Shown here: positions 1 through 38,384 of the stretch, in pieces
Position numbering within the stretch: position 1 is the first letter of the stretch
Layout of the letters: the number at the start of each line of letters is the position of its first letter
DNA from: a virus
IMG/VR virus record: IMGVR_UViG_3300045988_055146
Coordinates: 1-38,384 of that record
Length of the DNA: 38,384 bases
Direction: 5' to 3' (one strand)
Notes under the pieces: generated by a model
Database searches by the model: none
What the model saw: the letters and a program-made list of their open reading frames with translations, nothing else
What the model was told of the DNA's origin: nothing
Program-made: the position numbers and the translations under genes

Positions 1-55
1 CGTCGTTCTCTCGTTTATAAAAGTTAAGAAAGGATAATCAGCTATGAAAGAAAAA
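1..55 (+). repeat. Terminal overlap, copy 1 (identical to 38330-38384)
   Basis: CGTCGTTCTCTCGTTTATAAAAGTTAAGAAAGGATAATCAGCTATGAAAGAAAAA is found at both window ends by direct reading. Confidence 0.95.
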
Positions 56-370
56 CTCTCATCTGTCCTTGGATGGTTCGGCTATGTTCTCTACATAGCT
101 ATCCTCGCTGTATTTGTTGTCGTCCCAGTCTCAACTATTGGGCTGCCACGATGGGTGAGCACAGTGCTCATCTTCCTCTGTTTCTTCTGGCCGTCGCTTG
201 GCTCTGTTCTTGTTTTCGCTGCATACATATGGGGTCTCGTCGTCACTCTTGGACAGCCGATTGATAAGTGGTCTATTGTTTTCTTTGTTGTATTTGCTGT
301 GTGGGTTCTGATTCGCGTAGCCCCCATCGTCATTGCCTCTATCGCCTCACGGCGCGAAAACGGCGATTGA
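44..370 (+). CDS. Small polytopic membrane protein (about 4 hydrophobic segments), function unknown
   Basis: 108-aa ORF with AAAGGA about 9 nt upstream. The sequence is almost entirely hydrophobic (VLYIAILAVFVVVPV, VLIFLCFFWPSLGSVLVFAAYIWGLVV, IVFFVVFAVWVLI). It lies in the plus-strand lysogeny module. Confidence 0.7.
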   Translation: MKEKLSSVLGWFGYVLYIAILAVFVVVPVSTIGLPRWVSTVLIFLCFFWPSLGSVLVFAAYIWGLVVTLGQPIDKWSIVFFVVFAVWVLIRVAPIVIASIASRRENGD

Positions 371-459
371 GTGAATCTGCTTTTTATTTAAGTCACTTAG
401 AGTATAATTTGAATTAGTTAATTTGTCAAGCATTATTTTTTAAGTGGCTCAATTTTTTC

Positions 460-488
460 TTGACTTTCTTTTCTCTCACTGTTATATT
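460..488 (+). promoter_or_regulatory. Sigma70-like promoter TTGACT-17-TATATT upstream of the CI-like gene
   Basis: TTGACT is at 460-465, followed by a 17-nt spacer and TATATT at 483-488. It sits in a visibly A+T-rich intergenic region (371-511). Confidence 0.5.
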
Positions 489-511
489 GATTCTCGAAGG
501 AGGTGATAAGT

Positions 512-919
512 ATGGATACTTTAGGCACCCGCATCGAGCAAGTATTCAAGGCTGTGGGAATAAAAAAGATAGATGCCGCGCGGAGATTGAATGTCTCTTC
601 TGCATTCATTACTAAACTTTGCAAGGGCGAGACCGGAGCCAGCGACCGCACGATCTCGGACATCTGCCGTGAGTTCGGCGTCAATGAGCTGTGGCTGCGG
701 CATGGCGACGAGGGCGGGCCGATGTTCAAGGAGCTCTCCCGCAAGGACGCTATCGCCGCCTATATGGGGCAGCTCCTCGGCGGCCAGCGCACGGAGCTGG
801 AGGAGAAGATCATCGAGTTCATGGGCCGCACCACCGTCAAGGAATGGAACATGCTCCTTGACATCATGCGTCCCCTCGCCGAAGAGATAGCCGAAATAGA
901 AAAACCGCCCGACGCTTAA
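512..919 (+). CDS. XRE-family helix-turn-helix regulator, CI-like repressor candidate
   Basis: The ORF track gives 503-919 (GTG start), but the ATG at 512 lies 8 nt after GAAGGAGG. The N-terminus LGTRIEQVFKAVGIKKIDAARRLNVSSAFITKLCKGE is a classic Cro/CI-type HTH. A C-terminal domain of about 70 aa follows. Confidence 0.8.
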   Translation: MDTLGTRIEQVFKAVGIKKIDAARRLNVSSAFITKLCKGETGASDRTISDICREFGVNELWLRHGDEGGPMFKELSRKDAIAAYMGQLLGGQRTELEEKIIEFMGRTTVKEWNMLLDIMRPLAEEIAEIEKPPDA

Positions 920-936
920 TGCGCCGGGCGGTTTTT
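901..936. terminator. Bidirectional rho-independent terminator
   Basis: AAAA + CCGCCCG ... CGGGCGG + TTTTT. The stem spans 905-931 with an inner CGC/GCG pairing. The TAA stop of the 512-919 gene lies in the loop. Confidence 0.7.
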
Positions 937-941
937 CTTTC

Positions 942-1115
942 TCACTCCATCATGTTGTCAAGCATCAGCAGTATGTACCTCAGCTGTTCCTCCGTTGCCC
1001 TGTTGAGCCTTTCCTCTATCAGTCCTCTCATTGCGTCCATGTCCTCCGGCCTCTCCTGTATGCCGGGCAGCACCGTCTCCGGCAGCACCCGCAGCATCCA
1101 TACATTCCGATACAT
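942..1115 (-). CDS. Hypothetical small protein (57 aa; possibly 32 aa from the internal ATG at 1040)
   Basis: Not in the ORF track (under 60 aa). Hand translation gives MYRNVWMLRVLPETVLPGIQERPEDMDAMRGLIEERLNRATEEQLRYILLMLDNMME. It looks helical and protein-like, whereas the antisense track ORF 919-1119 is Ser-rich junk. There is no SD before the ATG at 1115, but GGAGAGG/GGAGG lies before the ATG at 1040. It is bracketed by a minus-strand promoter (1219-1247) and the 901-936 terminator. Confidence 0.35.
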   Translation of the reverse strand: MYRNVWMLRVLPETVLPGIQERPEDMDAMRGLIEERLNRATEEQLRYILLMLDNMME

Positions 1116-1149
1116 GTAAGTCTGTACATCGCGCTACACATCCCTTTCC

Positions 1150-1178
1150 TTGACATTTTTTTCTTAACGGCGTATATT
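1150..1178 (+). promoter_or_regulatory. Sigma70-like promoter TTGACA-17-TATATT for the HTH-TM / integrase pair
   Basis: TTGACA at 1150-1155, 17-nt spacer, TATATT at 1173-1178. TTAAC / GTTAA half-sites (1164-1168, 1179-1183, 1191-1196) flank the -10. Confidence 0.5.
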
Positions 1179-1218
1179 GTTAATGAACTGTTAACGGCAG
1201 CTTTCTTTTCCTGTCCCC

Positions 1219-1247
1219 ATACTATTCCGGCTTTCGCCCGCCGTCAA
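1219..1247 (-). promoter_or_regulatory. Sigma70-like promoter TTGACG-17-TAGTAT on the minus strand, convergent with the 1150-1178 promoter
   Basis: Reverse complement of 1242-1247 is TTGACG, followed by a 17-nt spacer. Reverse complement of 1219-1224 is TAGTAT. It would read into the 942-1115 ORF. Confidence 0.4.
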
Positions 1248-1323
1248 CGCCCACTGTTGTCTTTTCCCTGTCCAAGTTTGCCGACAGGTTTGTCATATAA
1301 TTTTTTTGAAGGAGGATGTGCTT

Positions 1324-1806
1324 TTGTTTGTTAACCGAGAAGACGTGATCGACCGAATATGCGCGCTGGTCGAGGCCAGCGGACATACATATACGGAGAT
1401 CGCCGCTCATTGCGGCGTGGATGCGAGGACCATCCAGCGCAATCTTAATCCCAATGCCAAGAGCCCGTCGTTCGAGCTGCTCTGTGACATCATCGTCTTC
1501 TGCGGCGGCAGTGTCGATGCCGTCATCGGCCTTGAGCATCAGGGCGACAGGATCATCACCGTGGCTAATGAGCCGCTGGAGGCGCAGCTGCGCGCCGAGG
1601 CTTGCCGTGAGCGCCGCCGTGCTGAGCGTGCCGAGCGCACGAAGAGCCTGCTCATTGCTTTCTTCATCGTTGTTTTAATCGTTGTCATTGTCGACCTGCT
1701 CAATCCCAACGTCGGCTGGATCAGGTACATTCTCACCCCGCAGGCTGCCGCCTTTTCCGAGAATACCGCCGCCGTCATTCTCAGCGTCCCTTGGAGGCTG
1801 CCATGA
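1324..1806 (+). CDS. Membrane-anchored helix-turn-helix protein (XRE-like HTH + Arg/Glu-rich linker + C-terminal TM helix)
   Basis: The ORF track gives 1306-1806 (TTG start), but the TTG at 1324 is 8 nt after GGAGG (1311-1315). The HTH is SGHTYTEIAAHCGVDARTIQRN. The linker RAEACRERRRAERAERTK is followed by the TM segment LLIAFFIVVLIVVIVDLL. The stop overlaps the integrase ATG (ATGA at 1803-1806). Confidence 0.75.
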   Translation: MFVNREDVIDRICALVEASGHTYTEIAAHCGVDARTIQRNLNPNAKSPSFELLCDIIVFCGGSVDAVIGLEHQGDRIITVANEPLEAQLRAEACRERRRAERAERTKSLLIAFFIVVLIVVIVDLLNPNVGWIRYILTPQAAAFSENTAAVILSVPWRLP

Positions 1807-3395
1807 AAAAGAATGTTCACGGTGCCTACATCCTTGCCCGCTACAGCACCGACCGGCAGGATGAGGACAGCATTGATGTTCAGGTGCGCAAGTGCTCCCT
1901 CTGGTGTGACGAGCACGGCCTCCCGGTCCTTGACGTTTTCGCCGACCTTGCCGTCTCCGGCATGAAGGATTCCCGCCCCGAGTATGACCGCATGATGGCG
2001 CAGCTCTCCCGCGGCGGGGCCGACACTGTTGTTATCTATGACCAGTCCCGCATGTTCCGCAAGCTGACCGCGTGGTTCGACTTCCGCGAAACGGTTGAGC
2101 GCTTCGGCGTCCGTGTCGTCTCCGTCACTCAGCCGATGGTTGGCGGCGACCTGCGCGACCCCACCAACTTTCTGACCGAGGGCAGCATGGCTCTCTTCAA
2201 CCAGATCTGGGTCTTGCAGACGCGGCAGAAGGTCACGGAGAAAATGCGCTACATGGCGCAGCAGGGGAAGCATACCGGCGGCAATCCGCCTCTGGGCTAC
2301 ACTGTCGTTGACGGGCGGTATGCCGTCTGCGAACCGGAGGCTGAGATAGTCCGCTCCATTTTCCGCTGGTACGCTTCCGGCAGAACATACCGTGAGATCA
2401 TCCGTGCCCTTAACGACGCCGGGCATACCACAAGGGCCGGCAACTCTTTCGGCGCAAACTCTCTGCATGACCTGCTCAAAAATGAAAAGTATATCGGCGT
2501 CCTCACCTACGGCAAAGTCGAGAAGCGCCCGGACGGCAGCCGCAATTCTCACTCCACCGCAGCTTCCGTTATCCGTGTCGAGGATGCCATTCCCGCCATC
2601 ATTGATAAAAGCACATGGGAGACCGTGCAGCGCAAGATGCAGGCGAACAAGCGCAGTCAGGCCGGGCGTGCGCCCACCGTGCGGGAGTACCCGCTCAAAG
2701 GCAAAGTGTTCTGCGGCGAGTGTAAAAGCGCCATGGTCGTTACCAAGTCAAAGGGTAAGTATTATTACTATGCCTGCTCTGCCAAGCGGCGCACGGGCGA
2801 GTGCGGCTGCATGCCTATCCGCGTTGACGATCTTGAGGCGCGCGTGGCGGACGCCATGCGTAAGCTTCTGAGTAACTCCGCCAATGTCGAGCGCCTTGTC
2901 TCCATCCTGCGCGTGGAGCGTGAGAAGCTTCAGGGCAGCGCAGGTGAAAAGCTTCAGCAGCTTGTCGCACGCCGCAGCGCTGTCGAGAAACGTATTGACG
3001 CCGCTGTCAATGCCGTGCTGTCCGGCCTGAACAGTCCCGCTCTTTCCGCCAAGCTCACCGAGCTTGAGGCGGAAAAAGCAAAGCTGGAGCATGATATGCT
3101 CCAGCTCAAAGCCCAGGTCTCCGGCTCGTCGGTTTCCGAAGACCGGCTGCGTGAGATACTAGGCGTTCTCACTCAATCCCCAGAAGCCGACGATCTGCTT
3201 CTGAGCATGTTAGTCCGCGTGGAGGTTTACGCCGATCACTTGAAATTCTGGACGCTGCTTGACCCTACGCCCGGCGGCGACTTCGATTTCACAAGTAACA
3301 CCGGCGACGTTATAACAATTTCGGGTGTTCCTCCACCGGCACCATCAATTCTTATAACACAAAACATGCTTTGTTTTTGTGTGCCAAGAAAATAA
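1803..3395 (+). CDS. int: Large serine recombinase (phage integrase)
   Basis: The resolvase-type N-terminus is AYILARYSTDRQDEDSIDVQ (catalytic Ser motif). A recombinase domain follows, then a Cys zinc-ribbon (CGECKS...YYACSAKRRTGECGC) and a long coiled coil. The ATG at 1803 is preceded by GGAGG. The ORF track start at 1791 is probably too long. Confidence 0.95.
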   Translation: MKKNVHGAYILARYSTDRQDEDSIDVQVRKCSLWCDEHGLPVLDVFADLAVSGMKDSRPEYDRMMAQLSRGGADTVVIYDQSRMFRKLTAWFDFRETVERFGVRVVSVTQPMVGGDLRDPTNFLTEGSMALFNQIWVLQTRQKVTEKMRYMAQQGKHTGGNPPLGYTVVDGRYAVCEPEAEIVRSIFRWYASGRTYREIIRALNDAGHTTRAGNSFGANSLHDLLKNEKYIGVLTYGKVEKRPDGSRNSHSTAASVIRVEDAIPAIIDKSTWETVQRKMQANKRSQAGRAPTVREYPLKGKVFCGECKSAMVVTKSKGKYYYYACSAKRRTGECGCMPIRVDDLEARVADAMRKLLSNSANVERLVSILRVEREKLQGSAGEKLQQLVARRSAVEKRIDAAVNAVLSGLNSPALSAKLTELEAEKAKLEHDMLQLKAQVSGSSVSEDRLREILGVLTQSPEADDLLLSMLVRVEVYADHLKFWTLLDPTPGGDFDFTSNTGDVITISGVPPPAPSILITQNMLCFCVPRK

Positions 3396-3404
3396 AACGG
3401 TCAA

Positions 3405-3432
3405 AGAGCCGGGGCCTTGTGGCTCCGGCTCT
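3405..3432. terminator. Perfect GC-rich hairpin between convergent integrase and late-cassette genes (terminator; attP core is an alternative)
   Basis: AGAGCCGGGGCC-TTGT-GGCTCCGGCTCT forms a 12-bp stem with one G-U pair. On the minus strand it is followed by TTGACCGTTTTATTTTCTT. Confidence 0.6.
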
Positions 3433-3434
3433 CC

Positions 3435-3467
3435 GTTTCAATGCTCTACTATGCAGTCATAGTAGAC
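3435..3467 (-). repeat. CRISPR-repeat-like stem-loop ending in ATTGAAAC (second, degenerate solitary unit)
   Basis: The minus strand reads GT-CTACTATG-ACTG-CATAGTAG-AGC-ATTGAAAC. This is a perfect 8-bp stem with a tetraloop and the 8-nt ATTGAAAC tail. The TGA inside the tail is the stop codon of CDS 3438-3992, and the 3405-3432 hairpin follows 2 nt later. Confidence 0.4.
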
Positions 3468-3992
3468 TGCCAGCTTGTCCTCGACCGCATCATCGTCGTC
3501 GAGAAAAGCCTCCGCCATGCAGGCGAAGAAGTCTGCGTTGTCCACGCCGAACTTCTTTGCTGCGTCGCCGTAGTCTGAGTACAGCATGTTCATTGCCGCC
3601 CAGAACTCGTGCGCCTCGCAGTCAAGCTGCTTCTTCTCCAGCAGCTTGTTTGTCTGGTCAATGCTCCAGTGCGGGCCGGTCCTGCCGTCTCCGTTGCGGA
3701 TGTGCATCATCCAGTCCTTCGCGTCTTCCCAGCTCAGGCCGCCATTGCCGTAGCCGCCGTACCCGCGGTCGTAGTCGGCGCGGCTCCCGCCGCCGGTGGT
3801 GCGCATTCCGCCGCGGCGCGCATACGGGTCTCTGTCAAAGCCTATGCGGTTAGGCTCGCGGTATCTCCGCTCCCGCTCATAGCGCGGCGTATAGTCTTCG
3901 TCATAGCGCGGCTGCCTCATGTCGTCGTAGCGTCCGTCGCGTCCGGGCTCCACGCCGCTGTCCGGCAGATATATCATGCGTGATCTCCTCAT
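3438..3992 (-). CDS. Hypothetical protein: Arg/Asp/Tyr/Gly-rich disordered N-half + helical acidic C-terminal domain
   Basis: 184-aa ORF whose ATG overlaps the upstream stop (ATGA at 3989-3992). The N-half is PRYDEDYTPRYERERRYREPNRIGFDRDPYARRGG...DYDRGYGGYGNGG. The C-half is WSIDQTNKLLEKKQLDCEAHEFWAAMNMLYSDY...FLDDDDAVEDKL. Confidence 0.75.
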   Translation of the reverse strand: MRRSRMIYLPDSGVEPGRDGRYDDMRQPRYDEDYTPRYERERRYREPNRIGFDRDPYARRGGMRTTGGGSRADYDRGYGGYGNGGLSWEDAKDWMMHIRNGDGRTGPHWSIDQTNKLLEKKQLDCEAHEFWAAMNMLYSDYGDAAKKFGVDNADFFACMAEAFLDDDDAVEDKLAVYYDCIVEH

Positions 3993-4381
3993 GCTCCTGC
4001 ACCTCCTGTCGCAGCGCTGACAGCCGCCAGCGAGTAGTCAGGGGAGCAGCACGGAGATCCGAGCATCCGGAAGTTTGCTCCCGTCGCGCTCGTGTTCACC
4101 ACCACGCTGTACTTTGTCCGTGTCCTTATCCCGCAGGCCGTCACCTGTGCGCAGCAGCGGTTCACCAGCGGGAACGTCGTCGTGCCCGTGCCTATCGTGA
4201 ACACCACCGGCGCACCGATGATTGCGGTTGAGGGGATTGTCTGCGCTATCACAACGCAGTACTTCTCCCCGTCGGCGTAGCTGCCGTCCGGCAGGTTGAC
4301 AGTGAGCACCCCGTCTGCGTAGGTCACGGCCTGACTGAGGACAAGCCTCTTGCAGAGGCGGCATACATTCTTACAAGCCAT
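3989..4381 (-). CDS. Hypothetical Cys-rich, beta-rich small protein
   Basis: 130-aa ORF with AAGGAG 9 nt upstream. It has an N-terminal CKNVCRLCKRL, an internal NRCCAQVTAC, and a C-terminal GSPCCSPDY. Confidence 0.75.
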   Translation of the reverse strand: MACKNVCRLCKRLVLSQAVTYADGVLTVNLPDGSYADGEKYCVVIAQTIPSTAIIGAPVVFTIGTGTTTFPLVNRCCAQVTACGIRTRTKYSVVVNTSATGANFRMLGSPCCSPDYSLAAVSAATGGAGA

Positions 4382-4398
4382 CGTTCATTCTCCTTTCA

Positions 4399-4419
4399 GG
4401 GGCGGCGTTCAGCCGCCCC
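4399..4419 (-). promoter_or_regulatory. Intercistronic GC stem-loop (no U-tract)
   Basis: GGGGCGGC-GTTCA-GCCGCCCC is a perfect 8-bp stem. It lies between the stop of 4433-5209 and the RBS of 3989-4381. Confidence 0.5.
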
Positions 4420-4432
4420 GATCTGTTTGTCC

Positions 4433-5209
4433 TCAGTATCCGCAGCCGCTGCATCCGTTGCCGTTGCTGCATCCCGCATACTGAAACGGCGTCGGAACGC
4501 TGAACGAAGGCACCGGGCGCGGATTGTAGTACGTGAACTGGTTGTTCACATAGGTCTTGAGAGAATCCGTCTGCGCCGCCTGTGAGCCTGTCAGTGCAGC
4601 CATGAACAGCTGACGGTCCTGCTCTGCTATTCTTGCGTCCTTGGCCGCAAGCTCCTGCATGGTCAGGCGCTGGTCTATGCCGCGGAAGCCTGCATTGAGT
4701 GCGTCAATGACATCTCTGGTGGAAGTCTGCACGGTGTTGCGCGTGTCGCATGCCTGCGTTGCCATGTCGTAGCGTACCTGTGCAATGGCCGCGCGGTTCT
4801 CGCAGCAGCAGTTGTCCGCCGCCCTCTGCATACCGTAGAGCTGCTGCATCAGCGCCGCCTGCTGGTTGGCGCGGCTCAACTCCGCGGACATAAAACCATT
4901 CGACATGCTCTGCTGCACGCCGTTGACAAGCTGCGCCTGCCCATAAAAGCCGTCGCACAGTCCGTTGTTCACTCCGTCTATCTTTCTCTCAAGATTGGCG
5001 AAGTCCGACGTAAGCACGTACCCGGCCATGGCCGCGCCGCTTCCGGCGTTGCTGCCGCCGTCATTGCCCCCGCCGCCGTAGCCGTTGCGCCCCCAGCCGA
5101 AGAGCAGTGCTATGATGATTATTGCGGCGAGCCCGTCGCCGCCGAGGAAGCTGTTGCAGCTCCCGCTCCCCGCCACATCCACGACGGGGATTGCCTCATT
5201 GTAAGACAT
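4433..5209 (-). CDS. Hypothetical membrane-anchored protein: TM helix, Gly-rich linker, Gln-rich coiled coil, Cys-rich C-terminus
   Basis: 258-aa ORF with AGGAG 9 nt upstream. The TM segment is LAAIIIIALLFGWG, followed by the linker GYGGGGNDGGSNAGSG. It contains an internal CCCEN motif and ends in AGCSNGNGCSGCGY. Confidence 0.8.
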   Translation of the reverse strand: MSYNEAIPVVDVAGSGSCNSFLGGDGLAAIIIIALLFGWGRNGYGGGGNDGGSNAGSGAAMAGYVLTSDFANLERKIDGVNNGLCDGFYGQAQLVNGVQQSMSNGFMSAELSRANQQAALMQQLYGMQRAADNCCCENRAAIAQVRYDMATQACDTRNTVQTSTRDVIDALNAGFRGIDQRLTMQELAAKDARIAEQDRQLFMAALTGSQAAQTDSLKTYVNNQFTYYNPRPVPSFSVPTPFQYAGCSNGNGCSGCGY

Positions 5210-5313
5210 TGTTTGTTTCTCCTATCAATTTATTTACACCGGGCCGTACGCTCCCGCTGTATTTCGGGTGCGCAGTTTTTCGTCAAGTGCCTGCTAAACT
5301 GATAGGGGATTGC

Positions 5314-5640
5314 TCACATAAGGCCTATGCCTTTTGCTATCTCTTCAATGCTCGTGCCGCGCTCCGCCGCCATGTTCTGCGCCATCTGCCTGAGCTGCTG
5401 TGCGTCCTTGCCTTGCAGCATGCCGAGTGCCTGCTGCATCTGTGGGTTCTGCTGCGACATCTGCTGTAATACCGGCGCAAGGTTCCCGCTCTTGTATGCG
5501 CTCACGAGTGTCATAATGGTCTCTGCTTCCGTCGCCATCTGGCCCATCTGCTTCATGCTGCCTATGGCCTGCGTCGCCATGCCCTTGATGTTGTTCATCA
5601 TCTGCGGCGGGATGATGTTTCCAAGCATACTATTCTGCAT
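5314..5640 (-). CDS. Hypothetical Gln/Met-rich small protein
   Basis: 108-aa ORF with GAGGAG 8 nt upstream. Composition is strongly biased (QQMSQQNPQMQQALGMLQGKDAQQLRQMAQNM). Confidence 0.7.
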   Translation of the reverse strand: MQNSMLGNIIPPQMMNNIKGMATQAIGSMKQMGQMATEAETIMTLVSAYKSGNLAPVLQQMSQQNPQMQQALGMLQGKDAQQLRQMAQNMAAERGTSIEEIAKGIGLM

Positions 5641-5998
5641 CGTCTTTTCTCCTCTGCGTCTTCTTCGCCGTCAGCTCTGCGCGCAGCGCCTCAAGGTCTG
5701 CCAGCGTCGCATACTTCGGCTGCTCCTCCGGCGGAGAATACAAGAAGTCCATCAGCTCCGTCGAGCCCTTGGCCGGATTGAATCTCTTGAAGTAGATCAC
5801 GCCGTGTCCGAAATCCGGCATGAATAATCCGGGGCTCATAAAGTCCACCTGCGCCCCGACTGCTTCTTCTCTGCTGCCTACCGGGCGGACGGAATATCCC
5901 GGCTGCGGTGCCTGAGCCATCGGCCCCGGCATGTTCCCGCTCTGCATCTGATACTGCGGCTGTCCGTAGTACGGCGCGCCGTTCATGTTGTATCCCAT
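5630..5998 (-). CDS. Hypothetical protein: Pro/Gln/Tyr-rich N-terminus + conserved-looking core
   Basis: 122-aa ORF. The N-terminus is GAPYYGQPQYQMQSGNMPGPMAQAPQPGY. The core is VRPVGSREEAVGAQVDFMSPGLFMPDFGHGVIYFKRF. Confidence 0.75.
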   Translation of the reverse strand: MGYNMNGAPYYGQPQYQMQSGNMPGPMAQAPQPGYSVRPVGSREEAVGAQVDFMSPGLFMPDFGHGVIYFKRFNPAKGSTELMDFLYSPPEEQPKYATLADLEALRAELTAKKTQRRKDDAE

Positions 5999-6026
5999 GC
6001 TGTCACATCCTTTCTGCGTCTATTAT

Positions 6027-6066
6027 CTCAAAACGAAAGCACCGCCGGGTGAATCCCTGCGGTGCT
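6027..6066 (-). terminator. Rho-independent terminator after the sigma-r4-like gene
   Basis: AGCACCGC(C)GGG-TGAAT-CCC(T)GCGGTGCT forms an 8+3 bp stem. On the minus strand it is followed by TTCGTTTTGAG. T-rich tails are present on both strands. Confidence 0.6.
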
Positions 6067-6084
6067 TTTGTGTACTTGTGTGCA

Positions 6085-6348
6085 TTACTGCGGTATCTTT
6101 GAAATCAAGGATGCAGTGCGCCGTATCTGCGGCGTGATAGCTTTCAGCCTTCGCGTCACGGTCGAGCGCTCCCGCCCCACGATCACTGCCACGTCTGCCT
6201 GTGGGAGGCGCTCTATGTAGTACTTCATAGCTATCTGCTCATCCATTCTCCCGAGCCCTGCCTGTTTGATGGCGGTCACTCTGTCGTCGCGCATAAGTGC
6301 TGCCAGCTCTGCGGGCAGGCTTCCTCTCGCCGCATTGTAGTATTCCAT
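6085..6348 (-). CDS. Small DNA-binding protein with sigma-70 region-4-like HTH
   Basis: The ORF track gives 6085-6414, but the ATG at 6348 is preceded by GGGAGG (5-nt spacer) and avoids overlap with the holin. DEQIAMKYYIERLPQADVAVIVGRERSTVTRRLKAI resembles a sigma/LuxR-type C-terminal HTH. Confidence 0.6.
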   Translation of the reverse strand: MEYYNAARGSLPAELAALMRDDRVTAIKQAGLGRMDEQIAMKYYIERLPQADVAVIVGRERSTVTRRLKAITPQIRRTASLISKIPQ

Positions 6349-6364
6349 AGCCGCCTCCCTGTTT

Positions 6365-6835
6365 TCAGTCTCCCTTGTTTCTGTCGTGCTCCAGCTTCTC
6401 CTTGTACTGCTCAAGTCCCTTTTTGAGCCATGCCGGCACCGGCGCGCCGAGCTTCCCGGCGTTTTCGATTATGCTGCCTAGCTCTGTAATTATGTACCAC
6501 AGCAGTACTATCGGCGTCACGTAGGTTCCCGTGTCAATGCCGAGGTCAATGCCCGCTCCGCTTATTATTACGCCTATTGCAATGTCGCAGAGCGCCGCTA
6601 CCATCACGGCTATGATCTCGCCGAGCTTGTGCCACAGTCCCGCGCGGGCTACGGCGCTTGACCATTCCCCGGCGCTGCGCGCCGCCCATGATCCGGTTGC
6701 ATAGTCCAGCAGGATGCAGGCCACCCAGACGATCACCGCCCAGCCTACCCAACCCCACAGTGCCGTGAAGAACGCTATAACGGCGGTAAACGCCGCCTTG
6801 ATTTCCAATGCTTTGTCAGGTGCAGTCATTTTCAT
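6365..6835 (-). CDS. Holin (Phage_holin_4_1 / LL-H-like family)
   Basis: ACILLDYATGSWAARSAGEWSSAVARAGLWHKLGEIIAVMVAALCD and three hydrophobic helices are typical of this holin family. ATGs at 6835 and 6829 follow AAGGAG. The ORF track extends to a GTG at 6877. Confidence 0.85.
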   Translation of the reverse strand: MKMTAPDKALEIKAAFTAVIAFFTALWGWVGWAVIVWVACILLDYATGSWAARSAGEWSSAVARAGLWHKLGEIIAVMVAALCDIAIGVIISGAGIDLGIDTGTYVTPIVLLWYIITELGSIIENAGKLGAPVPAWLKKGLEQYKEKLEHDRNKGD

Positions 6836-6890
6836 TTTCTCCTTTTCCGTATTTGTTTCCCGATTCAGCGCTGTCACATTCTCATCGGTC

Positions 6891-7070
6891 TCACCTCCTT
6901 ATCAATGCCGCCCAGATCCACGCGTCGGCGGTGCCGGTCATCGGACGGCCGAGCTTTTTCTGCACGAGGCGGACGGCCGAGGCTGTCCGCGCCCCGAAGT
7001 CTCCGTCCGCGCCGTCCGGGCCTACGGAGCAGCCGCAGTCAAGCAGCAGGTGCTGGAGCTTTCCGGAGGG
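6891..7070 (-). other. Out-of-frame (-1) peptidoglycan-binding domain (PG_binding_1-like), probable C-terminal wall-binding domain of the endolysin
   Basis: Hand translation of the frame ending at TGA 6891-6893 gives PSGKLQHLLLDCGCSVGPDGADGDFGARTASAVRLVQKKLGRPMTGTADAWIWAALIRR. This matches the G..V..LQ..L...G....DG.FG..T..AV..FQ...GL..tG..d..TW.aL pattern. The frame opens right after a TGA at 7071-7073 and has no start codon. Confidence 0.75.
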
Positions 7071-8311
7071 TCAAACCCGGGCTTGGTCTCGGCCGGGGTC
7101 TCCGGCTCCGGCGTGGGTTCCGGCGTGGGCGTGACGGGCTCCGCGTCGACGGAGTCCCCGGCAAAGCCGTCGTTGTAGGCGGGGCGGCCGTAGCCCGCTA
7201 TGCCGCTGTAGCTGCGTGGGTAGGATTTTTTGCACACGGCGCCGCCGTTGGGCACTACGCCGTCTGCGCCGGATGTGTTGCCCTCGACCGTGTACACGGT
7301 CGTGTCGTCTACCTTGCACACGAGGCCGGTGTGGTTGCTGTTGCCGACCGCGCCGAAGAATATCTGGTCTCCGACCTCCGGCTTTTCTCCGCGCTTGTGG
7401 AACTGTCCCGCGGCTATGTAGTAGTTGAGGCTGTAGGTGCAGCCTGCGCCGCTGCTCCCGCGCTTGGCGCATAACAGCTTCAATGCATTCTCCACGCCGT
7501 ATGCCTGCACGAAACACCAGTCTACGAACACGTCGCACCATGCGTAGCCCTGCTTAGGGCCGTTGTAAAAATCTCCGAGGGCGTCCAGATCACGCGCGTA
7601 CTTGGTGTAGTTGGCAGAGCCCGCGTTGGCCGTCTGGTTGTCCAGCTGAGCGGCGCTCTTTTTCTCCAGATAACCGACTTCGGCCAGTGCGAGGGCGATA
7701 ACCTTGCGCCGGTCGCAGCTCTCCCCGGCGGGCTTGCCGTCCTGCGCAGGCTCTGAGGGCTCTGCCGTGCCTCCGTCCGGAATGAGCTTGGCCCACGTGT
7801 TGGCGTACCCCGTGCGCTTCTCGATGGCCTCGCCCTGCTTGTCCGGCTTCTCGTAGTTGGTCACGCATATCTCCACCGCCTTGGCGATGCTGTTCGTGGT
7901 GCAGACCACCTTCCACGTCGGCGTGTACTGCGTCTGCATCTCCTTCAGCATGAAGGCTATCTGCATGTCGAGGTCACCAACGGACGTTCCGCGTGACTTG
8001 GCGAAGTCTAGCAAATTCTTCTTGCGCGCACACCAAGTCCACTGGACTATGCCATAGCCCGTGCTGTCTTTGATGAAATACTTGCCGTTGAAGGTCTGCT
8101 CGCCTGCGTTGGCGCGCCGGGTATACTCTATCTCTGTCAGCCCCATGCGACGTAGGAATGAGTTCGGATTGCTCATTCCCTCAACGCTCCTCGGGTCAAA
8201 GTCGCTTGCCTCTCCCTGCAAGTTGCCCAGCAGGCCTATCGCGCCCGCGTAGGTCATACCCGCCGCACGGCATGCATCGTATATGTGCTTCGCTCTCTCG
8301 ATTGTGGTCAT
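7022..8311 (-). CDS. Endolysin: N-terminal lysozyme-like (phage tail lysozyme type) domain + CHAP-like peptidase/amidase domain + Pro/Thr/Glu linker
   Basis: AGGAGGA RBS. The N-terminal domain contains GAIGLLGNLQGEAS...YGIVQWT. The CHAP-like domain contains QGYAWCDVFVDWCF (Cys) ... GNSNHTGLV (His). The linker EPVTPTPEPTPEPETPAETKPG comes just before the annotated stop. Confidence 0.9.
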   Translation of the reverse strand: MTTIERAKHIYDACRAAGMTYAGAIGLLGNLQGEASDFDPRSVEGMSNPNSFLRRMGLTEIEYTRRANAGEQTFNGKYFIKDSTGYGIVQWTWCARKKNLLDFAKSRGTSVGDLDMQIAFMLKEMQTQYTPTWKVVCTTNSIAKAVEICVTNYEKPDKQGEAIEKRTGYANTWAKLIPDGGTAEPSEPAQDGKPAGESCDRRKVIALALAEVGYLEKKSAAQLDNQTANAGSANYTKYARDLDALGDFYNGPKQGYAWCDVFVDWCFVQAYGVENALKLLCAKRGSSGAGCTYSLNYYIAAGQFHKRGEKPEVGDQIFFGAVGNSNHTGLVCKVDDTTVYTVEGNTSGADGVVPNGGAVCKKSYPRSYSGIAGYGRPAYNDGFAGDSVDAEPVTPTPEPTPEPETPAETKPGFDPPESSSTCCLTAAAP

Positions 8312-8321
8312 TTTGTCCTCC

Positions 8322-9122
8322 TTACTCCAGCCAAAAGCGCCGCACGCGCGCCCGGCCTCCTTTGTACCTGTCTCTATTTGTTGAGGTTACGCTGATGCAG
8401 CAGCACACCTCGGTCTCCGTCAGCTCTGAGAGGTCCAGCGTCAGCACTCCCACGCTGGCCTTGGCCTCCGTGATACTCGCCACGGCGATATGGTCGCTGC
8501 CCAGCCCGTTTTCCACGGGCGTCGGTGTCGCAGCCGTCGACACCGACACGGAGAATTTAGGCGAGGCGCGGTCGATGCTCTCGTAGTAGGCGTTGAGCTT
8601 GCTGTAGCCGGACACGTCCATAAGCCCCGTCGCGGCAATAGCCGTGCCCACCGTAAAACTTGAGGGGCCGTACACGCTGAGCTCGACGGCGTCGTCGCCC
8701 CAGGTGATTGTGGTCTCCGTGCCGTACAACGCAGCCTTGATGTCGCGCAGCTCGACCTTTTTGGAGCCTGTGTCGTAGAGCCAGTAGAGCCACTCGACCC
8801 ACGCGCCGCCCTTGTAGGTCTTGGCCGTCTTGCTTACCCAGCTGCCGGATATGTACTGCTGACAGCTGGCCGGGTATATCCAGATGCCGTTCTTCTTCAG
8901 CACGTTTACTGCCACAGGTGAGCGTGTTCCCGTCGCAAACCACACCATGCCCTCGGCGGGTGTCTCCGGCGCAGACACAGAAAACACCCAGCCCGTGATC
9001 TCCGTCTCGGTTATGACTGCAATGGTGTTCGCCGCTGCCGTTGCCGGGAGTGTCAGCACCGACGCTGCCCGTATGATCTTGAGGGCGATCCCGCCCCCGC
9101 CGTTTACGTTGGGTCCTATCAT
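8322..9122 (-). CDS. Hypothetical tail-associated / receptor-binding accessory protein
   Basis: 266-aa beta-rich ORF. Its ATG overlaps the tail-fibre stop (ATGA at 9119-9122). It lies between the tail fibre and the endolysin. Confidence 0.65.
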   Translation of the reverse strand: MIGPNVNGGGGIALKIIRAASVLTLPATAAANTIAVITETEITGWVFSVSAPETPAEGMVWFATGTRSPVAVNVLKKNGIWIYPASCQQYISGSWVSKTAKTYKGGAWVEWLYWLYDTGSKKVELRDIKAALYGTETTITWGDDAVELSVYGPSSFTVGTAIAATGLMDVSGYSKLNAYYESIDRASPKFSVSVSTAATPTPVENGLGSDHIAVASITEAKASVGVLTLDLSELTETEVCCCISVTSTNRDRYKGGRARVRRFWLE

Positions 9123-12100
9123 GACGTCTCAACCTCCTCGTTTACCGTGATTATGCTGTCCTCCGATAGCCCAGCGCAGCACAGGCGGAAATAAGCTACA
9201 TTGTCAAGCGTCACCCCGCTGAAGCTTTGCACCTTGAACTGCGTCCAGATGTTGTTGTCATCCTTTACACCTGCCAGAGTGCCACCAGCTCCTGTGCCGT
9301 TCGTTTGTCCTAAATGTGTTTTGCTCGCGTTGTAGAAAGAAATCCGCTGATTGTTGCTGGCGATCCCCGATGTAACGCCGTACTGCCATGTGACGTTCTT
9401 CAGCCGTACCACGTCGCCAAGACTGACCGGGATGAAGCCCGTCAAATATAGTCCCGTGCTGCTTTCGGCAGCGCCTGCACTATTGAGCCTGTAATTGGGT
9501 GCCCAACCTGTACTGTTGTATATACTGCCGTCTGTGTCCGTTGCATTGGGCAGTTGGTTGGTATAACTGGGTGCACTAGGGTCTATCACTGTGTAGTCAA
9601 ACTCTCGGTCTATGCCCGGGCCGTAGTGATCGACGTAGATTTTTTTAGCCGCGCGGTTGATGCTGAACACGCAAAAAGACGTCCCGTTGGCAGTCCCTGC
9701 CGTCTTAGTGTATGTGTTTCCGTCCGCCGACGCTCGTTCTCGGCCATTTAGAATATTAGGACAGCAGACGGAGAGAAACGCGCCGCCCACGGTCTCGTTG
9801 GCGTAGCGATGCTCGTGCCCATGTATGCAGGCGATGATCTGAGCCGGGGTTATGGCAGAGAAATCATAGCTGACGGTGCTGCCATGCGTGATGCTGCCGC
9901 TCTGCTTGGTGGCATACGCCTTGAGCAGCGCCGCGGCGTTGGCCGTATTGGATGGATGCACCGTGCCCGACACCGGATCTGTATAGCTGCCTGTCCCGTT
10001 GAGCGCCGCGTGGGAAAACACGAGTATCGACCACTCGGCCGGATTGGAGACGCCGCTGAAATCCAGTGCCGTGTCGGCCAGGTATTGAAGCTGCGCTGCG
10101 CTGATATTGTCCGCATTGAGGTAGGGATTGTCCGCGCCGGAGCCGATCTGCGTCGTGCCCCAGCTGCGGTGGTCGTGCGTATCAAGATAGATAACGCGCA
10201 GCCGCGGCCCCGGAAAGTCCATGTAGCCGTAGCACGCATTACCCGGCACGCAGCCGCCGCTCGCCAGATTTTTCCGCCCGATCGCTGCGTACATCTGCAT
10301 CTGGGTCAACCTGTTTGCTGTGGCCTGATACGGGGCGTCGTCGTGGTTTCCCGGGCACCATATCGCCCGCCCGGGATATTTGGAGCCGATCAGCAGCTGG
10401 TAGTCTGCATTATCTTCCAGAGCATCGGCCGAGGTAGTATTCCACGCGCCCGTGGAGTAGTCTCCGACGTGCGCGATGAAATCCAGTGCGCAGCGCTCGT
10501 TGAGCCTTTTGAGAGCCTGTCCTGCCTGCTTTCCCGCGGCATTGGCGGTGTCGGTATAGTAGCCGAGATGGGCATCTGCCATAACGGCAAAAACGATGTT
10601 GTCAGCGCCGATGTGCCCGACTATTTTTTGAGCGAGCGCGTCGGCCGCAGTCAGTACATAGTCCGGTGTATCGTCGCCCGCCGATGCTGTAGAGATCTCC
10701 ACCGTTTTAGCCTCGCTGCCGTCGTATGCGGTCTCAGTGCCGTCTACCTTGATCTTCAGCGCGTTAGGGTTTTTAAGTTCCGTCGGTATCATCTGCATCA
10801 CTTGCTCCGCTGCGGCATTGAGCTTTACCATAAGCGCCTGATAGGTTACGAGGTCAAGCGTATTACCGGGATTGTCGACGGTGCTGGCCGTGAGCAGCCC
10901 CGTGATCTTATCCAGCACCGCCTTGTTGGCGTGCGAGTGCCGGGCTTCGGTGTTGGCGCTGATGTCCTCCGTCGGCACTGTCGGTATGTCCGTAGTCTTT
11001 GCGGGTGTATATCCCAATGCCGCTATAATGGCTGCGGCGGTCAGCGCGCCTGTGTCGTCCCCGCCGCTGTAGTTTGCCGTCCCGCTGCTGCCCGTGCCTA
11101 TCGGGCTTATGAGCGCCACCGTGGGGATAGTCAGGTCCGCACCCGGCGCGTCGGCGGAGTAGATGATGATCTTGCCCGCCGCGCTCTGTATGCGCTTCAC
11201 GTCCAGCTCCTCGGCCTGCGCCGCCGTCCACGCTATGATCGGCAGCATGGCCGCCGTGCATCCGGTTATGGCCAGCTCCGCCTTGTACCGCGCGCCGTCC
11301 ACAGTGCTGTCGGCAACAAAAGCCGACGCGGCCAGCGCCACGCTCTCGCGGATGATGTTCTTGCACTCGTCGGCGAGCTTCGCCGCGGTCACGTTCTTGT
11401 CCTTGATCTTCTCCGCCGATACGGCATTGGCGTCGATGTTGCCTTCCTTGATGGTTATCGGGTCTGCGCCGTCCGGCAGGTGCCGCTCATGGTGCGACGG
11501 CATCATTGCCACGGCGGCGTAGAACGTCGCCTCCGTTCCGGTGTAGCCCGCATCCTTCGCCGCGTCGTATGCGCTCTTGCCGGGGTCTCCCTTGCTGCCG
11601 GGGGTTCCCGGCGGCCCCTTGATGTTCTTCGTCTCAGGGTTCTCCTCGCCCCCGTCGTTCGTCCATGACAGGTTCCCGTTGTCGTCAACGTGCGGCGTGT
11701 ATGTCGTGCCCGCAGTTCCGGGGTCTCCCTGCGGCCCCTGTATTGTGCCGTTGTCCACCCACTTGCCGTTCGCGCCGTCCCATATGTATATGTGGTACGG
11801 TGCCGCCGTGCCTATGCCGTAGCTCTCACCGGCCGTGGGGTTCGGCACTGCCTCGGCCAGCGCGTCCAGATCGTCGTAGTAGCCCTTGACTTCGAAGCTT
11901 TTGCCGTTGAACTTGCCCGCATCCGCTGCGGCCTTCACTGCGTTTGCCACGGCCATTGCCTGCGCGGCCTTCGCGTCTATCTGCTCTGCCACGCTCTGCG
12001 GTATCACATGCAGCGGCGCGTCTATCAGCCCGCTCTCCTTTACAGTCATTATCACAACAACTGTCGTCAGCCGCGCCGTGTCCTTCGTGCCGGTCATGTA

Positions 12101-12334
12101 TACATCCCATTCCCCGGCAGTCAGGTTGAGCGCGTCGTCCTCGGTGATCCTGTCGTCCTCGTCCAGCGCTATGTCGTACACGGTCTCGCCCTTGCGGAAG
12201 TGCGCCCAGCGTGTGTACCCGTCCCACTCATCCCCGATGAAGTGGAACTGCGCCGTCAGAAATTTCAGGCTGTCCGCCGCTATCACCGGCGTGTAGTATT
12301 TCAGGCTCTGGCCTGCAACATAAAATTCAAGCAT
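9119..12334 (-). CDS. Tail fibre / baseplate protein: BppU-like N-terminus, collagen-like Gly-X-Y repeats, calcineurin-like metallophosphoesterase domain, C-terminal beta-sandwich (carbohydrate-binding-like)
   Basis: The N-terminus MLEFYVAGQSLKYYTPVIAADSLKFLTAQFHF...WDVYMTG is BppU-like. Collagen-like repeats are GPQGDPGTAG and GPPGTPGSKGDPGKS (about 11560-11740). Phosphoesterase motifs are MADAHLG, HVGDYSTG, CPGNHDD, FSHAAL and HGHEHRY (about 9790-10600). Confidence 0.85.
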   Translation of the reverse strand: MLEFYVAGQSLKYYTPVIAADSLKFLTAQFHFIGDEWDGYTRWAHFRKGETVYDIALDEDDRITEDDALNLTAGEWDVYMTGTKDTARLTTVVVIMTVKESGLIDAPLHVIPQSVAEQIDAKAAQAMAVANAVKAAADAGKFNGKSFEVKGYYDDLDALAEAVPNPTAGESYGIGTAAPYHIYIWDGANGKWVDNGTIQGPQGDPGTAGTTYTPHVDDNGNLSWTNDGGEENPETKNIKGPPGTPGSKGDPGKSAYDAAKDAGYTGTEATFYAAVAMMPSHHERHLPDGADPITIKEGNIDANAVSAEKIKDKNVTAAKLADECKNIIRESVALAASAFVADSTVDGARYKAELAITGCTAAMLPIIAWTAAQAEELDVKRIQSAAGKIIIYSADAPGADLTIPTVALISPIGTGSSGTANYSGGDDTGALTAAAIIAALGYTPAKTTDIPTVPTEDISANTEARHSHANKAVLDKITGLLTASTVDNPGNTLDLVTYQALMVKLNAAAEQVMQMIPTELKNPNALKIKVDGTETAYDGSEAKTVEISTASAGDDTPDYVLTAADALAQKIVGHIGADNIVFAVMADAHLGYYTDTANAAGKQAGQALKRLNERCALDFIAHVGDYSTGAWNTTSADALEDNADYQLLIGSKYPGRAIWCPGNHDDAPYQATANRLTQMQMYAAIGRKNLASGGCVPGNACYGYMDFPGPRLRVIYLDTHDHRSWGTTQIGSGADNPYLNADNISAAQLQYLADTALDFSGVSNPAEWSILVFSHAALNGTGSYTDPVSGTVHPSNTANAAALLKAYATKQSGSITHGSTVSYDFSAITPAQIIACIHGHEHRYANETVGGAFLSVCCPNILNGRERASADGNTYTKTAGTANGTSFCVFSINRAAKKIYVDHYGPGIDREFDYTVIDPSAPSYTNQLPNATDTDGSIYNSTGWAPNYRLNSAGAAESSTGLYLTGFIPVSLGDVVRLKNVTWQYGVTSGIASNNQRISFYNASKTHLGQTNGTGAGGTLAGVKDDNNIWTQFKVQSFSGVTLDNVAYFRLCCAGLSEDSIITVNEEVETS

Positions 12335-12340
12335 CGGTCG

Positions 12341-12451
12341 TCACCCTTCCTCGTTGAGTTTCTGCACCAGCCGCACAAGGTAATCCCTCAGCTGTTCCAT
12401 CTGCTCCTCCGGCGTCCCGCTCAGTATCGGCGGGTATTCTATTCCAAGCAT
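12341..12451 (-). CDS. Hypothetical 36-aa micro-protein between two tail genes
   Basis: Not in the ORF track. Its ATG directly abuts the upstream TAG (TAGATG at 12449-12454), and its TGA lies 6 nt before the tail-fibre ATG. Hand translation gives MLGIEYPPILSGTPEEQMEQLRDYLVRLVQKLNEEG. It fills the entire gap. Confidence 0.45.
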   Translation of the reverse strand: MLGIEYPPILSGTPEEQMEQLRDYLVRLVQKLNEEG

Positions 12452-14194
12452 CTATATATCACTCCCGTAAGTTATGGTTTTTGCTATGGAGAACATTCTG
12501 AACATGCCCTTGCCTTCAAGCTTGATACGCATGTGGTCACAGCGCCTCGGTCTAATCGGCACGTTCACTGTGTTCGTCCCGCGCATCTTTATCGTGCCCT
12601 TGTACTCCCACAGCCCCGTGCTGTCAAACTCCACGTATATTGCCAGCTCCGCGCCCTCCTCCATCTGGAGGCGCACATTGAAGCGTGAGACGTACTTCTT
12701 GTCCGGCTGCTGGTAGTAGAGTATGCCTGTCTCCGCCCGCCACTTCACGAACGGCTCAAGATCTCCCTGCGTCCCCATCAGCGCGTACAGCAGCTTCCCG
12801 CTCAGCGCGTACAGCTCATCGTCCACGCGGGCAAAGCAGTCCGCCTTGAATCCGTCCTCGTGCATCCACAGTTTCTTGCTCATGTCGTATACGAACATGT
12901 GGCTTGCGCCCTTGCTGTCCTTCATGCTGATGTAGTACAGGTCTCTCACCGTTCCCGCCACAGCGTCGGAGTACAGTTCATCTCCCAGCGCCTTGCTTGC
13001 CTTGGACGGGAAGCCTCCCTGATACGCGCATATGTCGCTCCGGGATTTGTACAGCAGCGTCTCGTTCACAACAGCCAGGCTCTTCTCGCTGCCCTTCTGC
13101 ACGCCGCGGCACGCCGTCTCGCTTATGCTGTGCGCGCCCAGCGCCGATATCGTCACACGGTGTATCCTGTCCTCCTTGAAGAACGTAGGATAGCCCAGAT
13201 AGTTCACGGCTCCCGTCCACGGTCCGTCCGAGCCTACAGAGGCCGTCCATGAATCCGTGCTCAGTCCCATGTACTGCCGCCAGTTCTTGAAGTCGCCGAG
13301 TGCGCAGCAGTATATTTCATTCAGGTTCTTCTCGCCGTCGCTGCCGTAGTAGCAGCCCCACAGGCGGTTCTGGCTCTCGCATATGAAGTCCATCTGCGGC
13401 ACGCTCCGGCTCACGGATACAACGCCGTCCGTCTGCTCCACGGTCTGCTCCAGCAGCCCGGCCACCACTATGTAGTCGAACACGCTGCTGCTCCCGCCTA
13501 TCGCGTAGATCACCTTGTCCCCGTTGACGTCCGCCGCCGCGCCGCCTATGGTCACTCCGTCGTATTCCTCGAACAGCCCCGGCAGCTCGCCCTGGGATAT
13601 GAATTGTATCTTCGTGTACACCGTCGGGATGGATACCCATTCCTTCGTCGCGCTGCTGTACTGCTTGAGCACGTGCACGTTCTGGCTCGTGTCTATCCAC
13701 AGCGCCGCGTTCTCCGGGCTCTCCGGTGCCGTCGCCGACTTCACCGGCGTGCCGTAGTCTGCGCCCAGCGCGTTGCACATTGTGTACTTCACGGTGCCTG
13801 TCGACGTGTAGAACGCCTCCATGCTGCCGTAGTCCGCCGCGTCTGCGGTGTTGTAGTACTTCTTGTCCGGGAATATGCAGATGTATGCTCCCATGCTCAC
13901 AAGCTGCTTCTCGCCCGCCGTGAGCCCTGTCACGGGCGTTGCCTGTCCGTTGTACCACAGTGTCCCGTTGTCCACGTATGCCAGCTCGTCCTTGCCCAGC
14001 AGCCCGCCCGGGGCGGTCAGCTTCTTCACAAGGCCGCGCTTCTTTCTCTCGGCCAGCAGCGGATAGTACGCTGTTGAAAGATTCTCCGTGTCGTAGAACG
14101 CGCCCTCTGCTATTTTCAGGTGGTGGTCGTAGCCCATGAAGGTGTCGACCACGCTGCGGTCTGTGTATTCATAGCTCAGCTGCGGCAGCTGCAT
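12452..14194 (-). CDS. Putative tail nozzle / tubular tail protein (beta-propeller-like)
   Basis: 580-aa ORF with a GAGGAGG RBS. Its beta-rich repetitive character (DELYALSGKLLYAL, DLYYISMKD, LWGCYYGSDG) and its position between the adaptor-like gene and the fibre suggest a nozzle role. The assignment is by position and composition only. Confidence 0.5.
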   Translation of the reverse strand: MQLPQLSYEYTDRSVVDTFMGYDHHLKIAEGAFYDTENLSTAYYPLLAERKKRGLVKKLTAPGGLLGKDELAYVDNGTLWYNGQATPVTGLTAGEKQLVSMGAYICIFPDKKYYNTADAADYGSMEAFYTSTGTVKYTMCNALGADYGTPVKSATAPESPENAALWIDTSQNVHVLKQYSSATKEWVSIPTVYTKIQFISQGELPGLFEEYDGVTIGGAAADVNGDKVIYAIGGSSSVFDYIVVAGLLEQTVEQTDGVVSVSRSVPQMDFICESQNRLWGCYYGSDGEKNLNEIYCCALGDFKNWRQYMGLSTDSWTASVGSDGPWTGAVNYLGYPTFFKEDRIHRVTISALGAHSISETACRGVQKGSEKSLAVVNETLLYKSRSDICAYQGGFPSKASKALGDELYSDAVAGTVRDLYYISMKDSKGASHMFVYDMSKKLWMHEDGFKADCFARVDDELYALSGKLLYALMGTQGDLEPFVKWRAETGILYYQQPDKKYVSRFNVRLQMEEGAELAIYVEFDSTGLWEYKGTIKMRGTNTVNVPIRPRRCDHMRIKLEGKGMFRMFSIAKTITYGSDI

Positions 14195-14206
14195 GTGCTC
14201 GCCTCC

Positions 14207-14587
14207 TCAGAACAGGAAGTGCTTCGGTGTCTCGCCCCTGCGCACTCCGCTCATGTTGTGGTTCCTGCTGTACCAGTTGAGGTACTCCGTGTATGCGTTG
14301 TTGAAAAGTGTCATGCGCCTGTTGTAGCGCTGCGTCTCTCCGTTTTCTTTTTCTATCATTGCCTGAAGATACTCGTAGTACACGTCGTAGTCGTAGGGGA
14401 ACTGTATCAGCAGCTCCTCGTTGCCGGTCTCATATCCGGCGAATCCGGCCGGCGCTTCCTCGCGCGGCCGGATCACTTCTTCGTATACCTTGCCGTCCAG
14501 TATGGACAGCCATTTCAGCTTCTGTTCCGGGCCGTACTGGTTGGGTTCCATCATGTCCACCCGGTCTATTATGTCCATTGCTTTCAT
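14207..14587 (-). CDS. Putative head-tail adaptor / connector protein
   Basis: 126-aa ORF with a GAGGAGGG RBS, located between the head genes and the nozzle-like gene. I recognise no diagnostic motif. Confidence 0.45.
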   Translation of the reverse strand: MKAMDIIDRVDMMEPNQYGPEQKLKWLSILDGKVYEEVIRPREEAPAGFAGYETGNEELLIQFPYDYDVYYEYLQAMIEKENGETQRYNRRMTLFNNAYTEYLNWYSRNHNMSGVRRGETPKHFLF

Positions 14588-14618
14588 GCCGGCCCTCCTC
14601 TCTCAGATGTTCGCCGGG

Positions 14619-14960
14619 TTATCTCAGCTGCTCTTCAGGCAGCAGTTCTTCCACGGTCTCATAGAATCTGTCTTTGGCTCTTTCGCTGCGCTCAATCTCA
14701 TCCTTCACGAAGCGCGGCACCTTCACCGCCTTGCCTCGGGGGATGATGTAGTTTTTGCCGTTGACACCGACAAAAAGATTCGGGTCTTCCTTGGGGTGTA
14801 TTCTCGACACTCGCACGGTCACCTTTTCATTCGGGTCATAGTCAGTGACCGCTGCAATTTCCGTGGTCTCCGCCTCAGTCTTGTCTGTCATGATCTCTTC
14901 ACCGGTCATGATCTCTTCACCGGTCATGATCTCTTCGTCCATTGTCTTAGCCTTTGCCAT
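14619..14960 (-). CDS. Hypothetical head-associated protein with EEIMTG tandem repeat
   Basis: The ORF track gives 14619-15038, but the ATG at 14960 is preceded by AAAGGAGAAAAAACA. The sequence is MAKAKTMDEEIMTGEEIMTGEEIMTDK... It lies directly downstream of the major capsid gene. Confidence 0.7.
   Translation of the reverse strand: MAKAKTMDEEIMTGEEIMTGEEIMTDKTEAETTEIAAVTDYDPNEKVTVRVSRIHPKEDPNLFVGVNGKNYIIPRGKAVKVPRFVKDEIERSERAKDRFYETVEELLPEEQLR
14889..14937 (-). repeat. 18-bp in-frame tandem repeat (about 2.7 copies)
   Basis: CATGATCTCTTCACCGGT occurs at 14889-14906 and 14907-14924, with a partial copy at 14925-14937. It encodes (EEIMTG)x3. Confidence 0.9.
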
Positions 14961-14983
14961 TGTTTTTTCTCCTTTCAGCAACA

Positions 14984-15001
14984 GGGGCACTCTCGTGCCC
15001 C
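14984..15001 (-). promoter_or_regulatory. Stem-loop immediately after the major capsid gene (attenuator / mRNA stabiliser candidate)
   Basis: GGGGCAC-TCTC-GTGCCCC is a perfect 7-bp stem 15 nt downstream of the capsid stop. The U-tract is weak. Confidence 0.4.
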
Positions 15002-15015
15002 TGCCTATGTTTCTG

Positions 15016-16158
15016 TCAGTTTGCGTCGTCTTCTGCACTGAACGAAGATACGCTCATTACGCGCAGCATACGCTCAGGGTAAAGGATAGTCGCGCCGTTG
15101 GTTTCGAGCTTGTAGCCTATGGTGCTGAACTGATCCAGCGGGCCGCCGATCTCGCTCTTGTCGTGCACTATCATCTCCATTGCGCCGCCCTCCGGGTCTA
15201 TGATGCCGAACGCCTCTTTGCCGAAGAAGTACGTTGCATAGGTTCTTCCGCGCTCCTTGTTGACGTACTCATCGTCCTGCGCAGCGCTCGTGCCCTTCAC
15301 GCCAAGCACAGGTGCAAACACGTCCTCAACAAAGCGCACGCCGCCTATCTCGCCGATCTCGCCGTTGAACAGCGCCTCGGGTGCAGCGTACTTGTGGGCG
15401 TCTACCCACTCCGGGTCTCTGCGCAGATCGTACAGCACCGACGGGTGAGCCACTGCATAGTAGTACCCGTTGATGCGCGGCACGCGGTTCTTCTTCATGA
15501 TGGTTACGATCTTGTCTATCATTGCCACCGTGAGCAGTGCCCAGCCGTCCGGGGTGCTCGTGCCTCCGGTTGCTGTCGTGGTTCCGCCCGCGCCCATCGT
15601 CTTGCAGGATGTCGGAGTGCTCAGTACCTTGCGCGTCTCCTTGTCTATGTTGTCGCAGTATACAACGTTCGTGCCGACGAGCAGCGCGTCTCGCGTCAGC
15701 TTCTCCTGCGTCTCCGCGGCGGATGCGCCCATCTCCTCGGTTGCCGCAAGGATTATCGGGTCATACGCGCGCAGCTCCAGCTTGTCGGTCACGGCTGTGT
15801 ACGTGCCGTACTGGTCTACCGTGCCGGTCACCTTGCTCATGCCGAGCTTCTGCCCTGTGGGTATCACGCCCTCAATGAGCTTGTCCGCACGCGCGAAGGT
15901 GTTGAACTTTCTCCACTCCACCTTGCCTTCGTGGTTTTTGGGCAGAGACTGACGCTTGCCGAACTGCGCATAGTACAGCTCTACACGCGCGTTCTCCAGC
16001 AGCTCCGTGTCGTAGAACGTCTTCAGTTCCCCTGTAAGATCGTTCGTGCCGGAGAACGCTGTGGTTTCTCCTGTGTATGCGTTCACATAGTTGCCGGTCG
16101 CGTTGACGAGTGTACCGGCGTCTGCAAAGTACTGCAACCAACTGTATTTGTTAATCAT
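15016..16158 (-). CDS. Major capsid protein (HK97-fold inferred)
   Basis: The ORF track gives 15016-16224, but the ATG at 16158 is preceded by AAGGAGAGG. The product is 380 aa and lies directly after the scaffold gene. The N-terminus MINKYSWLQYFADAG carries a Prp-type cleavage motif. Confidence 0.85.
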   Translation of the reverse strand: MINKYSWLQYFADAGTLVNATGNYVNAYTGETTAFSGTNDLTGELKTFYDTELLENARVELYYAQFGKRQSLPKNHEGKVEWRKFNTFARADKLIEGVIPTGQKLGMSKVTGTVDQYGTYTAVTDKLELRAYDPIILAATEEMGASAAETQEKLTRDALLVGTNVVYCDNIDKETRKVLSTPTSCKTMGAGGTTTATGGTSTPDGWALLTVAMIDKIVTIMKKNRVPRINGYYYAVAHPSVLYDLRRDPEWVDAHKYAAPEALFNGEIGEIGGVRFVEDVFAPVLGVKGTSAAQDDEYVNKERGRTYATYFFGKEAFGIIDPEGGAMEMIVHDKSEIGGPLDQFSTIGYKLETNGATILYPERMLRVMSVSSFSAEDDAN

Positions 16159-16189
16159 GTTTTCCTCTCCTTTTCCGAGAGGATGTGTG

Positions 16190-17242
16190 CTACCAGTCCA
16201 CGGGCAGCTTCTCTCCTCTCGCATCCGCCGCGTATATGCGGCGTTTCAGTTCTTCTCTTTCTGCTTTGCTCCTCTGTGCCGGGGGTACGCGGGTTATCGA
16301 CACTGCAATGCCCGCTCCGTTTTCCTTGGGCCGTGCCTGTCCCGCTCTCACTGCGGCCTGCGCAGCGGCCATTGCCTGCTGCTGCATTGCCTGCTTTTGT
16401 GCTGCGGCGATCTCCTTGCGGTGTACGGCGCGGTATGCGTCCTCCACCGACAGCATGCCCGGCTGCGTCAGCTTCACGAACATGTCGTTCTGCATCTCGG
16501 TTTCAAGGCTGAAGTCCGGGAACTCGGCTCTCAGCGCTTCCGCCTGCTGGTTGAGCCGTGCTATGTGGTCACGCATTATCTGCTGCTGGAAGCTCATCTT
16601 CTGCTGCTCACGCAGAGATTCCAGCTCCTGCTCGCGCTGACTCAGCACCTTTGCCGTCTTCACGTCCACGCCCATCTCTGCCGCCTTCACCTCGTAGAGG
16701 CTGTCGTCGTCAACGATAGCGTGGGCCAGGCCCTCATAGTCTCCGGCGCTCGTGCCGTACTTCTTTGCCAGCATCTCCAGCGCGGGTGTGAGCTTGGCCA
16801 TGCTCTCCTCCCGTGCGTTCGTCTTGGCAAAGCGCTTGCTTATGATCCCGCTCACCTGAGAATCAAATGCCGCTTTGTACTCCGGGTCTTTCAGCAGGTC
16901 TTCCCATTTGGGCTTGGCCTGTGAGGCCGCGGGCTTTTCCGCGCCGTCTCCCTCGTCTCCGCCGCTGTCTGCGGGGGCTGTCTCAGGCGGCTGCGCCGCT
17001 TCCGTTTTCAGCCCGCGCCGCTGCATGGATGCGGCGAATCTTCTTGCCTTGTCCTTGGGTACGCCCAGCTTCTCCAGAGTACCTGCTGTGTCCTGCTGCC
17101 CGGCGACGGCAGCCTGCTGCCTAGTCCCTTGAGGGGCGACGGCAGCGCCATCAACGCCCGCTGCGGCTCCTCCGTCTCCGCTGCCGTCTCCTGCAGGTGC
17201 GCCGTCGGCGAAGTACTGAAGCCAATAAGTTTTGCTGTTCAT
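16190..17242 (-). CDS. Scaffolding protein
   Basis: 350 aa, Ala/Gln/Glu-rich and helical, located immediately upstream of the capsid gene. The N-terminus MNSKTYWLQYFADGA shares the WLQYFAD motif with the capsid protein. Confidence 0.75.
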   Translation of the reverse strand: MNSKTYWLQYFADGAPAGDGSGDGGAAAGVDGAAVAPQGTRQQAAVAGQQDTAGTLEKLGVPKDKARRFAASMQRRGLKTEAAQPPETAPADSGGDEGDGAEKPAASQAKPKWEDLLKDPEYKAAFDSQVSGIISKRFAKTNAREESMAKLTPALEMLAKKYGTSAGDYEGLAHAIVDDDSLYEVKAAEMGVDVKTAKVLSQREQELESLREQQKMSFQQQIMRDHIARLNQQAEALRAEFPDFSLETEMQNDMFVKLTQPGMLSVEDAYRAVHRKEIAAAQKQAMQQQAMAAAQAAVRAGQARPKENGAGIAVSITRVPPAQRSKAEREELKRRIYAADARGEKLPVDW

Positions 17243-17318
17243 TCGGATGCCTCCATATCTTTCTGCTTTGTTTCGGCATACATGCCCGGCGGGGCGGCCG
17301 CCTTGTCATCCATGTCTC

Positions 17319-17365
17319 TATTATAGCGGGGGAGCGCTCGTTTTCTCTATGGCCCTTTTTGCCCT
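17319..17365 (-). promoter_or_regulatory. 47-bp conserved late-promoter element, copy 1 (upstream of scaffold/capsid)
   Basis: Identical to 31731-31777. The minus strand reads AGGGCAAAAAGGGCCATAGAGAAAACGAGCGCTCCCCCGCTATAATA. TATAAT falls at 17320-17325, and there is no good -35. Confidence 0.6.
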
Positions 17366-17391
17366 TTTTTTATTTCTCCCTGCAAAGAATT

Positions 17392-17420
17392 GAGCCGCCC
17401 GGTATAATGCCGGACGGCTC
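17392..17420. terminator. Hairpin after the giant gene (terminator candidate)
   Basis: GAGCCG(C)CCGG-TATAATG-CCGG(A)CGGCTC. It is flanked by an A-run on one side and TTTTTATT on the other, and followed by AATTCTTTG on the minus strand. Confidence 0.45.
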
Positions 17421-17434
17421 TTTTTATTCTGTGT

Positions 17435-20400
17435 TCAGCTGTTCCACGGCGCTTCTTCAAGTTTCGCCCAGCTCTTTGTTCCCACGTCGTCGAAGTAGAC
17501 CATTGCTATCTTGTCTTTCTGCTCCGGCGTGAGGCTGAGACTGTCGATGTACGCCCACAGCTTGTCTCTCTTGGAGTTTGCTATGACCTTGCCCTTGCTG
17601 TTGTAGTCCGACTTGAACGTGCTCGCGCTGTGTCCGTTGATTATGTTCCAGTAGTCCAGCTTGCTTATCCCGCTCCCGGTTACATAGCTGTCGTAGCGCT
17701 GCGCCTGCTTGCCGGTGATCGACTTCATCGCCTCTTCGCCGCCTATCCATTCGTAGCGGTACGCCGTGTTCGCTGCTTCCTCCGGCGTGTCTCCGGCGTA
17801 CTTGATGCGGTACTCGTATACTTCCTCCTTGCTTATCCTTCCCGCATTGTATGCGTCGCGTATGCCGGTGAAGCTGTCGCCGCCCGCGTTTATGCCGGTG
17901 TCCTTTTCAAACTTCCACTGCATCACCTTGGCCTTTGCCAGCTCTTTGTTTGCTGCGATCTCCGCCGCCGTCTGCCTGGTCGTGTCGCCGTAGCCGTACT
18001 TTGCCTGAAGCTCCAGCGCCCGGCTTTCCGATATGTTGCCGTTGATAAACTCGTCGTCGATACTGCCGTATGCTATGCCCGTCACCTTTTCGCATGTCCA
18101 CTGCTCCACGGCTACTTCCGCGTCGCGCTCTGCTTTGCCGCCGTACTTTTGCAGCAGCGCCAGCGCCTCCTGCTTGGATATTGTGGCTTTCTCCGTGTCG
18201 CTGCCCTGATACCAGTCGCGTACCTGATTCTTCACGTTATTCTGTATCTTGCTCTTGAACACTCCGTGCTCTGTCAGCTCCTGCATCAGCGCGTCGTAGC
18301 TCTCCGTGTCCCCGGCCTTGACGGCGGCGTACAGATCTTCCAGCTTGTCGTTGCTGCTTCCGTCGCCGTTCCACTCGTTGATTATCCAGAACGCCTGGTC
18401 TGCGTCGTCCGCCACGCCCTGCTTCACAAGCTCCGCCATCGCATCCTCGTCCGTCATAAAGCCGTTGAGATAGCTGCTCTTGATTGCCGCCCTCGTCGTC
18501 GGCCTGTAGCTCTGCACGGTCACGCCGGAGAACGGCGCTACCACCGTGTTGTACAGCGCCACGGCGTCGCGCATTGCGTTGTAGAACGGCAGCCCGCTCA
18601 GCTGTGACACGGCTCTCAGGTTGGCTGCCAGCACTCCGTATGCCGTCAACTGCCCGTTGTAGCTCACGGCCTTCTCGCCGTCCTTTGCTCCCAGCGCCAT
18701 GGACAGCATCTTCATGTCTATGTCCCACGCTTTTTTCAGGTTCGTTATTGCCTGCATGTCCATGCGGCTCACGTCCTCCCCGCGGAAGATAGCGGCAATA
18801 TCCTTTATCACGGGTATCTTGTTGTAGATCAGCAGCTCCTGCATGAGGTTGCCTTCCATCCAGTTTCCTTCTTCGCCGAAGAGCGCCTGCTTCAGCTTCT
18901 GTGCGAAGGTCTCGTAGTCGTCGTCATCTCTCACCGCATCCCACAGCGACGCGGCCAGCACCGTTGCCGCCGAGGATGCGACGAACACCGCCATTGATTT
19001 TACTATCGCGCCCTTGTTCTTCTGCCATGCTATGGCCGCTTTCTGCTTGCTGCTGCCTCCCGCCTTGCGCATGTCCGCCCTGTAGTCTGCGTATGCGTTC
19101 AGCAGTATGTTGTAGCTCAGTGTCGGCTCCGCCATGAATGAGGTCGTGATGTTCGCCAGTATGCCCTGGTTGCGCATGTTGTGGCTCCTCGTGATCGTCG
19201 CGTCCACCACCTGCGTCTTGAGTATGACCTCGCGGAATCTCTCTGCCGTCGCCTTGCACAGCTCGTCTCCGCGCAGCTTCGTCCGGTCTGCCGTCTCCAT
19301 CCTGCACGCGCGCCACAGCGCCGCCCATGTCACGGCGTCGCCCTTCTGCGCGAAGAACATTGCCTTCTCCTTTGCCACGTCTGCAAGGCTCTCGTCGTGC
19401 ATGATCTGGCTGCGCATGCTCCTGCCTATGTCCGTGCTCACGAAGCCCAGCCCCTTCCACGTCGCAATGCCGCTGTACCTGTTCATCTCCTCACTGCTCT
19501 GCTTCCCGCTGCCGGGCTTGAGTGCCGCCGCCAGATACTTCGCGTCTATCTCCTGCGCTGCTCTCACGTATGCCGTCGGCTGCTGTATCGCCACTCGCAG
19601 GTTTGCGCCCACGGCTGCCGCCTTGTAGTTGGATACCATCCGCTTTGTCACGGCATCGCTCCTGCTCGTGCCGCCCTCGTGCTTGCCGTTCAGGTCCTTC
19701 AGCAGCGTCACCACGTACTTTTGCGCTGCCCGTCCGTATGCCGTCTCCACGCTGCGCTGCACCGTGTCCGTGTACACAAGGCCGTTGACGTTCGTCCGCT
19801 CCTTGTAGTTGTACCACTTGAGTGCGTCCAGTATCGGCAGGGTCAGTGCGTTGTACTTTGCCATGTCGCTTGAGTGATCGGTGAATACCTCGAATATGTC
19901 GCTCACCACCAGTGCGTTGTTCGCGTTGATGGTCAGCGCCTTTGTCGCGCTCAGGTTCAGCAGGCGGAACATGTCATTTGCCTTTGCGTCCGGGTCTACC
20001 GCCGGGCGGTCGTTGCTGTCCGTCTGGATAGGGAAGTAGTTCTTCTCGCCGAAGCCGCGGTACCCGAAGCGCTTCATGCTCACCTCGTTGCCCCACTCGC
20101 CGCAGGTGTCCACCATGAAATGCTGAAGCGCGTCCGCAACTTCTCTCTGCCTCTCCGTCAGCATGCCGTCCAGCATCTCAAGGTCTGCGCTGTTCGGCTT
20201 GAAGTGTTCCGTCTGCACTATTTCGTTGAGCCCCTTGCCTATGTTGCCCACGCGCAGGCCACCGCCGTACAGATGCCCTATGGCCTGTGCTCTCTTGCGC
20301 AGGCAGTGCAGGCTCATCAGCTGCGCCGTCGTTATCGTGAACTTGTCTCCGTTCTCAAACTTTACTTCGTGCGTCTCCTCGCGCCATGTCCGCGCCTCCT

Positions 20401-23400
20401 TCGCCGTGTACAGCCCCTCCGTGAAGTCTATGATCTTCTTTGCGTTGAACGCCATCTGTTCCCAGCCCTTTGATATTCCCTCGAAGATAGCCTTGCCGCC
20501 CTCTCCGAAGCGCTGGAACGCATAGAACGGCGTGGTGTTGTCCCAGAAGCCGAACGCCGCAAGCCCTGTCTTTGCCGCCTTGCCCTGCTTGCCGAGCTTG
20601 CCCAGCTCCTCTATGCTGTTCTGCGACGCCTGCTGCACGCTCCTGTACCGGCTGTTCGCCATCAGCTGGTTTGTCTTTTTCACAGACGTGGACAGCACCG
20701 TCAGCAGCGTGTCCAGATGCCGCAGCTCTTCCGCCGTCATGTCGTTCACGGTGAATGTCTTTCCGGTCTCAGCGAACTTGTTTGCTATGCGTATGAAGTC
20801 CTTGACCTGCTCCATCATGTCCGAGGGCATGTCAATGTACACGTCCAGCGCACTCTCCGTGTCCGCACCGCTCATGTACTTCTGCTGGTTCTCAAGCACA
20901 TCCCGCAGCGCTGAGAGCTTCGATGCAAACTTCCTGTCGTTCGCCGTCTCCTCTCCGCCGCGCAGCTGCTGCCTTGACGTGAAGTCTATAGTCGTCAGGA
21001 AGTCGCCCACGGTTTTCTTCAGCACCTCCGGCACATGCTCCTTCGCACTGTTGTTGAGCATCCAGTCCGTCAGCTGTGCCGCCGTCGCGGTCACGCTGTC
21101 CTTGTACTTCTTTATGCCGGCGTTCTCCCTGCGGCGCTGCTGGGCGTTCTGCATCATCTGCTGGTAGTAGTTTCTTGTCTGCTCTACCTTCTCCCACTTG
21201 GCCACCTTCTCCTTTGCCACGGCCTCCTGCTTGCGCGCCACGCCCTCCTGATACACCTGCTGTATGCGTTCCTGCATCCGGCTCTTCATGTCGTTGTAGC
21301 GCGTGCGCTCTTCGGCCACGGCCTTGTTCATCCGGTCTCTCGCACGGTCCGCCGCAGTCTTTGCCGTCTGGCGTATCTCGTCTGAGAGCATCGTGTCCAG
21401 TATGTCCTGCGCCACGGTCTCGCGCATCTCGCCCATGTAGTTTTCAAACGGGTTCCCGCGCACCGGCTGCCATGCCCGTTCCATGTCCGCTATGTGGAAC
21501 AGCATGTCGCTCTGGCTCGTGATGGTTGACGGGAACGCGCCCTCGCCGAACTTCTCCTGCAGCTCCATCCACGCCGTGTCTATCGGCAGTCCGTCCTTGC
21601 CGAAGCGGATGCGCCTGTGCTCCCGCTTCCAGCCCTCCGGCAGGTCCAGCATCTCCCGCTCGTTTATCTTCAGCTTGTTGCTCTTGAGGTAGTCCAGCAG
21701 CTCGCGCCGCGCGTCCTCCATCCCGCTCTCTATCTCTGCCTCCGAGCCGGACAGTATGTGATCCGCTATTGCTGCCGCCCAGTCTTTCAGCTCTGCATAG
21801 CTCAGCTCCTGCCCGTCCGTCTGCACTATGTAGTCGCCCATGCGCTTGAGTTCTTCCTTCACGGTGTCCTCTGCGTCCTTGTTGTGCAGCTCCTCGGTCA
21901 GCCGCCGTGCAAGCTTGTCCGTGTCTGTCTTGCGCACAGTGGCCTCCTTCGTCGTCCGCGTCTGTCCCTTCCAGTATTCCGCGCGCCGCCGAAGCTCTTC
22001 GTTCTGCCTCCGCAGCTCTGCGTAGCTTTCCTGCCTGCCGCGCCGCTCGTCCGCCGTGTCGTCCGCCGCCACGTCGCGCATGGAGTAGCGGAACTGCCCA
22101 AGGTCTGACGGCTGCGCCGGTACGGTGCCATTGTCGAAGTACTCGTTGATGTCGTTGATTATTCTCTTTGAGTACGTGCGCTTTGGGTATTCTATGCTGA
22201 CCACCGTGTCGCCGTTGGCGTTGTCAATGTCCAGTGTCACTTCTCCTCTGAAGCTGGATATGTATCTGTCCAATACGTCGAGCTGCTTTGCATTCGGTTT
22301 TGTGCTGAGGTTTATGCCGCCGCTCTCCGGCGATAGCCTAATATTTCCCGCCTGCATAAACTGCACCATGCCGCCGCTGTAGCTGCCGTCGCCGTAGTCT
22401 CCGTCAAAGGCGTCAGTTATATCCCTGTGGTCTACAGTTCTATAGCCGCCCGGCGCGCCCTCGTGCCGCCCGCTCATGTCCAGCAGTTTGCCATCTCTCA
22501 GCAGATACCCGGCCTCTGCTATCTTGTATGTCGTGCCGAAATACTTTTCTGCCGTCTTGACGTCCGCCGCATCATCCCGCTCGCGCATGGAAAATTTGGT
22601 ATTGCCATTTTCATTGCCTCGTGATATACTAACCATAGAAGTGTCACTGAGGAATTTAGACTTTGGGGTTTTCCCGTATGAGCTAATGATGTCCTCAGTG
22701 GCATTTCTTATTTTTGTTATGTCCTTGAATCTGCGTCCGTTCTTATTGTTTTCAATGTTTATTACTCCGTCGAAGTATTCATCCCCAACTTTGAAGGTCA
22801 CGTCAAAATAAGTAAATCCGCCAGTTGCATTCTTGTGAACATGTCCATCACGTCCGTCAGCGGCAGTCCTGTAATTTCTCCCGGCCTCTATCAGATTGTC
22901 TAGTTCAGGAGCGGCACGCATCTTTGCTTCTTTTACCTGTTCGTCTTTGATAAACCTTGACGGATATGCATATTCATTTGCTGATGCGTTATTAACGAAA
23001 GCTCTATTTGAGCTTCCCACAACTTTGCCAGCAAAGCGGCTCTTTATTATTTCTCTTGCTTTGCTGGTCATCTCTTCCTGTGTCAGCCCATTAAATGCGT
23101 CTTGATCTGTTTTGACATCAACATATTTAGTCCCGTCCTCAAACTCCCTAAGTGAATACTTTGCATTCTTGCTCACGGTCTCATTCCCGCTCGCCGTCTC
23201 CGCGTTCCTCACGGCGCCGGCAAGGGCGCTGTCCCATATCTGCTGCAGCTCGTCCGCATACTTCATCATGGCCTTTGCCTCTGCGTGCCGCGCCTCCACT
23301 CCCGTGAAAGCCTTCCGCAGCTTCTCCGCAAAGTTTGCTATCCATTCCCGGATCTGTTCATACAGGCCCGGGTTTTCTTTTGCCATGATCTCCGGCAGCT

Positions 23401-26320
23401 GCGTGTCCTCCAGCATCATCTCGCAGCTGTCCGCTATCACTTCCTCCACTGCCTCGTCCATGGAAAGCAGTCCGTTCTCGCGCGCTGCCTTCTGCTCTGC
23501 CAGCGCCTCTATGTCTGCGCCGTCCTCTATCAGGTGCCGCGTCACGAAGTCGCGCAGCTGTGCGTAGCCCTCCGCGTTGTTCTCCCGGATGTAGTGCGTC
23601 AGCTCATGCGCCGCCGTCAGCAGCACGGCGGATTCCTCTGAGGTTCTGTTTGCCCCTGCGTTCACGTCAAGGTACATTGTCCCGTTGCGCATGAAGCCGT
23701 TGGCTCCCTTGTACCTTCCGGTCATGTCCGCCTCTGACTGGTAGAATACAACGTCCGTCCCCGTGATCTTTGCCAGCGTCTTTATCACGTCCAGCTCTGT
23801 GCTGCTCACCATGTCCTCGCTCGCAGCTTTGTATCTCTCTCCGCCGTAGTCCACGTCCTGCCCGAAGTACACCTTGCCCTCGCCGCGCTGCCGGGCTGCG
23901 CTGTTCTGTATGCGCGCATCCTTGCTGCTCCTGCCGGTGTTGAATGCTTTCGTGAACTGCTCCTGCGTCAGCACGCTTCCCGCGCCGCCGTTCCTGCGGC
24001 TGCTCTCATATGCCTGCTGCGCTGTCACTGCCGTCTGCTTGCCGTACATGTCCGCCGCCGTGGTGTATGCCCGCACGTAGGTGTCGAAGTCCCCGCCGTT
24101 GTCCTCCGGCCTGTAGCTCAGCAGCATCTCGTCGCCGTATGCGTAGGGGCGCACGCTGTCCAGCATTCTCTGCGTCTCCGCGTCAAAGGTCAGCTTGTCC
24201 TCCGTCACGTCCCGTGTTCTCCCGTCCGGCATCTGCACCCTCGCTGTGAACTTGCCGCCGTCCTGCACTATGGCCTTTATCTGTCCTACCTCGCCCCTGT
24301 ATGCGGCCTCCAGTATTCCGTCCGGCCGGCGTGTGTTCTGCGTGCCCTGCGGTCTCTCCGTGGCCTGCTGTACCTGCTGTGCCGTCTGCTGTACCGGCAA
24401 AGTCCCGTCCTCCAGCACGGCGTCGATGGCCCACACTCTATCTGCCCCATACTTTTCTTCGAGCTCTTTGCGCCGGGCGTCGTATCGTTTCCATTCCGCG
24501 GGATCTTCTTCTATCTGCTGCCCCGTGCGCCCGTCGAATCTTCCCCTTGGGACATCCGGCCTCATGCCTTTAAGCTCCACCATGTCCCTGAAGAACTCAG
24601 GTTCATTTTTTTCTATGTCCCTGTATAGCTCCTGCGGGGTCTGCCGCGCCCATTCCGGTGTCTCTTCCTGCGTGCCCTGCGGGTACTGCGTGCCCTGCGC
24701 CTCCTGTGTCTGCGCCTCCTCCTGTACCGGCGTCCGTCTCCTCGGTGTCTGCGCGCTCTCAATCCCGCTCTCCACGCGGTCAGCCGCCGGACCTCCGTGT
24801 ACCTCGGCCACGCTGTCGCGGTATCTGCGCTGCGCTCTGCCGTTCTCTATGGCATACGCGCCCGCGGTCGCCGCAGTCTGCCCGCCGCCCAGCACGGCAG
24901 ACACCACCGCTGCGCCTATCGCTTCTTCTTTCATGCGGTTCGGGTTTATCATTGCGCCCTCATCTGTGGTGGAGTACAGCGGCACATCCTTGTATACAGA
25001 CTTGAGCCCGCTCTCGCCTATGCCCTGTATGATCTCTTCGCTCATCTCCGAGGGGATGCCCTTTACTATTTGCATCAGTGCGCTGTTGTCTGCACGTTCA
25101 AGGGCGGCGCGGATATTCTTCGGCAGCTTCTGCAAGCCGCCCCACATATCATCCGTGCCGCCTATCTCCGTCGTTGCATTGTATGCCGCATTCAGTATCG
25201 CGTATAGTGACGCCTGCTCTTCGCTTGCCCCATCCTCCAGCGCGTTCTCGTAGCTATCGCCCACAACGCTCATGAACGTAAATCCCCAGTTTGGGTCTGC
25301 TGCCATGTCCGCTGTCGCCTTGAGTATCGGCGTCACTATCTGTGCCGCCCTGCTGCTGTTCGCCAGCGTTGACGCCGCTTGCAGTGCCTCCGTTGTTGCC
25401 TGCGCCGCTGTCGATGTTCCGCCGGACAACAGCGCCATCATCGACATGGGCAGCGAGTTCATCACCATTTCGGTATACTTGCCGACTGTCTGTGCTGCCT
25501 TGCTGTCGCTTGCCGCCCGCGCTGCTTCCTCGTGCTGCAAGTTTATTCTGCGGTTGCCTTCCTCTATGTACTGCCGCAGAAAATTGTCGTCCCCGTATGT
25601 GTAGTTTGGGTTTATCACTCGCCCCGCCTTGGTCACAAGCCCTGCCGCATCGTCGGCAAGGCTGGGGCTTATGTCGTTTACCGTCACTCCGGCAAGCGTC
25701 CGCAGCTCATCTGCGAAGCCTCCGAATGCCCAGTCTAATCCCTTTGCTATCGCGTTGTCCGCGCTTGTCAGTCCCGCTCGTGTGCTCCACTTCACTGTGT
25801 CCCACCAGTCCGTCGGTGTCCACAGCGTGCCGCCCGCTTCCTCCACGCGCTTCTTGTACGCCTCCACAAGCGCGTCTGCCTCGTCCATCTTGTTCTTGGC
25901 CGTGGTATAGTCCGCCGTGCCCCTGCCTTTACCTGCGGCCTCTACGGCGCGGCGTGCCTTGTTGTAGTCGATGTACGCCTGCTTGTACTTCTGGTTGAGG
26001 TCTGCTATCTCTGCTTCTTTCCGCCGCTCCGCGCCGAGGTCTACGCCCCGCCACCCGTGTTCCTCAAGATATGCCTGCCGGGTAGGGCTTACCTTGCCGC
26101 GTCCCTTGTCGTTGTTTACGATGCCGTTCCACTTGTTGCTCTGCTTGTCCAGGTAGTCCTGCCTCGTCCACGACTGCCCGCGGCTGTCCTTGAAAGTCCC
26201 GCTGCTCTGTGTGCTCGTACTGCTTCCTGTATACTCCTCGCCTCTGGCGCGGGCTATGTTCCGCTCACGCTCTTCATGCACACGCGCTATGTTCTGTTCC
26301 CGCTCTTCTCTTGTAGACAT
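17435..26320 (-). CDS. Giant (2,961-aa) multidomain virion / internal head protein with zincin-like HExxH motif; polyvalent-protein-like
   Basis: Single uninterrupted ORF with an AAGGAGG RBS, lying between the portal/Prp genes and the scaffold. The HExxH motif is AAHELTHYI (23594-23608). It has hydrophobic and Ala-rich N-terminal segments, several coiled coils, and a C-terminal set of about 45-aa helical repeats (EALALLQKYGG..., RALELQAKYGYG..., EVYEYRIKYAG...). Confidence 0.9.
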   Translation of the reverse strand: MSTREEREQNIARVHEERERNIARARGEEYTGSSTSTQSSGTFKDSRGQSWTRQDYLDKQSNKWNGIVNNDKGRGKVSPTRQAYLEEHGWRGVDLGAERRKEAEIADLNQKYKQAYIDYNKARRAVEAAGKGRGTADYTTAKNKMDEADALVEAYKKRVEEAGGTLWTPTDWWDTVKWSTRAGLTSADNAIAKGLDWAFGGFADELRTLAGVTVNDISPSLADDAAGLVTKAGRVINPNYTYGDDNFLRQYIEEGNRRINLQHEEAARAASDSKAAQTVGKYTEMVMNSLPMSMMALLSGGTSTAAQATTEALQAASTLANSSRAAQIVTPILKATADMAADPNWGFTFMSVVGDSYENALEDGASEEQASLYAILNAAYNATTEIGGTDDMWGGLQKLPKNIRAALERADNSALMQIVKGIPSEMSEEIIQGIGESGLKSVYKDVPLYSTTDEGAMINPNRMKEEAIGAAVVSAVLGGGQTAATAGAYAIENGRAQRRYRDSVAEVHGGPAADRVESGIESAQTPRRRTPVQEEAQTQEAQGTQYPQGTQEETPEWARQTPQELYRDIEKNEPEFFRDMVELKGMRPDVPRGRFDGRTGQQIEEDPAEWKRYDARRKELEEKYGADRVWAIDAVLEDGTLPVQQTAQQVQQATERPQGTQNTRRPDGILEAAYRGEVGQIKAIVQDGGKFTARVQMPDGRTRDVTEDKLTFDAETQRMLDSVRPYAYGDEMLLSYRPEDNGGDFDTYVRAYTTAADMYGKQTAVTAQQAYESSRRNGGAGSVLTQEQFTKAFNTGRSSKDARIQNSAARQRGEGKVYFGQDVDYGGERYKAASEDMVSSTELDVIKTLAKITGTDVVFYQSEADMTGRYKGANGFMRNGTMYLDVNAGANRTSEESAVLLTAAHELTHYIRENNAEGYAQLRDFVTRHLIEDGADIEALAEQKAARENGLLSMDEAVEEVIADSCEMMLEDTQLPEIMAKENPGLYEQIREWIANFAEKLRKAFTGVEARHAEAKAMMKYADELQQIWDSALAGAVRNAETASGNETVSKNAKYSLREFEDGTKYVDVKTDQDAFNGLTQEEMTSKAREIIKSRFAGKVVGSSNRAFVNNASANEYAYPSRFIKDEQVKEAKMRAAPELDNLIEAGRNYRTAADGRDGHVHKNATGGFTYFDVTFKVGDEYFDGVINIENNKNGRRFKDITKIRNATEDIISSYGKTPKSKFLSDTSMVSISRGNENGNTKFSMRERDDAADVKTAEKYFGTTYKIAEAGYLLRDGKLLDMSGRHEGAPGGYRTVDHRDITDAFDGDYGDGSYSGGMVQFMQAGNIRLSPESGGINLSTKPNAKQLDVLDRYISSFRGEVTLDIDNANGDTVVSIEYPKRTYSKRIINDINEYFDNGTVPAQPSDLGQFRYSMRDVAADDTADERRGRQESYAELRRQNEELRRRAEYWKGQTRTTKEATVRKTDTDKLARRLTEELHNKDAEDTVKEELKRMGDYIVQTDGQELSYAELKDWAAAIADHILSGSEAEIESGMEDARRELLDYLKSNKLKINEREMLDLPEGWKREHRRIRFGKDGLPIDTAWMELQEKFGEGAFPSTITSQSDMLFHIADMERAWQPVRGNPFENYMGEMRETVAQDILDTMLSDEIRQTAKTAADRARDRMNKAVAEERTRYNDMKSRMQERIQQVYQEGVARKQEAVAKEKVAKWEKVEQTRNYYQQMMQNAQQRRRENAGIKKYKDSVTATAAQLTDWMLNNSAKEHVPEVLKKTVGDFLTTIDFTSRQQLRGGEETANDRKFASKLSALRDVLENQQKYMSGADTESALDVYIDMPSDMMEQVKDFIRIANKFAETGKTFTVNDMTAEELRHLDTLLTVLSTSVKKTNQLMANSRYRSVQQASQNSIEELGKLGKQGKAAKTGLAAFGFWDNTTPFYAFQRFGEGGKAIFEGISKGWEQMAFNAKKIIDFTEGLYTAKEARTWREETHEVKFENGDKFTITTAQLMSLHCLRKRAQAIGHLYGGGLRVGNIGKGLNEIVQTEHFKPNSADLEMLDGMLTERQREVADALQHFMVDTCGEWGNEVSMKRFGYRGFGEKNYFPIQTDSNDRPAVDPDAKANDMFRLLNLSATKALTINANNALVVSDIFEVFTDHSSDMAKYNALTLPILDALKWYNYKERTNVNGLVYTDTVQRSVETAYGRAAQKYVVTLLKDLNGKHEGGTSRSDAVTKRMVSNYKAAAVGANLRVAIQQPTAYVRAAQEIDAKYLAAALKPGSGKQSSEEMNRYSGIATWKGLGFVSTDIGRSMRSQIMHDESLADVAKEKAMFFAQKGDAVTWAALWRACRMETADRTKLRGDELCKATAERFREVILKTQVVDATITRSHNMRNQGILANITTSFMAEPTLSYNILLNAYADYRADMRKAGGSSKQKAAIAWQKNKGAIVKSMAVFVASSAATVLAASLWDAVRDDDDYETFAQKLKQALFGEEGNWMEGNLMQELLIYNKIPVIKDIAAIFRGEDVSRMDMQAITNLKKAWDIDMKMLSMALGAKDGEKAVSYNGQLTAYGVLAANLRAVSQLSGLPFYNAMRDAVALYNTVVAPFSGVTVQSYRPTTRAAIKSSYLNGFMTDEDAMAELVKQGVADDADQAFWIINEWNGDGSSNDKLEDLYAAVKAGDTESYDALMQELTEHGVFKSKIQNNVKNQVRDWYQGSDTEKATISKQEALALLQKYGGKAERDAEVAVEQWTCEKVTGIAYGSIDDEFINGNISESRALELQAKYGYGDTTRQTAAEIAANKELAKAKVMQWKFEKDTGINAGGDSFTGIRDAYNAGRISKEEVYEYRIKYAGDTPEEAANTAYRYEWIGGEEAMKSITGKQAQRYDSYVTGSGISKLDYWNIINGHSASTFKSDYNSKGKVIANSKRDKLWAYIDSLSLTPEQKDKIAMVYFDDVGTKSWAKLEEAPWNS

Positions 26321-26331
26321 AGTGGCCTCCT

Positions 26332-27408
26332 TTACTTCTCAAACAATCCCCACGGGTCGCGCCCTGTGACGCGGTAGTAGTTCTCGCGGCTCACGTACGC
26401 ATGGTTCCCCGGATCCCAGCCGCCGGAGAGTGCGCTGCCTCCGCCGCTGCCCGGCACATCGTAGCCGCGCGGGTACTCTCCCGTTATCTCGTAGTACTGG
26501 TCTGCCGTTATCGTGCCGTTGAGGTAGGCGGGCAGGGGATTAGCCGTTGCCCATGTCATGGCCATCTGCTTTGCCGCGTCCTCGCCGTACAGCTCTGCGT
26601 AGCCGGAGAAGTCTCCATAGTTGCCGAGGTCTGACGCCATCTGCTGCGCCCGCTCTGCGTCGAGCGCCTGATCGTATCTGTAGTCGCTCAGTGCGTCGCG
26701 GTACTGGTTGTACTCCGTGCTCTGCCTGTCCGCGGCCAGACTGTACTGCTGCCTGAGCGCGTCGCCCTCGGCTGAATACATGTCGTATGCCTGTCCGTAC
26801 AGCTCCGGCAGCACGTCGTTCAGGCGCGACAGGTAAGCGTCGTACTGCTGCTGTCCTACGGCGCTGCCGTAGCTGCTGCCGTAGCCTCCTGTCAGCGCCG
26901 CCGTCTGACCCATGCTGTCGCGCATGGCCTGCTTGCCCTGCTGCATGTATGATTCCTTGTACTGGTTGTACAGCGGGTCCGCGCTGTAGTCGTACTTGAA
27001 CGGCTCCCGGTTCGTGAGCTTGTTGTATATCTCGCTGATCTCCTCGTCGTATGAGGAGGCATACGTCGGCGCTTTGTTTTCCGCCTGCTTGAGCGCGGCC
27101 ATTGCCTTGTCGTATGCCGCGCTCCTGCCCGCGCTGGGCGTCGTCCTCGTCGCCGGGGTAACTGTCTGCTGCGCACCCTGTGCGGGCGTCGTGTTCTGCG
27201 AGCCCTGCGGGTTCTGTGCAGGCGTCGTGTCCTGTGCTGTGCTCTGCGTGCCCTGCGTAGTCTGCGTGCTCTGCGCTGCCGGGGTCACGGTCTGCGTAGG
27301 CAGCGTGCCCTGTGCGGGCTGCGTGCTCTGCGTGGCAGGTGTCCCGCTCTGAGCACTCTGCGTGCCCTGCACCGCCGTTCTCTTCTTCTCTTCCTGTCCT
27401 ACTGCCAT
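26332..27408 (-). CDS. Hypothetical virion-module protein with Thr/Gln-rich repetitive N-terminus
   Basis: 358-aa ORF with a GAGGAGGAAAAGG RBS. The N-terminal about 90 aa is TQ/PAQ low-complexity sequence (QGTQSAQSGTPATQSTQPAQGTLPTQT...). The C-terminal part is Tyr/Asp/Gln-rich. Confidence 0.8.
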   Translation of the reverse strand: MAVGQEEKKRTAVQGTQSAQSGTPATQSTQPAQGTLPTQTVTPAAQSTQTTQGTQSTAQDTTPAQNPQGSQNTTPAQGAQQTVTPATRTTPSAGRSAAYDKAMAALKQAENKAPTYASSYDEEISEIYNKLTNREPFKYDYSADPLYNQYKESYMQQGKQAMRDSMGQTAALTGGYGSSYGSAVGQQQYDAYLSRLNDVLPELYGQAYDMYSAEGDALRQQYSLAADRQSTEYNQYRDALSDYRYDQALDAERAQQMASDLGNYGDFSGYAELYGEDAAKQMAMTWATANPLPAYLNGTITADQYYEITGEYPRGYDVPGSGGGSALSGGWDPGNHAYVSRENYYRVTGRDPWGLFEK

Positions 27409-27421
27409 TGCCTTTTCCTCC

Positions 27422-27733
27422 TCATATCCTGTATGCCTGCACGTTCTCCGGGAACTGCGCCGCCATCAGCTCGTAGCCACGGAATATCGTCCGCATCATC
27501 TCGCGGCACCGCGCCGTGTGCTTCTTCCCCGGGCGGCACTGCACTCTCACATAGCCGTCCCTGTGCAGCAGCGTCGGCTGCATGCCCGCCGCCTCATCCT
27601 TTGCCGAGGCCTCCAGCGTCCGCATCAGTATCGTCAGCGCCGCGCATACAAGGTCTGCCCCCGGCGCTCCCGCTCCTGCGTGTCCGCTTATCTCCATCGT
27701 GTACTCGCTCTCGTCATACGTCACTCTCGTCAT
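27422..27733 (-). CDS. prp: Prp-like cysteine protease (ribosomal-processing protease / DUF464 family homologue)
   Basis: 103 aa. MEISGHAGAGAPGADLVCAALTIL carries the GHAG His and the (I/V)VCAA Cys dyad spacing typical of Prp/YsxB. The gene starts 3 nt after the portal stop. Confidence 0.75.
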   Translation of the reverse strand: MTRVTYDESEYTMEISGHAGAGAPGADLVCAALTILMRTLEASAKDEAAGMQPTLLHRDGYVRVQCRPGKKHTARCREMMRTIFRGYELMAAQFPENVQAYRI

Positions 27734-27736
27734 GGC

Positions 27737-29650
27737 TCATCCCTCCGGCTGTGACGCTGCCTGGCTCCTCGCCCTCGCGTTCTGCGTGCGGCTGTCCTCG
27801 CCCGTGTCCGGCGCAAGGGATATGTCCTCCGCGCTGCCCGTGCCGCCTGCGCCGCCTCCCGTAAACGCTGCCGCCAGCGCCTCCACCTTGTCCGGCTCGT
27901 ACTTCTGCGTCATTGCCAGCGCGTACTGCTGCACCTGCGCCAGCTTCTGGTACATCGTCCCGTTGTAGTTTATCATCTGCATCACGGTGTCCTTGTTGTC
28001 GAAGTCCATCATGTAGCAGCAGGCGAGCGCCTGATCTGTCTGCTGCGGGTTGAAGAAGCCGAGGTTGTAGAACTGCAGCGCCATCTCATTTTGCGTGATC
28101 CTGCTGTAGCTTGACCGCTTCGCCGGGCTCACCTTAATGTCGAACTCCGGCAGGCGCACCAGCATTATGTTCCCGCTCTGCTCCTCGTGCGCCTTGATGT
28201 TTGCGTTGCTGTAGCGCACGAAGGTCTCCGCGCCCAGCTGCCCCGTGATGCGGAACTGTCTCGGCATGTCGTAGAACTGCCGGATAAGCTCGATGCACAG
28301 GTTGACTATGCGTGAGTATGCCCTGTAGCTTGCGCGGCTGCTGTCCCTGCTGCCCTTGCCGCTCGCCTCCTGTAATGCTGCTATGGCTGCCGCTGCCGTC
28401 ACACCGGAGGATATAACTCCGTTGCTTGCCTCCGTGTTCCCGCTCGTCTCTCGCAGCTCGTTTATCATGCTCGTGCGCACGTCCAGATAGTTCCCGCTCA
28501 GTGCGTTGTATTGGATCGGCGTCAGACTGTCCTTGCCCAGGTTGCCGTTGACATGCACGAGGGGATTGTTGAGATCAAGAAACTCCTCCTCGTTTATGCT
28601 GCCGTCGATGCGGGAGAAGTACCGCGGCATCGCGCCCACCATCGTGTTCTTGATGAACGCCGTCTGCATCACGTCTATCTGCGTCTGCACGTTCTGGCAC
28701 AGGTCTATGTATCCGTAGCCGCATGGGCTGCCCTCGATCGGAAACAGCGTGTCGAACACGAAGGGATACAGGCCGTGGTCGTAGAGCGGCGCGCCCTCGT
28801 TTTCACTGCTGTACAGGATCTCGTCGCCCACGTACTTGCAGTAGTGCAGCAGGGTCTTGCCCCCGTCGTGCCTCTTGTAGTACACGTCTATCACCACGCT
28901 CTTGCCGTCCGTGGGTATCGTGTCGTCGCTCTTGAATTTGTTGGGCACAAAGGTCATTGCGTTGAGCTTGCCGTGCAGCTGCGGGTACATGCTCTCCAGT
29001 ACCTCGTTGTCCATCATGGCCGTGTGGAAAAAGTACTTGCTCCTCTGTATGTCCGTGCATCCCGGCTCCCAGAATACGTTGAGTATGTCCACCCGGTCTA
29101 TCGCTATGTCGCCCAGTCCGTTGAGCTTGTCCGCATCCCAGTACACCTTGTAGATGCCCGTCCCTGTCTTGAGCTTCTGCCATGCGCAGTCGCTGTAGGT
29201 CTCCTCAAAATGGTTGGCCTCCAGCACCACGGGGATTATCTTTGACAGCATCCCCGCCTCCTTCGCGTCGTCCGGCTCGCGGGCAAGGATGTTAGGCTCC
29301 GGGTATGCCTCCGTCGTGTCCGCGTGCTTTGCCACTATCACGTTGTGCAGCCACCCGCTCTTGGCTTTGAAACCGTTCAGCCCCTCTGACTGCTTCTCGA
29401 TCTCTACCTGATTGCGCAGCTTCCACCAGTTTTCCGCCTCGATGGCGCGGCGGTCTACGCTTGCCTTGCCTGCCTTGTACTTGTTCAGGGTGAGGTTAAA
29501 CTTCCGCAGCGTCTCCGTGTTGACCGGCGCCTCGTGCAGCCCCGGCGTCTGATCCTCTGGTGCTGGTGGTACCGTGGGTACTGCGGGCACCCCCATATCC
29601 ATCCCCGGCATTGCTCCCGGTATCCCGCTCAGTCTCCTTGTCTCGTCCAT
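27737..29650 (-). CDS. Portal protein
   Basis: 637-aa ORF directly downstream of TerL with an AAGGAGGAG RBS. Its size and position, and its Gly/Ala and acidic C-terminal tail, are typical of SPP1 gp6-type portals. Confidence 0.85.
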   Translation of the reverse strand: MDETRRLSGIPGAMPGMDMGVPAVPTVPPAPEDQTPGLHEAPVNTETLRKFNLTLNKYKAGKASVDRRAIEAENWWKLRNQVEIEKQSEGLNGFKAKSGWLHNVIVAKHADTTEAYPEPNILAREPDDAKEAGMLSKIIPVVLEANHFEETYSDCAWQKLKTGTGIYKVYWDADKLNGLGDIAIDRVDILNVFWEPGCTDIQRSKYFFHTAMMDNEVLESMYPQLHGKLNAMTFVPNKFKSDDTIPTDGKSVVIDVYYKRHDGGKTLLHYCKYVGDEILYSSENEGAPLYDHGLYPFVFDTLFPIEGSPCGYGYIDLCQNVQTQIDVMQTAFIKNTMVGAMPRYFSRIDGSINEEEFLDLNNPLVHVNGNLGKDSLTPIQYNALSGNYLDVRTSMINELRETSGNTEASNGVISSGVTAAAAIAALQEASGKGSRDSSRASYRAYSRIVNLCIELIRQFYDMPRQFRITGQLGAETFVRYSNANIKAHEEQSGNIMLVRLPEFDIKVSPAKRSSYSRITQNEMALQFYNLGFFNPQQTDQALACCYMMDFDNKDTVMQMINYNGTMYQKLAQVQQYALAMTQKYEPDKVEALAAAFTGGGAGGTGSAEDISLAPDTGEDSRTQNARARSQAASQPEG

Positions 29651-29660
29651 GCTCTCCTCC

Positions 29661-31091
29661 TTATCTCCGCCTGAATTGGTTCAGCGGATCTATCATGTAC
29701 TCCTTCTTCTCTTCCTTGACGGCCGGCACGATCGGGCGCGACATGCACATGTACCTCCACTCGTCGCATACATGGTCCTCCATCTCCGTGTCCAGATCCT
29801 CCGGCCTGTGCTTTGAGTGCTGCATCAGCGGCACCGTGCGGATAAATGCCCGGCAGTTGTCAAACACATACATCCTCGGGTAGCCCTCGCCGTCAAACTG
29901 CAATCGGTAATGGCACTGCATCCACCCCGGTATGCGCGCGTTGTCTCCGGGTGAGAACCACACCCTGTACTTCGCCGCGGTCTCCGCTATGCTCTCGCCC
30001 CGGCTCGTGTCCCATATGCTTGGGTCTGCCACGCCGTCTATGTGCCGGCCCTTGAGCCACGGGTGCTCCCGCTCTATGCGTGCTATCTCTGCGAACTGTT
30101 TTTCCGGCGTCCAGCGTATGCCCTCGTTGGGTGTGTCCGTGCAGCCGTACAGCTCCAGTATCCTGTACAGTATGCCGTCATAGTCCACCGCCCACCACGC
30201 ACAGGAGAACGGCTTGCCGTACCCGAAGTCATAGCTGCGCAGGATATTCCATCCTCGGCTCTCTCCCGCGCTCAGGTCAAACGCCGGTATCACATGCACC
30301 CAGCGCCGCTGTGCTCTCAGCTCGTCCGGCCCCAGCTCGCAGCCCGCCTCAGCCGCCGCCTTGAGATCCGGCTCCGTCCGGAAGTCGTCAAAAAATGCGC
30401 CCTCGAATATATTCCAGTCGCCGTCCAGCCACGCCGCCCTCTGCTTCGCGGGCAGCGCCTCCAGCTGCTTTATGTATTCCGGCTGTGCCCGCATCAGCGC
30501 TTTGTTGTCCCGCACGCCTGCCTGGATGAAACTGTAGTCCCCGCCGTCCTCGCCGTCCTTGTAGTGCCGGTCGATGAACAGCCGCTTGACCCACTCATGC
30601 CCGATGCCTCCCGGGTTGCAGGTGTAGTACACCCGCTTGGGGAAACCGTTGACGCCGCGCACGCAGGCCGTCAGCTTTTTGATCGTGTCCTCGCTCTGGT
30701 GCGTCGCCTCGTCAACAAAGAGTACGTCGACCTCCAAGCCCTGGAATCTGTCTGCGTCCTTCTCCCGCTCGCAGTAGCGGAAGAGTATCCTGCTCCCGTT
30801 GGGGAACTCTATCTCTTTGCGCTGGTCGTTGTAGCGGGCAGCGGCGTCCGCCGTCCCGCAGCCCAGCATCTCCTTGAGCGGCTTTATGTGGTTGGCGTAC
30901 AGCTCCGGGTAGCTCCGGCGTATTATCATCACATTGATGCCCGGGTAGTACCCGCACATCAGCACTGCCTTGACCCGCACGCCCCAGCTCTTGCCGCCGC
31001 CTCGCGCCCCGCCGTAGCATATGTACTTGTGCCGGTCCCGCAGGAAGAGCCACTGCTTGTCGCTTGGCTCCGGTATTGTCAGCGTCCTCAT
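29661..31091 (-). CDS. terL: Terminase large subunit
   Basis: Walker A is CYGGARGGGKSW and Walker B is VDVLFVDEATH. A C-terminal nuclease-type acidic region is present. The ATG overlaps the TerS stop (ATGA at 31088-31091). Confidence 0.95.
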   Translation of the reverse strand: MRTLTIPEPSDKQWLFLRDRHKYICYGGARGGGKSWGVRVKAVLMCGYYPGINVMIIRRSYPELYANHIKPLKEMLGCGTADAAARYNDQRKEIEFPNGSRILFRYCEREKDADRFQGLEVDVLFVDEATHQSEDTIKKLTACVRGVNGFPKRVYYTCNPGGIGHEWVKRLFIDRHYKDGEDGGDYSFIQAGVRDNKALMRAQPEYIKQLEALPAKQRAAWLDGDWNIFEGAFFDDFRTEPDLKAAAEAGCELGPDELRAQRRWVHVIPAFDLSAGESRGWNILRSYDFGYGKPFSCAWWAVDYDGILYRILELYGCTDTPNEGIRWTPEKQFAEIARIEREHPWLKGRHIDGVADPSIWDTSRGESIAETAAKYRVWFSPGDNARIPGWMQCHYRLQFDGEGYPRMYVFDNCRAFIRTVPLMQHSKHRPEDLDTEMEDHVCDEWRYMCMSRPIVPAVKEEKKEYMIDPLNQFRRR

Positions 31092-31483
31092 TGTGCCGCC
31101 TCCTCCGTGCCTTCGGCAAACTCTATGCTCATGCCGCCGTCCCGCTCTCCTGTCTCAATAGCCGTGTATCTTTTGAGCAGCTCCGTCCCTGCCTTGATCC
31201 TGTCCGCCAGCTGTGCGTCCAGGCCAAACTGATCCGCTACCTCTCCCCGCATTACGGATGAGAGGAAGCGCAGCACCTCGTTTGTCTTGGCTATCTCCGC
31301 CTCGTCTATCTCGCGCAGGCGCTCGCGTATATACTCCTCCACATCAGCATCTTTCAGCAGCCTGTAGCCTGTCGTCCGCGCGCTCTTGGCGGAGTACCCG
31401 GCCTCGACCGCCGCCTGCGTCTGGTTGTTGAGGCGGATGTACGCCTCCGCAAATCTCTGTTTTTTAGGTGGCAGCCTCTTCAT
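31088..31483 (-). CDS. terS: Terminase small subunit (Terminase_2 / P27-like)
   Basis: LPPKKQRFAEAYIRLNNQTQAAVEAGYSAKSARTTGYRLLKDADVEEYI is the typical N-terminal HTH of this family. AAGGAGG RBS. Confidence 0.85.
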   Translation of the reverse strand: MKRLPPKKQRFAEAYIRLNNQTQAAVEAGYSAKSARTTGYRLLKDADVEEYIRERLREIDEAEIAKTNEVLRFLSSVMRGEVADQFGLDAQLADRIKAGTELLKRYTAIETGERDGGMSIEFAEGTEEAAQ

Positions 31484-31697
31484 CCTGTGCCTCCTTGTAC
31501 ATCTTTGCCAGCTCCTGCACCACTGCGGCCACGGAATATGTCTTGAGTATCAGCTTGTTGTCCTCCCGTATCTGCCAGCATGTCAGCACCTTGTCGTACT
31601 TGATGCTGTAAAACTGCCGGGAGTTGAGGCTGATGTTCCGCCCGCGCATTATCAGCGCCTGCTGCAAACGCTTTGCCGTGTCTCTCATGCTGCGCAT
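31464..31697 (-). CDS. Hypothetical protein, first gene of the late operon
   Basis: 77-aa ORF with a GGGAGGG RBS. It lies about 30 nt downstream of copy 2 of the 47-bp late element. Confidence 0.65.
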   Translation of the reverse strand: MRSMRDTAKRLQQALIMRGRNISLNSRQFYSIKYDKVLTCWQIREDNKLILKTYSVAAVVQELAKMYKEAQDEEAAT

Positions 31698-31730
31698 GCT
31701 GTGTCCCTCCCTGCTTTTGTCTTATGAGAT

Positions 31731-31777
31731 TATTATAGCGGGGGAGCGCTCGTTTTCTCTATGGCCCTTTTTGCCCT
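31731..31777 (-). promoter_or_regulatory. 47-bp conserved late-promoter element, copy 2 (upstream of the packaging genes)
   Basis: Identical to 17319-17365. TATAAT (minus strand) falls at 31732-31737. Confidence 0.6.
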
Positions 31778-31833
31778 AAATTTCTGAGGCGTCCTGCGCT
31801 CAAAATTTTTTTTGAGAAAATTAAAAAAAGCGC

Positions 31834-31862
31834 TTGACATATCACCCAATGAGTGATAATAT
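31834..31862 (+). promoter_or_regulatory. Near-consensus promoter TTGACA-17-TAATAT with embedded operator TATCAC-N7-GTGATA
   Basis: TTGACA is at 31834-31839 and TAATAT at 31857-31862. A perfect inverted repeat at 31840-31858 fills the spacer. An A-tract / UP-like element and the CTCAAAA-TTTT-TTTTGAG palindrome lie upstream (31800-31833). Confidence 0.65.
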
Positions 31863-31913
31863 AAGGCACGTAAAGACAAAACGGATGGCCGACAGGCAGA
31901 AAGGAAATACAAA

Positions 31914-32207
31914 ATGAACGAGAACAACATGATCAACATCAACGCAGACGATCTCCGCACGGTAGCGGAGGAGACCAAGGACAAGAGGCTCGGGAGATTC
32001 AGCGCCGAGTATTATCAGCTCAGTTATGACCCGCGCACCGGCGAGCTGTGGACAGATTTTCACTGCTCTCTCGGCGGCAATGAGCACACGGTGTACCGTG
32101 ATGAGGAGATCATTCCTTGCGGCAATCTCCGCAGGCGGTACACTGAGGCAGAGCTGCGCGAGCTCGTGGAGCTCTGCGTGGAGGAGCGAGAGGCAGGTGT
32201 GCGTTGA
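31914..32207 (+). CDS. Small acidic hypothetical protein (anti-CRISPR candidate by context)
   Basis: 97-aa ORF, rich in Glu/Asp, with no motif I recognise. It is the first gene after the operator-containing promoter, and its stop overlaps the start of the HTH gene. Confidence 0.7.
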   Translation: MNENNMININADDLRTVAEETKDKRLGRFSAEYYQLSYDPRTGELWTDFHCSLGGNEHTVYRDEEIIPCGNLRRRYTEAELRELVELCVEEREAGVR

Positions 32208-32431
32208 CTATCCGGGAGCTCAGAGCACGGACAGGGCTCACGCAGGCGGCGTTTGCTGCGGCGCTGCACATCCCCAAGCGCAGCATTGAAAACTGGGAGG
32301 GCGGCGGCAGAACGCCGCCTGCCTATCTCGTTGAGCTGATCGAGTACCGGGTCGCGCACGATCCGGACTTGACAGGCTCGCGCAGTCTTGATAAAATGCA
32401 CGTGTCAGGCGGGAAACCGCCTGTGGATTGA
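32204..32431 (+). CDS. Small XRE-type HTH regulator (Aca-like by context)
   Basis: 75 aa. IRELRARTGLTQAAFAAALHIPKRSIENWEGGGRTPPAYLVELI is a canonical XRE HTH. The TTG start overlaps the upstream TGA. The last 9 codons and the stop lie inside the CRISPR-repeat-like element. Confidence 0.8.
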   Translation: MTIRELRARTGLTQAAFAAALHIPKRSIENWEGGGRTPPAYLVELIEYRVAHDPDLTGSRSLDKMHVSGGKPPVD

Positions 32432-32434
32432 AAC
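32404..32434 (+). ncRNA. Solitary type I-C-like CRISPR repeat unit (candidate RNA anti-CRISPR / Cas5d-processing site)
   Basis: The sequence is GTC-AGGCGG-GAAA-CCGCCT-GTGGATTGAAAC. The GTC head, a 6-bp stem with a tetraloop, and the GTGGATTGAAAC tail match the type I-C repeat architecture. There is a single copy, with a terminator 21 nt downstream. Confidence 0.6.
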
Positions 32435-32455
32435 ACAACTACCACATGCGCGCAG

Positions 32456-32488
32456 AAAAAGGGCGGCCAATAACTGGCCGCCCTTTTT
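32456..32488. terminator. Bidirectional rho-independent terminator
   Basis: AAAAA-GGGCGGCCA-ATAAC-TGGCCGCCC-TTTTT is a perfect 9-bp stem. It lies between the convergent plus-strand operon and the end of the early operon. Confidence 0.85.
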
Positions 32489-32497
32489 CTGCGTTCT

Positions 32498-32731
32498 TCA
32501 TTCGATCTCATATTTCCTCATTGTCATCTGGTATACCGGGCAGCGCTCATAAGGCCCCACGCAGTGCCGCCCCATGTAGGAATCCTTTGCCCGCAGTGTG
32601 GAGAACTGCATGCTCAGCTTCATTTTATCCGCAAAGCCCTCGCATACTATGTCGCGCTTGCCTGCCCGCTCGCCCATGAAGAACGGGCAGCGCACGTCGG
32701 CTGCGTTCCACGTCTCCTTGTGGTTGGCCAT
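32498..32731 (-). CDS. Hypothetical Cys-rich small protein
   Basis: 77-aa ORF with an AAGGAGG RBS. Cys pattern is CPFF...IVCEG...HCVGPYERCPVY. Confidence 0.7.
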   Translation of the reverse strand: MANHKETWNAADVRCPFFMGERAGKRDIVCEGFADKMKLSMQFSTLRAKDSYMGRHCVGPYERCPVYQMTMRKYEIE

Positions 32732-32746
32732 ACTCCGCTCGCCTCC

Positions 32747-33055
32747 TTATATGCCGTTGAGCGCGTCGTCAAGGCAGGCGAAATCCGCAGGCGTGAACAT
32801 GCACTCCTGCTTCTCTTCCTCGGTCCTGCGCCATTGCTTTGCCGCCCCGGCCTTGGCCTCGGTCTCCCGCTCCTGCGGTGTTTTCCTGTCGTTCTCCGGG
32901 TCGTAGCTGTACTCTGTCAGCTCTCCCCGGAAGCCGCACAGCCTGCACCCGGCGTAGCCTGCCCTTGCATACTCCGCCGGTACCTCGCTCAGATGGTACA
33001 GCTTGCCCAGCTTTGCCGCGCACCCGGCGCACAGTCTCGTCCGTATCCTGCTCAT
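32747..33055 (-). CDS. Hypothetical zinc-ribbon-like protein
   Basis: The ORF track gives 32747-33298, but the ATG at 33055 overlaps the upstream stop (ATGA). Sequence is MSRIRTRLCAGCAAKLG...GCRLCGF (CxxC...CxxC). Confidence 0.65.
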   Translation of the reverse strand: MSRIRTRLCAGCAAKLGKLYHLSEVPAEYARAGYAGCRLCGFRGELTEYSYDPENDRKTPQERETEAKAGAAKQWRRTEEEKQECMFTPADFACLDDALNGI

Positions 33056-33840
33056 GTGTTCCTCCTTCCTCCGCGCTTCGGCGGACGTGGTATTATGATC
33101 CTCCCGCCCCGCACCTTCGGCCGCACCGGCAGGATGCATCTCACGTATGAGCTTATTGCCCGCCCGCACTCGTCGTCCAGGCGCTCGAAAGCAGTCTGTC
33201 TCGCCGTCGGCAGTACGGCTATGTCCTCCGCGCCGCCGCTTACTTCCTCCGGCTCTGTGTATATGGGCTTGAGCAGGTTGCCCCTGCTCGTGCTCCACTT
33301 GTTCTTTCCGCGCTCAAGGCCGTGTACGTTTTTGACCATGTACACCGCCAGCGCCGTGTGGTCTTCCCGTCCGTCTATCTCCTCCACGGAGATTGTTCCC
33401 CACTTCCACAGCCCGGCCAGCATGTCAAGGCTGCATGCCTCGATCACAAAGTGGTGGTGCAGGCGGGCAGGCGCGTCCCGCTCCGGGCTCCAGTTTGCGT
33501 TTACCATCACGTACCTTGGGTTACGTCCATGCTCCCGGCGGAAGGCAGCGCGAAGCACCCGTGTGAACTTGCCTCCGTTCTCCTCGAGGGCGGCATAGTC
33601 TGCGGGCAGGTGCTCGTCATCGTATTTTGCTGTTACCCACAGCCATCCCCGTTCAAGGTTGGCGTTGAGTATCCGCGCTAAAGACTTCACGGCTTCCATC
33701 TCGTTCGCCCTGATCTTCCTTGCCGATGTGTTTCCGGCTATCCTCTGACCGCGCGGCTTCTTCTGTGGAGATCCGGCACGGACATTCATGTATGTCCGTC
33801 TGATCTCCACCACGTTCCCCGATATTATCTTGTACTCCAT
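33052..33840 (-). CDS. HUH-superfamily rolling-circle replication initiator-like protein (Rep)
   Basis: Motif 1-like is GWLWVTAKYD, motif 2 is ARLHHHFVIE (HUH), and motif 3 is ALAVYMVKNV (YxxK). The ORF track start is 33852, but the ATG at 33840 has the better GAGGAA RBS. Confidence 0.55.
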   Translation of the reverse strand: MEYKIISGNVVEIRRTYMNVRAGSPQKKPRGQRIAGNTSARKIRANEMEAVKSLARILNANLERGWLWVTAKYDDEHLPADYAALEENGGKFTRVLRAAFRREHGRNPRYVMVNANWSPERDAPARLHHHFVIEACSLDMLAGLWKWGTISVEEIDGREDHTALAVYMVKNVHGLERGKNKWSTSRGNLLKPIYTEPEEVSGGAEDIAVLPTARQTAFERLDDECGRAISSYVRCILPVRPKVRGGRIIIPRPPKRGGRRNT

Positions 33841-34027
33841 CAGTTTCCTCATTCCTTTTAAAGCCTCGTCCTAATCTTAGCCTCTTAAAAGTCTCGCAAG
33901 AAACGCACGCGCCCGCGCGTTTCTTTTCCTGCCTCGCGCCTGCGCGCGAATATAATAAGTAGAAAGGTACAGGGGTCTCGAAGCCGCCCGCGCCGTGCGT
34001 GGGCGCTTTCCAGATCCTTGCGCCGAA

Positions 34028-34050
34028 GAGGGGAGAATTGATCTCCCCTC
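34028..34050. terminator. Hairpin at the end of the tandem-HTH gene
   Basis: GAGGGGAGA-ATTGA-TCTCCCCTC is a perfect 9-bp stem that includes the stop codon. The T-rich tail is mainly on the plus strand. Confidence 0.4.
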
Positions 34051-34462
34051 ATTTGTTTTCTCGAAAGAACACCTGCTCTATGCTCATGTCCATTGCCTTT
34101 GCCACCTGCCATGCAAAGCCGAGACTTGGCATCTTGTCTCTCTCGTATCCGGCTATCGTCTGCGCCGACAGGTAAGCCCGCGCCGCCAGCTCAAATACGC
34201 TCAGCCTTGCCTCCAGCCTTGTCAGGAGCAGGCTCTGTCCCGTTGTCAGCTGCCCCTTCGGCAGCTGCATCAGCGCCGCGCTGGACAGCCCCAGCGCATC
34301 CTCAATGCGCCACAGCGTCACGTCCTGCACCTTGCCCGCACCGAGGAAGCGGTTCACGTTGTTCGTGCTCACTCCGCATGCCTTGGCAAGCCACGTCACG
34401 CTGCGCCCCTGCTCCTGCATTGCCGCCTCCACCGCGCCCGTGTCTATATGTATCACGCTCAT
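34049..34462 (-). CDS. Tandem helix-turn-helix (two XRE-like HTH) regulator
   Basis: The ORF track gives 34049-34690, but the ATG at 34462 follows GGAGG by 9 nt. HTH 1 is GRSVTWLAKACGVSTNNVNRFLGAG. HTH 2 is RLSVFELAARAYLSAQTIAGYERDK. Confidence 0.75.
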   Translation of the reverse strand: MSVIHIDTGAVEAAMQEQGRSVTWLAKACGVSTNNVNRFLGAGKVQDVTLWRIEDALGLSSAALMQLPKGQLTTGQSLLLTRLEARLSVFELAARAYLSAQTIAGYERDKMPSLGFAWQVAKAMDMSIEQVFFRENK

Positions 34463-34479
34463 TCGCTGTCCGCCTCCTG

Positions 34480-35025
34480 TTATTTTTGTTGATCCTCCAG
34501 CTTCATGAAGCATCCCCAAAATGTTTTTGAGTTCTTTCCGCTGTGGTGCCCGAATAGTGGCCTCATTCCAATTGCTCGCCATACAGCTGCTGCGGGGATT
34601 TGCCCTTCCGACCATTTGAAAATGAGTACTCCATCTGGTTTGAGCACTCGCATACATTCTTGGAAACCGTCTTTGAGCATCAGCGGCCATGTTTTATCTA
34701 GCTTGCCATATTTTTCGACCAGCCACGAAGTTTGCCCCGCATCTATGAGGTGTGGAGGATCAAATATAACCAACGTAAAAGTGTTGCTTCTGAACGGTAG
34801 GCGCGTGAAGTCGCATTGTATATCAGGTGCAACCTCGCATATGCGAGTGCTTTTTCCCTTGTTGGAACTCCATTCTCTTTCCGTTCGGCTTTGCCGAATA
34901 TCGCAATACACGGCGGCAGGGTGATGTTTGTCGAACCAGATTGATTTGCTCCCGCATGTAGCATCTAGTATTTTTTTGTTCTGCGGCAGCTCGACCTCTG
35001 TGCTTATCCACGTTGTTTCCGTCAT
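34480..35025 (-). CDS. Orphan SAM-dependent DNA methyltransferase (DPPH motif; N6-A or N4-C class)
   Basis: Motif I-like is ILDATCGS and motif IV is VIFDPPH. 181 aa with an AAGGAGG RBS. The gene is visibly more A+T-rich than its neighbours. Confidence 0.75.
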   Translation of the reverse strand: MTETTWISTEVELPQNKKILDATCGSKSIWFDKHHPAAVYCDIRQSRTEREWSSNKGKSTRICEVAPDIQCDFTRLPFRSNTFTLVIFDPPHLIDAGQTSWLVEKYGKLDKTWPLMLKDGFQECMRVLKPDGVLIFKWSEGQIPAAAVWRAIGMRPLFGHHSGKNSKTFWGCFMKLEDQQK

Positions 35026-35041
35026 CCCGTTACCTCCTTTA

Positions 35042-35308
35042 TCATTTTCCGGCGGTGCCGTCCATCTTCGCGCCGCAGTTCGGGCAGTAGTTGTGTCTAT
35101 TCGCAGCTATTGTTCCAACTGCAATTTTGTAGCCTCTTCCGCAGTTGGTGCAATACCATGAGCTGCGCCGGCGCTCCCACTTTCCGTGTGCCACCTGTGT
35201 GTACTCTCTGAGTTCCTCATATGGACAGGCCCCGAGATTGCAATAGCTCCCGGTCTTTTGGCACCCCCCTCCGTGACTTTCGTGTGTGCAGAATTCAACC
35301 ACCTTCAA
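35042..35308 (-). CDS. Zinc-ribbon protein
   Basis: 88 aa, containing CTNCGRGY...YCPNCGAKM plus an N-terminal Cys/His cluster. The start is uncertain (TTG at 35308 or GTG at 35302). Confidence 0.65.
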   Translation of the reverse strand: MKVVEFCTHESHGGGCQKTGSYCNLGACPYEELREYTQVAHGKWERRRSSWYCTNCGRGYKIAVGTIAANRHNYCPNCGAKMDGTAGK

Positions 35309-35678
35309 GCACCTCCCCGGTCTCCGGATCCGTCACGCCTATGTAGCCCGGCCCGCTGCCGGTAAACTTTCCGCGCCGCAGTGCGCGGTCCGCCTCTGCC
35401 GCCACGGTCAGCCAGCTCAGCGCGCCGAGCATTGCGATCTGGTGCATGTTCTTTGTGTAGGCGTCAAACTCCGTCGCGTTCATGTCCTTGCATGCGCCCC
35501 ACATGTACTTCAGGCTCTGCTTGTGCTCGTTCGTCGAGGCTACGGCTTTCTCCACCGCGTCCTGTATGTAGGCGTAGCACTCGTGCATGCCGCCCGCAGC
35601 GCCGCGTCTCTCTTTGATGCCGTCTCTTTCTGCTGCCATCAGGGCCGTCAGCCCCGGCTGTGTGTCAAACAAACTCAT
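35295..35678 (-). CDS. Hypothetical protein
   Basis: 127-aa ORF that overlaps both neighbours by a few codons. Its amino-acid composition is coding-like. Confidence 0.65.
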   Translation of the reverse strand: MSLFDTQPGLTALMAAERDGIKERRGAAGGMHECYAYIQDAVEKAVASTNEHKQSLKYMWGACKDMNATEFDAYTKNMHQIAMLGALSWLTVAAEADRALRRGKFTGSGPGYIGVTDPETGEVLEGG

Positions 35679-36129
35679 ATTCTCTCTCCCCCAGATACTC
35701 TGTCAGCACGTCGCGCGCCTCTTCCCAGCCGTGGCATACCTTCCAGCAGTAGCCCTGCCGCGCCAGCTGCGCGCCCCATTCCTTCTGCTCCCGGCTCACG
35801 GTGCTGCCCTTGAGCTTCTTCATCTCAATGTACAGCCCGTGAAACTTCCCGCGCGGCACCGGCAGGCAGATGTCCGGTACGCCCGCCTTCACGCCCTCGG
35901 CCTTGAAGCGCCCCGCCTCGGCCTTGCTGCGCTTGCCGCCGTTCGGTATGTGGAACATCAGCGCAAGCTCCGGGTATATCCCCATCCTTGCCTGCGCGTC
36001 CGCCCAGTTGAACAGCGTTGCCTGCTCCTGTCCCTCCGGCGCGCATGCCGGCAGCCGTTCCTTCTTCGGCTCAAGCGGCTGCGTCACCTTCGCCCCGTTC
36101 GCTCTGCAGTTCCTGTAGTGTGCTCCCAT
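35665..36129 (-). CDS. VRR-NUC domain nuclease
   Basis: EQATLFNWA...MFHIPNGGKRSKAEAGRFKAEGVKAGVPDICLP...GLYIEMKKLKG..SREQKEW matches the PD-(D/E)xK VRR-NUC pattern. Confidence 0.8.
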   Translation of the reverse strand: MGAHYRNCRANGAKVTQPLEPKKERLPACAPEGQEQATLFNWADAQARMGIYPELALMFHIPNGGKRSKAEAGRFKAEGVKAGVPDICLPVPRGKFHGLYIEMKKLKGSTVSREQKEWGAQLARQGYCWKVCHGWEEARDVLTEYLGEREYEFV

Positions 36130-36354
36130 TCAGAAGTCCCTCCATTGTCCTTTGTATTTTGCTCTGGTGTCTTTCTTCGGCGGGCCGTCAGGCGGTCTCC
36201 GCCGTGGCTTGTAGTTCTTGCTGCGCATGTCAAACTCCCGCCCGGCAGCGGCGCAGCCTATCACTCCGCACTCGCCGCTGCCGCTGCACTCGCTCATCCA
36301 GTACGCTTCCCTCAGCTTTCTCTCGTGCTCCGGGCACAGGTACATCTTCATCAT
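36130..36354 (-). CDS. Hypothetical Cys-rich small protein
   Basis: The ORF track gives 36130-36525, but the ATG at 36354 overlaps the upstream TGA (ATGA). Sequence is MMKMYLCPEHERKLREAYWMSECSGSGECGVIGC..., with a basic C-terminus. Confidence 0.6.
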   Translation of the reverse strand: MMKMYLCPEHERKLREAYWMSECSGSGECGVIGCAAAGREFDMRSKNYKPRRRPPDGPPKKDTRAKYKGQWRDF

Positions 36355-36563
36355 CCGGCTCTCCCTCTCTCGTACAGCGTGCAGTCCGCTGGGTCTCTCC
36401 TGTCCGGCGGGTGCTGCGCTATGCGGCTCTTGCCCGTCATGTATAGGTAGTCGCAGCCGTAGGCGTATGAGTAGCCGGTCTCCGTGTGCATCCGGCAGCG
36501 GTATATGCAGTCCTTCCGCGTGCATCGCCGCATCTCCGGCGCTTCACTCTTTTCTTTCGGCAT
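36351..36563 (-). CDS. Hypothetical Cys-rich small protein
   Basis: 70-aa ORF. Cys pattern is RRCTRKDCIYRCRMH...YGCDYLY...DCTLY. Confidence 0.6.
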   Translation of the reverse strand: MPKEKSEAPEMRRCTRKDCIYRCRMHTETGYSYAYGCDYLYMTGKSRIAQHPPDRRDPADCTLYERGRAG

Positions 36564-36825
36564 AGCTGTACAGGTCCTCCCTTATGTCCTTTATGCTGTC
36601 CGGCACATAGCGCCTGCCCTTCAGCCGCTCCGCGCACACCAGTATGCTTATCACGTAGTTGCGCGCGGTCACGGCGCTCATGTGGTCCGCCGCCGGTATC
36701 TCGCCCCTGCTCATCAGCATCCGGGCCGCCCCGTCCGTCGCCGTTATCTGCATTGCGGTCTCTCCCCGGATGAACTCTCCGTCCTCCAGTACCTCCGTCT
36801 CGTAGGTTACGGTCAGCACCTTCAT
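36544..36825 (-). CDS. Hypothetical protein
   Basis: The ORF track gives 36544-36900, but the ATG at 36825 overlaps the upstream stop (ATGA) and follows GGAGG. Sequence begins MKVLTVTYETEVLEDGEFIRGE... Confidence 0.6.
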   Translation of the reverse strand: MKVLTVTYETEVLEDGEFIRGETAMQITATDGAARMLMSRGEIPAADHMSAVTARNYVISILVCAERLKGRRYVPDSIKDIREDLYSYAERKE

Positions 36826-37070
36826 GCGCCTCGCCTCCATCCTCTGCGCTGCTCCCGCTCCTCGCGCTCCAGCTGTTTGTAAATCTTCGCGTCCATCCAC
36901 GCCGGGTCATACTCTATCACGTCCCGGCATCCGCGCACCGTCTCCGCGATCCGCTGCACCGTGTGCACCGCCAGCGGCGGGACTATCAGCAGCGCCGCCA
37001 CTATGCCCAACGCCAGCGCGCCGGTCCCGGCCACGCTCAGCCCGCCTATGTATGCTATTATTGCTTCCAT
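36822..37070 (-). CDS. Small membrane protein (one TM helix)
   Basis: 82 aa. The TM region is MEAIIAYIGGLSVAGTGALALGIVAALLIVPPL, followed by a charged C-terminus. Confidence 0.6.
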   Translation of the reverse strand: MEAIIAYIGGLSVAGTGALALGIVAALLIVPPLAVHTVQRIAETVRGCRDVIEYDPAWMDAKIYKQLEREEREQRRGWRRGA

Positions 37071-37216
37071 TGCTTACTCCCTTCCAGCAGCACCTCGGGG
37101 TGCCGCTGCACATATGCCCTCAGCAGAATCCCCCACAGCTCTTCCTTGGCCTCCCGGCTCATTCCGCCGTCGTCCAGTATCTCTGCCGGCCCCGTCCTAG
37201 CTATGGTTATCGGCAT
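37058..37216 (-). CDS. Hypothetical 52-aa protein
   Basis: Not in the ORF track. Hand translation gives MPITIARTGPAEILDDGGMSREAKEELWGILLRAYVQRHPEVLLEGSKQWKQ. GGGAGG lies 9 nt upstream. It fills the gap and overlaps both neighbours. Confidence 0.45.
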   Translation of the reverse strand: MPITIARTGPAEILDDGGMSREAKEELWGILLRAYVQRHPEVLLEGSKQWKQ

Positions 37217-37352
37217 TGCTCTCCGCCTCCCGCTCCTTCACCATGCGCAGCATCCCGTCTGCCACGCCCACGAGGTACGCCGTGCTCTCCGCCGGTATCC
37301 TCTTCACTGCCTCCGCCAGCTTCTCGGCTGCGTTCTTTTCTTCTGTGCTCAT
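37197..37352 (-). CDS. Hypothetical 51-aa protein
   Basis: Not in the ORF track. Hand translation gives MSTEEKNAAEKLAEAVKRIPAESTAYLVGVADGMLRMVKEREAESNADNHS. GGAGG lies 8 nt upstream. The ATG overlaps the upstream TGA (ATGA at 37349-37352). Confidence 0.5.
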   Translation of the reverse strand: MSTEEKNAAEKLAEAVKRIPAESTAYLVGVADGMLRMVKEREAESNADNHS

Positions 37353-37603
37353 TTGCTTTCCCTCCTGTAGTCGTCGATCGTTTTCGGGTTCTCCTCGCCA
37401 TAGAGGTCAAAGAGAATGTCGTCTGCCGCCTTGCGCACTGCCGGGTCATCCGTCAGCACCTCGGCCTTGAAGCCCGTTGTGCTGCTGTACGGCAGCTCTT
37501 CCCGCAGGCACCGCAGGAATTCTTCTGCGTCCGTGAATTCCTGCACGTCCCCGTTAATGTATCTTGCCCGCCCTACCAGCTGGACCTCTGTGCTTTTTTC
37601 CAT
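37349..37603 (-). CDS. Hypothetical protein, first gene of the early operon
   Basis: 84-aa ORF with an AAGGAGG RBS at 37610-37616. Confidence 0.7.
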   Translation of the reverse strand: MEKSTEVQLVGRARYINGDVQEFTDAEEFLRCLREELPYSSTTGFKAEVLTDDPAVRKAADDILFDLYGEENPKTIDDYRRESK

Positions 37604-37616
37604 TTTTCTTTCCTCC

Positions 37617-37645
37617 TTGTTTATTGGTAAATGCTGTGGTATGAT
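37617..37645 (+). promoter_or_regulatory. Plus-strand promoter with extended -10 (TTGTTT-17-TGgTATGAT)
   Basis: TTGTTT at 37617-37622, TG at 37637-37638, TATGAT at 37640-45. Confidence 0.4.
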
Positions 37646-37646
37646 G

Positions 37647-37668
37647 TTGTTGATCGGCGCTTGACGAA
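37647..37668. repeat. 22-bp inverted repeat, left arm
   Basis: TTGTTGATCGGCGCTTGACGAA is the reverse complement of 38016-38037 with one mismatch. Confidence 0.9.
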
Positions 37669-37690
37669 AGGCGGCGGCCTGTGGTATTTT
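37661..37690 (+). promoter_or_regulatory. Second plus-strand promoter (TTGACG-18-TGgTATTTT)
   Basis: TTGACG at 37661-37666 lies inside the left IR arm, and TATTTT is at 37685-37690. The 9-mer CTGTGGTAT occurs at both 37634-37642 and 37679-37687. Confidence 0.4.
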
Positions 37691-37960
37691 TTTCTTGTCC
37701 GGACGGAAAGGGGTGTTGCCTTATGGGGGAATTCCTCTTCGGCAAAATGATTCCTTTCATGTGTTCCCCTGTCTGATCTGACAGCCGCCTACATACTGGC
37801 CAAGGTTACGGACGCCAGCGTGTCGCTTACGAAAGTCGGCGGTGCCGCTGTTAAGCAATCGTCTGTTCCGATTGACACCGTGGGGGCCGCCCCCTGTCTG
37901 CCGCACATTGCGGAATAGCTGAACCGGTGTCTGCACAGCGGCGGGAACATAAAGCAGAGG

Positions 37961-37994
37961 GAGCGCACCGGGAGAGCAGCCCGGCGTGCTCTTT
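37961..37994 (+). terminator. Terminator-like hairpin inside the non-coding segment
   Basis: GAGCGCACCGGG-AGAGCAG-CCCGGCGTGCTC forms a 12-bp stem with one mismatch and one G-U pair, followed by TTTCTCC. Confidence 0.45.
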
Positions 37995-38015
37995 CTCCGC
38001 CCGCGGCCTCCGCCC

Positions 38016-38037
38016 TTCGTCAAGCGCTGATCAACAA
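38016..38037. repeat. 22-bp inverted repeat, right arm
   Basis: TTCGTCAAGCGCTGATCAACAA is the reverse complement of 37647-37668 with one mismatch. It ends 23 nt before the ATG at 38061. Confidence 0.9.
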
Positions 38038-38060
38038 AATATAGAAAGGATACTTGCTCT

Positions 38061-38366
38061 ATGACTACTCTTGCTGTCTTCCTCTCGCTCATCCTCGGTC
38101 TGCTTCTTTGGTCCGTGCTCGCATTGCTTGGTCTGCCGTATCTGTTGATTGCCTGTGCTGACCTTGCGCTTCTGTACTGGCTTCCGCGTCTCGTATGCTG
38201 CCGGCGCGGCAATCCCGCTCTCGCTCAGCAAACAGTCGGTGTCCTCATTATCGTCTGCTGCGGTATCGTTATGTTTGCCGACCGCGCAGCATTCCCTAAC
38301 TTGTGGTATGTTCTGTCCGGTATCGCGCTCGTCGTTCTCTCGTTTATAAAAGTTAAGAAAGGATAA
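38061..38366 (+). CDS. Small polytopic membrane protein, function unknown
   Basis: 101-aa ORF with an AAAGGA RBS. It has three hydrophobic segments (LAVFLSLILGLLLWSVLALLGLPYLLIA, VGVLIIVCCGIVMF, WYVLSGIALVVLSFI). It is the first gene of the plus-strand lysogeny module. Confidence 0.7.
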   Translation: MTTLAVFLSLILGLLLWSVLALLGLPYLLIACADLALLYWLPRLVCCRRGNPALAQQTVGVLIIVCCGIVMFADRAAFPNLWYVLSGIALVVLSFIKVKKG

Positions 38367-38384
38367 TCAGCTATGAAAGAAAAA
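38330..38384 (+). repeat. Terminal overlap, copy 2 (identical to 1-55)
   Basis: Same 55-mer as nt 1-55. It spans the end of ORF 38061-38366 and the start of the ORF that begins at nt 44. Confidence 0.95.

Follow-up and report, generated by a model that had tools for sequence, protein, structure and literature searches.

What is the role of a protein that takes up almost a quarter of a phage genome and is encoded among its head genes? The window analysed here is the whole stretch of 38,384 nt (positions 1 to 38,384 of IMG/VR record IMGVR_UViG_3300045988_055146), and 8,886 nt of it (23%) belong to a single ORF in the head module, for a protein of 2,961 aa, as the initial annotation had described. 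That annotation regarded the product (here, the giant) as a polyvalent-type protein, probably packaged and ejected.

Genomic setting of the giant gene

The gene order in the head module is TerL, portal, Prp, a 358-aa ORF, the giant gene, scaffold and MCP (Table 1). The giant gene does lie between portal/Prp and scaffold, as previously annotated, but the 358-aa ORF separating it from Prp had gone unmentioned. The same order is kept in relatives, one of them an integrated prophage; in a distant relative the giant gene is located after the lysis genes and not beside the portal gene. The earlier comparison with the slot of MuF-like minor head proteins holds by position only, given this distant relative and the lack of any detected MuF domain. 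The idea that Prp processes the giant was rejected, as a Prp-type site (WLQYF|AD) is found in MCP and the scaffold protein and is absent from the giant.

In agreement with the initial annotation, no tail-tube, sheath or tape-measure genes were found in the ORFs covered by the scan (those downstream of the giant gene up to the lysis genes, plus 1539-2552). A 580-aa protein encoded nearby matches the ‘internal virion protein’ PHROG 511. Judging by its virion module, the window phage looks like a short-tailed type. Its host probably belongs to the monoderm Clostridia of the gut; one Clostridia MAG was the sole match in a GTDB genome scan.

Table 1 Features of the giant gene and of its neighbours, with coordinates in the window and residues of the giant protein.
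Feature	Residues	Coordinates	Strand	Remarks
TerL		29661-31091		
Portal		27737-29650		P22/SU10-type
Prp		27422-27733		
358-aa ORF		26332-27408		unannotated
Giant ORF		17435..26320	minus	ATG start; 2,961 aa + stop
Charged N-terminus, variable slot 1	1-100	26021..26320	minus	
Conserved N-module	160-540	24701..25843	minus	Ala/Gly-rich, moderately hydrophobic stretches
Variable slot 2	547-661	24338..24682	minus	
Zincin-like metallopeptidase module	810-1045	23186..23893	minus	modelled topology, invariant residues
HELTH	905-909 (H905, E906, H909)	23594..23608	minus	
Candidate third ligand	E960	23441-23443	minus	invariant
Cargo cassette 1	1051-1250	22571..23170	minus	A+T-rich
Junction motif 1, K-YSLRE	Y1055-E1059	23144..23158	minus	
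LPD3 match	1082-1198	22727-23077	minus	Pfam scan of segments
Junction motif 2, K-FSMRE	F1243-E1247	22580..22594	minus	
Cargo cassette 2, ‘domain X’	1250-1405	22106..22573	minus	
Junction motif 3, R-YSMRD	Y1412-D1416	22073..22087	minus	
Conserved backbone	1415-2961	17438..22078	minus	mostly alpha-helical; matches PHROG 22978
Family-defining core	1900-2620	18461..20623	minus	~700 aa
Transmembrane-like hydrophobic helix	2437-2463	18932..19012	minus	KD19 1.77
Helical repeats	2714-2898	17627..18181	minus	at least 3 units
350-aa phrog_13908 protein		16190-17242		scaffold position
MCP		15016-16224		

Conserved frame of the protein

Full-length homologues (120 proteins of 1,800-4,340 aa) have the same frame as the window protein: N-module, zincin-like HExxH...E module, cassette slot and C-terminal helical backbone. 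The family is essentially limited to phage-like contigs of ~35-45 kb, with relatives also found in integrated prophages, and among 50,697 GenBank phages tblastn with the giant found three matches, all weak and partial. A Pfam search with the whole protein returned noise only, an NCBIfam scan of ten of its segments matched nothing, and a PHROGs search of segments matched only 22978 and 28077, both of unknown function. Sequence and profile searches of PDB (with the protein, the HExxH profile and the full family profile) returned only designed helical proteins or noise, and Foldseek against PDB with both models, as multi-domain queries of low sensitivity, gave no match with E below 0.05. The backbone has fold matches in BFVD (top E 8.6e-41), and each of the best 50 is part of a large protein from a phage or a viral metagenome; most of these entries are split-entry fragments (C-terminal pieces), mostly without an informative name, and those that are named are mostly PolyVal ART, LPD, MuF-C or Nuclease.

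The charged N-terminus is the first variable slot (22-30% identity over residues 1-100 in homologues P0002-P0004 vs >90% further along) and contains the small duplication noted earlier (EREQNIAR from residue 6, ERERNIAR from residue 17). The adjacent N-module, with invariant residues A360, G364, A370, E385, E425, E428 and E429, was detected in 40 of the 124 long family representatives and also occurs in ~2,000-aa proteins without any other BLAST match to the giant. The hydrophobic and Ala-rich segments of the initial annotation were recovered in part: Ala/Gly-rich stretches are present in this module, but transmembrane-like hydropathy is reached at one place only (2437-2463). Slot 2 contains a mobile mini-domain of ~70 aa (560-636), found at other positions in homologues and flanked by the PQGTQ linkers already recognised by eye (residues 547 and 657), which are encoded by a 15-nt direct repeat, CCGCAGGGCACGCAG.

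The zincin-type motif had been placed at 23594-23608, and HELTH is encoded at exactly these positions. H905, E906, H909 and E960 are invariant in an alignment of 26 diverse homologues, and a homologous HExxH module lies upstream of the family-defining core in 104 of 124 long representatives, separated from it by 584-2,444 aa. No curated peptidase model, whether MPTase-PolyVal (which we take to be PF18818) or another Pfam peptidase family, matched the module above threshold; weak Pfam matches of single members were to Peptidase_M13, eCIS_core, Peptidase_Mx1, DUF5700 and YgjP-like. Among solved zincin structures no PDB match was obtained by profile, and none was significant by Foldseek. The structure model (pLDDT 85-92) has a helix (840-853), three strands (856-861, 875-878 and 881-885), the HExxH helix (898-914), two inserted helices and the Glu helix (954-969), a predicted topology that matches the zincin core as described by Iyer et al. 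(PMC5512222). This module is the only part of the window protein for which an activity can be predicted.

The backbone (~1,550 aa, about half of the protein) is far more conserved than the cargo, and the profile of PHROG 22978, which it matches, has 3,513 positions. Its family-defining core occurs in 3,762 clusters at 50% identity, nearly all of 2,000-4,800 aa and with the core near the C-end; H2016, G2021, G2086, Y2095, P2097, Q2247, D2328, Q2370, F2395, E2398, P2399, N2404, P2503 and G2576 are invariant, and the core has no match in Pfam, NCBIfam or PDB. A charged helical region precedes it (44% KRED at 1401-1500; long helices modelled at 1863-1909). The long coiled coils of the initial annotation did not hold up, a crude heptad scan giving one 37-aa stretch, not above shuffled sequence. 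The C-terminal helical repeats are real (self-hhalign pairs 2714-2842 with 2763-2898; probability 94%, E 1.6e-7), but their period measures about 50-55 aa and not the ~45 aa first given.

Cassette slot and junction linkers

The cassette region (residues 1055-1412) lies between the zincin-like module and the backbone and contains two cargo cassettes. The first is the A+T-rich inserted domain noticed earlier (residues ~1051-1250; GC 0.40-0.44, GC3 ~0.40 vs ~0.8 in the flanks), an LPD3 cassette of foreign base composition; the LPD3 match is borderline (E 1.2e-5, 25.9 bits vs a cut-off of 27 in the segment Pfam scan), and the cassette has no tblastn match among 50,697 GenBank phages. The second corresponds to the AGYLLRDG... 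segment, now seen as a discrete domain (about 1250-1405; pLDDT 94-97), designated domain X, with an alpha/beta fold and VDHRDI and GNIR motifs. Both cargoes are uncharacterised, and neither has a known activity. Domain X is also encoded by stand-alone genes of 170-300 aa; the idea that these are fragments of giant genes was rejected, as several are complete inside contigs of 39-106 kb. Some domain X matches on short contigs may be fragments.

Pfam domains of the 120 homologues are ART-PolyVal, LPD3, LPD23, MuF_C, PBECR3, PBECR5, Zeta_toxin, Peptidase_M23 and SNF2 helicase/methylase, the first six of which are located, above threshold, in the cassette slot. Some homologues hold a second zincin-like HExxH segment in this slot.

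The cassettes are bounded by a short consensus, [KR][FY]S-x-R[DE], at residues 1055, 1243 and 1412 (three occurrences in the giant vs 0.11 expected), and all three copies sit in disordered linkers (pLDDT <50). The motif is 17-fold enriched in the variable region of family representatives and is present in only 25 of 104 diverse representatives. A sibling phage has 95-97% nucleotide identity to the window phage on both flanks and is unrelated over gene nt 3140-4231, with identity resuming at junction motif 3 (gene nt 4231). P0002 differs from the window protein only at residues 1-100, 500-650 and about 1050-1235, identity becoming near-complete ~nine residues upstream of junction motif 2, and P0005, with ~54% identity overall vs 84-94% across domain X, has its breaks at SMRE (identity begins inside junction motif 2) and RYSMRD. 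As judged from these alignments, cassettes have been exchanged between near-identical phages, with breaks at the junction linkers.

Proposed delivery and comparison with known systems

Polyvalent proteins are a class already known, which phages are believed to load into the head and inject together with their DNA. Assignment of the giant to the phage-type polyvalent proteins, the kind proposed at the outset, is supported by the LPD3 match, the inventory domains of the homologues, the names in BFVD and the invariant HExxH. The inventory-domain evidence from the window protein alone is borderline. From the gene context and the examples of phi24B gp47 and N4 vRNAP we infer packaging and ejection, and our preferred explanation, with a probability of about 0.7, is that the giant is a carrier of effector domains that becomes part of the procapsid and is ejected into the host along with the DNA. 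The invariant C-terminal core would direct the giant to the portal or procapsid, drive its exit, or do both, while the helical, repeat-rich build would permit passage via the portal channel. The co-conserved zincin may then cut the polypeptide at the junction linkers, after or before ejection, and the freed cassettes would act separately on host defence or physiology; cargo would turn over fast via cassette exchange, as an arms race predicts. Known portal-binding and capsid-targeting domains, including MuF, were not found in the giant (Pfam on the whole protein and on segments, hhalign against SPP1 gp7).

A more specific form of this explanation is put forward tentatively, as possible and no stronger. 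The giant would be a self-processing delivery polyprotein, in which the zincin cuts [KR][FY]S-x-R[DE] near residues 1055, 1243 and 1412 to free the cargo in the host, and the core would be an undescribed universal module for capsid loading and ejection. The junction motif would in that case be both cleavage site and cassette-exchange joint; it could also be merely a favoured recombination joint.

A rather unlikely alternative is that the giant is primarily a structural ejectosome or tunnel protein, extending the short tail across the envelope as do T7 gp14/15/16, with the cassettes as minor passengers and the zincin acting on the cell wall or idle. It overlaps the carrier explanation, the difference lying in the purpose of the conserved backbone. 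The short-tailed look of the virion module, which lacks a tube or tape measure, would suit such a role, as would a long, nearly all alpha-helical backbone conserved well above the cargo, the transmembrane-like helix and the Ala/Gly-rich stretches of the N-module, and the authors of the phi24B study propose a role of this kind for gp47 (bioRxiv 10.64898/2026.04.10.717836). However, the giant has one hydrophobic helix only, neither a lytic transglycosylase nor another wall-degrading domain was found in it (Pfam, whole protein and segments), no phage ejection protein is among the best 50 Foldseek matches in PDB (a low-sensitivity query), and the 580-aa PHROG 511 protein is separately encoded nearby. 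With a probably monoderm Clostridia host, there would also be no periplasm to span.

It is quite improbable that the giant is made late and left unpackaged, to work inside an infected cell or a lysogen, for instance by excluding superinfecting phages, helping assembly or serving the prophage as a defence or toxin protein. Hosts may use captured polyvalent proteins defensively (Iyer et al., PMC5512222), relatives are located in integrated prophages and no capsid-targeting domain was identified; against this, relatives keep the gene inside the head operon, between portal and scaffold, the family hardly extends beyond phage-like contigs, and the analogous phi24B protein is physically present in virions. 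A role as tape measure, tail protein or virion RNA polymerase (N4 or crAss type) is hardly credible. The size of the giant is in the range of N4 vRNAP (3,500 aa), the PHROG 22978 profile has 3,513 positions, and domain X contains an FDGD string, which was rejected as an RNA polymerase motif since the domain X alignment shows no conservation of it. Searches of Pfam, PHROGs and NCBIfam returned neither family, N4 vRNAP gave no significant hhalign match, and the gene lies in the head block of a phage with no tail tube or chaperone genes detected; domain searches thus gave no sign of the conventional tape-measure or tail protein that the initial annotation had named as the outcome opposed to its own.

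Polyvalent proteins are predicted to be a main phage route for ready-made counter-defence enzymes, and almost none have been studied experimentally. This locus provides a compact 38-kb phage in which carrier frame, cargo slot and exact slot borders are defined, and its near-isogenic natural variants (95-97% identical, the cargo alone differing) offer a ready comparison of cassette effects. The core family and the junction motif are targets for structure determination and cleavage mapping, and hint that phage heads could be loaded with foreign proteins on such a chassis. Since the class is already described, the gain is incremental unless self-processing or a loading function is shown.

Among known systems, phi24B gp47, N4 vRNAP and SPP1 gp7 are analogies to the giant and not relatives, there being no detectable homology. 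T7 gp14/gp15/gp16 and the P22 ejection proteins belong to short-tailed phages, are helical, reside inside the head and exit via the portal; the giant differs from these in being one polypeptide, not three, and in having no transglycosylase domain, and no T7-core or P22 ejection protein was matched by sequence or appeared among the best 50 Foldseek PDB matches of the low-sensitivity full-length multi-domain query. MuF fused to effector domains is a known route of cargo delivery. The giant gene resembles that of SPP1 gp7 in its position just past the portal gene, and some giant homologues have MuF_C in the cassette slot, but no Phage_Mu_F domain was found in the giant by Pfam, and the hhalign probability for the family profile with SPP1 gp7 was 0.4%. 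N4 gp50, a vRNAP of 3,500 aa that is packaged and injected, has three functional parts: the N-terminal region serves injection, the cargo is in the middle, and the C-terminal region, which includes a zincin, is required for encapsidation. The giant is likewise a multi-part protein with a middle cargo and a zincin. The N4 cargo is an RNA polymerase, whereas no T7-like RNA polymerase module was matched by family in the giant (hhalign against gp50 not significant), and the N4 zincin lies downstream of the cargo, that of the giant upstream.

The phi24B protein gp47 (2,811 aa; LPD5, LPD1, LPD38 and MuF-C/metallopeptidase) comes from a short-tailed Stx phage; mass spectrometry finds it in abundance in virions, and packaging followed by ejection has been proposed for it (bioRxiv 10.64898/2026.04.10.717836). 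Both are giant polyvalent proteins of short-tailed phages, but the gp47 gene is at the far genome end and that of the giant beside the portal gene, the phi24B host is Gram-negative, and hhalign of the family profile against gp47 gave no significant sequence or profile similarity. Compared with polyvalent proteins in general (PMC5512222), the giant differs in an HExxH module unrecognised by Pfam MPTase-PolyVal, in the absence of a MuF domain and in a conserved backbone that makes up half of the chain, its ~700-aa core lying outside Pfam and PDB. Disparate enzymatic domains in one chain are seen in the homologues (ART-PolyVal, PBECR, MuF_C, Zeta toxin, M23 and SNF2/methylase), while the giant itself has no cargo of known activity. 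It shares with the class a giant multidomain polypeptide of at least six separable modules, encoded among the late/virion genes of a portal-terminase phage, and a zincin-like HExxH hub combined with an LPD-type domain; for polyvalent proteins, zincin-mediated processing was proposed by Iyer, Burroughs, Anand, de Souza & Aravind 2017 (PMC5512222).

Giant gene and late-gene neighborhood

The 2,961-aa protein is encoded by one uninterrupted minus-strand ORF of 2,961 codons with an ATG start, occupying 23% of the window's 38,384 bases, in line with the initial annotation of a single ORF covering almost a quarter of the genome. Its proposed slot between portal/Prp and scaffold holds for position, except that a further ORF without annotation separates it from Prp. 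This 358-aa ORF has a long low-complexity Q/T/P-rich N-terminus, packed with GTQ-like repeats resembling linkers of the giant protein, and a Tyr-rich C-terminal half with a faint XkdX-like match and nothing else; relatives keep a counterpart (355–365 aa) in the same position. Beyond the major head protein (MCP) gene, on the same strand, come two small proteins, then a 580-aa match to PHROG 511 ('internal virion protein'), a 1,071-aa protein with tail-fiber PHROG and Metallophos matches, a 266-aa protein, endolysin and holin. Metallophos (calcineurin-like phosphoesterase) is an enzymatic domain not usually seen in tail or receptor-binding proteins. In the sibling phage, which carries homolog P0001, the corresponding protein has 1,152 aa. 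As noted initially, the neighboring genes matched no tail tube, sheath or tape-measure family, so a short-tailed virion is a reasonable reading.

Features of the window and parts of the giant protein
Feature	Position	Strand
Large terminase	29661-31091	minus
Portal, P22/SU10-type	27737-29650	minus
Prp-type cysteine peptidase	27422-27733	minus
358-aa Q/T/P-rich ORF	26332-27408	minus
Giant ORF	17435-26320	minus
15-nt PQGTQ repeat, two copies	24668-24682; 24338-24352	minus
HELTH	23594-23608	
350-aa phrog_13908 protein, scaffold position	16190-17242	minus
WLQYFAD in 350-aa ORF (residues 7-13)	17204-17224	minus
MCP	15016-16224	minus
WLQYFAD in MCP ORF (residues 29-35)	16120-16140	minus
1,071-aa protein	9119-12334	minus
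Variable region	residues 1-100	
Conserved N-module	residues ~160-540	
Variable slot with ~70-aa mini-domain	residues 547-661	
Conserved HExxH module	residues ~810-1045	
Two cassettes	residues 1055-1243; 1243-1412	
Conserved backbone	residues 1415-2961	

Relatives, one of them an integrated prophage (492-kb scaffold), keep the late-gene position. In a distant relative (27% core identity) the gene lies past the lysis genes, adjoining an integrase, which makes the post-portal 'MuF slot' a feature of a lineage rather than a rule. On the contig of the distant relative P0085, a reverse transcriptase gene (RVT_1; L011:215-1243) near an XkdX-like gene lies within a few kb of the giant gene on its upstream side and may represent a diversity-generating retroelement.

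A fixed frame with a swappable middle

The whole giant matched no Pfam family or PDB sequence and, among PHROGs, only the uncharacterized PHROG 22978. A search of a 5.8-billion-protein collection yielded 120 homologs (1,800–4,340 aa, mostly on 35–45-kb contigs), many with precomputed Pfam domains. BLAST mapping against these and identity profiles delimited the parts tabulated here, placing the giant in a large family of giant phage proteins whose frame is constant and whose middle is exchangeable. In eight homologs scanned across the regions replacing residues ~1050–1400, ART-PolyVal, LPD3, LPD23, MuF_C, PBECR3 and PBECR5 were confirmed by name, LPD23 being accompanied by another HExxH segment of zincin-like type, which weakly matches DUF6782; other homologs carry Zeta_toxin, Peptidase_M23 or an SNF2 helicase array. 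All of these are signature domains of polyvalent proteins as Iyer et al. 2017 (PMC5512222) defined them. These domains, together with a borderline LPD3 match in the giant itself (segment scan; residues 1082–1198, whole profile covered, E 1.2e-5, 25.9 bits, cut-off 27), support the polyvalent-type interpretation offered initially.

Close relatives define the exchanged segments. The sibling phage (38-kb contig, same gene order) has 95–97% nucleotide identity on both sides of the cassette slot and no nucleotide similarity to nt 3140–4231 of the giant gene (residues 1047–1411), identity resuming at RYSMRD. P0002 has a 92–100% identical backbone and differs solely in residues 1–100, 500–650 and ~1050–1235. 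P0005 is ~54% identical overall but 84–94% over domain X (second cassette, residues ~1250–1405), with aligned identity beginning at SMRE of the 1243 motif and stopping just past RYSMRD at 1412. Cassette borders are marked by a junction motif, [KR][FY]S-x-R[DE], found in the giant at Y1055, F1243 and Y1412 (three seen vs 0.11 expected from shuffles). These sites bound the A+T-rich LPD3 cassette and domain X, all in linkers with pLDDT below 50 in the AlphaFold model. The motif occurs at every cassette border of homologs (four in P0063), and diverse representatives show a 17-fold enrichment in their variable region (0.34 vs 0.02 per 1,000 aa); only 25 of 104 have it. Its three copies in the giant differ in codons, which suggests selection on the peptide.

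The A+T-rich block noted initially corresponds to the LPD3 cassette (residues 1051–1250), of foreign base composition (GC3 ~0.40 vs ~0.8 in flanks) and with no relative among GenBank phages; the AGYLLRDG segment likewise proved to be a domain. Domain X, predicted alpha/beta (pLDDT 94–97) with VDHRDI and GNIR motifs, has 23 further homologs, none with a Pfam domain; its FDGD string is not conserved. Several are stand-alone genes on 39–106-kb contigs of mobile-element character, suggesting that domain X acts alone in other mobile elements. Two such genes (L013:10001-10741 and L004:6001-6549) are surrounded by small genes without annotation; the former adjoins a DUF1281_C protein on a contig with IS605 OrfB, helicase and GGDEF/EAL genes. 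In the marine Rhodobacteraceae phage LS06-2018-MD07 (OP947163.1; 42.6 kb), a CDS across the origin (42499..9155), fairly close to a gene for an 'internal virion protein', encodes a ~3,100-aa protein annotated 'methyltransferase', part of which is 39% identical to domain X over residues 1262–1346 of the giant; domain X therefore travels among polyvalent proteins of gut and marine phages.

The N-terminal duplication is present, as are the PQGTQ linkers (residues 547 and 657). A 15-nt direct repeat encoding PQGTQ, CCGCAGGGCACGCAG, flanks the 110-aa mini-domain slot, with a third near-copy (AQGTQ) just upstream, an arrangement resembling a microhomology joint at which modules insert; the ~70-aa mini-domain is located elsewhere in other homologs.

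HExxH module and C-terminal core

The HELTH motif lies exactly where initially placed. Across 26 diverse homologs (identity down to 18%) the module has only five invariants (G875, H905, E906, H909 and E960), of which H905/E906/H909 and E960 read as the zincin pattern of HExxH plus downstream Glu. The AlphaFold model of residues 800–1420 (helix, three strands, HExxH helix, two inserted helices, Glu helix; pLDDT 85–92) agrees with the zincin core topology of Iyer et al. 2017 (PMC5512222). Because no Pfam peptidase model recognizes the module, and profile and Foldseek searches of PDB gave no match, it is predicted to be zincin-like by motif and topology rather than a curated-family member.

Residues 1762–2961 are modeled as almost wholly helical with few hairpins (pLDDT 73.7; 80–94 across much of the core, residues 1900–2620). 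C-terminal repeats are present, with a period of ~50–55 aa rather than ~45; a crude heptad scan gave no support for long coiled coils, and the hydrophobic segments reduce to a single transmembrane-like window (residues 2437–2463). Foldseek with the backbone model gave no PDB fold with E below 0.05 and 73 BFVD matches at E <= 1e-3 (best 8.6e-41). The best 50 of these 73 are all parts of large proteins from phages or viral metagenomes, most being later split-entry fragments and most lacking an informative name; named matches include MuF C-terminal domain protein, Nuclease, PolyVal ART, LPD-containing and Type I restriction enzyme. From 1.84 billion representatives, filter-free phmmer with the core as query recovered 3,762 clusters at E <= 1e-3 (2,708 reaching 1e-30), almost all of them proteins of 2,000–4,800 aa that carry the core close to the C-end. 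A homologous HExxH module lies 584–2,444 aa upstream in 104 of 124 long representatives. Core invariants include H2016, Y2095, P2097, Q2247, D2328, Q2370, E2398, P2399 and N2404; the core has no counterpart in Pfam, NCBIfam or PDB.

Proposed packaging and processing, and known systems

From the late-gene position, conserved in relatives, and by analogy, we infer that the giant would be loaded into the procapsid and then expelled with the DNA. The 2,811-aa polyvalent protein gp47 of phi24B is virion-abundant by mass spectrometry (bioRxiv 10.64898/2026.04.10.717836), and N4 vRNAP is packaged and injected, encapsidation needing its C-terminal region, which has a zincin. An unpackaged protein with an intracellular role is judged very improbable. 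That the giant is mainly a structural ejection-tunnel protein would fit the helical backbone but is unlikely, given no fold match to the T7 core (with a multi-domain query of low sensitivity), no wall-degrading domain, a single hydrophobic helix and a host that is likely a monoderm Clostridia bacterium. Tape-measure or tail readings were rejected, no such family being found in Pfam, PHROGs or NCBIfam, as was an RNA polymerase, with no RNAP family match and no significant hhalign result against N4 vRNAP.

More speculatively, the core might act as loading/exit module and the zincin might cut at the junction motif; zincin processing of polyvalent proteins was proposed in general terms by Iyer et al. 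2017 (PMC5512222). Prp was rejected as the giant's processing enzyme: the Prp-type site WLQYF|AD occurs near the N-termini of MCP and the scaffold-position protein and is missing from the giant. The Prp site consensus comes from L27 and phage 80-alpha processing, and WLQYFAD resembles the sites at which Prp cleaves ribosomal protein L27 and 80-alpha head proteins. The phage Prp thus more likely serves head proteins than the giant, and probably trims both MCP and the scaffold-position protein. The MCP ORF (402 aa as called here) may start too far upstream, since the gene called in the sibling is shorter (380 aa).

By hhalign, the family profile had no significant match to SPP1 gp7 (MuF), N4 vRNAP or phi24B gp47. 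Polyvalent proteins are already described as a class, to which the giant adds one member; beyond the original description are the large C-terminal core family, in no curated library, the precisely mapped cassette borders that share a conserved junction motif, and naturally occurring near-isogenic variants that differ in cargo.

Follow-up and report, generated by a model that had tools for sequence, protein, structure and literature searches.

The window analysed here, a stretch of 38,384 nucleotides, is a complete and circular phage genome that encodes a terminase, a portal, a major head protein and an endolysin, as well as an orphan DNA methyltransferase. Positions 31797 to 32492 constitute a discrete cassette of approximately 700 bases that is seen in at least two phage backbones, and that was compared with a set of about 40 related loci. 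The left edge of the cassette (31797-31833, + strand) is an A/T-rich element located 5' of the main promoter that contains a small hairpin (CTCAAAA-TTTTTTTTGAG) and is kept in all copies. Homology to the other phage backbone (loci L005, L007 and L012), as detected by blastn, starts at 31797 and stops at 32488-32492, and the borders of the cassette coincide with the main promoter and the terminator. The lysin gene is the sole other homology between both backbones, and the position and orientation of the cassette differ between them. Genes on either side are all encoded on the - strand, while purine and GC skew switch to the + strand over the cassette. No match to the cassette DNA was found among GenBank phages. 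An initial annotation had described a self-contained plus-strand unit with the architecture of an anti-CRISPR (acr-aca) operon. All of the features that it named are present where it had placed them.

The cassette starts with the main promoter (P1), followed by a conserved 5' leader (31863-31913, + strand) with a ribosome-binding site, AAAGGAAA, at 31900-31907. Downstream are an open reading frame of 97 codons (ORF97; 31914-32207, + strand) and a gene for a helix-turn-helix (HTH) protein of 75 amino acids (32204-32431) whose TTG start overlaps the TGA stop of ORF97. This layout agrees with the criteria of AcaFinder (one strand, intergenic gaps <250 bp, proteins <200 aa and an HTH protein <150 aa; PMC9765179), with both genes on the + strand, a 4-nt overlap and products of 97 and 75 aa. 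The operon is additionally located on a mobile element, in this case a phage genome, as is asked of acr-aca loci.

A palindromic operator within the main promoter

P1 (31834-31862, + strand) is composed of the hexamers TTGACA (31834-31839) and TAATAT (31857-31862) separated by 17 nt, with an extended -10 TG. An independent promoter scan recovered this near-consensus promoter with a match at 10 of 12 positions, and identified two + strand promoter-like sites versus 0.4 expected per region. P1 is conserved across both phage backbones. Its spacer is filled by an operator (31840-31858) that also overlaps the -10 hexamer. The initial annotation had recognized this operator as the inverted repeat TATCAC-N7-GTGATA, which is present and which in fact forms a 19-bp palindrome, TATCACCC-AAT-GAGTGATA, with one mismatch. 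This palindrome occurs once in the 38-kb genome (chance expectation 0.04), and its position 8 varies symmetrically among variants (A/T, G/C and C/G). We also considered a lysis-lysogeny or late-gene switch of the phage, which was rejected because the operator is unique and because the cassette differs in location and orientation between backbones.

Across distant homologous loci, changes in the operator go together with changes in the recognition helix of the DNA-binding protein encoded downstream. Seven independent loci that encode a relative of the ORF97 protein together with a DNA-binding partner have a consensus promoter with a palindrome within its 17-nt spacer. The sequence TCACCG-AAT-CGGTGA is identical where the recognition helix of the partner is the same (IPKR[ST]I.NWE), even in a distant homologue pair, and different helices or RHH partners come with different palindromes. 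Family members that have no DNA-binding partner also have no such palindrome-bearing promoter. From these patterns TATCACCCAATGAGTGATA is the predicted binding sequence of the HTH protein, whose binding to the operator would repress the operon. Transcription is likewise predicted from P1, with a start near 31869, and from the internal promoter P2 described below.

A conserved acidic protein with a predicted fold unlike solved structures

ORF97 encodes a small and, as originally reported, strongly acidic protein (pI 4.74; 21 acidic versus 13 basic residues) that is a candidate anti-defence (Acr) effector. Its conserved 92-aa core (ORF92) begins at Met6 (31929), with the preceding five codons deriving from the shared leader. 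The pN/pS of ORF97 is 0.06, which indicates strong purifying selection. Searches of Pfam, NCBIfam, PHROGs and PADLOC gave no usable match, the sole match being phrog_4837 at an E-value of 0.035, and a profile search of PDB sequences with ORF92 matched none, solved Acr proteins included. A full-text literature search with peptide strings of ORF97 and of the HTH protein also found nothing. An AF2 model of ORF92 obtained with a 4-sequence input had a pLDDT of 47; a 68-sequence alignment raised this value to 96 and the latter model was used. A Foldseek comparison of this model with PDB and BFVD returned nothing at E <0.1, with the best PDB E-value being 0.29 for a superoxide dismutase, and no toxin was matched. 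As modelled, ORF92 would therefore have a confident fold that resembles nothing solved, including solved Acr proteins. The initial annotation had called for structure prediction against Acr families. In the comparison with solved structures, neither the fold nor the profile of ORF92 matches a solved Acr.

The ORF92 family consists of at least 133 representative clusters that are unannotated and that reside on Clostridia mobile elements, with both phages and integrative elements among the carriers. The median pI of the family is 5.8. A tblastn search with a family member gave one weak match in phages and none in plasmids, and the locus search was performed with a 10-sequence subset of the family since the whole-family alignment was too diverse. 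The genes sometimes occur near a Lar restriction-alleviation gene, beside integrases or recombinases and in runs of small acidic genes. Such surroundings favor an alternative explanation in which the locus is a generic moron or anti-defence cassette that regulates itself and whose 92-aa protein acts on restriction-modification, abortive infection or a host process, with only the small RNA, if anything, being anti-CRISPR. The absence of similarity to known Acrs points in the same direction, as does the orphan DNA methyltransferase of the phage, given that its presence implies that restriction is evidently a pressure on this phage. Additionally, ORF92-family genes are found in many mobile-element contexts that have no CRISPR-repeat-like element, so the target of the protein could be something other than CRISPR. 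However, ORF92 and a type I-C repeat mimic are retained together in every cassette with this HTH, also where the HTH has been destroyed, and solitary repeats are enriched beside acr genes (PMC10651486). We consider a generic cassette of this kind to be a fairly unlikely account of the locus.

Sister cassettes contain differing small orphan genes inserted upstream of the fixed pair formed by the 92-aa and HTH genes. The inserted genes mostly encode acidic proteins (pI 4.0-5.0 in four of five) of 71-135 aa, with one variant encoding 216 aa, and gave no Pfam, PHROG or PDB match. For one of them, an IMG/VR homologue sits among other small accessory genes. The 92-aa gene is thus not variable cargo, since it is constant beside the HTH gene and the upstream genes vary instead. 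Its role as constant partner rather than shuffled cargo, together with its lack of similarity to solved Acrs, was counted against the anti-CRISPR interpretation.

The presumed HTH regulator and its unconstrained tail

The core of the HTH protein, codons 1-52 (32204-32359, + strand), is an XRE-type DNA-binding domain (HTH_31, E 4.5e-8; HTH_3, E 4e-6) that is presumed to be an Aca-like autorepressor. A homologue that is 71% identical has an ATG at the residue matching the TTG start, which supports this start. The pN/pS of the core is 0.19, and comparison with IMG/VR gave just two weak loci. A profile search of the PDB matched Atu1735 (3e-7) and HigA-2 (2e-5), the latter also being matched by the single sequence (E 6e-4). 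Among the 26 PDB matches no entry is named Aca, and the nearest antitoxin-type match is the HigA-2 HTH domain. We likewise counted against an anti-CRISPR function that the nearest solved relatives are HigA-2 antitoxin HTH domains rather than proteins named Aca.

The C-terminal tail of this protein, codons 53-75 (32360-32431, + strand), is an open frame over DNA and RNA signals. Its pN/pS of 1.36 indicates that there is no constraint at the protein level, and homologues of the HTH protein that are 57-65 aa long have no such tail. These last 23 codons overlap both P2 and a CRISPR-repeat-like element and are conserved at the -35 region, the -10 region and the repeat. A natural variant (L061-64) that is present in at least four samples has lost helices 2-3 of the HTH and has its operator replaced, and retains ORF97, P2 and the repeat, with ORF97 being intact and showing synonymous-only drift.

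These features bear on whether the two genes form a type II toxin-antitoxin pair, which the initial annotation had named as an alternative. In such a pair, which would have the gene order of HigBA or MqsRA, the 92-aa protein would be the toxin and the HTH protein its autorepressing antitoxin. The locus does resemble HigBA-2 and MqsRA in having an effector gene first and an overlapping HTH gene second, a palindrome in the promoter and predicted autoregulation, all of which are typical of toxin-antitoxin operons. Furthermore, the HTH subfamily is nearest to the HigA-2 HTH domain and weakly matches MqsA and Xre-antitoxin models, the partner alternates between HTH and RHH as occurs in toxin-antitoxin families, and some partners bear N-terminal extensions of 80-100 aa. 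Unlike in these systems, however, the effector is acidic, as its family tends to be and typical toxins are not, and its model does not have the fold of RelE, HigB, MqsR or other solved toxins. The HTH protein is also a bare 52-aa DNA-binding domain from residue 1 that has no neutralizing extension, its tail being unconstrained. Pairing is not obligatory, as several members of the ORF92 family have no small DNA-binding neighbor, and there was no PADLOC match. Finally, a circulating variant in which the recognition helix is lost and both the RNA and the 92-aa gene persist argues against a toxin-antitoxin pair. A toxin-antitoxin pair is therefore very unlikely.

An internal promoter and a solitary type I-C repeat-like element

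P2 (32369-32397, + strand) is located inside the HTH tail and consists of TTGACA (32369-32374), a 17-nt spacer and TAAAAT (32392-32397) with a TG, for a match at 11 of 12 positions and a predicted transcription start at approximately 32404. Across five variants, its -35 hexamer is invariant and its -10 hexamer nearly so, with 47% of the spacer positions being variable. P2 ends 5 nt upstream of a solitary CRISPR-repeat-like element (32402-32434, + strand), which is within the 250 bp upstream in which a promoter was required for the selection of solitary repeats (PMC10651486). Published solitary repeats are usually located just 3' of a promoter and are clustered with acr genes (PMC10651486).

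In the orientation in which it would be transcribed, the element consists of a GC-rich hairpin, with 7 bp in the stem (CAGGCGG/CCGCCTG) and GAAA as the loop, and directly after it the 11-nt handle TGGATTGAAAC, which has one exact copy in the genome. This stem-loop had already been noted as CRISPR-repeat-like, and in sequence and predicted secondary structure it resembles type I-C repeats. The 14 nt at its 3' end recur unchanged in the repeats of 17 metagenomic arrays. One array among these adjoins cas5d-csd1-cas7, and the handle is assigned to type I-C on the basis of that array; the arrays came from a relaxed scan that was used only for this assignment. Overall identity to the closest sampled array repeats is 70-78%, and no array sharing the stem came up in a strict scan. 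The element aligns over its full length with Rfam CRISPR-DR9 at 14.9 bits, which is far below the curated 45-bit threshold, and the hairpin is 95% paired over six variants with no compensatory changes. The sub-threshold score, the lack of compensatory changes and the lack of an array sharing the same stem were all counted against the anti-CRISPR interpretation. The exact repeat-like pattern had no match in IMG/VR, nor did the element match entries in a portion of the published solitary-repeat table, which was likewise counted against that interpretation. No CRISPR array was found in the phage genome, and no cas genes among the scanned open reading frames. As a single repeat that is accompanied by neither an array nor cas genes, the element is a solitary viral repeat unit by definition.

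Immediately downstream is a segment (32435-32455, + strand) that includes AACTACCACATGCGC (32437-32451). These 15 nt are invariant in all cassette variants, in contrast to the variable loop, discriminator and terminator, and have no second copy, complement or target in the genome. The right edge of the cassette is a bidirectional intrinsic terminator (32456-32488) in which 32461-32469 pairs with 32475-32483 between A5 and T5 flanks. The perfect 9-bp stem of the initial annotation is thereby confirmed as a core that is extendable to 20 pairs. The small RNA as a whole has a z-score of -10.5.

The invariance of the 15 nt that follow the repeat raises the question of whether the main effector is the RNA, acting as a guide and not as a decoy. 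Cleavage by Cas5d would in that case leave the 11-nt 5' handle followed by the pseudo-spacer ACAAAACTACCACATGCGC, and a reprogrammed type I-C Cascade would repress cas or toxin promoters, as Cracr and CreA do, or attack competitors, with ORF92 and the HTH protein being accessory or regulatory. Viral Cracr RNAs, type I-C ones included, have been described and are defined by a repeat-flanked pseudo-spacer that matches a cas or toxin promoter (10.1101/2024.10.29.618823). As with viral Cracr and CreA-CreR, the cassette has a phage-encoded, repeat-derived small RNA with a conserved segment 3' of the repeat, and such RNAs often accompany acr genes, a likeness that we claim for this locus too. Unlike in Cracr, there is one repeat, with none downstream, and no target was found within the phage genome. 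A guide function would also leave the strong purifying selection on ORF92 unexplained, and we regard it as distinctly improbable.

A further reading, also improbable, is a two-layer hijack of type I-C Cascade by both RNA and protein, in which the repeat mimic, once cut by Cas5d, would guide Cascade and the 92-aa protein would be a broad modulator of immune complexes. The invariant 15-nt segment would then steer the Cascade of the host to a target in the host itself or in a rival phage. Members of the 92-aa fold family, each paired with a repressor and an operator that match one another, would modulate Cas or other immune complexes as opposed to being classical single-target Acrs. A new gene organization would add to this, with the reading frame of a regulator forming the scaffold for a promoter and an RNA gene.

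A model for the cassette as an anti-CRISPR locus

Judged from its sequence features, the most likely identity of this stretch is an anti-CRISPR locus that is new but of known design. Of the earlier acr-aca proposal the architecture is supported, with the unique operator, the co-variation with the recognition helix, the mobile nature of the cassette and its orphan cargo in its favor; the 97-aa protein is similar to no solved Acr in sequence or fold. The repeat mimic within the cassette strengthens the link to CRISPR. The best explanation, to which we assign an even chance of being correct, is that 31797-32492 is a self-contained, mobile type I-C anti-CRISPR locus composed of three functional elements. 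That the locus is anti-CRISPR at least via its RNA is somewhat better than an even proposition, and that the 92-aa protein is itself an Acr is possible, though we lean slightly against it. The anatomy, the coding constraint, the mobility of the cassette, the co-variation of operator and helix and the similarity to repeats are observed, and CRISPR inhibition by the 97-aa protein, contacts of the cassette products with Cas proteins and what the 92-aa protein would target are inferred.

According to this three-part model, P1 would drive a two-gene operon consisting of the acidic 92/97-aa candidate Acr followed by the minimal XRE HTH protein. A dimer of the latter would bind the 19-bp palindrome that fills the spacer of P1 and would silence the operon after an early burst, which is the logic of Aca regulation. 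The unregulated P2, located within the dispensable HTH tail, would yield an RNA of approximately 85 nt that extends from the repeat mimic to the terminator. By analogy with Racr RNAs, this transcript may be bound, and perhaps cut, by Cas5d/Cas7 of the host type I-C system, and would draw these proteins off real crRNAs. The extra small acidic orphan genes that sister phages carry between P1 and the fixed pair would correspond to the additional genes of multi-acr loci.

Comparison with known systems

The acr operons controlled by Aca1 and Aca2, said to have been described in 2019 by Stanley et al. and by Birkholz et al., reportedly occur in Pseudomonas phage JBD30 and Pectobacterium phage ZF40. 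The locus shares with these operons a strong early promoter with an inverted-repeat operator, small genes on one strand, a last gene that encodes an HTH protein of <150 aa and a single regulator that is found with differing upstream genes. It differs in that its HTH protein has no detectable relation to a solved Aca, in that the gene directly 5' of the regulator is constant rather than shuffled and in that homologous loci may have an RHH partner instead.

A further comparison is with the acrIC5-racrIC1 locus from a Bifidobacterium pseudocatenulatum prophage (Camara-Wilpert et al. 2023, PMC10651486). In both cases a solitary type I-C repeat mimic follows the gene for a small phage protein within one transcription unit and lies directly 3' of a promoter, and the phage is that of a gut bacterium. 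Unlike in acrIC5-racrIC1, the protein of the present locus is related to nothing solved or annotated and is a candidate inhibitor only. An HTH gene additionally separates the protein gene from the RNA, for which there is a dedicated near-consensus promoter, with this promoter and the repeat both lying inside the open frame that encodes the HTH tail.

If the three-part model is correct, then the ORF92 family, which has at least 133 sequence clusters, would be a new family of anti-CRISPR or anti-defence proteins whose structure is unlike any solved one. Its source is uncultivated human-gut Clostridia phages, a setting from which very few inhibitors are known and in which type I-C systems are common. 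The cassette would be the second natural locus that joins a protein Acr with a type I-C RNA anti-CRISPR, and would have an explicit regulatory layout in which a repressed protein operon is combined with a constitutive RNA. It would also establish co-varying pairs of HTH and RHH repressors with their operators. Such pairs would provide a guilt-by-association handle for anti-defence genes in gut viromes and would be usable as orthogonal genetic parts.

Genomic Setting of the Cassette

The first and last 55 nt of the window are identical (1-55 and 38330-38384), and the genome, 38,329 bp long, is therefore complete and was assembled as a circle. It belongs to a podovirus-like human gut phage with a large terminase that is at most 58% identical to that of uncultured faecal phages, and its other products include a major head protein, an internal virion protein, an endolysin and a DNA methyltransferase. 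The latter is an orphan enzyme of the early region (34480-35025, minus strand; phrog_954, E 4.5e-64) that likely provides this same small genome with a second counter-defence function, against restriction. A single giant ORF of 2,961 aa (17435-26320, minus strand) occupies just under one quarter of the genome and has a 3,011-aa counterpart in the sister phage L002.

Genes flanking the cassette are all on the minus strand. According to the ORF list and annotation, a 77-aa ORF, the small terminase (31088-31483, phrog_51) and the large terminase lie to the left, and another 77-aa ORF (32498-32731) and a replication initiator (33052-33852, phrog_3584, E 8e-42) lie to the right. Base-composition skews switch to the plus strand exactly across the cassette. 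The cassette begins directly after the second copy of a perfect 47-nt direct repeat (17319-17365 and 31731-31777). On the minus strand this repeat contains TAGAGA, N18 and TATAAT, and its copies precede two minus-strand operons, namely the 77-aa/terminase operon and one that begins at 17242. The repeat is probably a late promoter, specific to the phage and used twice.

Direct reading of 31500-32800 confirmed the layout proposed in the initial annotation. The main promoter, P1, consists of TTGACA (31834-31839), 17 nt and TAATAT (31857-31862), with an inverted repeat at 31840-31858. An independent consensus scan of 31400-32900, for which shuffled sequence gives 0.4 sites, also recovered P1 with a 10/12 match and an extended -10 TG. 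Downstream are ORF97, a 97-aa ORF (31914-32207) that is acidic as described (pI 4.74), and a 75-aa ORF (32204-32431) whose TTG start overlaps the TGA stop of ORF97. Matches to HTH_31 (E 4.5e-8) and HTH_3 agree with assignment of the 75-aa product as a helix-turn-helix (HTH) protein, and the unit ends in a terminator, a GC-rich hairpin between A5 and T5.

Mobility and Variable Cargo

Close relatives of the HTH protein (85-93% identity) are present on contigs of two phage backbones, one of the window's own type (L002, L015-18) and one in which the cassette lies 3' of, and in the same direction as, lysin, holin and GerE-like genes (L005-L014). In blastn comparisons the second backbone and the window have only three stretches in common: promoter and leader (31797-31921), ORF to terminator (31915/23-32488/92), and the lysin gene 25 kb from the cassette. 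Because homology between the backbones stops just upstream of P1 and at the terminator, the unit is a discrete mobile cassette with these limits. A core phage switch was considered and rejected, since the genome holds a single copy of the operator and the position and orientation of the cassette vary with the backbone.

The conserved 92-aa core of ORF97 (ORF92; M[I/L]NINADDL...) and the HTH gene are invariably neighbours, with the 4-nt overlap kept in all cassettes. The small genes between P1 and this pair vary, encoding proteins of 75, 128 or 216, 71 and 135 aa that have no Pfam, PHROG or PDB relative and that are acidic in four of five cases (pI 4.0-5.0). The window cassette carries no extra cargo gene, and codons 1-5 of ORF97 (MNENN) are a leftover of the leader that the cassettes share and of the start of the first gene.

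The ORF92 Protein Family

ORF92 is under strong constraint, with a pN/pS of 0.06 among five cassette variants. A word-indexed search found only four relatives, and an exhaustive profile search (E up to 1e-3) found 133 representative clusters, nearly all of 80-110 aa. A further profile search yielded 105 proteins, nearly all without a name, and none of 68 family members matches Pfam. The family median pI is 5.8. An AlphaFold2 model built from a 68-member alignment (pLDDT 96, pTM 0.86) has an alpha-beta-beta-beta-alpha arrangement. Foldseek found no match for this model in PDB (best E 0.29) or BFVD (best E 0.1). These results mark ORF92 as a real protein of a new family, with a predicted new fold and no detectable relationship to Acrs, toxins or regulators of solved structure.

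Family members are found in phages (adjoining terminase, 3' of endolysin or amid structural genes), in integrative elements next to recombinases of the tyrosine or serine type, in an island flanked by IS30, in runs of small acidic genes and, in one case, close to a Lar restriction-alleviation gene. In the unrelated siphovirus L001 a 70% identical homologue forms a lone plus-strand cassette amid structural genes, with a 51-aa ribbon-helix-helix (RHH) partner in place of the HTH protein. Its promoter is TTGATT, N17, TACAAT with a palindrome of its own, and the cassette adjoins a phage tRNA-Gln (L001 5811-5884, minus strand, and 5940-5975).

A Predicted RNA Gene within the HTH Reading Frame

Codons 1-52 of the HTH gene have a pN/pS of 0.19, and codons 53-75 have a pN/pS of 1.36 with reduced synonymous change; HTH homologues of 57-65 aa do not have this tail. 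The tail region contains an internal plus-strand promoter, P2, with a consensus-scan score of 11/12, a TG and a predicted transcription start at ~32404. Among five variants the P2 -35 (TTGACA, 32369-32374) is invariant, the -10 (TAAAAT, 32392-32397) has one variable site and the 17-nt spacer between them is 47% variable. The repeat-like element that follows (32402-32434, plus strand) is 21% variable, the next 15 nt (AACTACCACATGCGC) are invariant and the terminator is 58% variable.

The repeat-like element (GTGTCAGGCGGGAAACCGCCTG/TGGATTGAAAC) forms a 7-bp stem with a GAAA loop, and the 11-mer directly 3' of this hairpin occurs once in the genome. In type I-C systems Cas5d cuts the repeat hairpin at its 3' base to leave an 11-nt 5' handle. 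Metagenome scans recovered genuine arrays of the same layout with repeats ending in CTGTGGATTGAAAC, and one of them, L050, is type I-C as it adjoins cas5d, csd1 and cas7. Overall identity of the element to sampled repeats is 70-78%, and no array sharing its stem was found in the metagenome scan. Rfam CRISPR-DR9 aligns over its full length at 14.9 bits, below the 45-bit threshold. Pairing in the hairpin is 95% among six variants, with zero compensatory changes, and the predicted RNA of ~96 nt folds as repeat hairpin plus terminator (z-score -10.5). We read the HTH-frame tail as a promoter plus a CRISPR-repeat mimic.

The invariant 15 nt 3' of the repeat suggest a sequence-specific function, as would be expected if the RNA were a guide akin to Cracr or CreA RNAs; this is improbable, however, given a single repeat and a segment without a target in the window genome. 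A second hairpin with a repeat-type 3' end occurs at 3435-3466 on the minus strand (TCTACTATG-ACTG-CATAGTAGA then GCATTGAAAC), overlapping the ORF 3438-3992 stop codon and with a terminator after it. Its stem is AT-rich, there is no promoter nearby and CRISPR-DR9 aligns weakly to the 3' part only; the resemblance may be due to chance.

The HTH Protein and its Putative Operator

The full operator palindrome in P1, TATCACCC-AAT-GAGTGATA, is single copy in the genome, and its position 8 changes symmetrically among cassette variants (A/T, G/C, C/G) such that the dyad is kept. Distant ORF92-family genes that have a small DNA-binding partner 3' always have a near-consensus sigma-70 promoter with a palindrome in the 17-nt spacer, and family members lacking this kind of partner also lack a spacer-palindrome promoter. 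In L025, where the ORF92 homologue is only ~33% identical, the promoter is TTGACA[AGTCACCGAATCGGTGA]TATAAT and the partner is a 155-aa protein with a C-terminal HTH whose recognition helix (IPKRTIGNWE) is the same as that of the window (IPKRSIENWE). Partners with helix IPLRTVEDWA go with CCACGC-AAT-GCGTGG (L019) and CCACGC-ATT-GCGTGG (L021), a partner with IPIRTLEKWE goes with TAACCC-AAAAA-GGGTTA (L052), and RHH partners (L031 and L001, RHH being confirmed for L001) go with other palindromes. A 60-aa HTH homologue in L065 has ATCACCG...CGGTGA directly upstream. Since the same helix accompanies the same palindrome, and other helices or RHH proteins accompany others, operator and recognition helix co-vary as predicted for an autorepressor. 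This is the strongest evidence from which we infer that the HTH protein binds the operator.

By sequence, the nearest relatives of the HTH protein are Atu1735 and the HTH domain of HigA-2 antitoxins; MqsA-type models match weakly, and no PDB match bears the name Aca. A protein of 195-210 aa that is rich in Cys, has many CxxC motifs and weakly matches phrog_1271 'HNH endonuclease' recurs beside this HTH subfamily (L019 3245-3865, L021 1072-1704, L065 871-1458), with an ORF92-family gene present or absent alongside, which suggests a wider gene-neighbourhood network.

Gene order, autoregulation and the HigA-2-like HTH would also agree with a pair in which ORF92 is a toxin and the HTH protein its antitoxin. 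This is very improbable, however, as ORF92 is acidic with a fold that is not toxin-like and without a solved toxin relative, the HTH protein is a bare DNA-binding domain, and family members without a partner exist. Furthermore, in a natural variant from at least four samples (L061-64; for example L062 2083-2777), HTH helices 2-3 are lost through a 54-nt in-frame deletion and the P1 operator is swapped for a different palindrome (ACTTGGTGTGGT-ATAATTGA-ACCATACCAAGT), with ORF97, P2 and the repeat mimic kept and differences mostly synonymous. A repressor whose sole task is to restrain its own strong promoter can be lost along with its operator but an antitoxin could not, and the variant thus supports an anti-CRISPR/autorepressor reading of the cassette.

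A Candidate Type I-C Anti-CRISPR Locus

Solitary phage repeats function as RNA anti-CRISPRs (Racr), are usually located directly 3' of a promoter and cluster with acr genes; for example, the type I-C RacrIC1, which is active, lies 11 nt 3' of an acrIC5 homologue that is active as well (PMC10651486). Small HTH proteins repress acr operons via promoter palindromes, and one Aca pairs with many different acr genes (PMC9765179). The cassette matches all sequence-level features of this published design and is therefore most likely a type I-C anti-CRISPR locus. The acr-aca proposal of the initial annotation is supported as regards the design, with a palindrome in the promoter and a small HTH protein. 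P1 would drive an early burst of ORF92, plus further cargo in sister phages, the HTH protein would then turn the P1 operon off, and P2 would give constitutive output of the repeat-mimic RNA. As ORF92-family genes are widespread at loci that have no repeat-like element, ORF92 could instead target a non-CRISPR defence and leave the RNA as the sole anti-CRISPR, a division of roles that we consider possible though unlikely.

The cassette is a well-supported candidate anti-CRISPR locus as judged from its sequence. Systems of this kind, acr-aca with a neighbouring Racr, are already known. The new components are an unannotated protein family with a predicted novel fold, an HTH protein outside the solved Aca set, and a putative RNA gene that, together with its promoter, is inside the reading frame of the regulator.

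Follow-up and report, generated by a model that had tools for sequence, protein, structure and literature searches.

What does a gut phage do with a single CRISPR repeat? The viral record IMGVR_UViG_3300045988_055146, whose whole 38,384-nucleotide stretch is our window, carries a lone type I-C-like repeat at the 3' end of two small genes arranged like an anti-CRISPR (acr) operon with its regulator (aca). The genes of the window include terminase, portal and capsid, and among the ORFs checked none was annotated as cas. A solitary viral repeat without cas is a mark of the RNA anti-CRISPRs (Racrs), a kind of element described since 2023 (Camara-Wilpert et al., Nature 2023, PMC10651486). An initial annotation of this DNA had proposed such an RNA anti-CRISPR, linked to the acr-aca-like operon, and our comparison with about 12 relatives supports that candidate.

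The 31-mer GTCAGGCGGGAAACCGCCTGTGGATTGAAAC reads on the plus strand as the initial annotation had given it (32404-32434). It is present once in the window at up to 3 mismatches with no second repeat nearby, which bears out the earlier description of one copy without repeat-spacer periodicity. The unit has the features of the I-C repeat class, namely a 5' GTC, a G+C-rich stem of 6-7 bp, a loop of 4-5 nt and a G followed by the 11-nt TGGATTGAAA(C/T). Its layout (3 + 6 + 4 + 6 + 1 + 11 nt) equals that of the typed I-C repeat GTCGCACCCTCACGGGTGCGTGGATTGAAAC (PMC10651486 supplement), to which it is identical at all 15 non-stem, non-loop positions, the exact 12-nt tail GTGGATTGAAAC among them, and at 18 of 31 positions overall. 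The 6-bp stem AGGCGG/CCGCCT with its GAAA loop is present in the minimum-free-energy fold of the region, and the I-C architecture with a retained stem-loop that had been claimed for it thus holds. A search for GTC-N16-GTGGATTGAAAY with at most 1 mismatch returned 1 match in the window against 0.01 expected from shuffles. The 31-mer is far beyond a chance match, and the solitary I-C-like repeat is confirmed as a real feature. Direct repeats separated by spacers of about 33-36 nt, as in an array, were not found nearby, the unit is single in all relatives as well, and the reading as a mini-array was rejected since a second repeat is absent. General RNA models did not recognize the element: an Rfam scan gave nothing at the gathering threshold, the best of the curated CRISPR-DR models was CRISPR-DR9 at 14.9 bits (cutoff 45, E = 1.4), and a tRNA scan and Rfam in E-value mode gave nothing useful. 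Heptamers of the repeat stem are also present elsewhere in the operon.

The operon itself consists of a small ORFan followed by a helix-turn-helix (HTH) regulator under a palindromic promoter, with cargo that varies between relatives, which is the layout of acr-aca operons. Palindromes occupy the place equivalent to the operon promoter P1 in related operons too. The 97-aa ORFan is the acr candidate in the window. It has only 4 homolog clusters, neither it nor 9 cargo proteins matched Pfam, PHROG or PDB sequences, homology of the 97-aa protein to a validated anti-CRISPR was likewise not found in these collections, and its AlphaFold2 model was unusable (pLDDT 47). A homolog of the 97-aa protein, 70% identical (L011), stands beside a different small regulator, RHH-like by sequence reading only, and in L018 the operon region starts with an 82-aa GerE-like gene with weak sigma-factor/HTH-like PHROG matches (best E = 0.0015). 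Upstream cargo is variable in L012, L018, L019, L022, L027 and L032. The C-terminal tail of the HTH protein overprints both the internal promoter P2 and the repeat, and more distant HTH homologs that lack the tail in the alignment are 57-65 aa long. The stop codon of the gene (TGA, 32429-32431) lies inside ATTGAAAC, in agreement with the initial annotation.

P2 sits within the 3' end of the HTH gene and ends 6 nt 5' of the repeat, so that its predicted start (about 32404) would be about the first repeat base. Racrs were selected for resemblance to a repeat in sequence and fold, for a promoter no more than 250 bp away and for nearness to acr genes (PMC10651486). P2 lies well within that distance upstream of the repeat and is kept in all relatives. 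The repeat had been placed at the 3' end of the operon transcript, which read-through from P1 would still allow, but it is not merely the end of the operon mRNA because it has its own conserved promoter. The predicted RNA of about 100 nt would run from the repeat through its handle and a 17-nt spacer-like stretch to a strong terminator hairpin. This hairpin does not begin 21 nt after the repeat, as first reported: the stem starts at 32450 and the gap is about 15 nt (32435-32449). The terminator region has fold z-scores of -9.4 and -9.0, and a different hairpin occupies its place in relatives. One transcription unit thus combines a repeat-like unit with a short spacer-like stretch and with a terminator or 3' hairpin, as in the phage RNAs called Cracrs.

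Features of the acr-aca-like operon and of the repeat module (positions in the window).
Feature	Position	Strand	Details and basis
Operon promoter P1	31834-31862	+	-35 TTGACA 31834-31839, -10 TAATAT 31857-31862; promoter scan 10/12 with TG
Operator-like palindrome of P1	TATCAC 31840-31845 / GTGATA 31853-31858		between the P1 boxes; sequence
97-aa ORFan, acr candidate	31914-32207	+	ORF list; no Pfam, PHROG or PDB-sequence match
75-aa HTH protein, Aca-like	32204-32431	+	HTH domain residues 2-48; Pfam HTH_31 and HTH_3
Internal promoter P2	32369-32397	+	-35 TTGACA 32369-32374, 17-nt spacer; promoter scan 11/12 with TG
Extended -10 of P2	TG 32389-32390, TAAAAT 32392-32397	+	near-consensus sigma-70
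Solitary type I-C-like repeat unit	32404-32434	+	sequence GTCAGGCGGGAAACCGCCTGTGGATTGAAAC, fold, relatives
Parts of the repeat	stem 32407-32412 / 32417-32422; loop 32413-32416; G 32423		GTC; stem; loop GAAA; G; 11-nt 5'-handle-like tail
5'-handle-like tail TGGATTGAAAC	32424-32434	+	same 11 nt as in the 5' handle of type I-C crRNAs
Spacer-like stretch ACAACTACCACATGCGC	32435-32451	+	conservation among relatives
Intrinsic terminator	32450-32503	+	20-bp stem, 5-nt loop, T-rich tail; terminator scan; doubles as 3' hairpin of the predicted RNA

Gut metagenomes yielded about 12 distinct versions of the module, in at least 3 phage contexts in which the upstream ORFan cargo varies and the downstream terminators are swapped. 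Column variation was counted across 10 distinct modules. In P2 none of the 6 columns of the -35 box and 1 of the 9 of the TG and -10 box vary, against 10 of 14 in the promoter spacer and 5 of 6 in the discriminator (together 15/20). The repeat varies in 8 of 31 columns and the spacer-like stretch in 2 of 17, fewer than promoter spacer and discriminator in both cases (Fisher's exact test, p = 1.2e-3 and p = 1.9e-4 respectively). Measured against third codon positions, conservation is only marginally higher in the spacer-like stretch (p = 0.04) and not higher in the repeat (p = 0.24), the relatives being shallowly diverged. The spacer-like stretch (15-17 nt) is the most conserved part of the module. 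It varies at positions 1 and 2 only, where two lineages carry changes that would fall in the seed of a guide, its 5' end is AAAAC in most relatives, and AACTACCACATGCGC is invariant in 15 of 15 flank variants. Within the repeat the inner 4 bp of the stem never vary and the loop is GNAA in all variants but one; an outer stem pair is broken in two variants. Compensatory covariation was not seen in the repeat stem among the relatives, and we dropped it as support for the hairpin as there are no double changes among the variants.

That the stretch might be conserved only as protein, a possibility the initial annotation had itself raised against the RNA proposal, is rejected, because the repeat nucleotides are conserved and the overlapping peptide tail is not. 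Six of the 7 changes in the part of the repeat inside the ORF are nonsynonymous. The P2 spacer is 17 or 18 nt long among relatives, and in two lineages (L008 and L034/L035) the 18-nt form shifts the HTH frame to a stop in TGATAA, 5' of an intact repeat, with promoter, repeat and 17 nt all kept. In L015-L017, 18 residues of the HTH core are lost and the RNA module is kept. Selection appears to act on the RNA and not on the protein, given the nonsynonymous repeat changes and the HTH frames that stop before an intact repeat. Inverted gene fragments 3' of the module (L001, L002, L019 and L020) were considered as acquired spacers and rejected, because the repeat is not duplicated, a TTC PAM is missing and the register is wrong; one of these cases lies in a scaffold with an N gap.

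We then looked for a host array and for a target. A degenerate repeat pattern (stem core GGCGG/CCGCCNG plus tail) had 0 matches in 185,579 species genomes, which thus yielded neither a host array nor a prophage copy. In viral contigs the exact 31-mer and two patterns of tail plus spacer had 0 matches, and blastn of the operon gave no match among GenBank phages. TTC or AAC followed by the exact full 17 nt occurs twice in the 185,579 species genomes, once in a MAG of Lachnospiraceae and once in a MAG of soil Bryobacteraceae, by ECF-sigma and kinase genes. Neither match lies near cas genes, and both were judged to be chance and rejected as targets. The PAM-flanked 17 nt had 0 exact full-length matches in viral contigs, and no PAM-flanked match of at least 11 nt is present in the phage window or in the compared loci. 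The host may tentatively be placed in the Oscillospiraceae, the hint being one terminase, 70% identical, in an Oscillospiraceae MAG. A terminase with 99% identity is encoded on a 265-kb contig, and a look-up of cluster members gave no host name. According to one paper, a type I-C system is conserved in clade A of Faecalibacterium prausnitzii.

Taken together these observations make it probable that the element is an RNA anti-CRISPR, acting as a decoy or as a guide. In the mechanism that we propose, P2 would give an RNA that starts at about the first repeat base and ends at the terminator hairpin, and read-through from P1 would give the same RNA 3' end. Cas5c of the host would recognize hairpin and tail and cut 3' of the stem, between 32423 and 32424 if processing follows that of the crRNA-like RNAs (crlRNAs) of type I-C, which are cut directly 3' of the hairpin and have an 11-nt handle, a 3' hairpin, a 16-bp guide and a TTC PAM (bioRxiv 10.1101/2024.12.27.630466). 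The product, a handle with about 15-17 single-stranded nt and a 3' hairpin, could nucleate a shortened Cas5-Cas7 complex and so divert Cas subunits from phage-targeting crRNAs, which would be the Racr mode. In the Cracr mode the complex would also be guided, without cleavage, to a host promoter, either of cas or of a CRISPR-guarded defence or toxin gene. The RNA would act jointly with the protein encoded upstream. We favour the guide mode, if only as a possibility that falls short of probable, because the spacer-like stretch is the most conserved part and because its length and position match the 16-bp guide of single-repeat I-C crRNA-like RNAs. The conserved 15-17 nt suggest a crRNA-like RNA no less than a simple decoy.

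One possibility, somewhat doubtful in our view and yet the strongest of the alternatives, is that the RNA is a pure decoy of the Racr type, which would sequester Cas subunits in an aberrant subcomplex with the 17 nt not serving as a DNA guide but conserved for folding, stability or termination, or simply by close kinship of the relatives. This is the default class for viral solitary repeats with a promoter, and the element fits the selection features published for Racrs (PMC10651486). The exact searches of the phage, the species genomes and the viral contigs found no target for the 17 nt, its seed positions 1 and 2 vary, and most variants are predicted to form a weak GUGG/CCAC helix that pairs the handle with the tail, all of which a decoy would accommodate. 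Sequestration alone however does not predict 15 invariant nt after the handle while the repeat varies in 8 of 31 columns, and the helix has only 4-5 bp and is lost in the L018 variant.

It is quite unlikely that the element is a non-functional remnant, either what is left of a decaying phage mini-array or a crRNA-like gene captured from a host, carried along with aca. A remnant would explain a solitary copy with weakened outer stem pairs in some variants and neither host array nor target in the 185,579 species genomes, but not why the promoter boxes, the inner stem, the handle and the tail persist next to unconstrained columns of which 15 of 20 vary, nor why the module survives across phage backbones even with a damaged HTH gene. 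Very unlikely as well is that the repeat mainly serves as a site in cis at which Cas5c would cut the acr-aca mRNA made from P1, with a non-stop aca message, less repressor and more acr expression only in I-C-positive cells as the outcome. The geometry suggests it, since the stop codon (32429-32431) lies 3' of the predicted cut and in about 10 of 12 variants the HTH stop stays inside the handle; against it the ORF of L008 and L034/L035 ends before the repeat and yet repeat, promoter and 17 nt are kept, a dedicated conserved promoter starting at the repeat would not be needed, and a frame that stays open over about 20 codons can easily arise by chance. Hardly more credible is a double duty in which the RNA would be a crRNA-like decoy or guide in trans and also a sensor of the host I-C system in cis. 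In most variants the aca stop lies a few bases 3' of the predicted cut, within the handle, and cutting by Cas5c would leave a non-stop aca message, giving less Aca repressor and thus high expression of the anti-CRISPR operon only in cells with an active I-C system. A sensor in cis would not be essential, because L008 and L034/L035 stop aca upstream of the repeat. That a coding hairpin, an attenuator or a DNA site for an operator or recombination resembles an I-C repeat by coincidence is the least probable of all, for although the Rfam CRISPR-DR models do not recognize it and its stem heptamers recur in the operon, it agrees at 15 of 15 defining positions including the exact 12-nt tail (0.01 matches expected), the peptide tail of the HTH protein is not conserved, and the operator-like palindromes are at P1 and not at the repeat.

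If the RNA anti-CRISPR reading were correct, the module would be a type I-C-specific marker of a small and hypervariable anti-defence locus carried by uncultured phages of the human gut, whose hosts are probably Oscillospiraceae, and the upstream ORFans (the 97-aa family and cargo of 75/92, 81, 96, 128 and 166 aa) would deserve priority as candidates for new anti-CRISPR proteins against type I-C. It would also mean that a repeat mimic need not resemble real array repeats as long as it retains GTC, a short hairpin that is stable, and the 12-nt tail. Searches by homology to known repeats, on which the published catalogues of Racrs were built, would then overlook elements of this sort. The arrangement would be unusually compact, with promoter and RNA gene overprinted on the 3' end of a regulator gene.

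From a comparative point of view the element has affinities with several known systems. Virus-borne mini-CRISPR arrays and solitary repeat units are an earlier bioinformatic finding (PMC10651486 ref. 4; reviewed in PMC11656645), and the phage element shares with them a CRISPR repeat in a viral genome without cas, directly 3' of a promoter. Mini-arrays have at least 2 repeats and a full-length spacer against a competing virus, whereas the phage element has one repeat and a single-stranded stretch of 15-17 nt without a match in viral contigs.

Cracr RNAs are crRNA-like RNAs of phages that repress Cas or CreT; their spacers are shorter than those of immune crRNAs, and I-C-directed members have been reported (Liu et al., bioRxiv 10.1101/2024.10.29.618823). 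The likeness lies in a repeat-like unit, a short spacer-like stretch and a terminator, phage-encoded outside CRISPR-Cas loci. Cracrs are also tightly linked to anti-CRISPR genes with an HTH regulator function (acrIF24), and the phage module is similar in this. What defines a Cracr is agreement with a host CreR/CreA spacer over at least 9 PAM-proximal positions, or else a target predicted in a cas or creT promoter (bioRxiv 10.1101/2024.10.29.618823); for the phage element exact full-length searches with the 17 nt gave no target match. The I-C Cracr arrays of the preprint have two spacers, and the phage element is a single unit.

In anatomy the element is like the host I-C crlRNAs, such as the Nezha-regulating crlRNA of Neisseria, a host type I-C crRNA-like RNA from a solitary repeat unit (bioRxiv 10.1101/2024.12.27.630466). 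The layout agrees nucleotide for nucleotide, cut and guide being predicted in the phage case. These host RNAs sit in host cas operons and repress an adjacent defence gene via a TTC-flanked site, in contrast to the phage element which is phage-borne, adjoins an acr-aca-like operon and gave no target in the exact searches.

A precedent in genomic setting is RacrIC1, which directly follows an acrIC5 homologue in a prophage of Bifidobacterium pseudocatenulatum (PMC10651486), so that the arrangement of an acr gene with a solitary type I-C repeat is already published. Both are solitary I-C-like repeats of a phage or prophage that come immediately after an operon of anti-CRISPR type, with a promoter upstream and a repeat that can be co-transcribed with the protein gene, and for both engagement of I-C Cas proteins would be expected. 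RacrIC1 was tested experimentally and the phage element is known from its sequence. RacrIC1 also resembles real array repeats (29 of 34 positions to the PAO1::IC repeat), whereas the phage stem matches no array in the 185,579 species genomes. What sets the phage element apart from RacrIC1 is that its repeat and promoter overlap the 3' end of the aca-like gene, and that a conserved 17-nt stretch follows the repeat.

Positions 32404-32434 (+), read directly, carry GTCAGGCGGGAAACCGCCTGTGGATTGAAAC, the type I-C-like CRISPR repeat that the initial annotation had placed there, and even with as many as 3 mismatches allowed the window contains no second copy, in keeping with its description as solitary. 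The layout is 3 + 6 + 4 + 6 + 1 + 11 nt, and the 6-bp stem (AGGCGG/CCGCCT) with its GAAA loop is retained in the minimum-free-energy fold. An identical layout is found in GTCGCACCCTCACGGGTGCGTGGATTGAAAC, typed as I-C in the supplement to the paper on RNA anti-CRISPR decoy repeat units (Racrs; PMC10651486). Against this repeat the proposed I-C architecture with 15 matching positions holds: 15/15 positions that belong to neither stem nor loop agree, and the different stem brings overall identity down to only 18/31. The reading frame of the HTH (aca-like) gene terminates, also as annotated, at the TGA within ATTGAAAC in the repeat tail. The stem heptamers CAGGCGG and CCGCCTG recur within a perfect 12-nt inverted repeat of the HTH gene (32242-32253/32311-32322), and a third CAGGCGG lies at 32131 within the acr-candidate gene. 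In the long transcript from the operon promoter P1 these copies could compete with the repeat hairpin; codon usage may be their simple cause.

The window is of phage origin (small and large terminase, P22/SU10-type portal, capsid protein, tail lysozyme, replication initiator, methyltransferase) and nearly all its phage genes are on the minus strand, the element lying in a short plus-strand island with minus-strand genes on both sides. A promoter scan puts the expected start of P2, a promoter-like element inside the HTH tail, at about 32404, where the repeat begins. The predicted primary transcript of about 100 nt consists of the repeat hairpin, an 11-nt handle (32424-32434) like the 5' handle of I-C crRNAs, about 15 single-stranded nt and the terminator hairpin. 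In window-type phages two conserved 77-aa ORFan genes bracket the island (32498-32731 (-), Cys-rich with several Cys in its translation, and 31464-31697 (-)), both without a Pfam family. Elsewhere, a 2961-aa ORF (17435-26320 (-)) has no Pfam match at E <= 0.001; the sole match of its counterpart in the related locus L034 is a weak one to LPD3 (large polyvalent protein).

Features of the plus-strand island and of related gut-metagenome loci (L numbers), with variable alignment columns
Feature	Position	Strand	Variable columns	Remarks
P1	-35 TTGACA 31834; -10 TAATAT 31857	+		operator-like palindrome TATCAC/GTGATA between boxes
97-aa ORFan (acr candidate)	31914-32207	+		
HTH gene, 75 aa	32204-32431	+	36/165 (coding region); codon positions 1/2/3: 6/55, 8/55, 22/55	Pfam HTH match limited to residues 2-48
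P2	TTGACA 32369-32374; 17 nt; TG-n-TAAAAT 32389-32397	+	-35 0/6; spacer 10/14; TG plus -10 1/9; discriminator 5/6	promoter-like, inside HTH tail; 11/12, extended -10
Repeat	32404-32434	+	8/31	
Spacer-like stretch ACAACTACCACATGCGC	32435-32451	+	2/17 (positions 1 and 2 only); next 7 nt 4/7	directly after repeat
Terminator	32450-32494	+		20-bp stem, T-rich tail
Extra ORFan cargo	L012 3726-4004; L018 1429-2119; L019 1302-2022; L022 1899-2144; L032 1922-2212			
Inverted copies in terminator loops	L001 3256-3310 (also L003); L002/L004 3256 to contig end; L019 ~2675-2740; L020 ~1395-1440; L021 ~2762 to end			

The viral contig collection contains no exact match to the 31-mer, and the operon has no similarity to GenBank phages. 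Exact-protein look-up, pattern scanning of metagenomes and searches for homologs placed the module (P2, repeat, 17-nt stretch) in gut-metagenome contigs L001-L008, L012, L015-L024 and L027-L035, among which are 15 flank variants and 10 full modules, all distinct. At least three backbones carry it: in one, as in the window, it adjoins the terminase genes, in another it follows a lysis cassette (L015-L022, L032), and L007 and L027 offer other contexts. Between P1 and the trio of 97-aa ORFan, HTH gene and RNA, relatives have extra small ORFans (75/92, 81, 96, 128, 85 and 166 aa) with 0 PHROG matches; the 92-aa one of L012, the only one searched against PDB sequences, had no match there. This site looks like a hypervariable slot for anti-defence cargo. 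In these contigs the repeat is linked to an operon of acr-aca-like type whose cargo varies. Only 4 homolog clusters make up the 97-aa family, and in L011 a 70% identical homolog is followed by a small protein, which by eye we take to be RHH-like, and a terminator, with no repeat; a tRNA-Gln gene (3811-3884 (-)) lies just upstream. Tail and repeat are missing from more distant HTH homologs, namely 57-65-aa proteins, the L013 copy and those of L009/L010. The L013 gene (2501-2758) is 90% identical and has bacterial-looking neighbours (acyltransferase, SNF-family transporter, LRR protein), the likeness to the phage module stopping right past TTGACAGACTCG; it could hint at the host or at the source of the aca gene.

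Downstream terminator hairpins differ between relatives. In five related assemblies the terminator loop contains inverted copies of nearby genes, among them a 33-nt copy, at 97%, of the adjacent 77-aa gene and fragments of the acr-candidate gene in reverse complement. The L002 sequence looks inverted and its contig ends there, L019 has an N gap, and the window terminator is clean. These pieces are not spacers, since the repeat is not duplicated, a TTC PAM is missing and they lie in the wrong register. They probably arose at the 20-bp palindrome through template switching or as fold-back chimeras, either in vivo or in the course of library preparation or assembly.

The initial annotation had considered that the repeat might be conserved only at the protein level. 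We reject this because, of the 7 changes that the repeat shows within the ORF, 6 replace an amino acid (tail peptides SGGKPPVD, SGGQPPVG, SGGKSPVY, SSGKPPVD, SGGEPPVD and SGGHPPVD), because an 18-nt P2 spacer in L008 and L034/L035 shifts the frame so that the TGA of TGATAA ends the HTH ORF before it reaches a repeat, handle and 17 nt that are all intact, and because L015 (1114-1287), L016 and L017 (proteins P0021/P0022) have lost the helix-turn-helix core by an in-frame 18-residue deletion and kept promoter, repeat and 17-nt stretch. In these three loci the RNA module thus outlives the regulator. In this shallowly diverged set, with columns taken as independent and phylogeny ignored, the 17-nt stretch and the repeat vary less than P2 spacer and discriminator combined, where 15/20 columns vary (p = 1.9e-4 and 1.2e-3 by Fisher's exact test); against third codon positions p was 0.04 and 0.24, respectively. 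Conserved boxes, a free spacer and a conserved transcribed part form the pattern of a promoter plus RNA gene. Read from nucleotide changes, the variants show a solitary I-C-like repeat flanked by a conserved putative promoter and a terminator, under selection on RNA and not protein.

We propose that Cas5c would cut between 32423 and 32424, and that the product (handle, 15-17 nt, hairpin) would assemble a short Cas5-Cas7 complex competing with immune crRNAs. Since the 15-17 nt match known I-C guides in length and no other part is as conserved, the complex may in addition be directed to a host promoter. The module is probably an RNA anti-CRISPR of either mode. Action as a guide, like that of Cracrs (phage crRNA-like RNAs with a guide), is plausible, if tentative: TTC (the I-C PAM) or AAC plus the full 17 nt had two chance-level matches in genomes, with no cas context, and none in viral contigs, and no PAM-flanked match of at least 11 nt was found in the phage or retrieved loci. 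A pure decoy (Racr) is only slightly less likely, the conserved stretch speaking against it. The accessible part of the Racr supplement (PMC10651486) has more than 120 solitary repeats with a GTGGATTGAAAC end, typed I-C in the entries seen, none of which matches the window stem. Likewise, none of 185,579 species-representative genomes contains an array or prophage that combines the stem core GGCGG-N4-CCGCC with this tail. The only hint to the host, possibly Oscillospiraceae, comes from terminases: one with 70% identity bears the name of an Oscillospiraceae MAG, and copies with 99% identity lie on contigs as long as 265 kb. Faecalibacterium prausnitzii clade A has been reported to have a conserved type I-C system. 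Among the variants no compensatory double change is seen, an outer stem pair is broken in two and one change gives a G·U pair; the inner 4 pairs and TTGAAA are invariant, and the loop is GAAA, GCAA or GGAA with a single exception, GCAT. A non-functional remnant is unlikely. A cis-acting Cas5c site or sensor, sharing the predicted cut within the long transcript, is slightly less probable still beside a module with its own promoter. The element was not recognised in an Rfam search, but GTC-N16-GTGGATTGAAAY occurs once in the window at up to 1 mismatch against 0.01 expected, and a non-CRISPR coincidence is hardly credible; the little that is left falls to other explanations.

The RNA anti-CRISPR reading has close precedents. 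Racrs are solitary repeat units that viruses carry together with a promoter; one of them, RacrIC1, immediately follows an acrIC5 homologue and is co-transcribed with it, each alone inhibiting type I-C (PMC10651486). Host type I-C crRNA-like RNAs have a single repeat-like unit cut directly 3' of the hairpin, an 11-nt 5' handle and a 3' hairpin end, and a 16-bp guide by a TTC PAM represses a promoter (bioRxiv 10.1101/2024.12.27.630466). Cracrs, phage mimics of such RNAs, include I-C-directed ones and often show tight linkage to acr genes, acrIF24 being one (bioRxiv 10.1101/2024.10.29.618823); their repeat, short spacer and terminator are exactly the anatomy seen here. Both the arrangement of acr with a solitary I-C repeat and phage crRNA-like RNAs are thus already published. 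Particular to this element are a stem unlike any array found, an invariant short spacer-like stretch, a putative promoter plus RNA gene overprinting the 3' end of an aca-like gene, and the stop codon of that gene just 3' of the predicted Cas5c cut.
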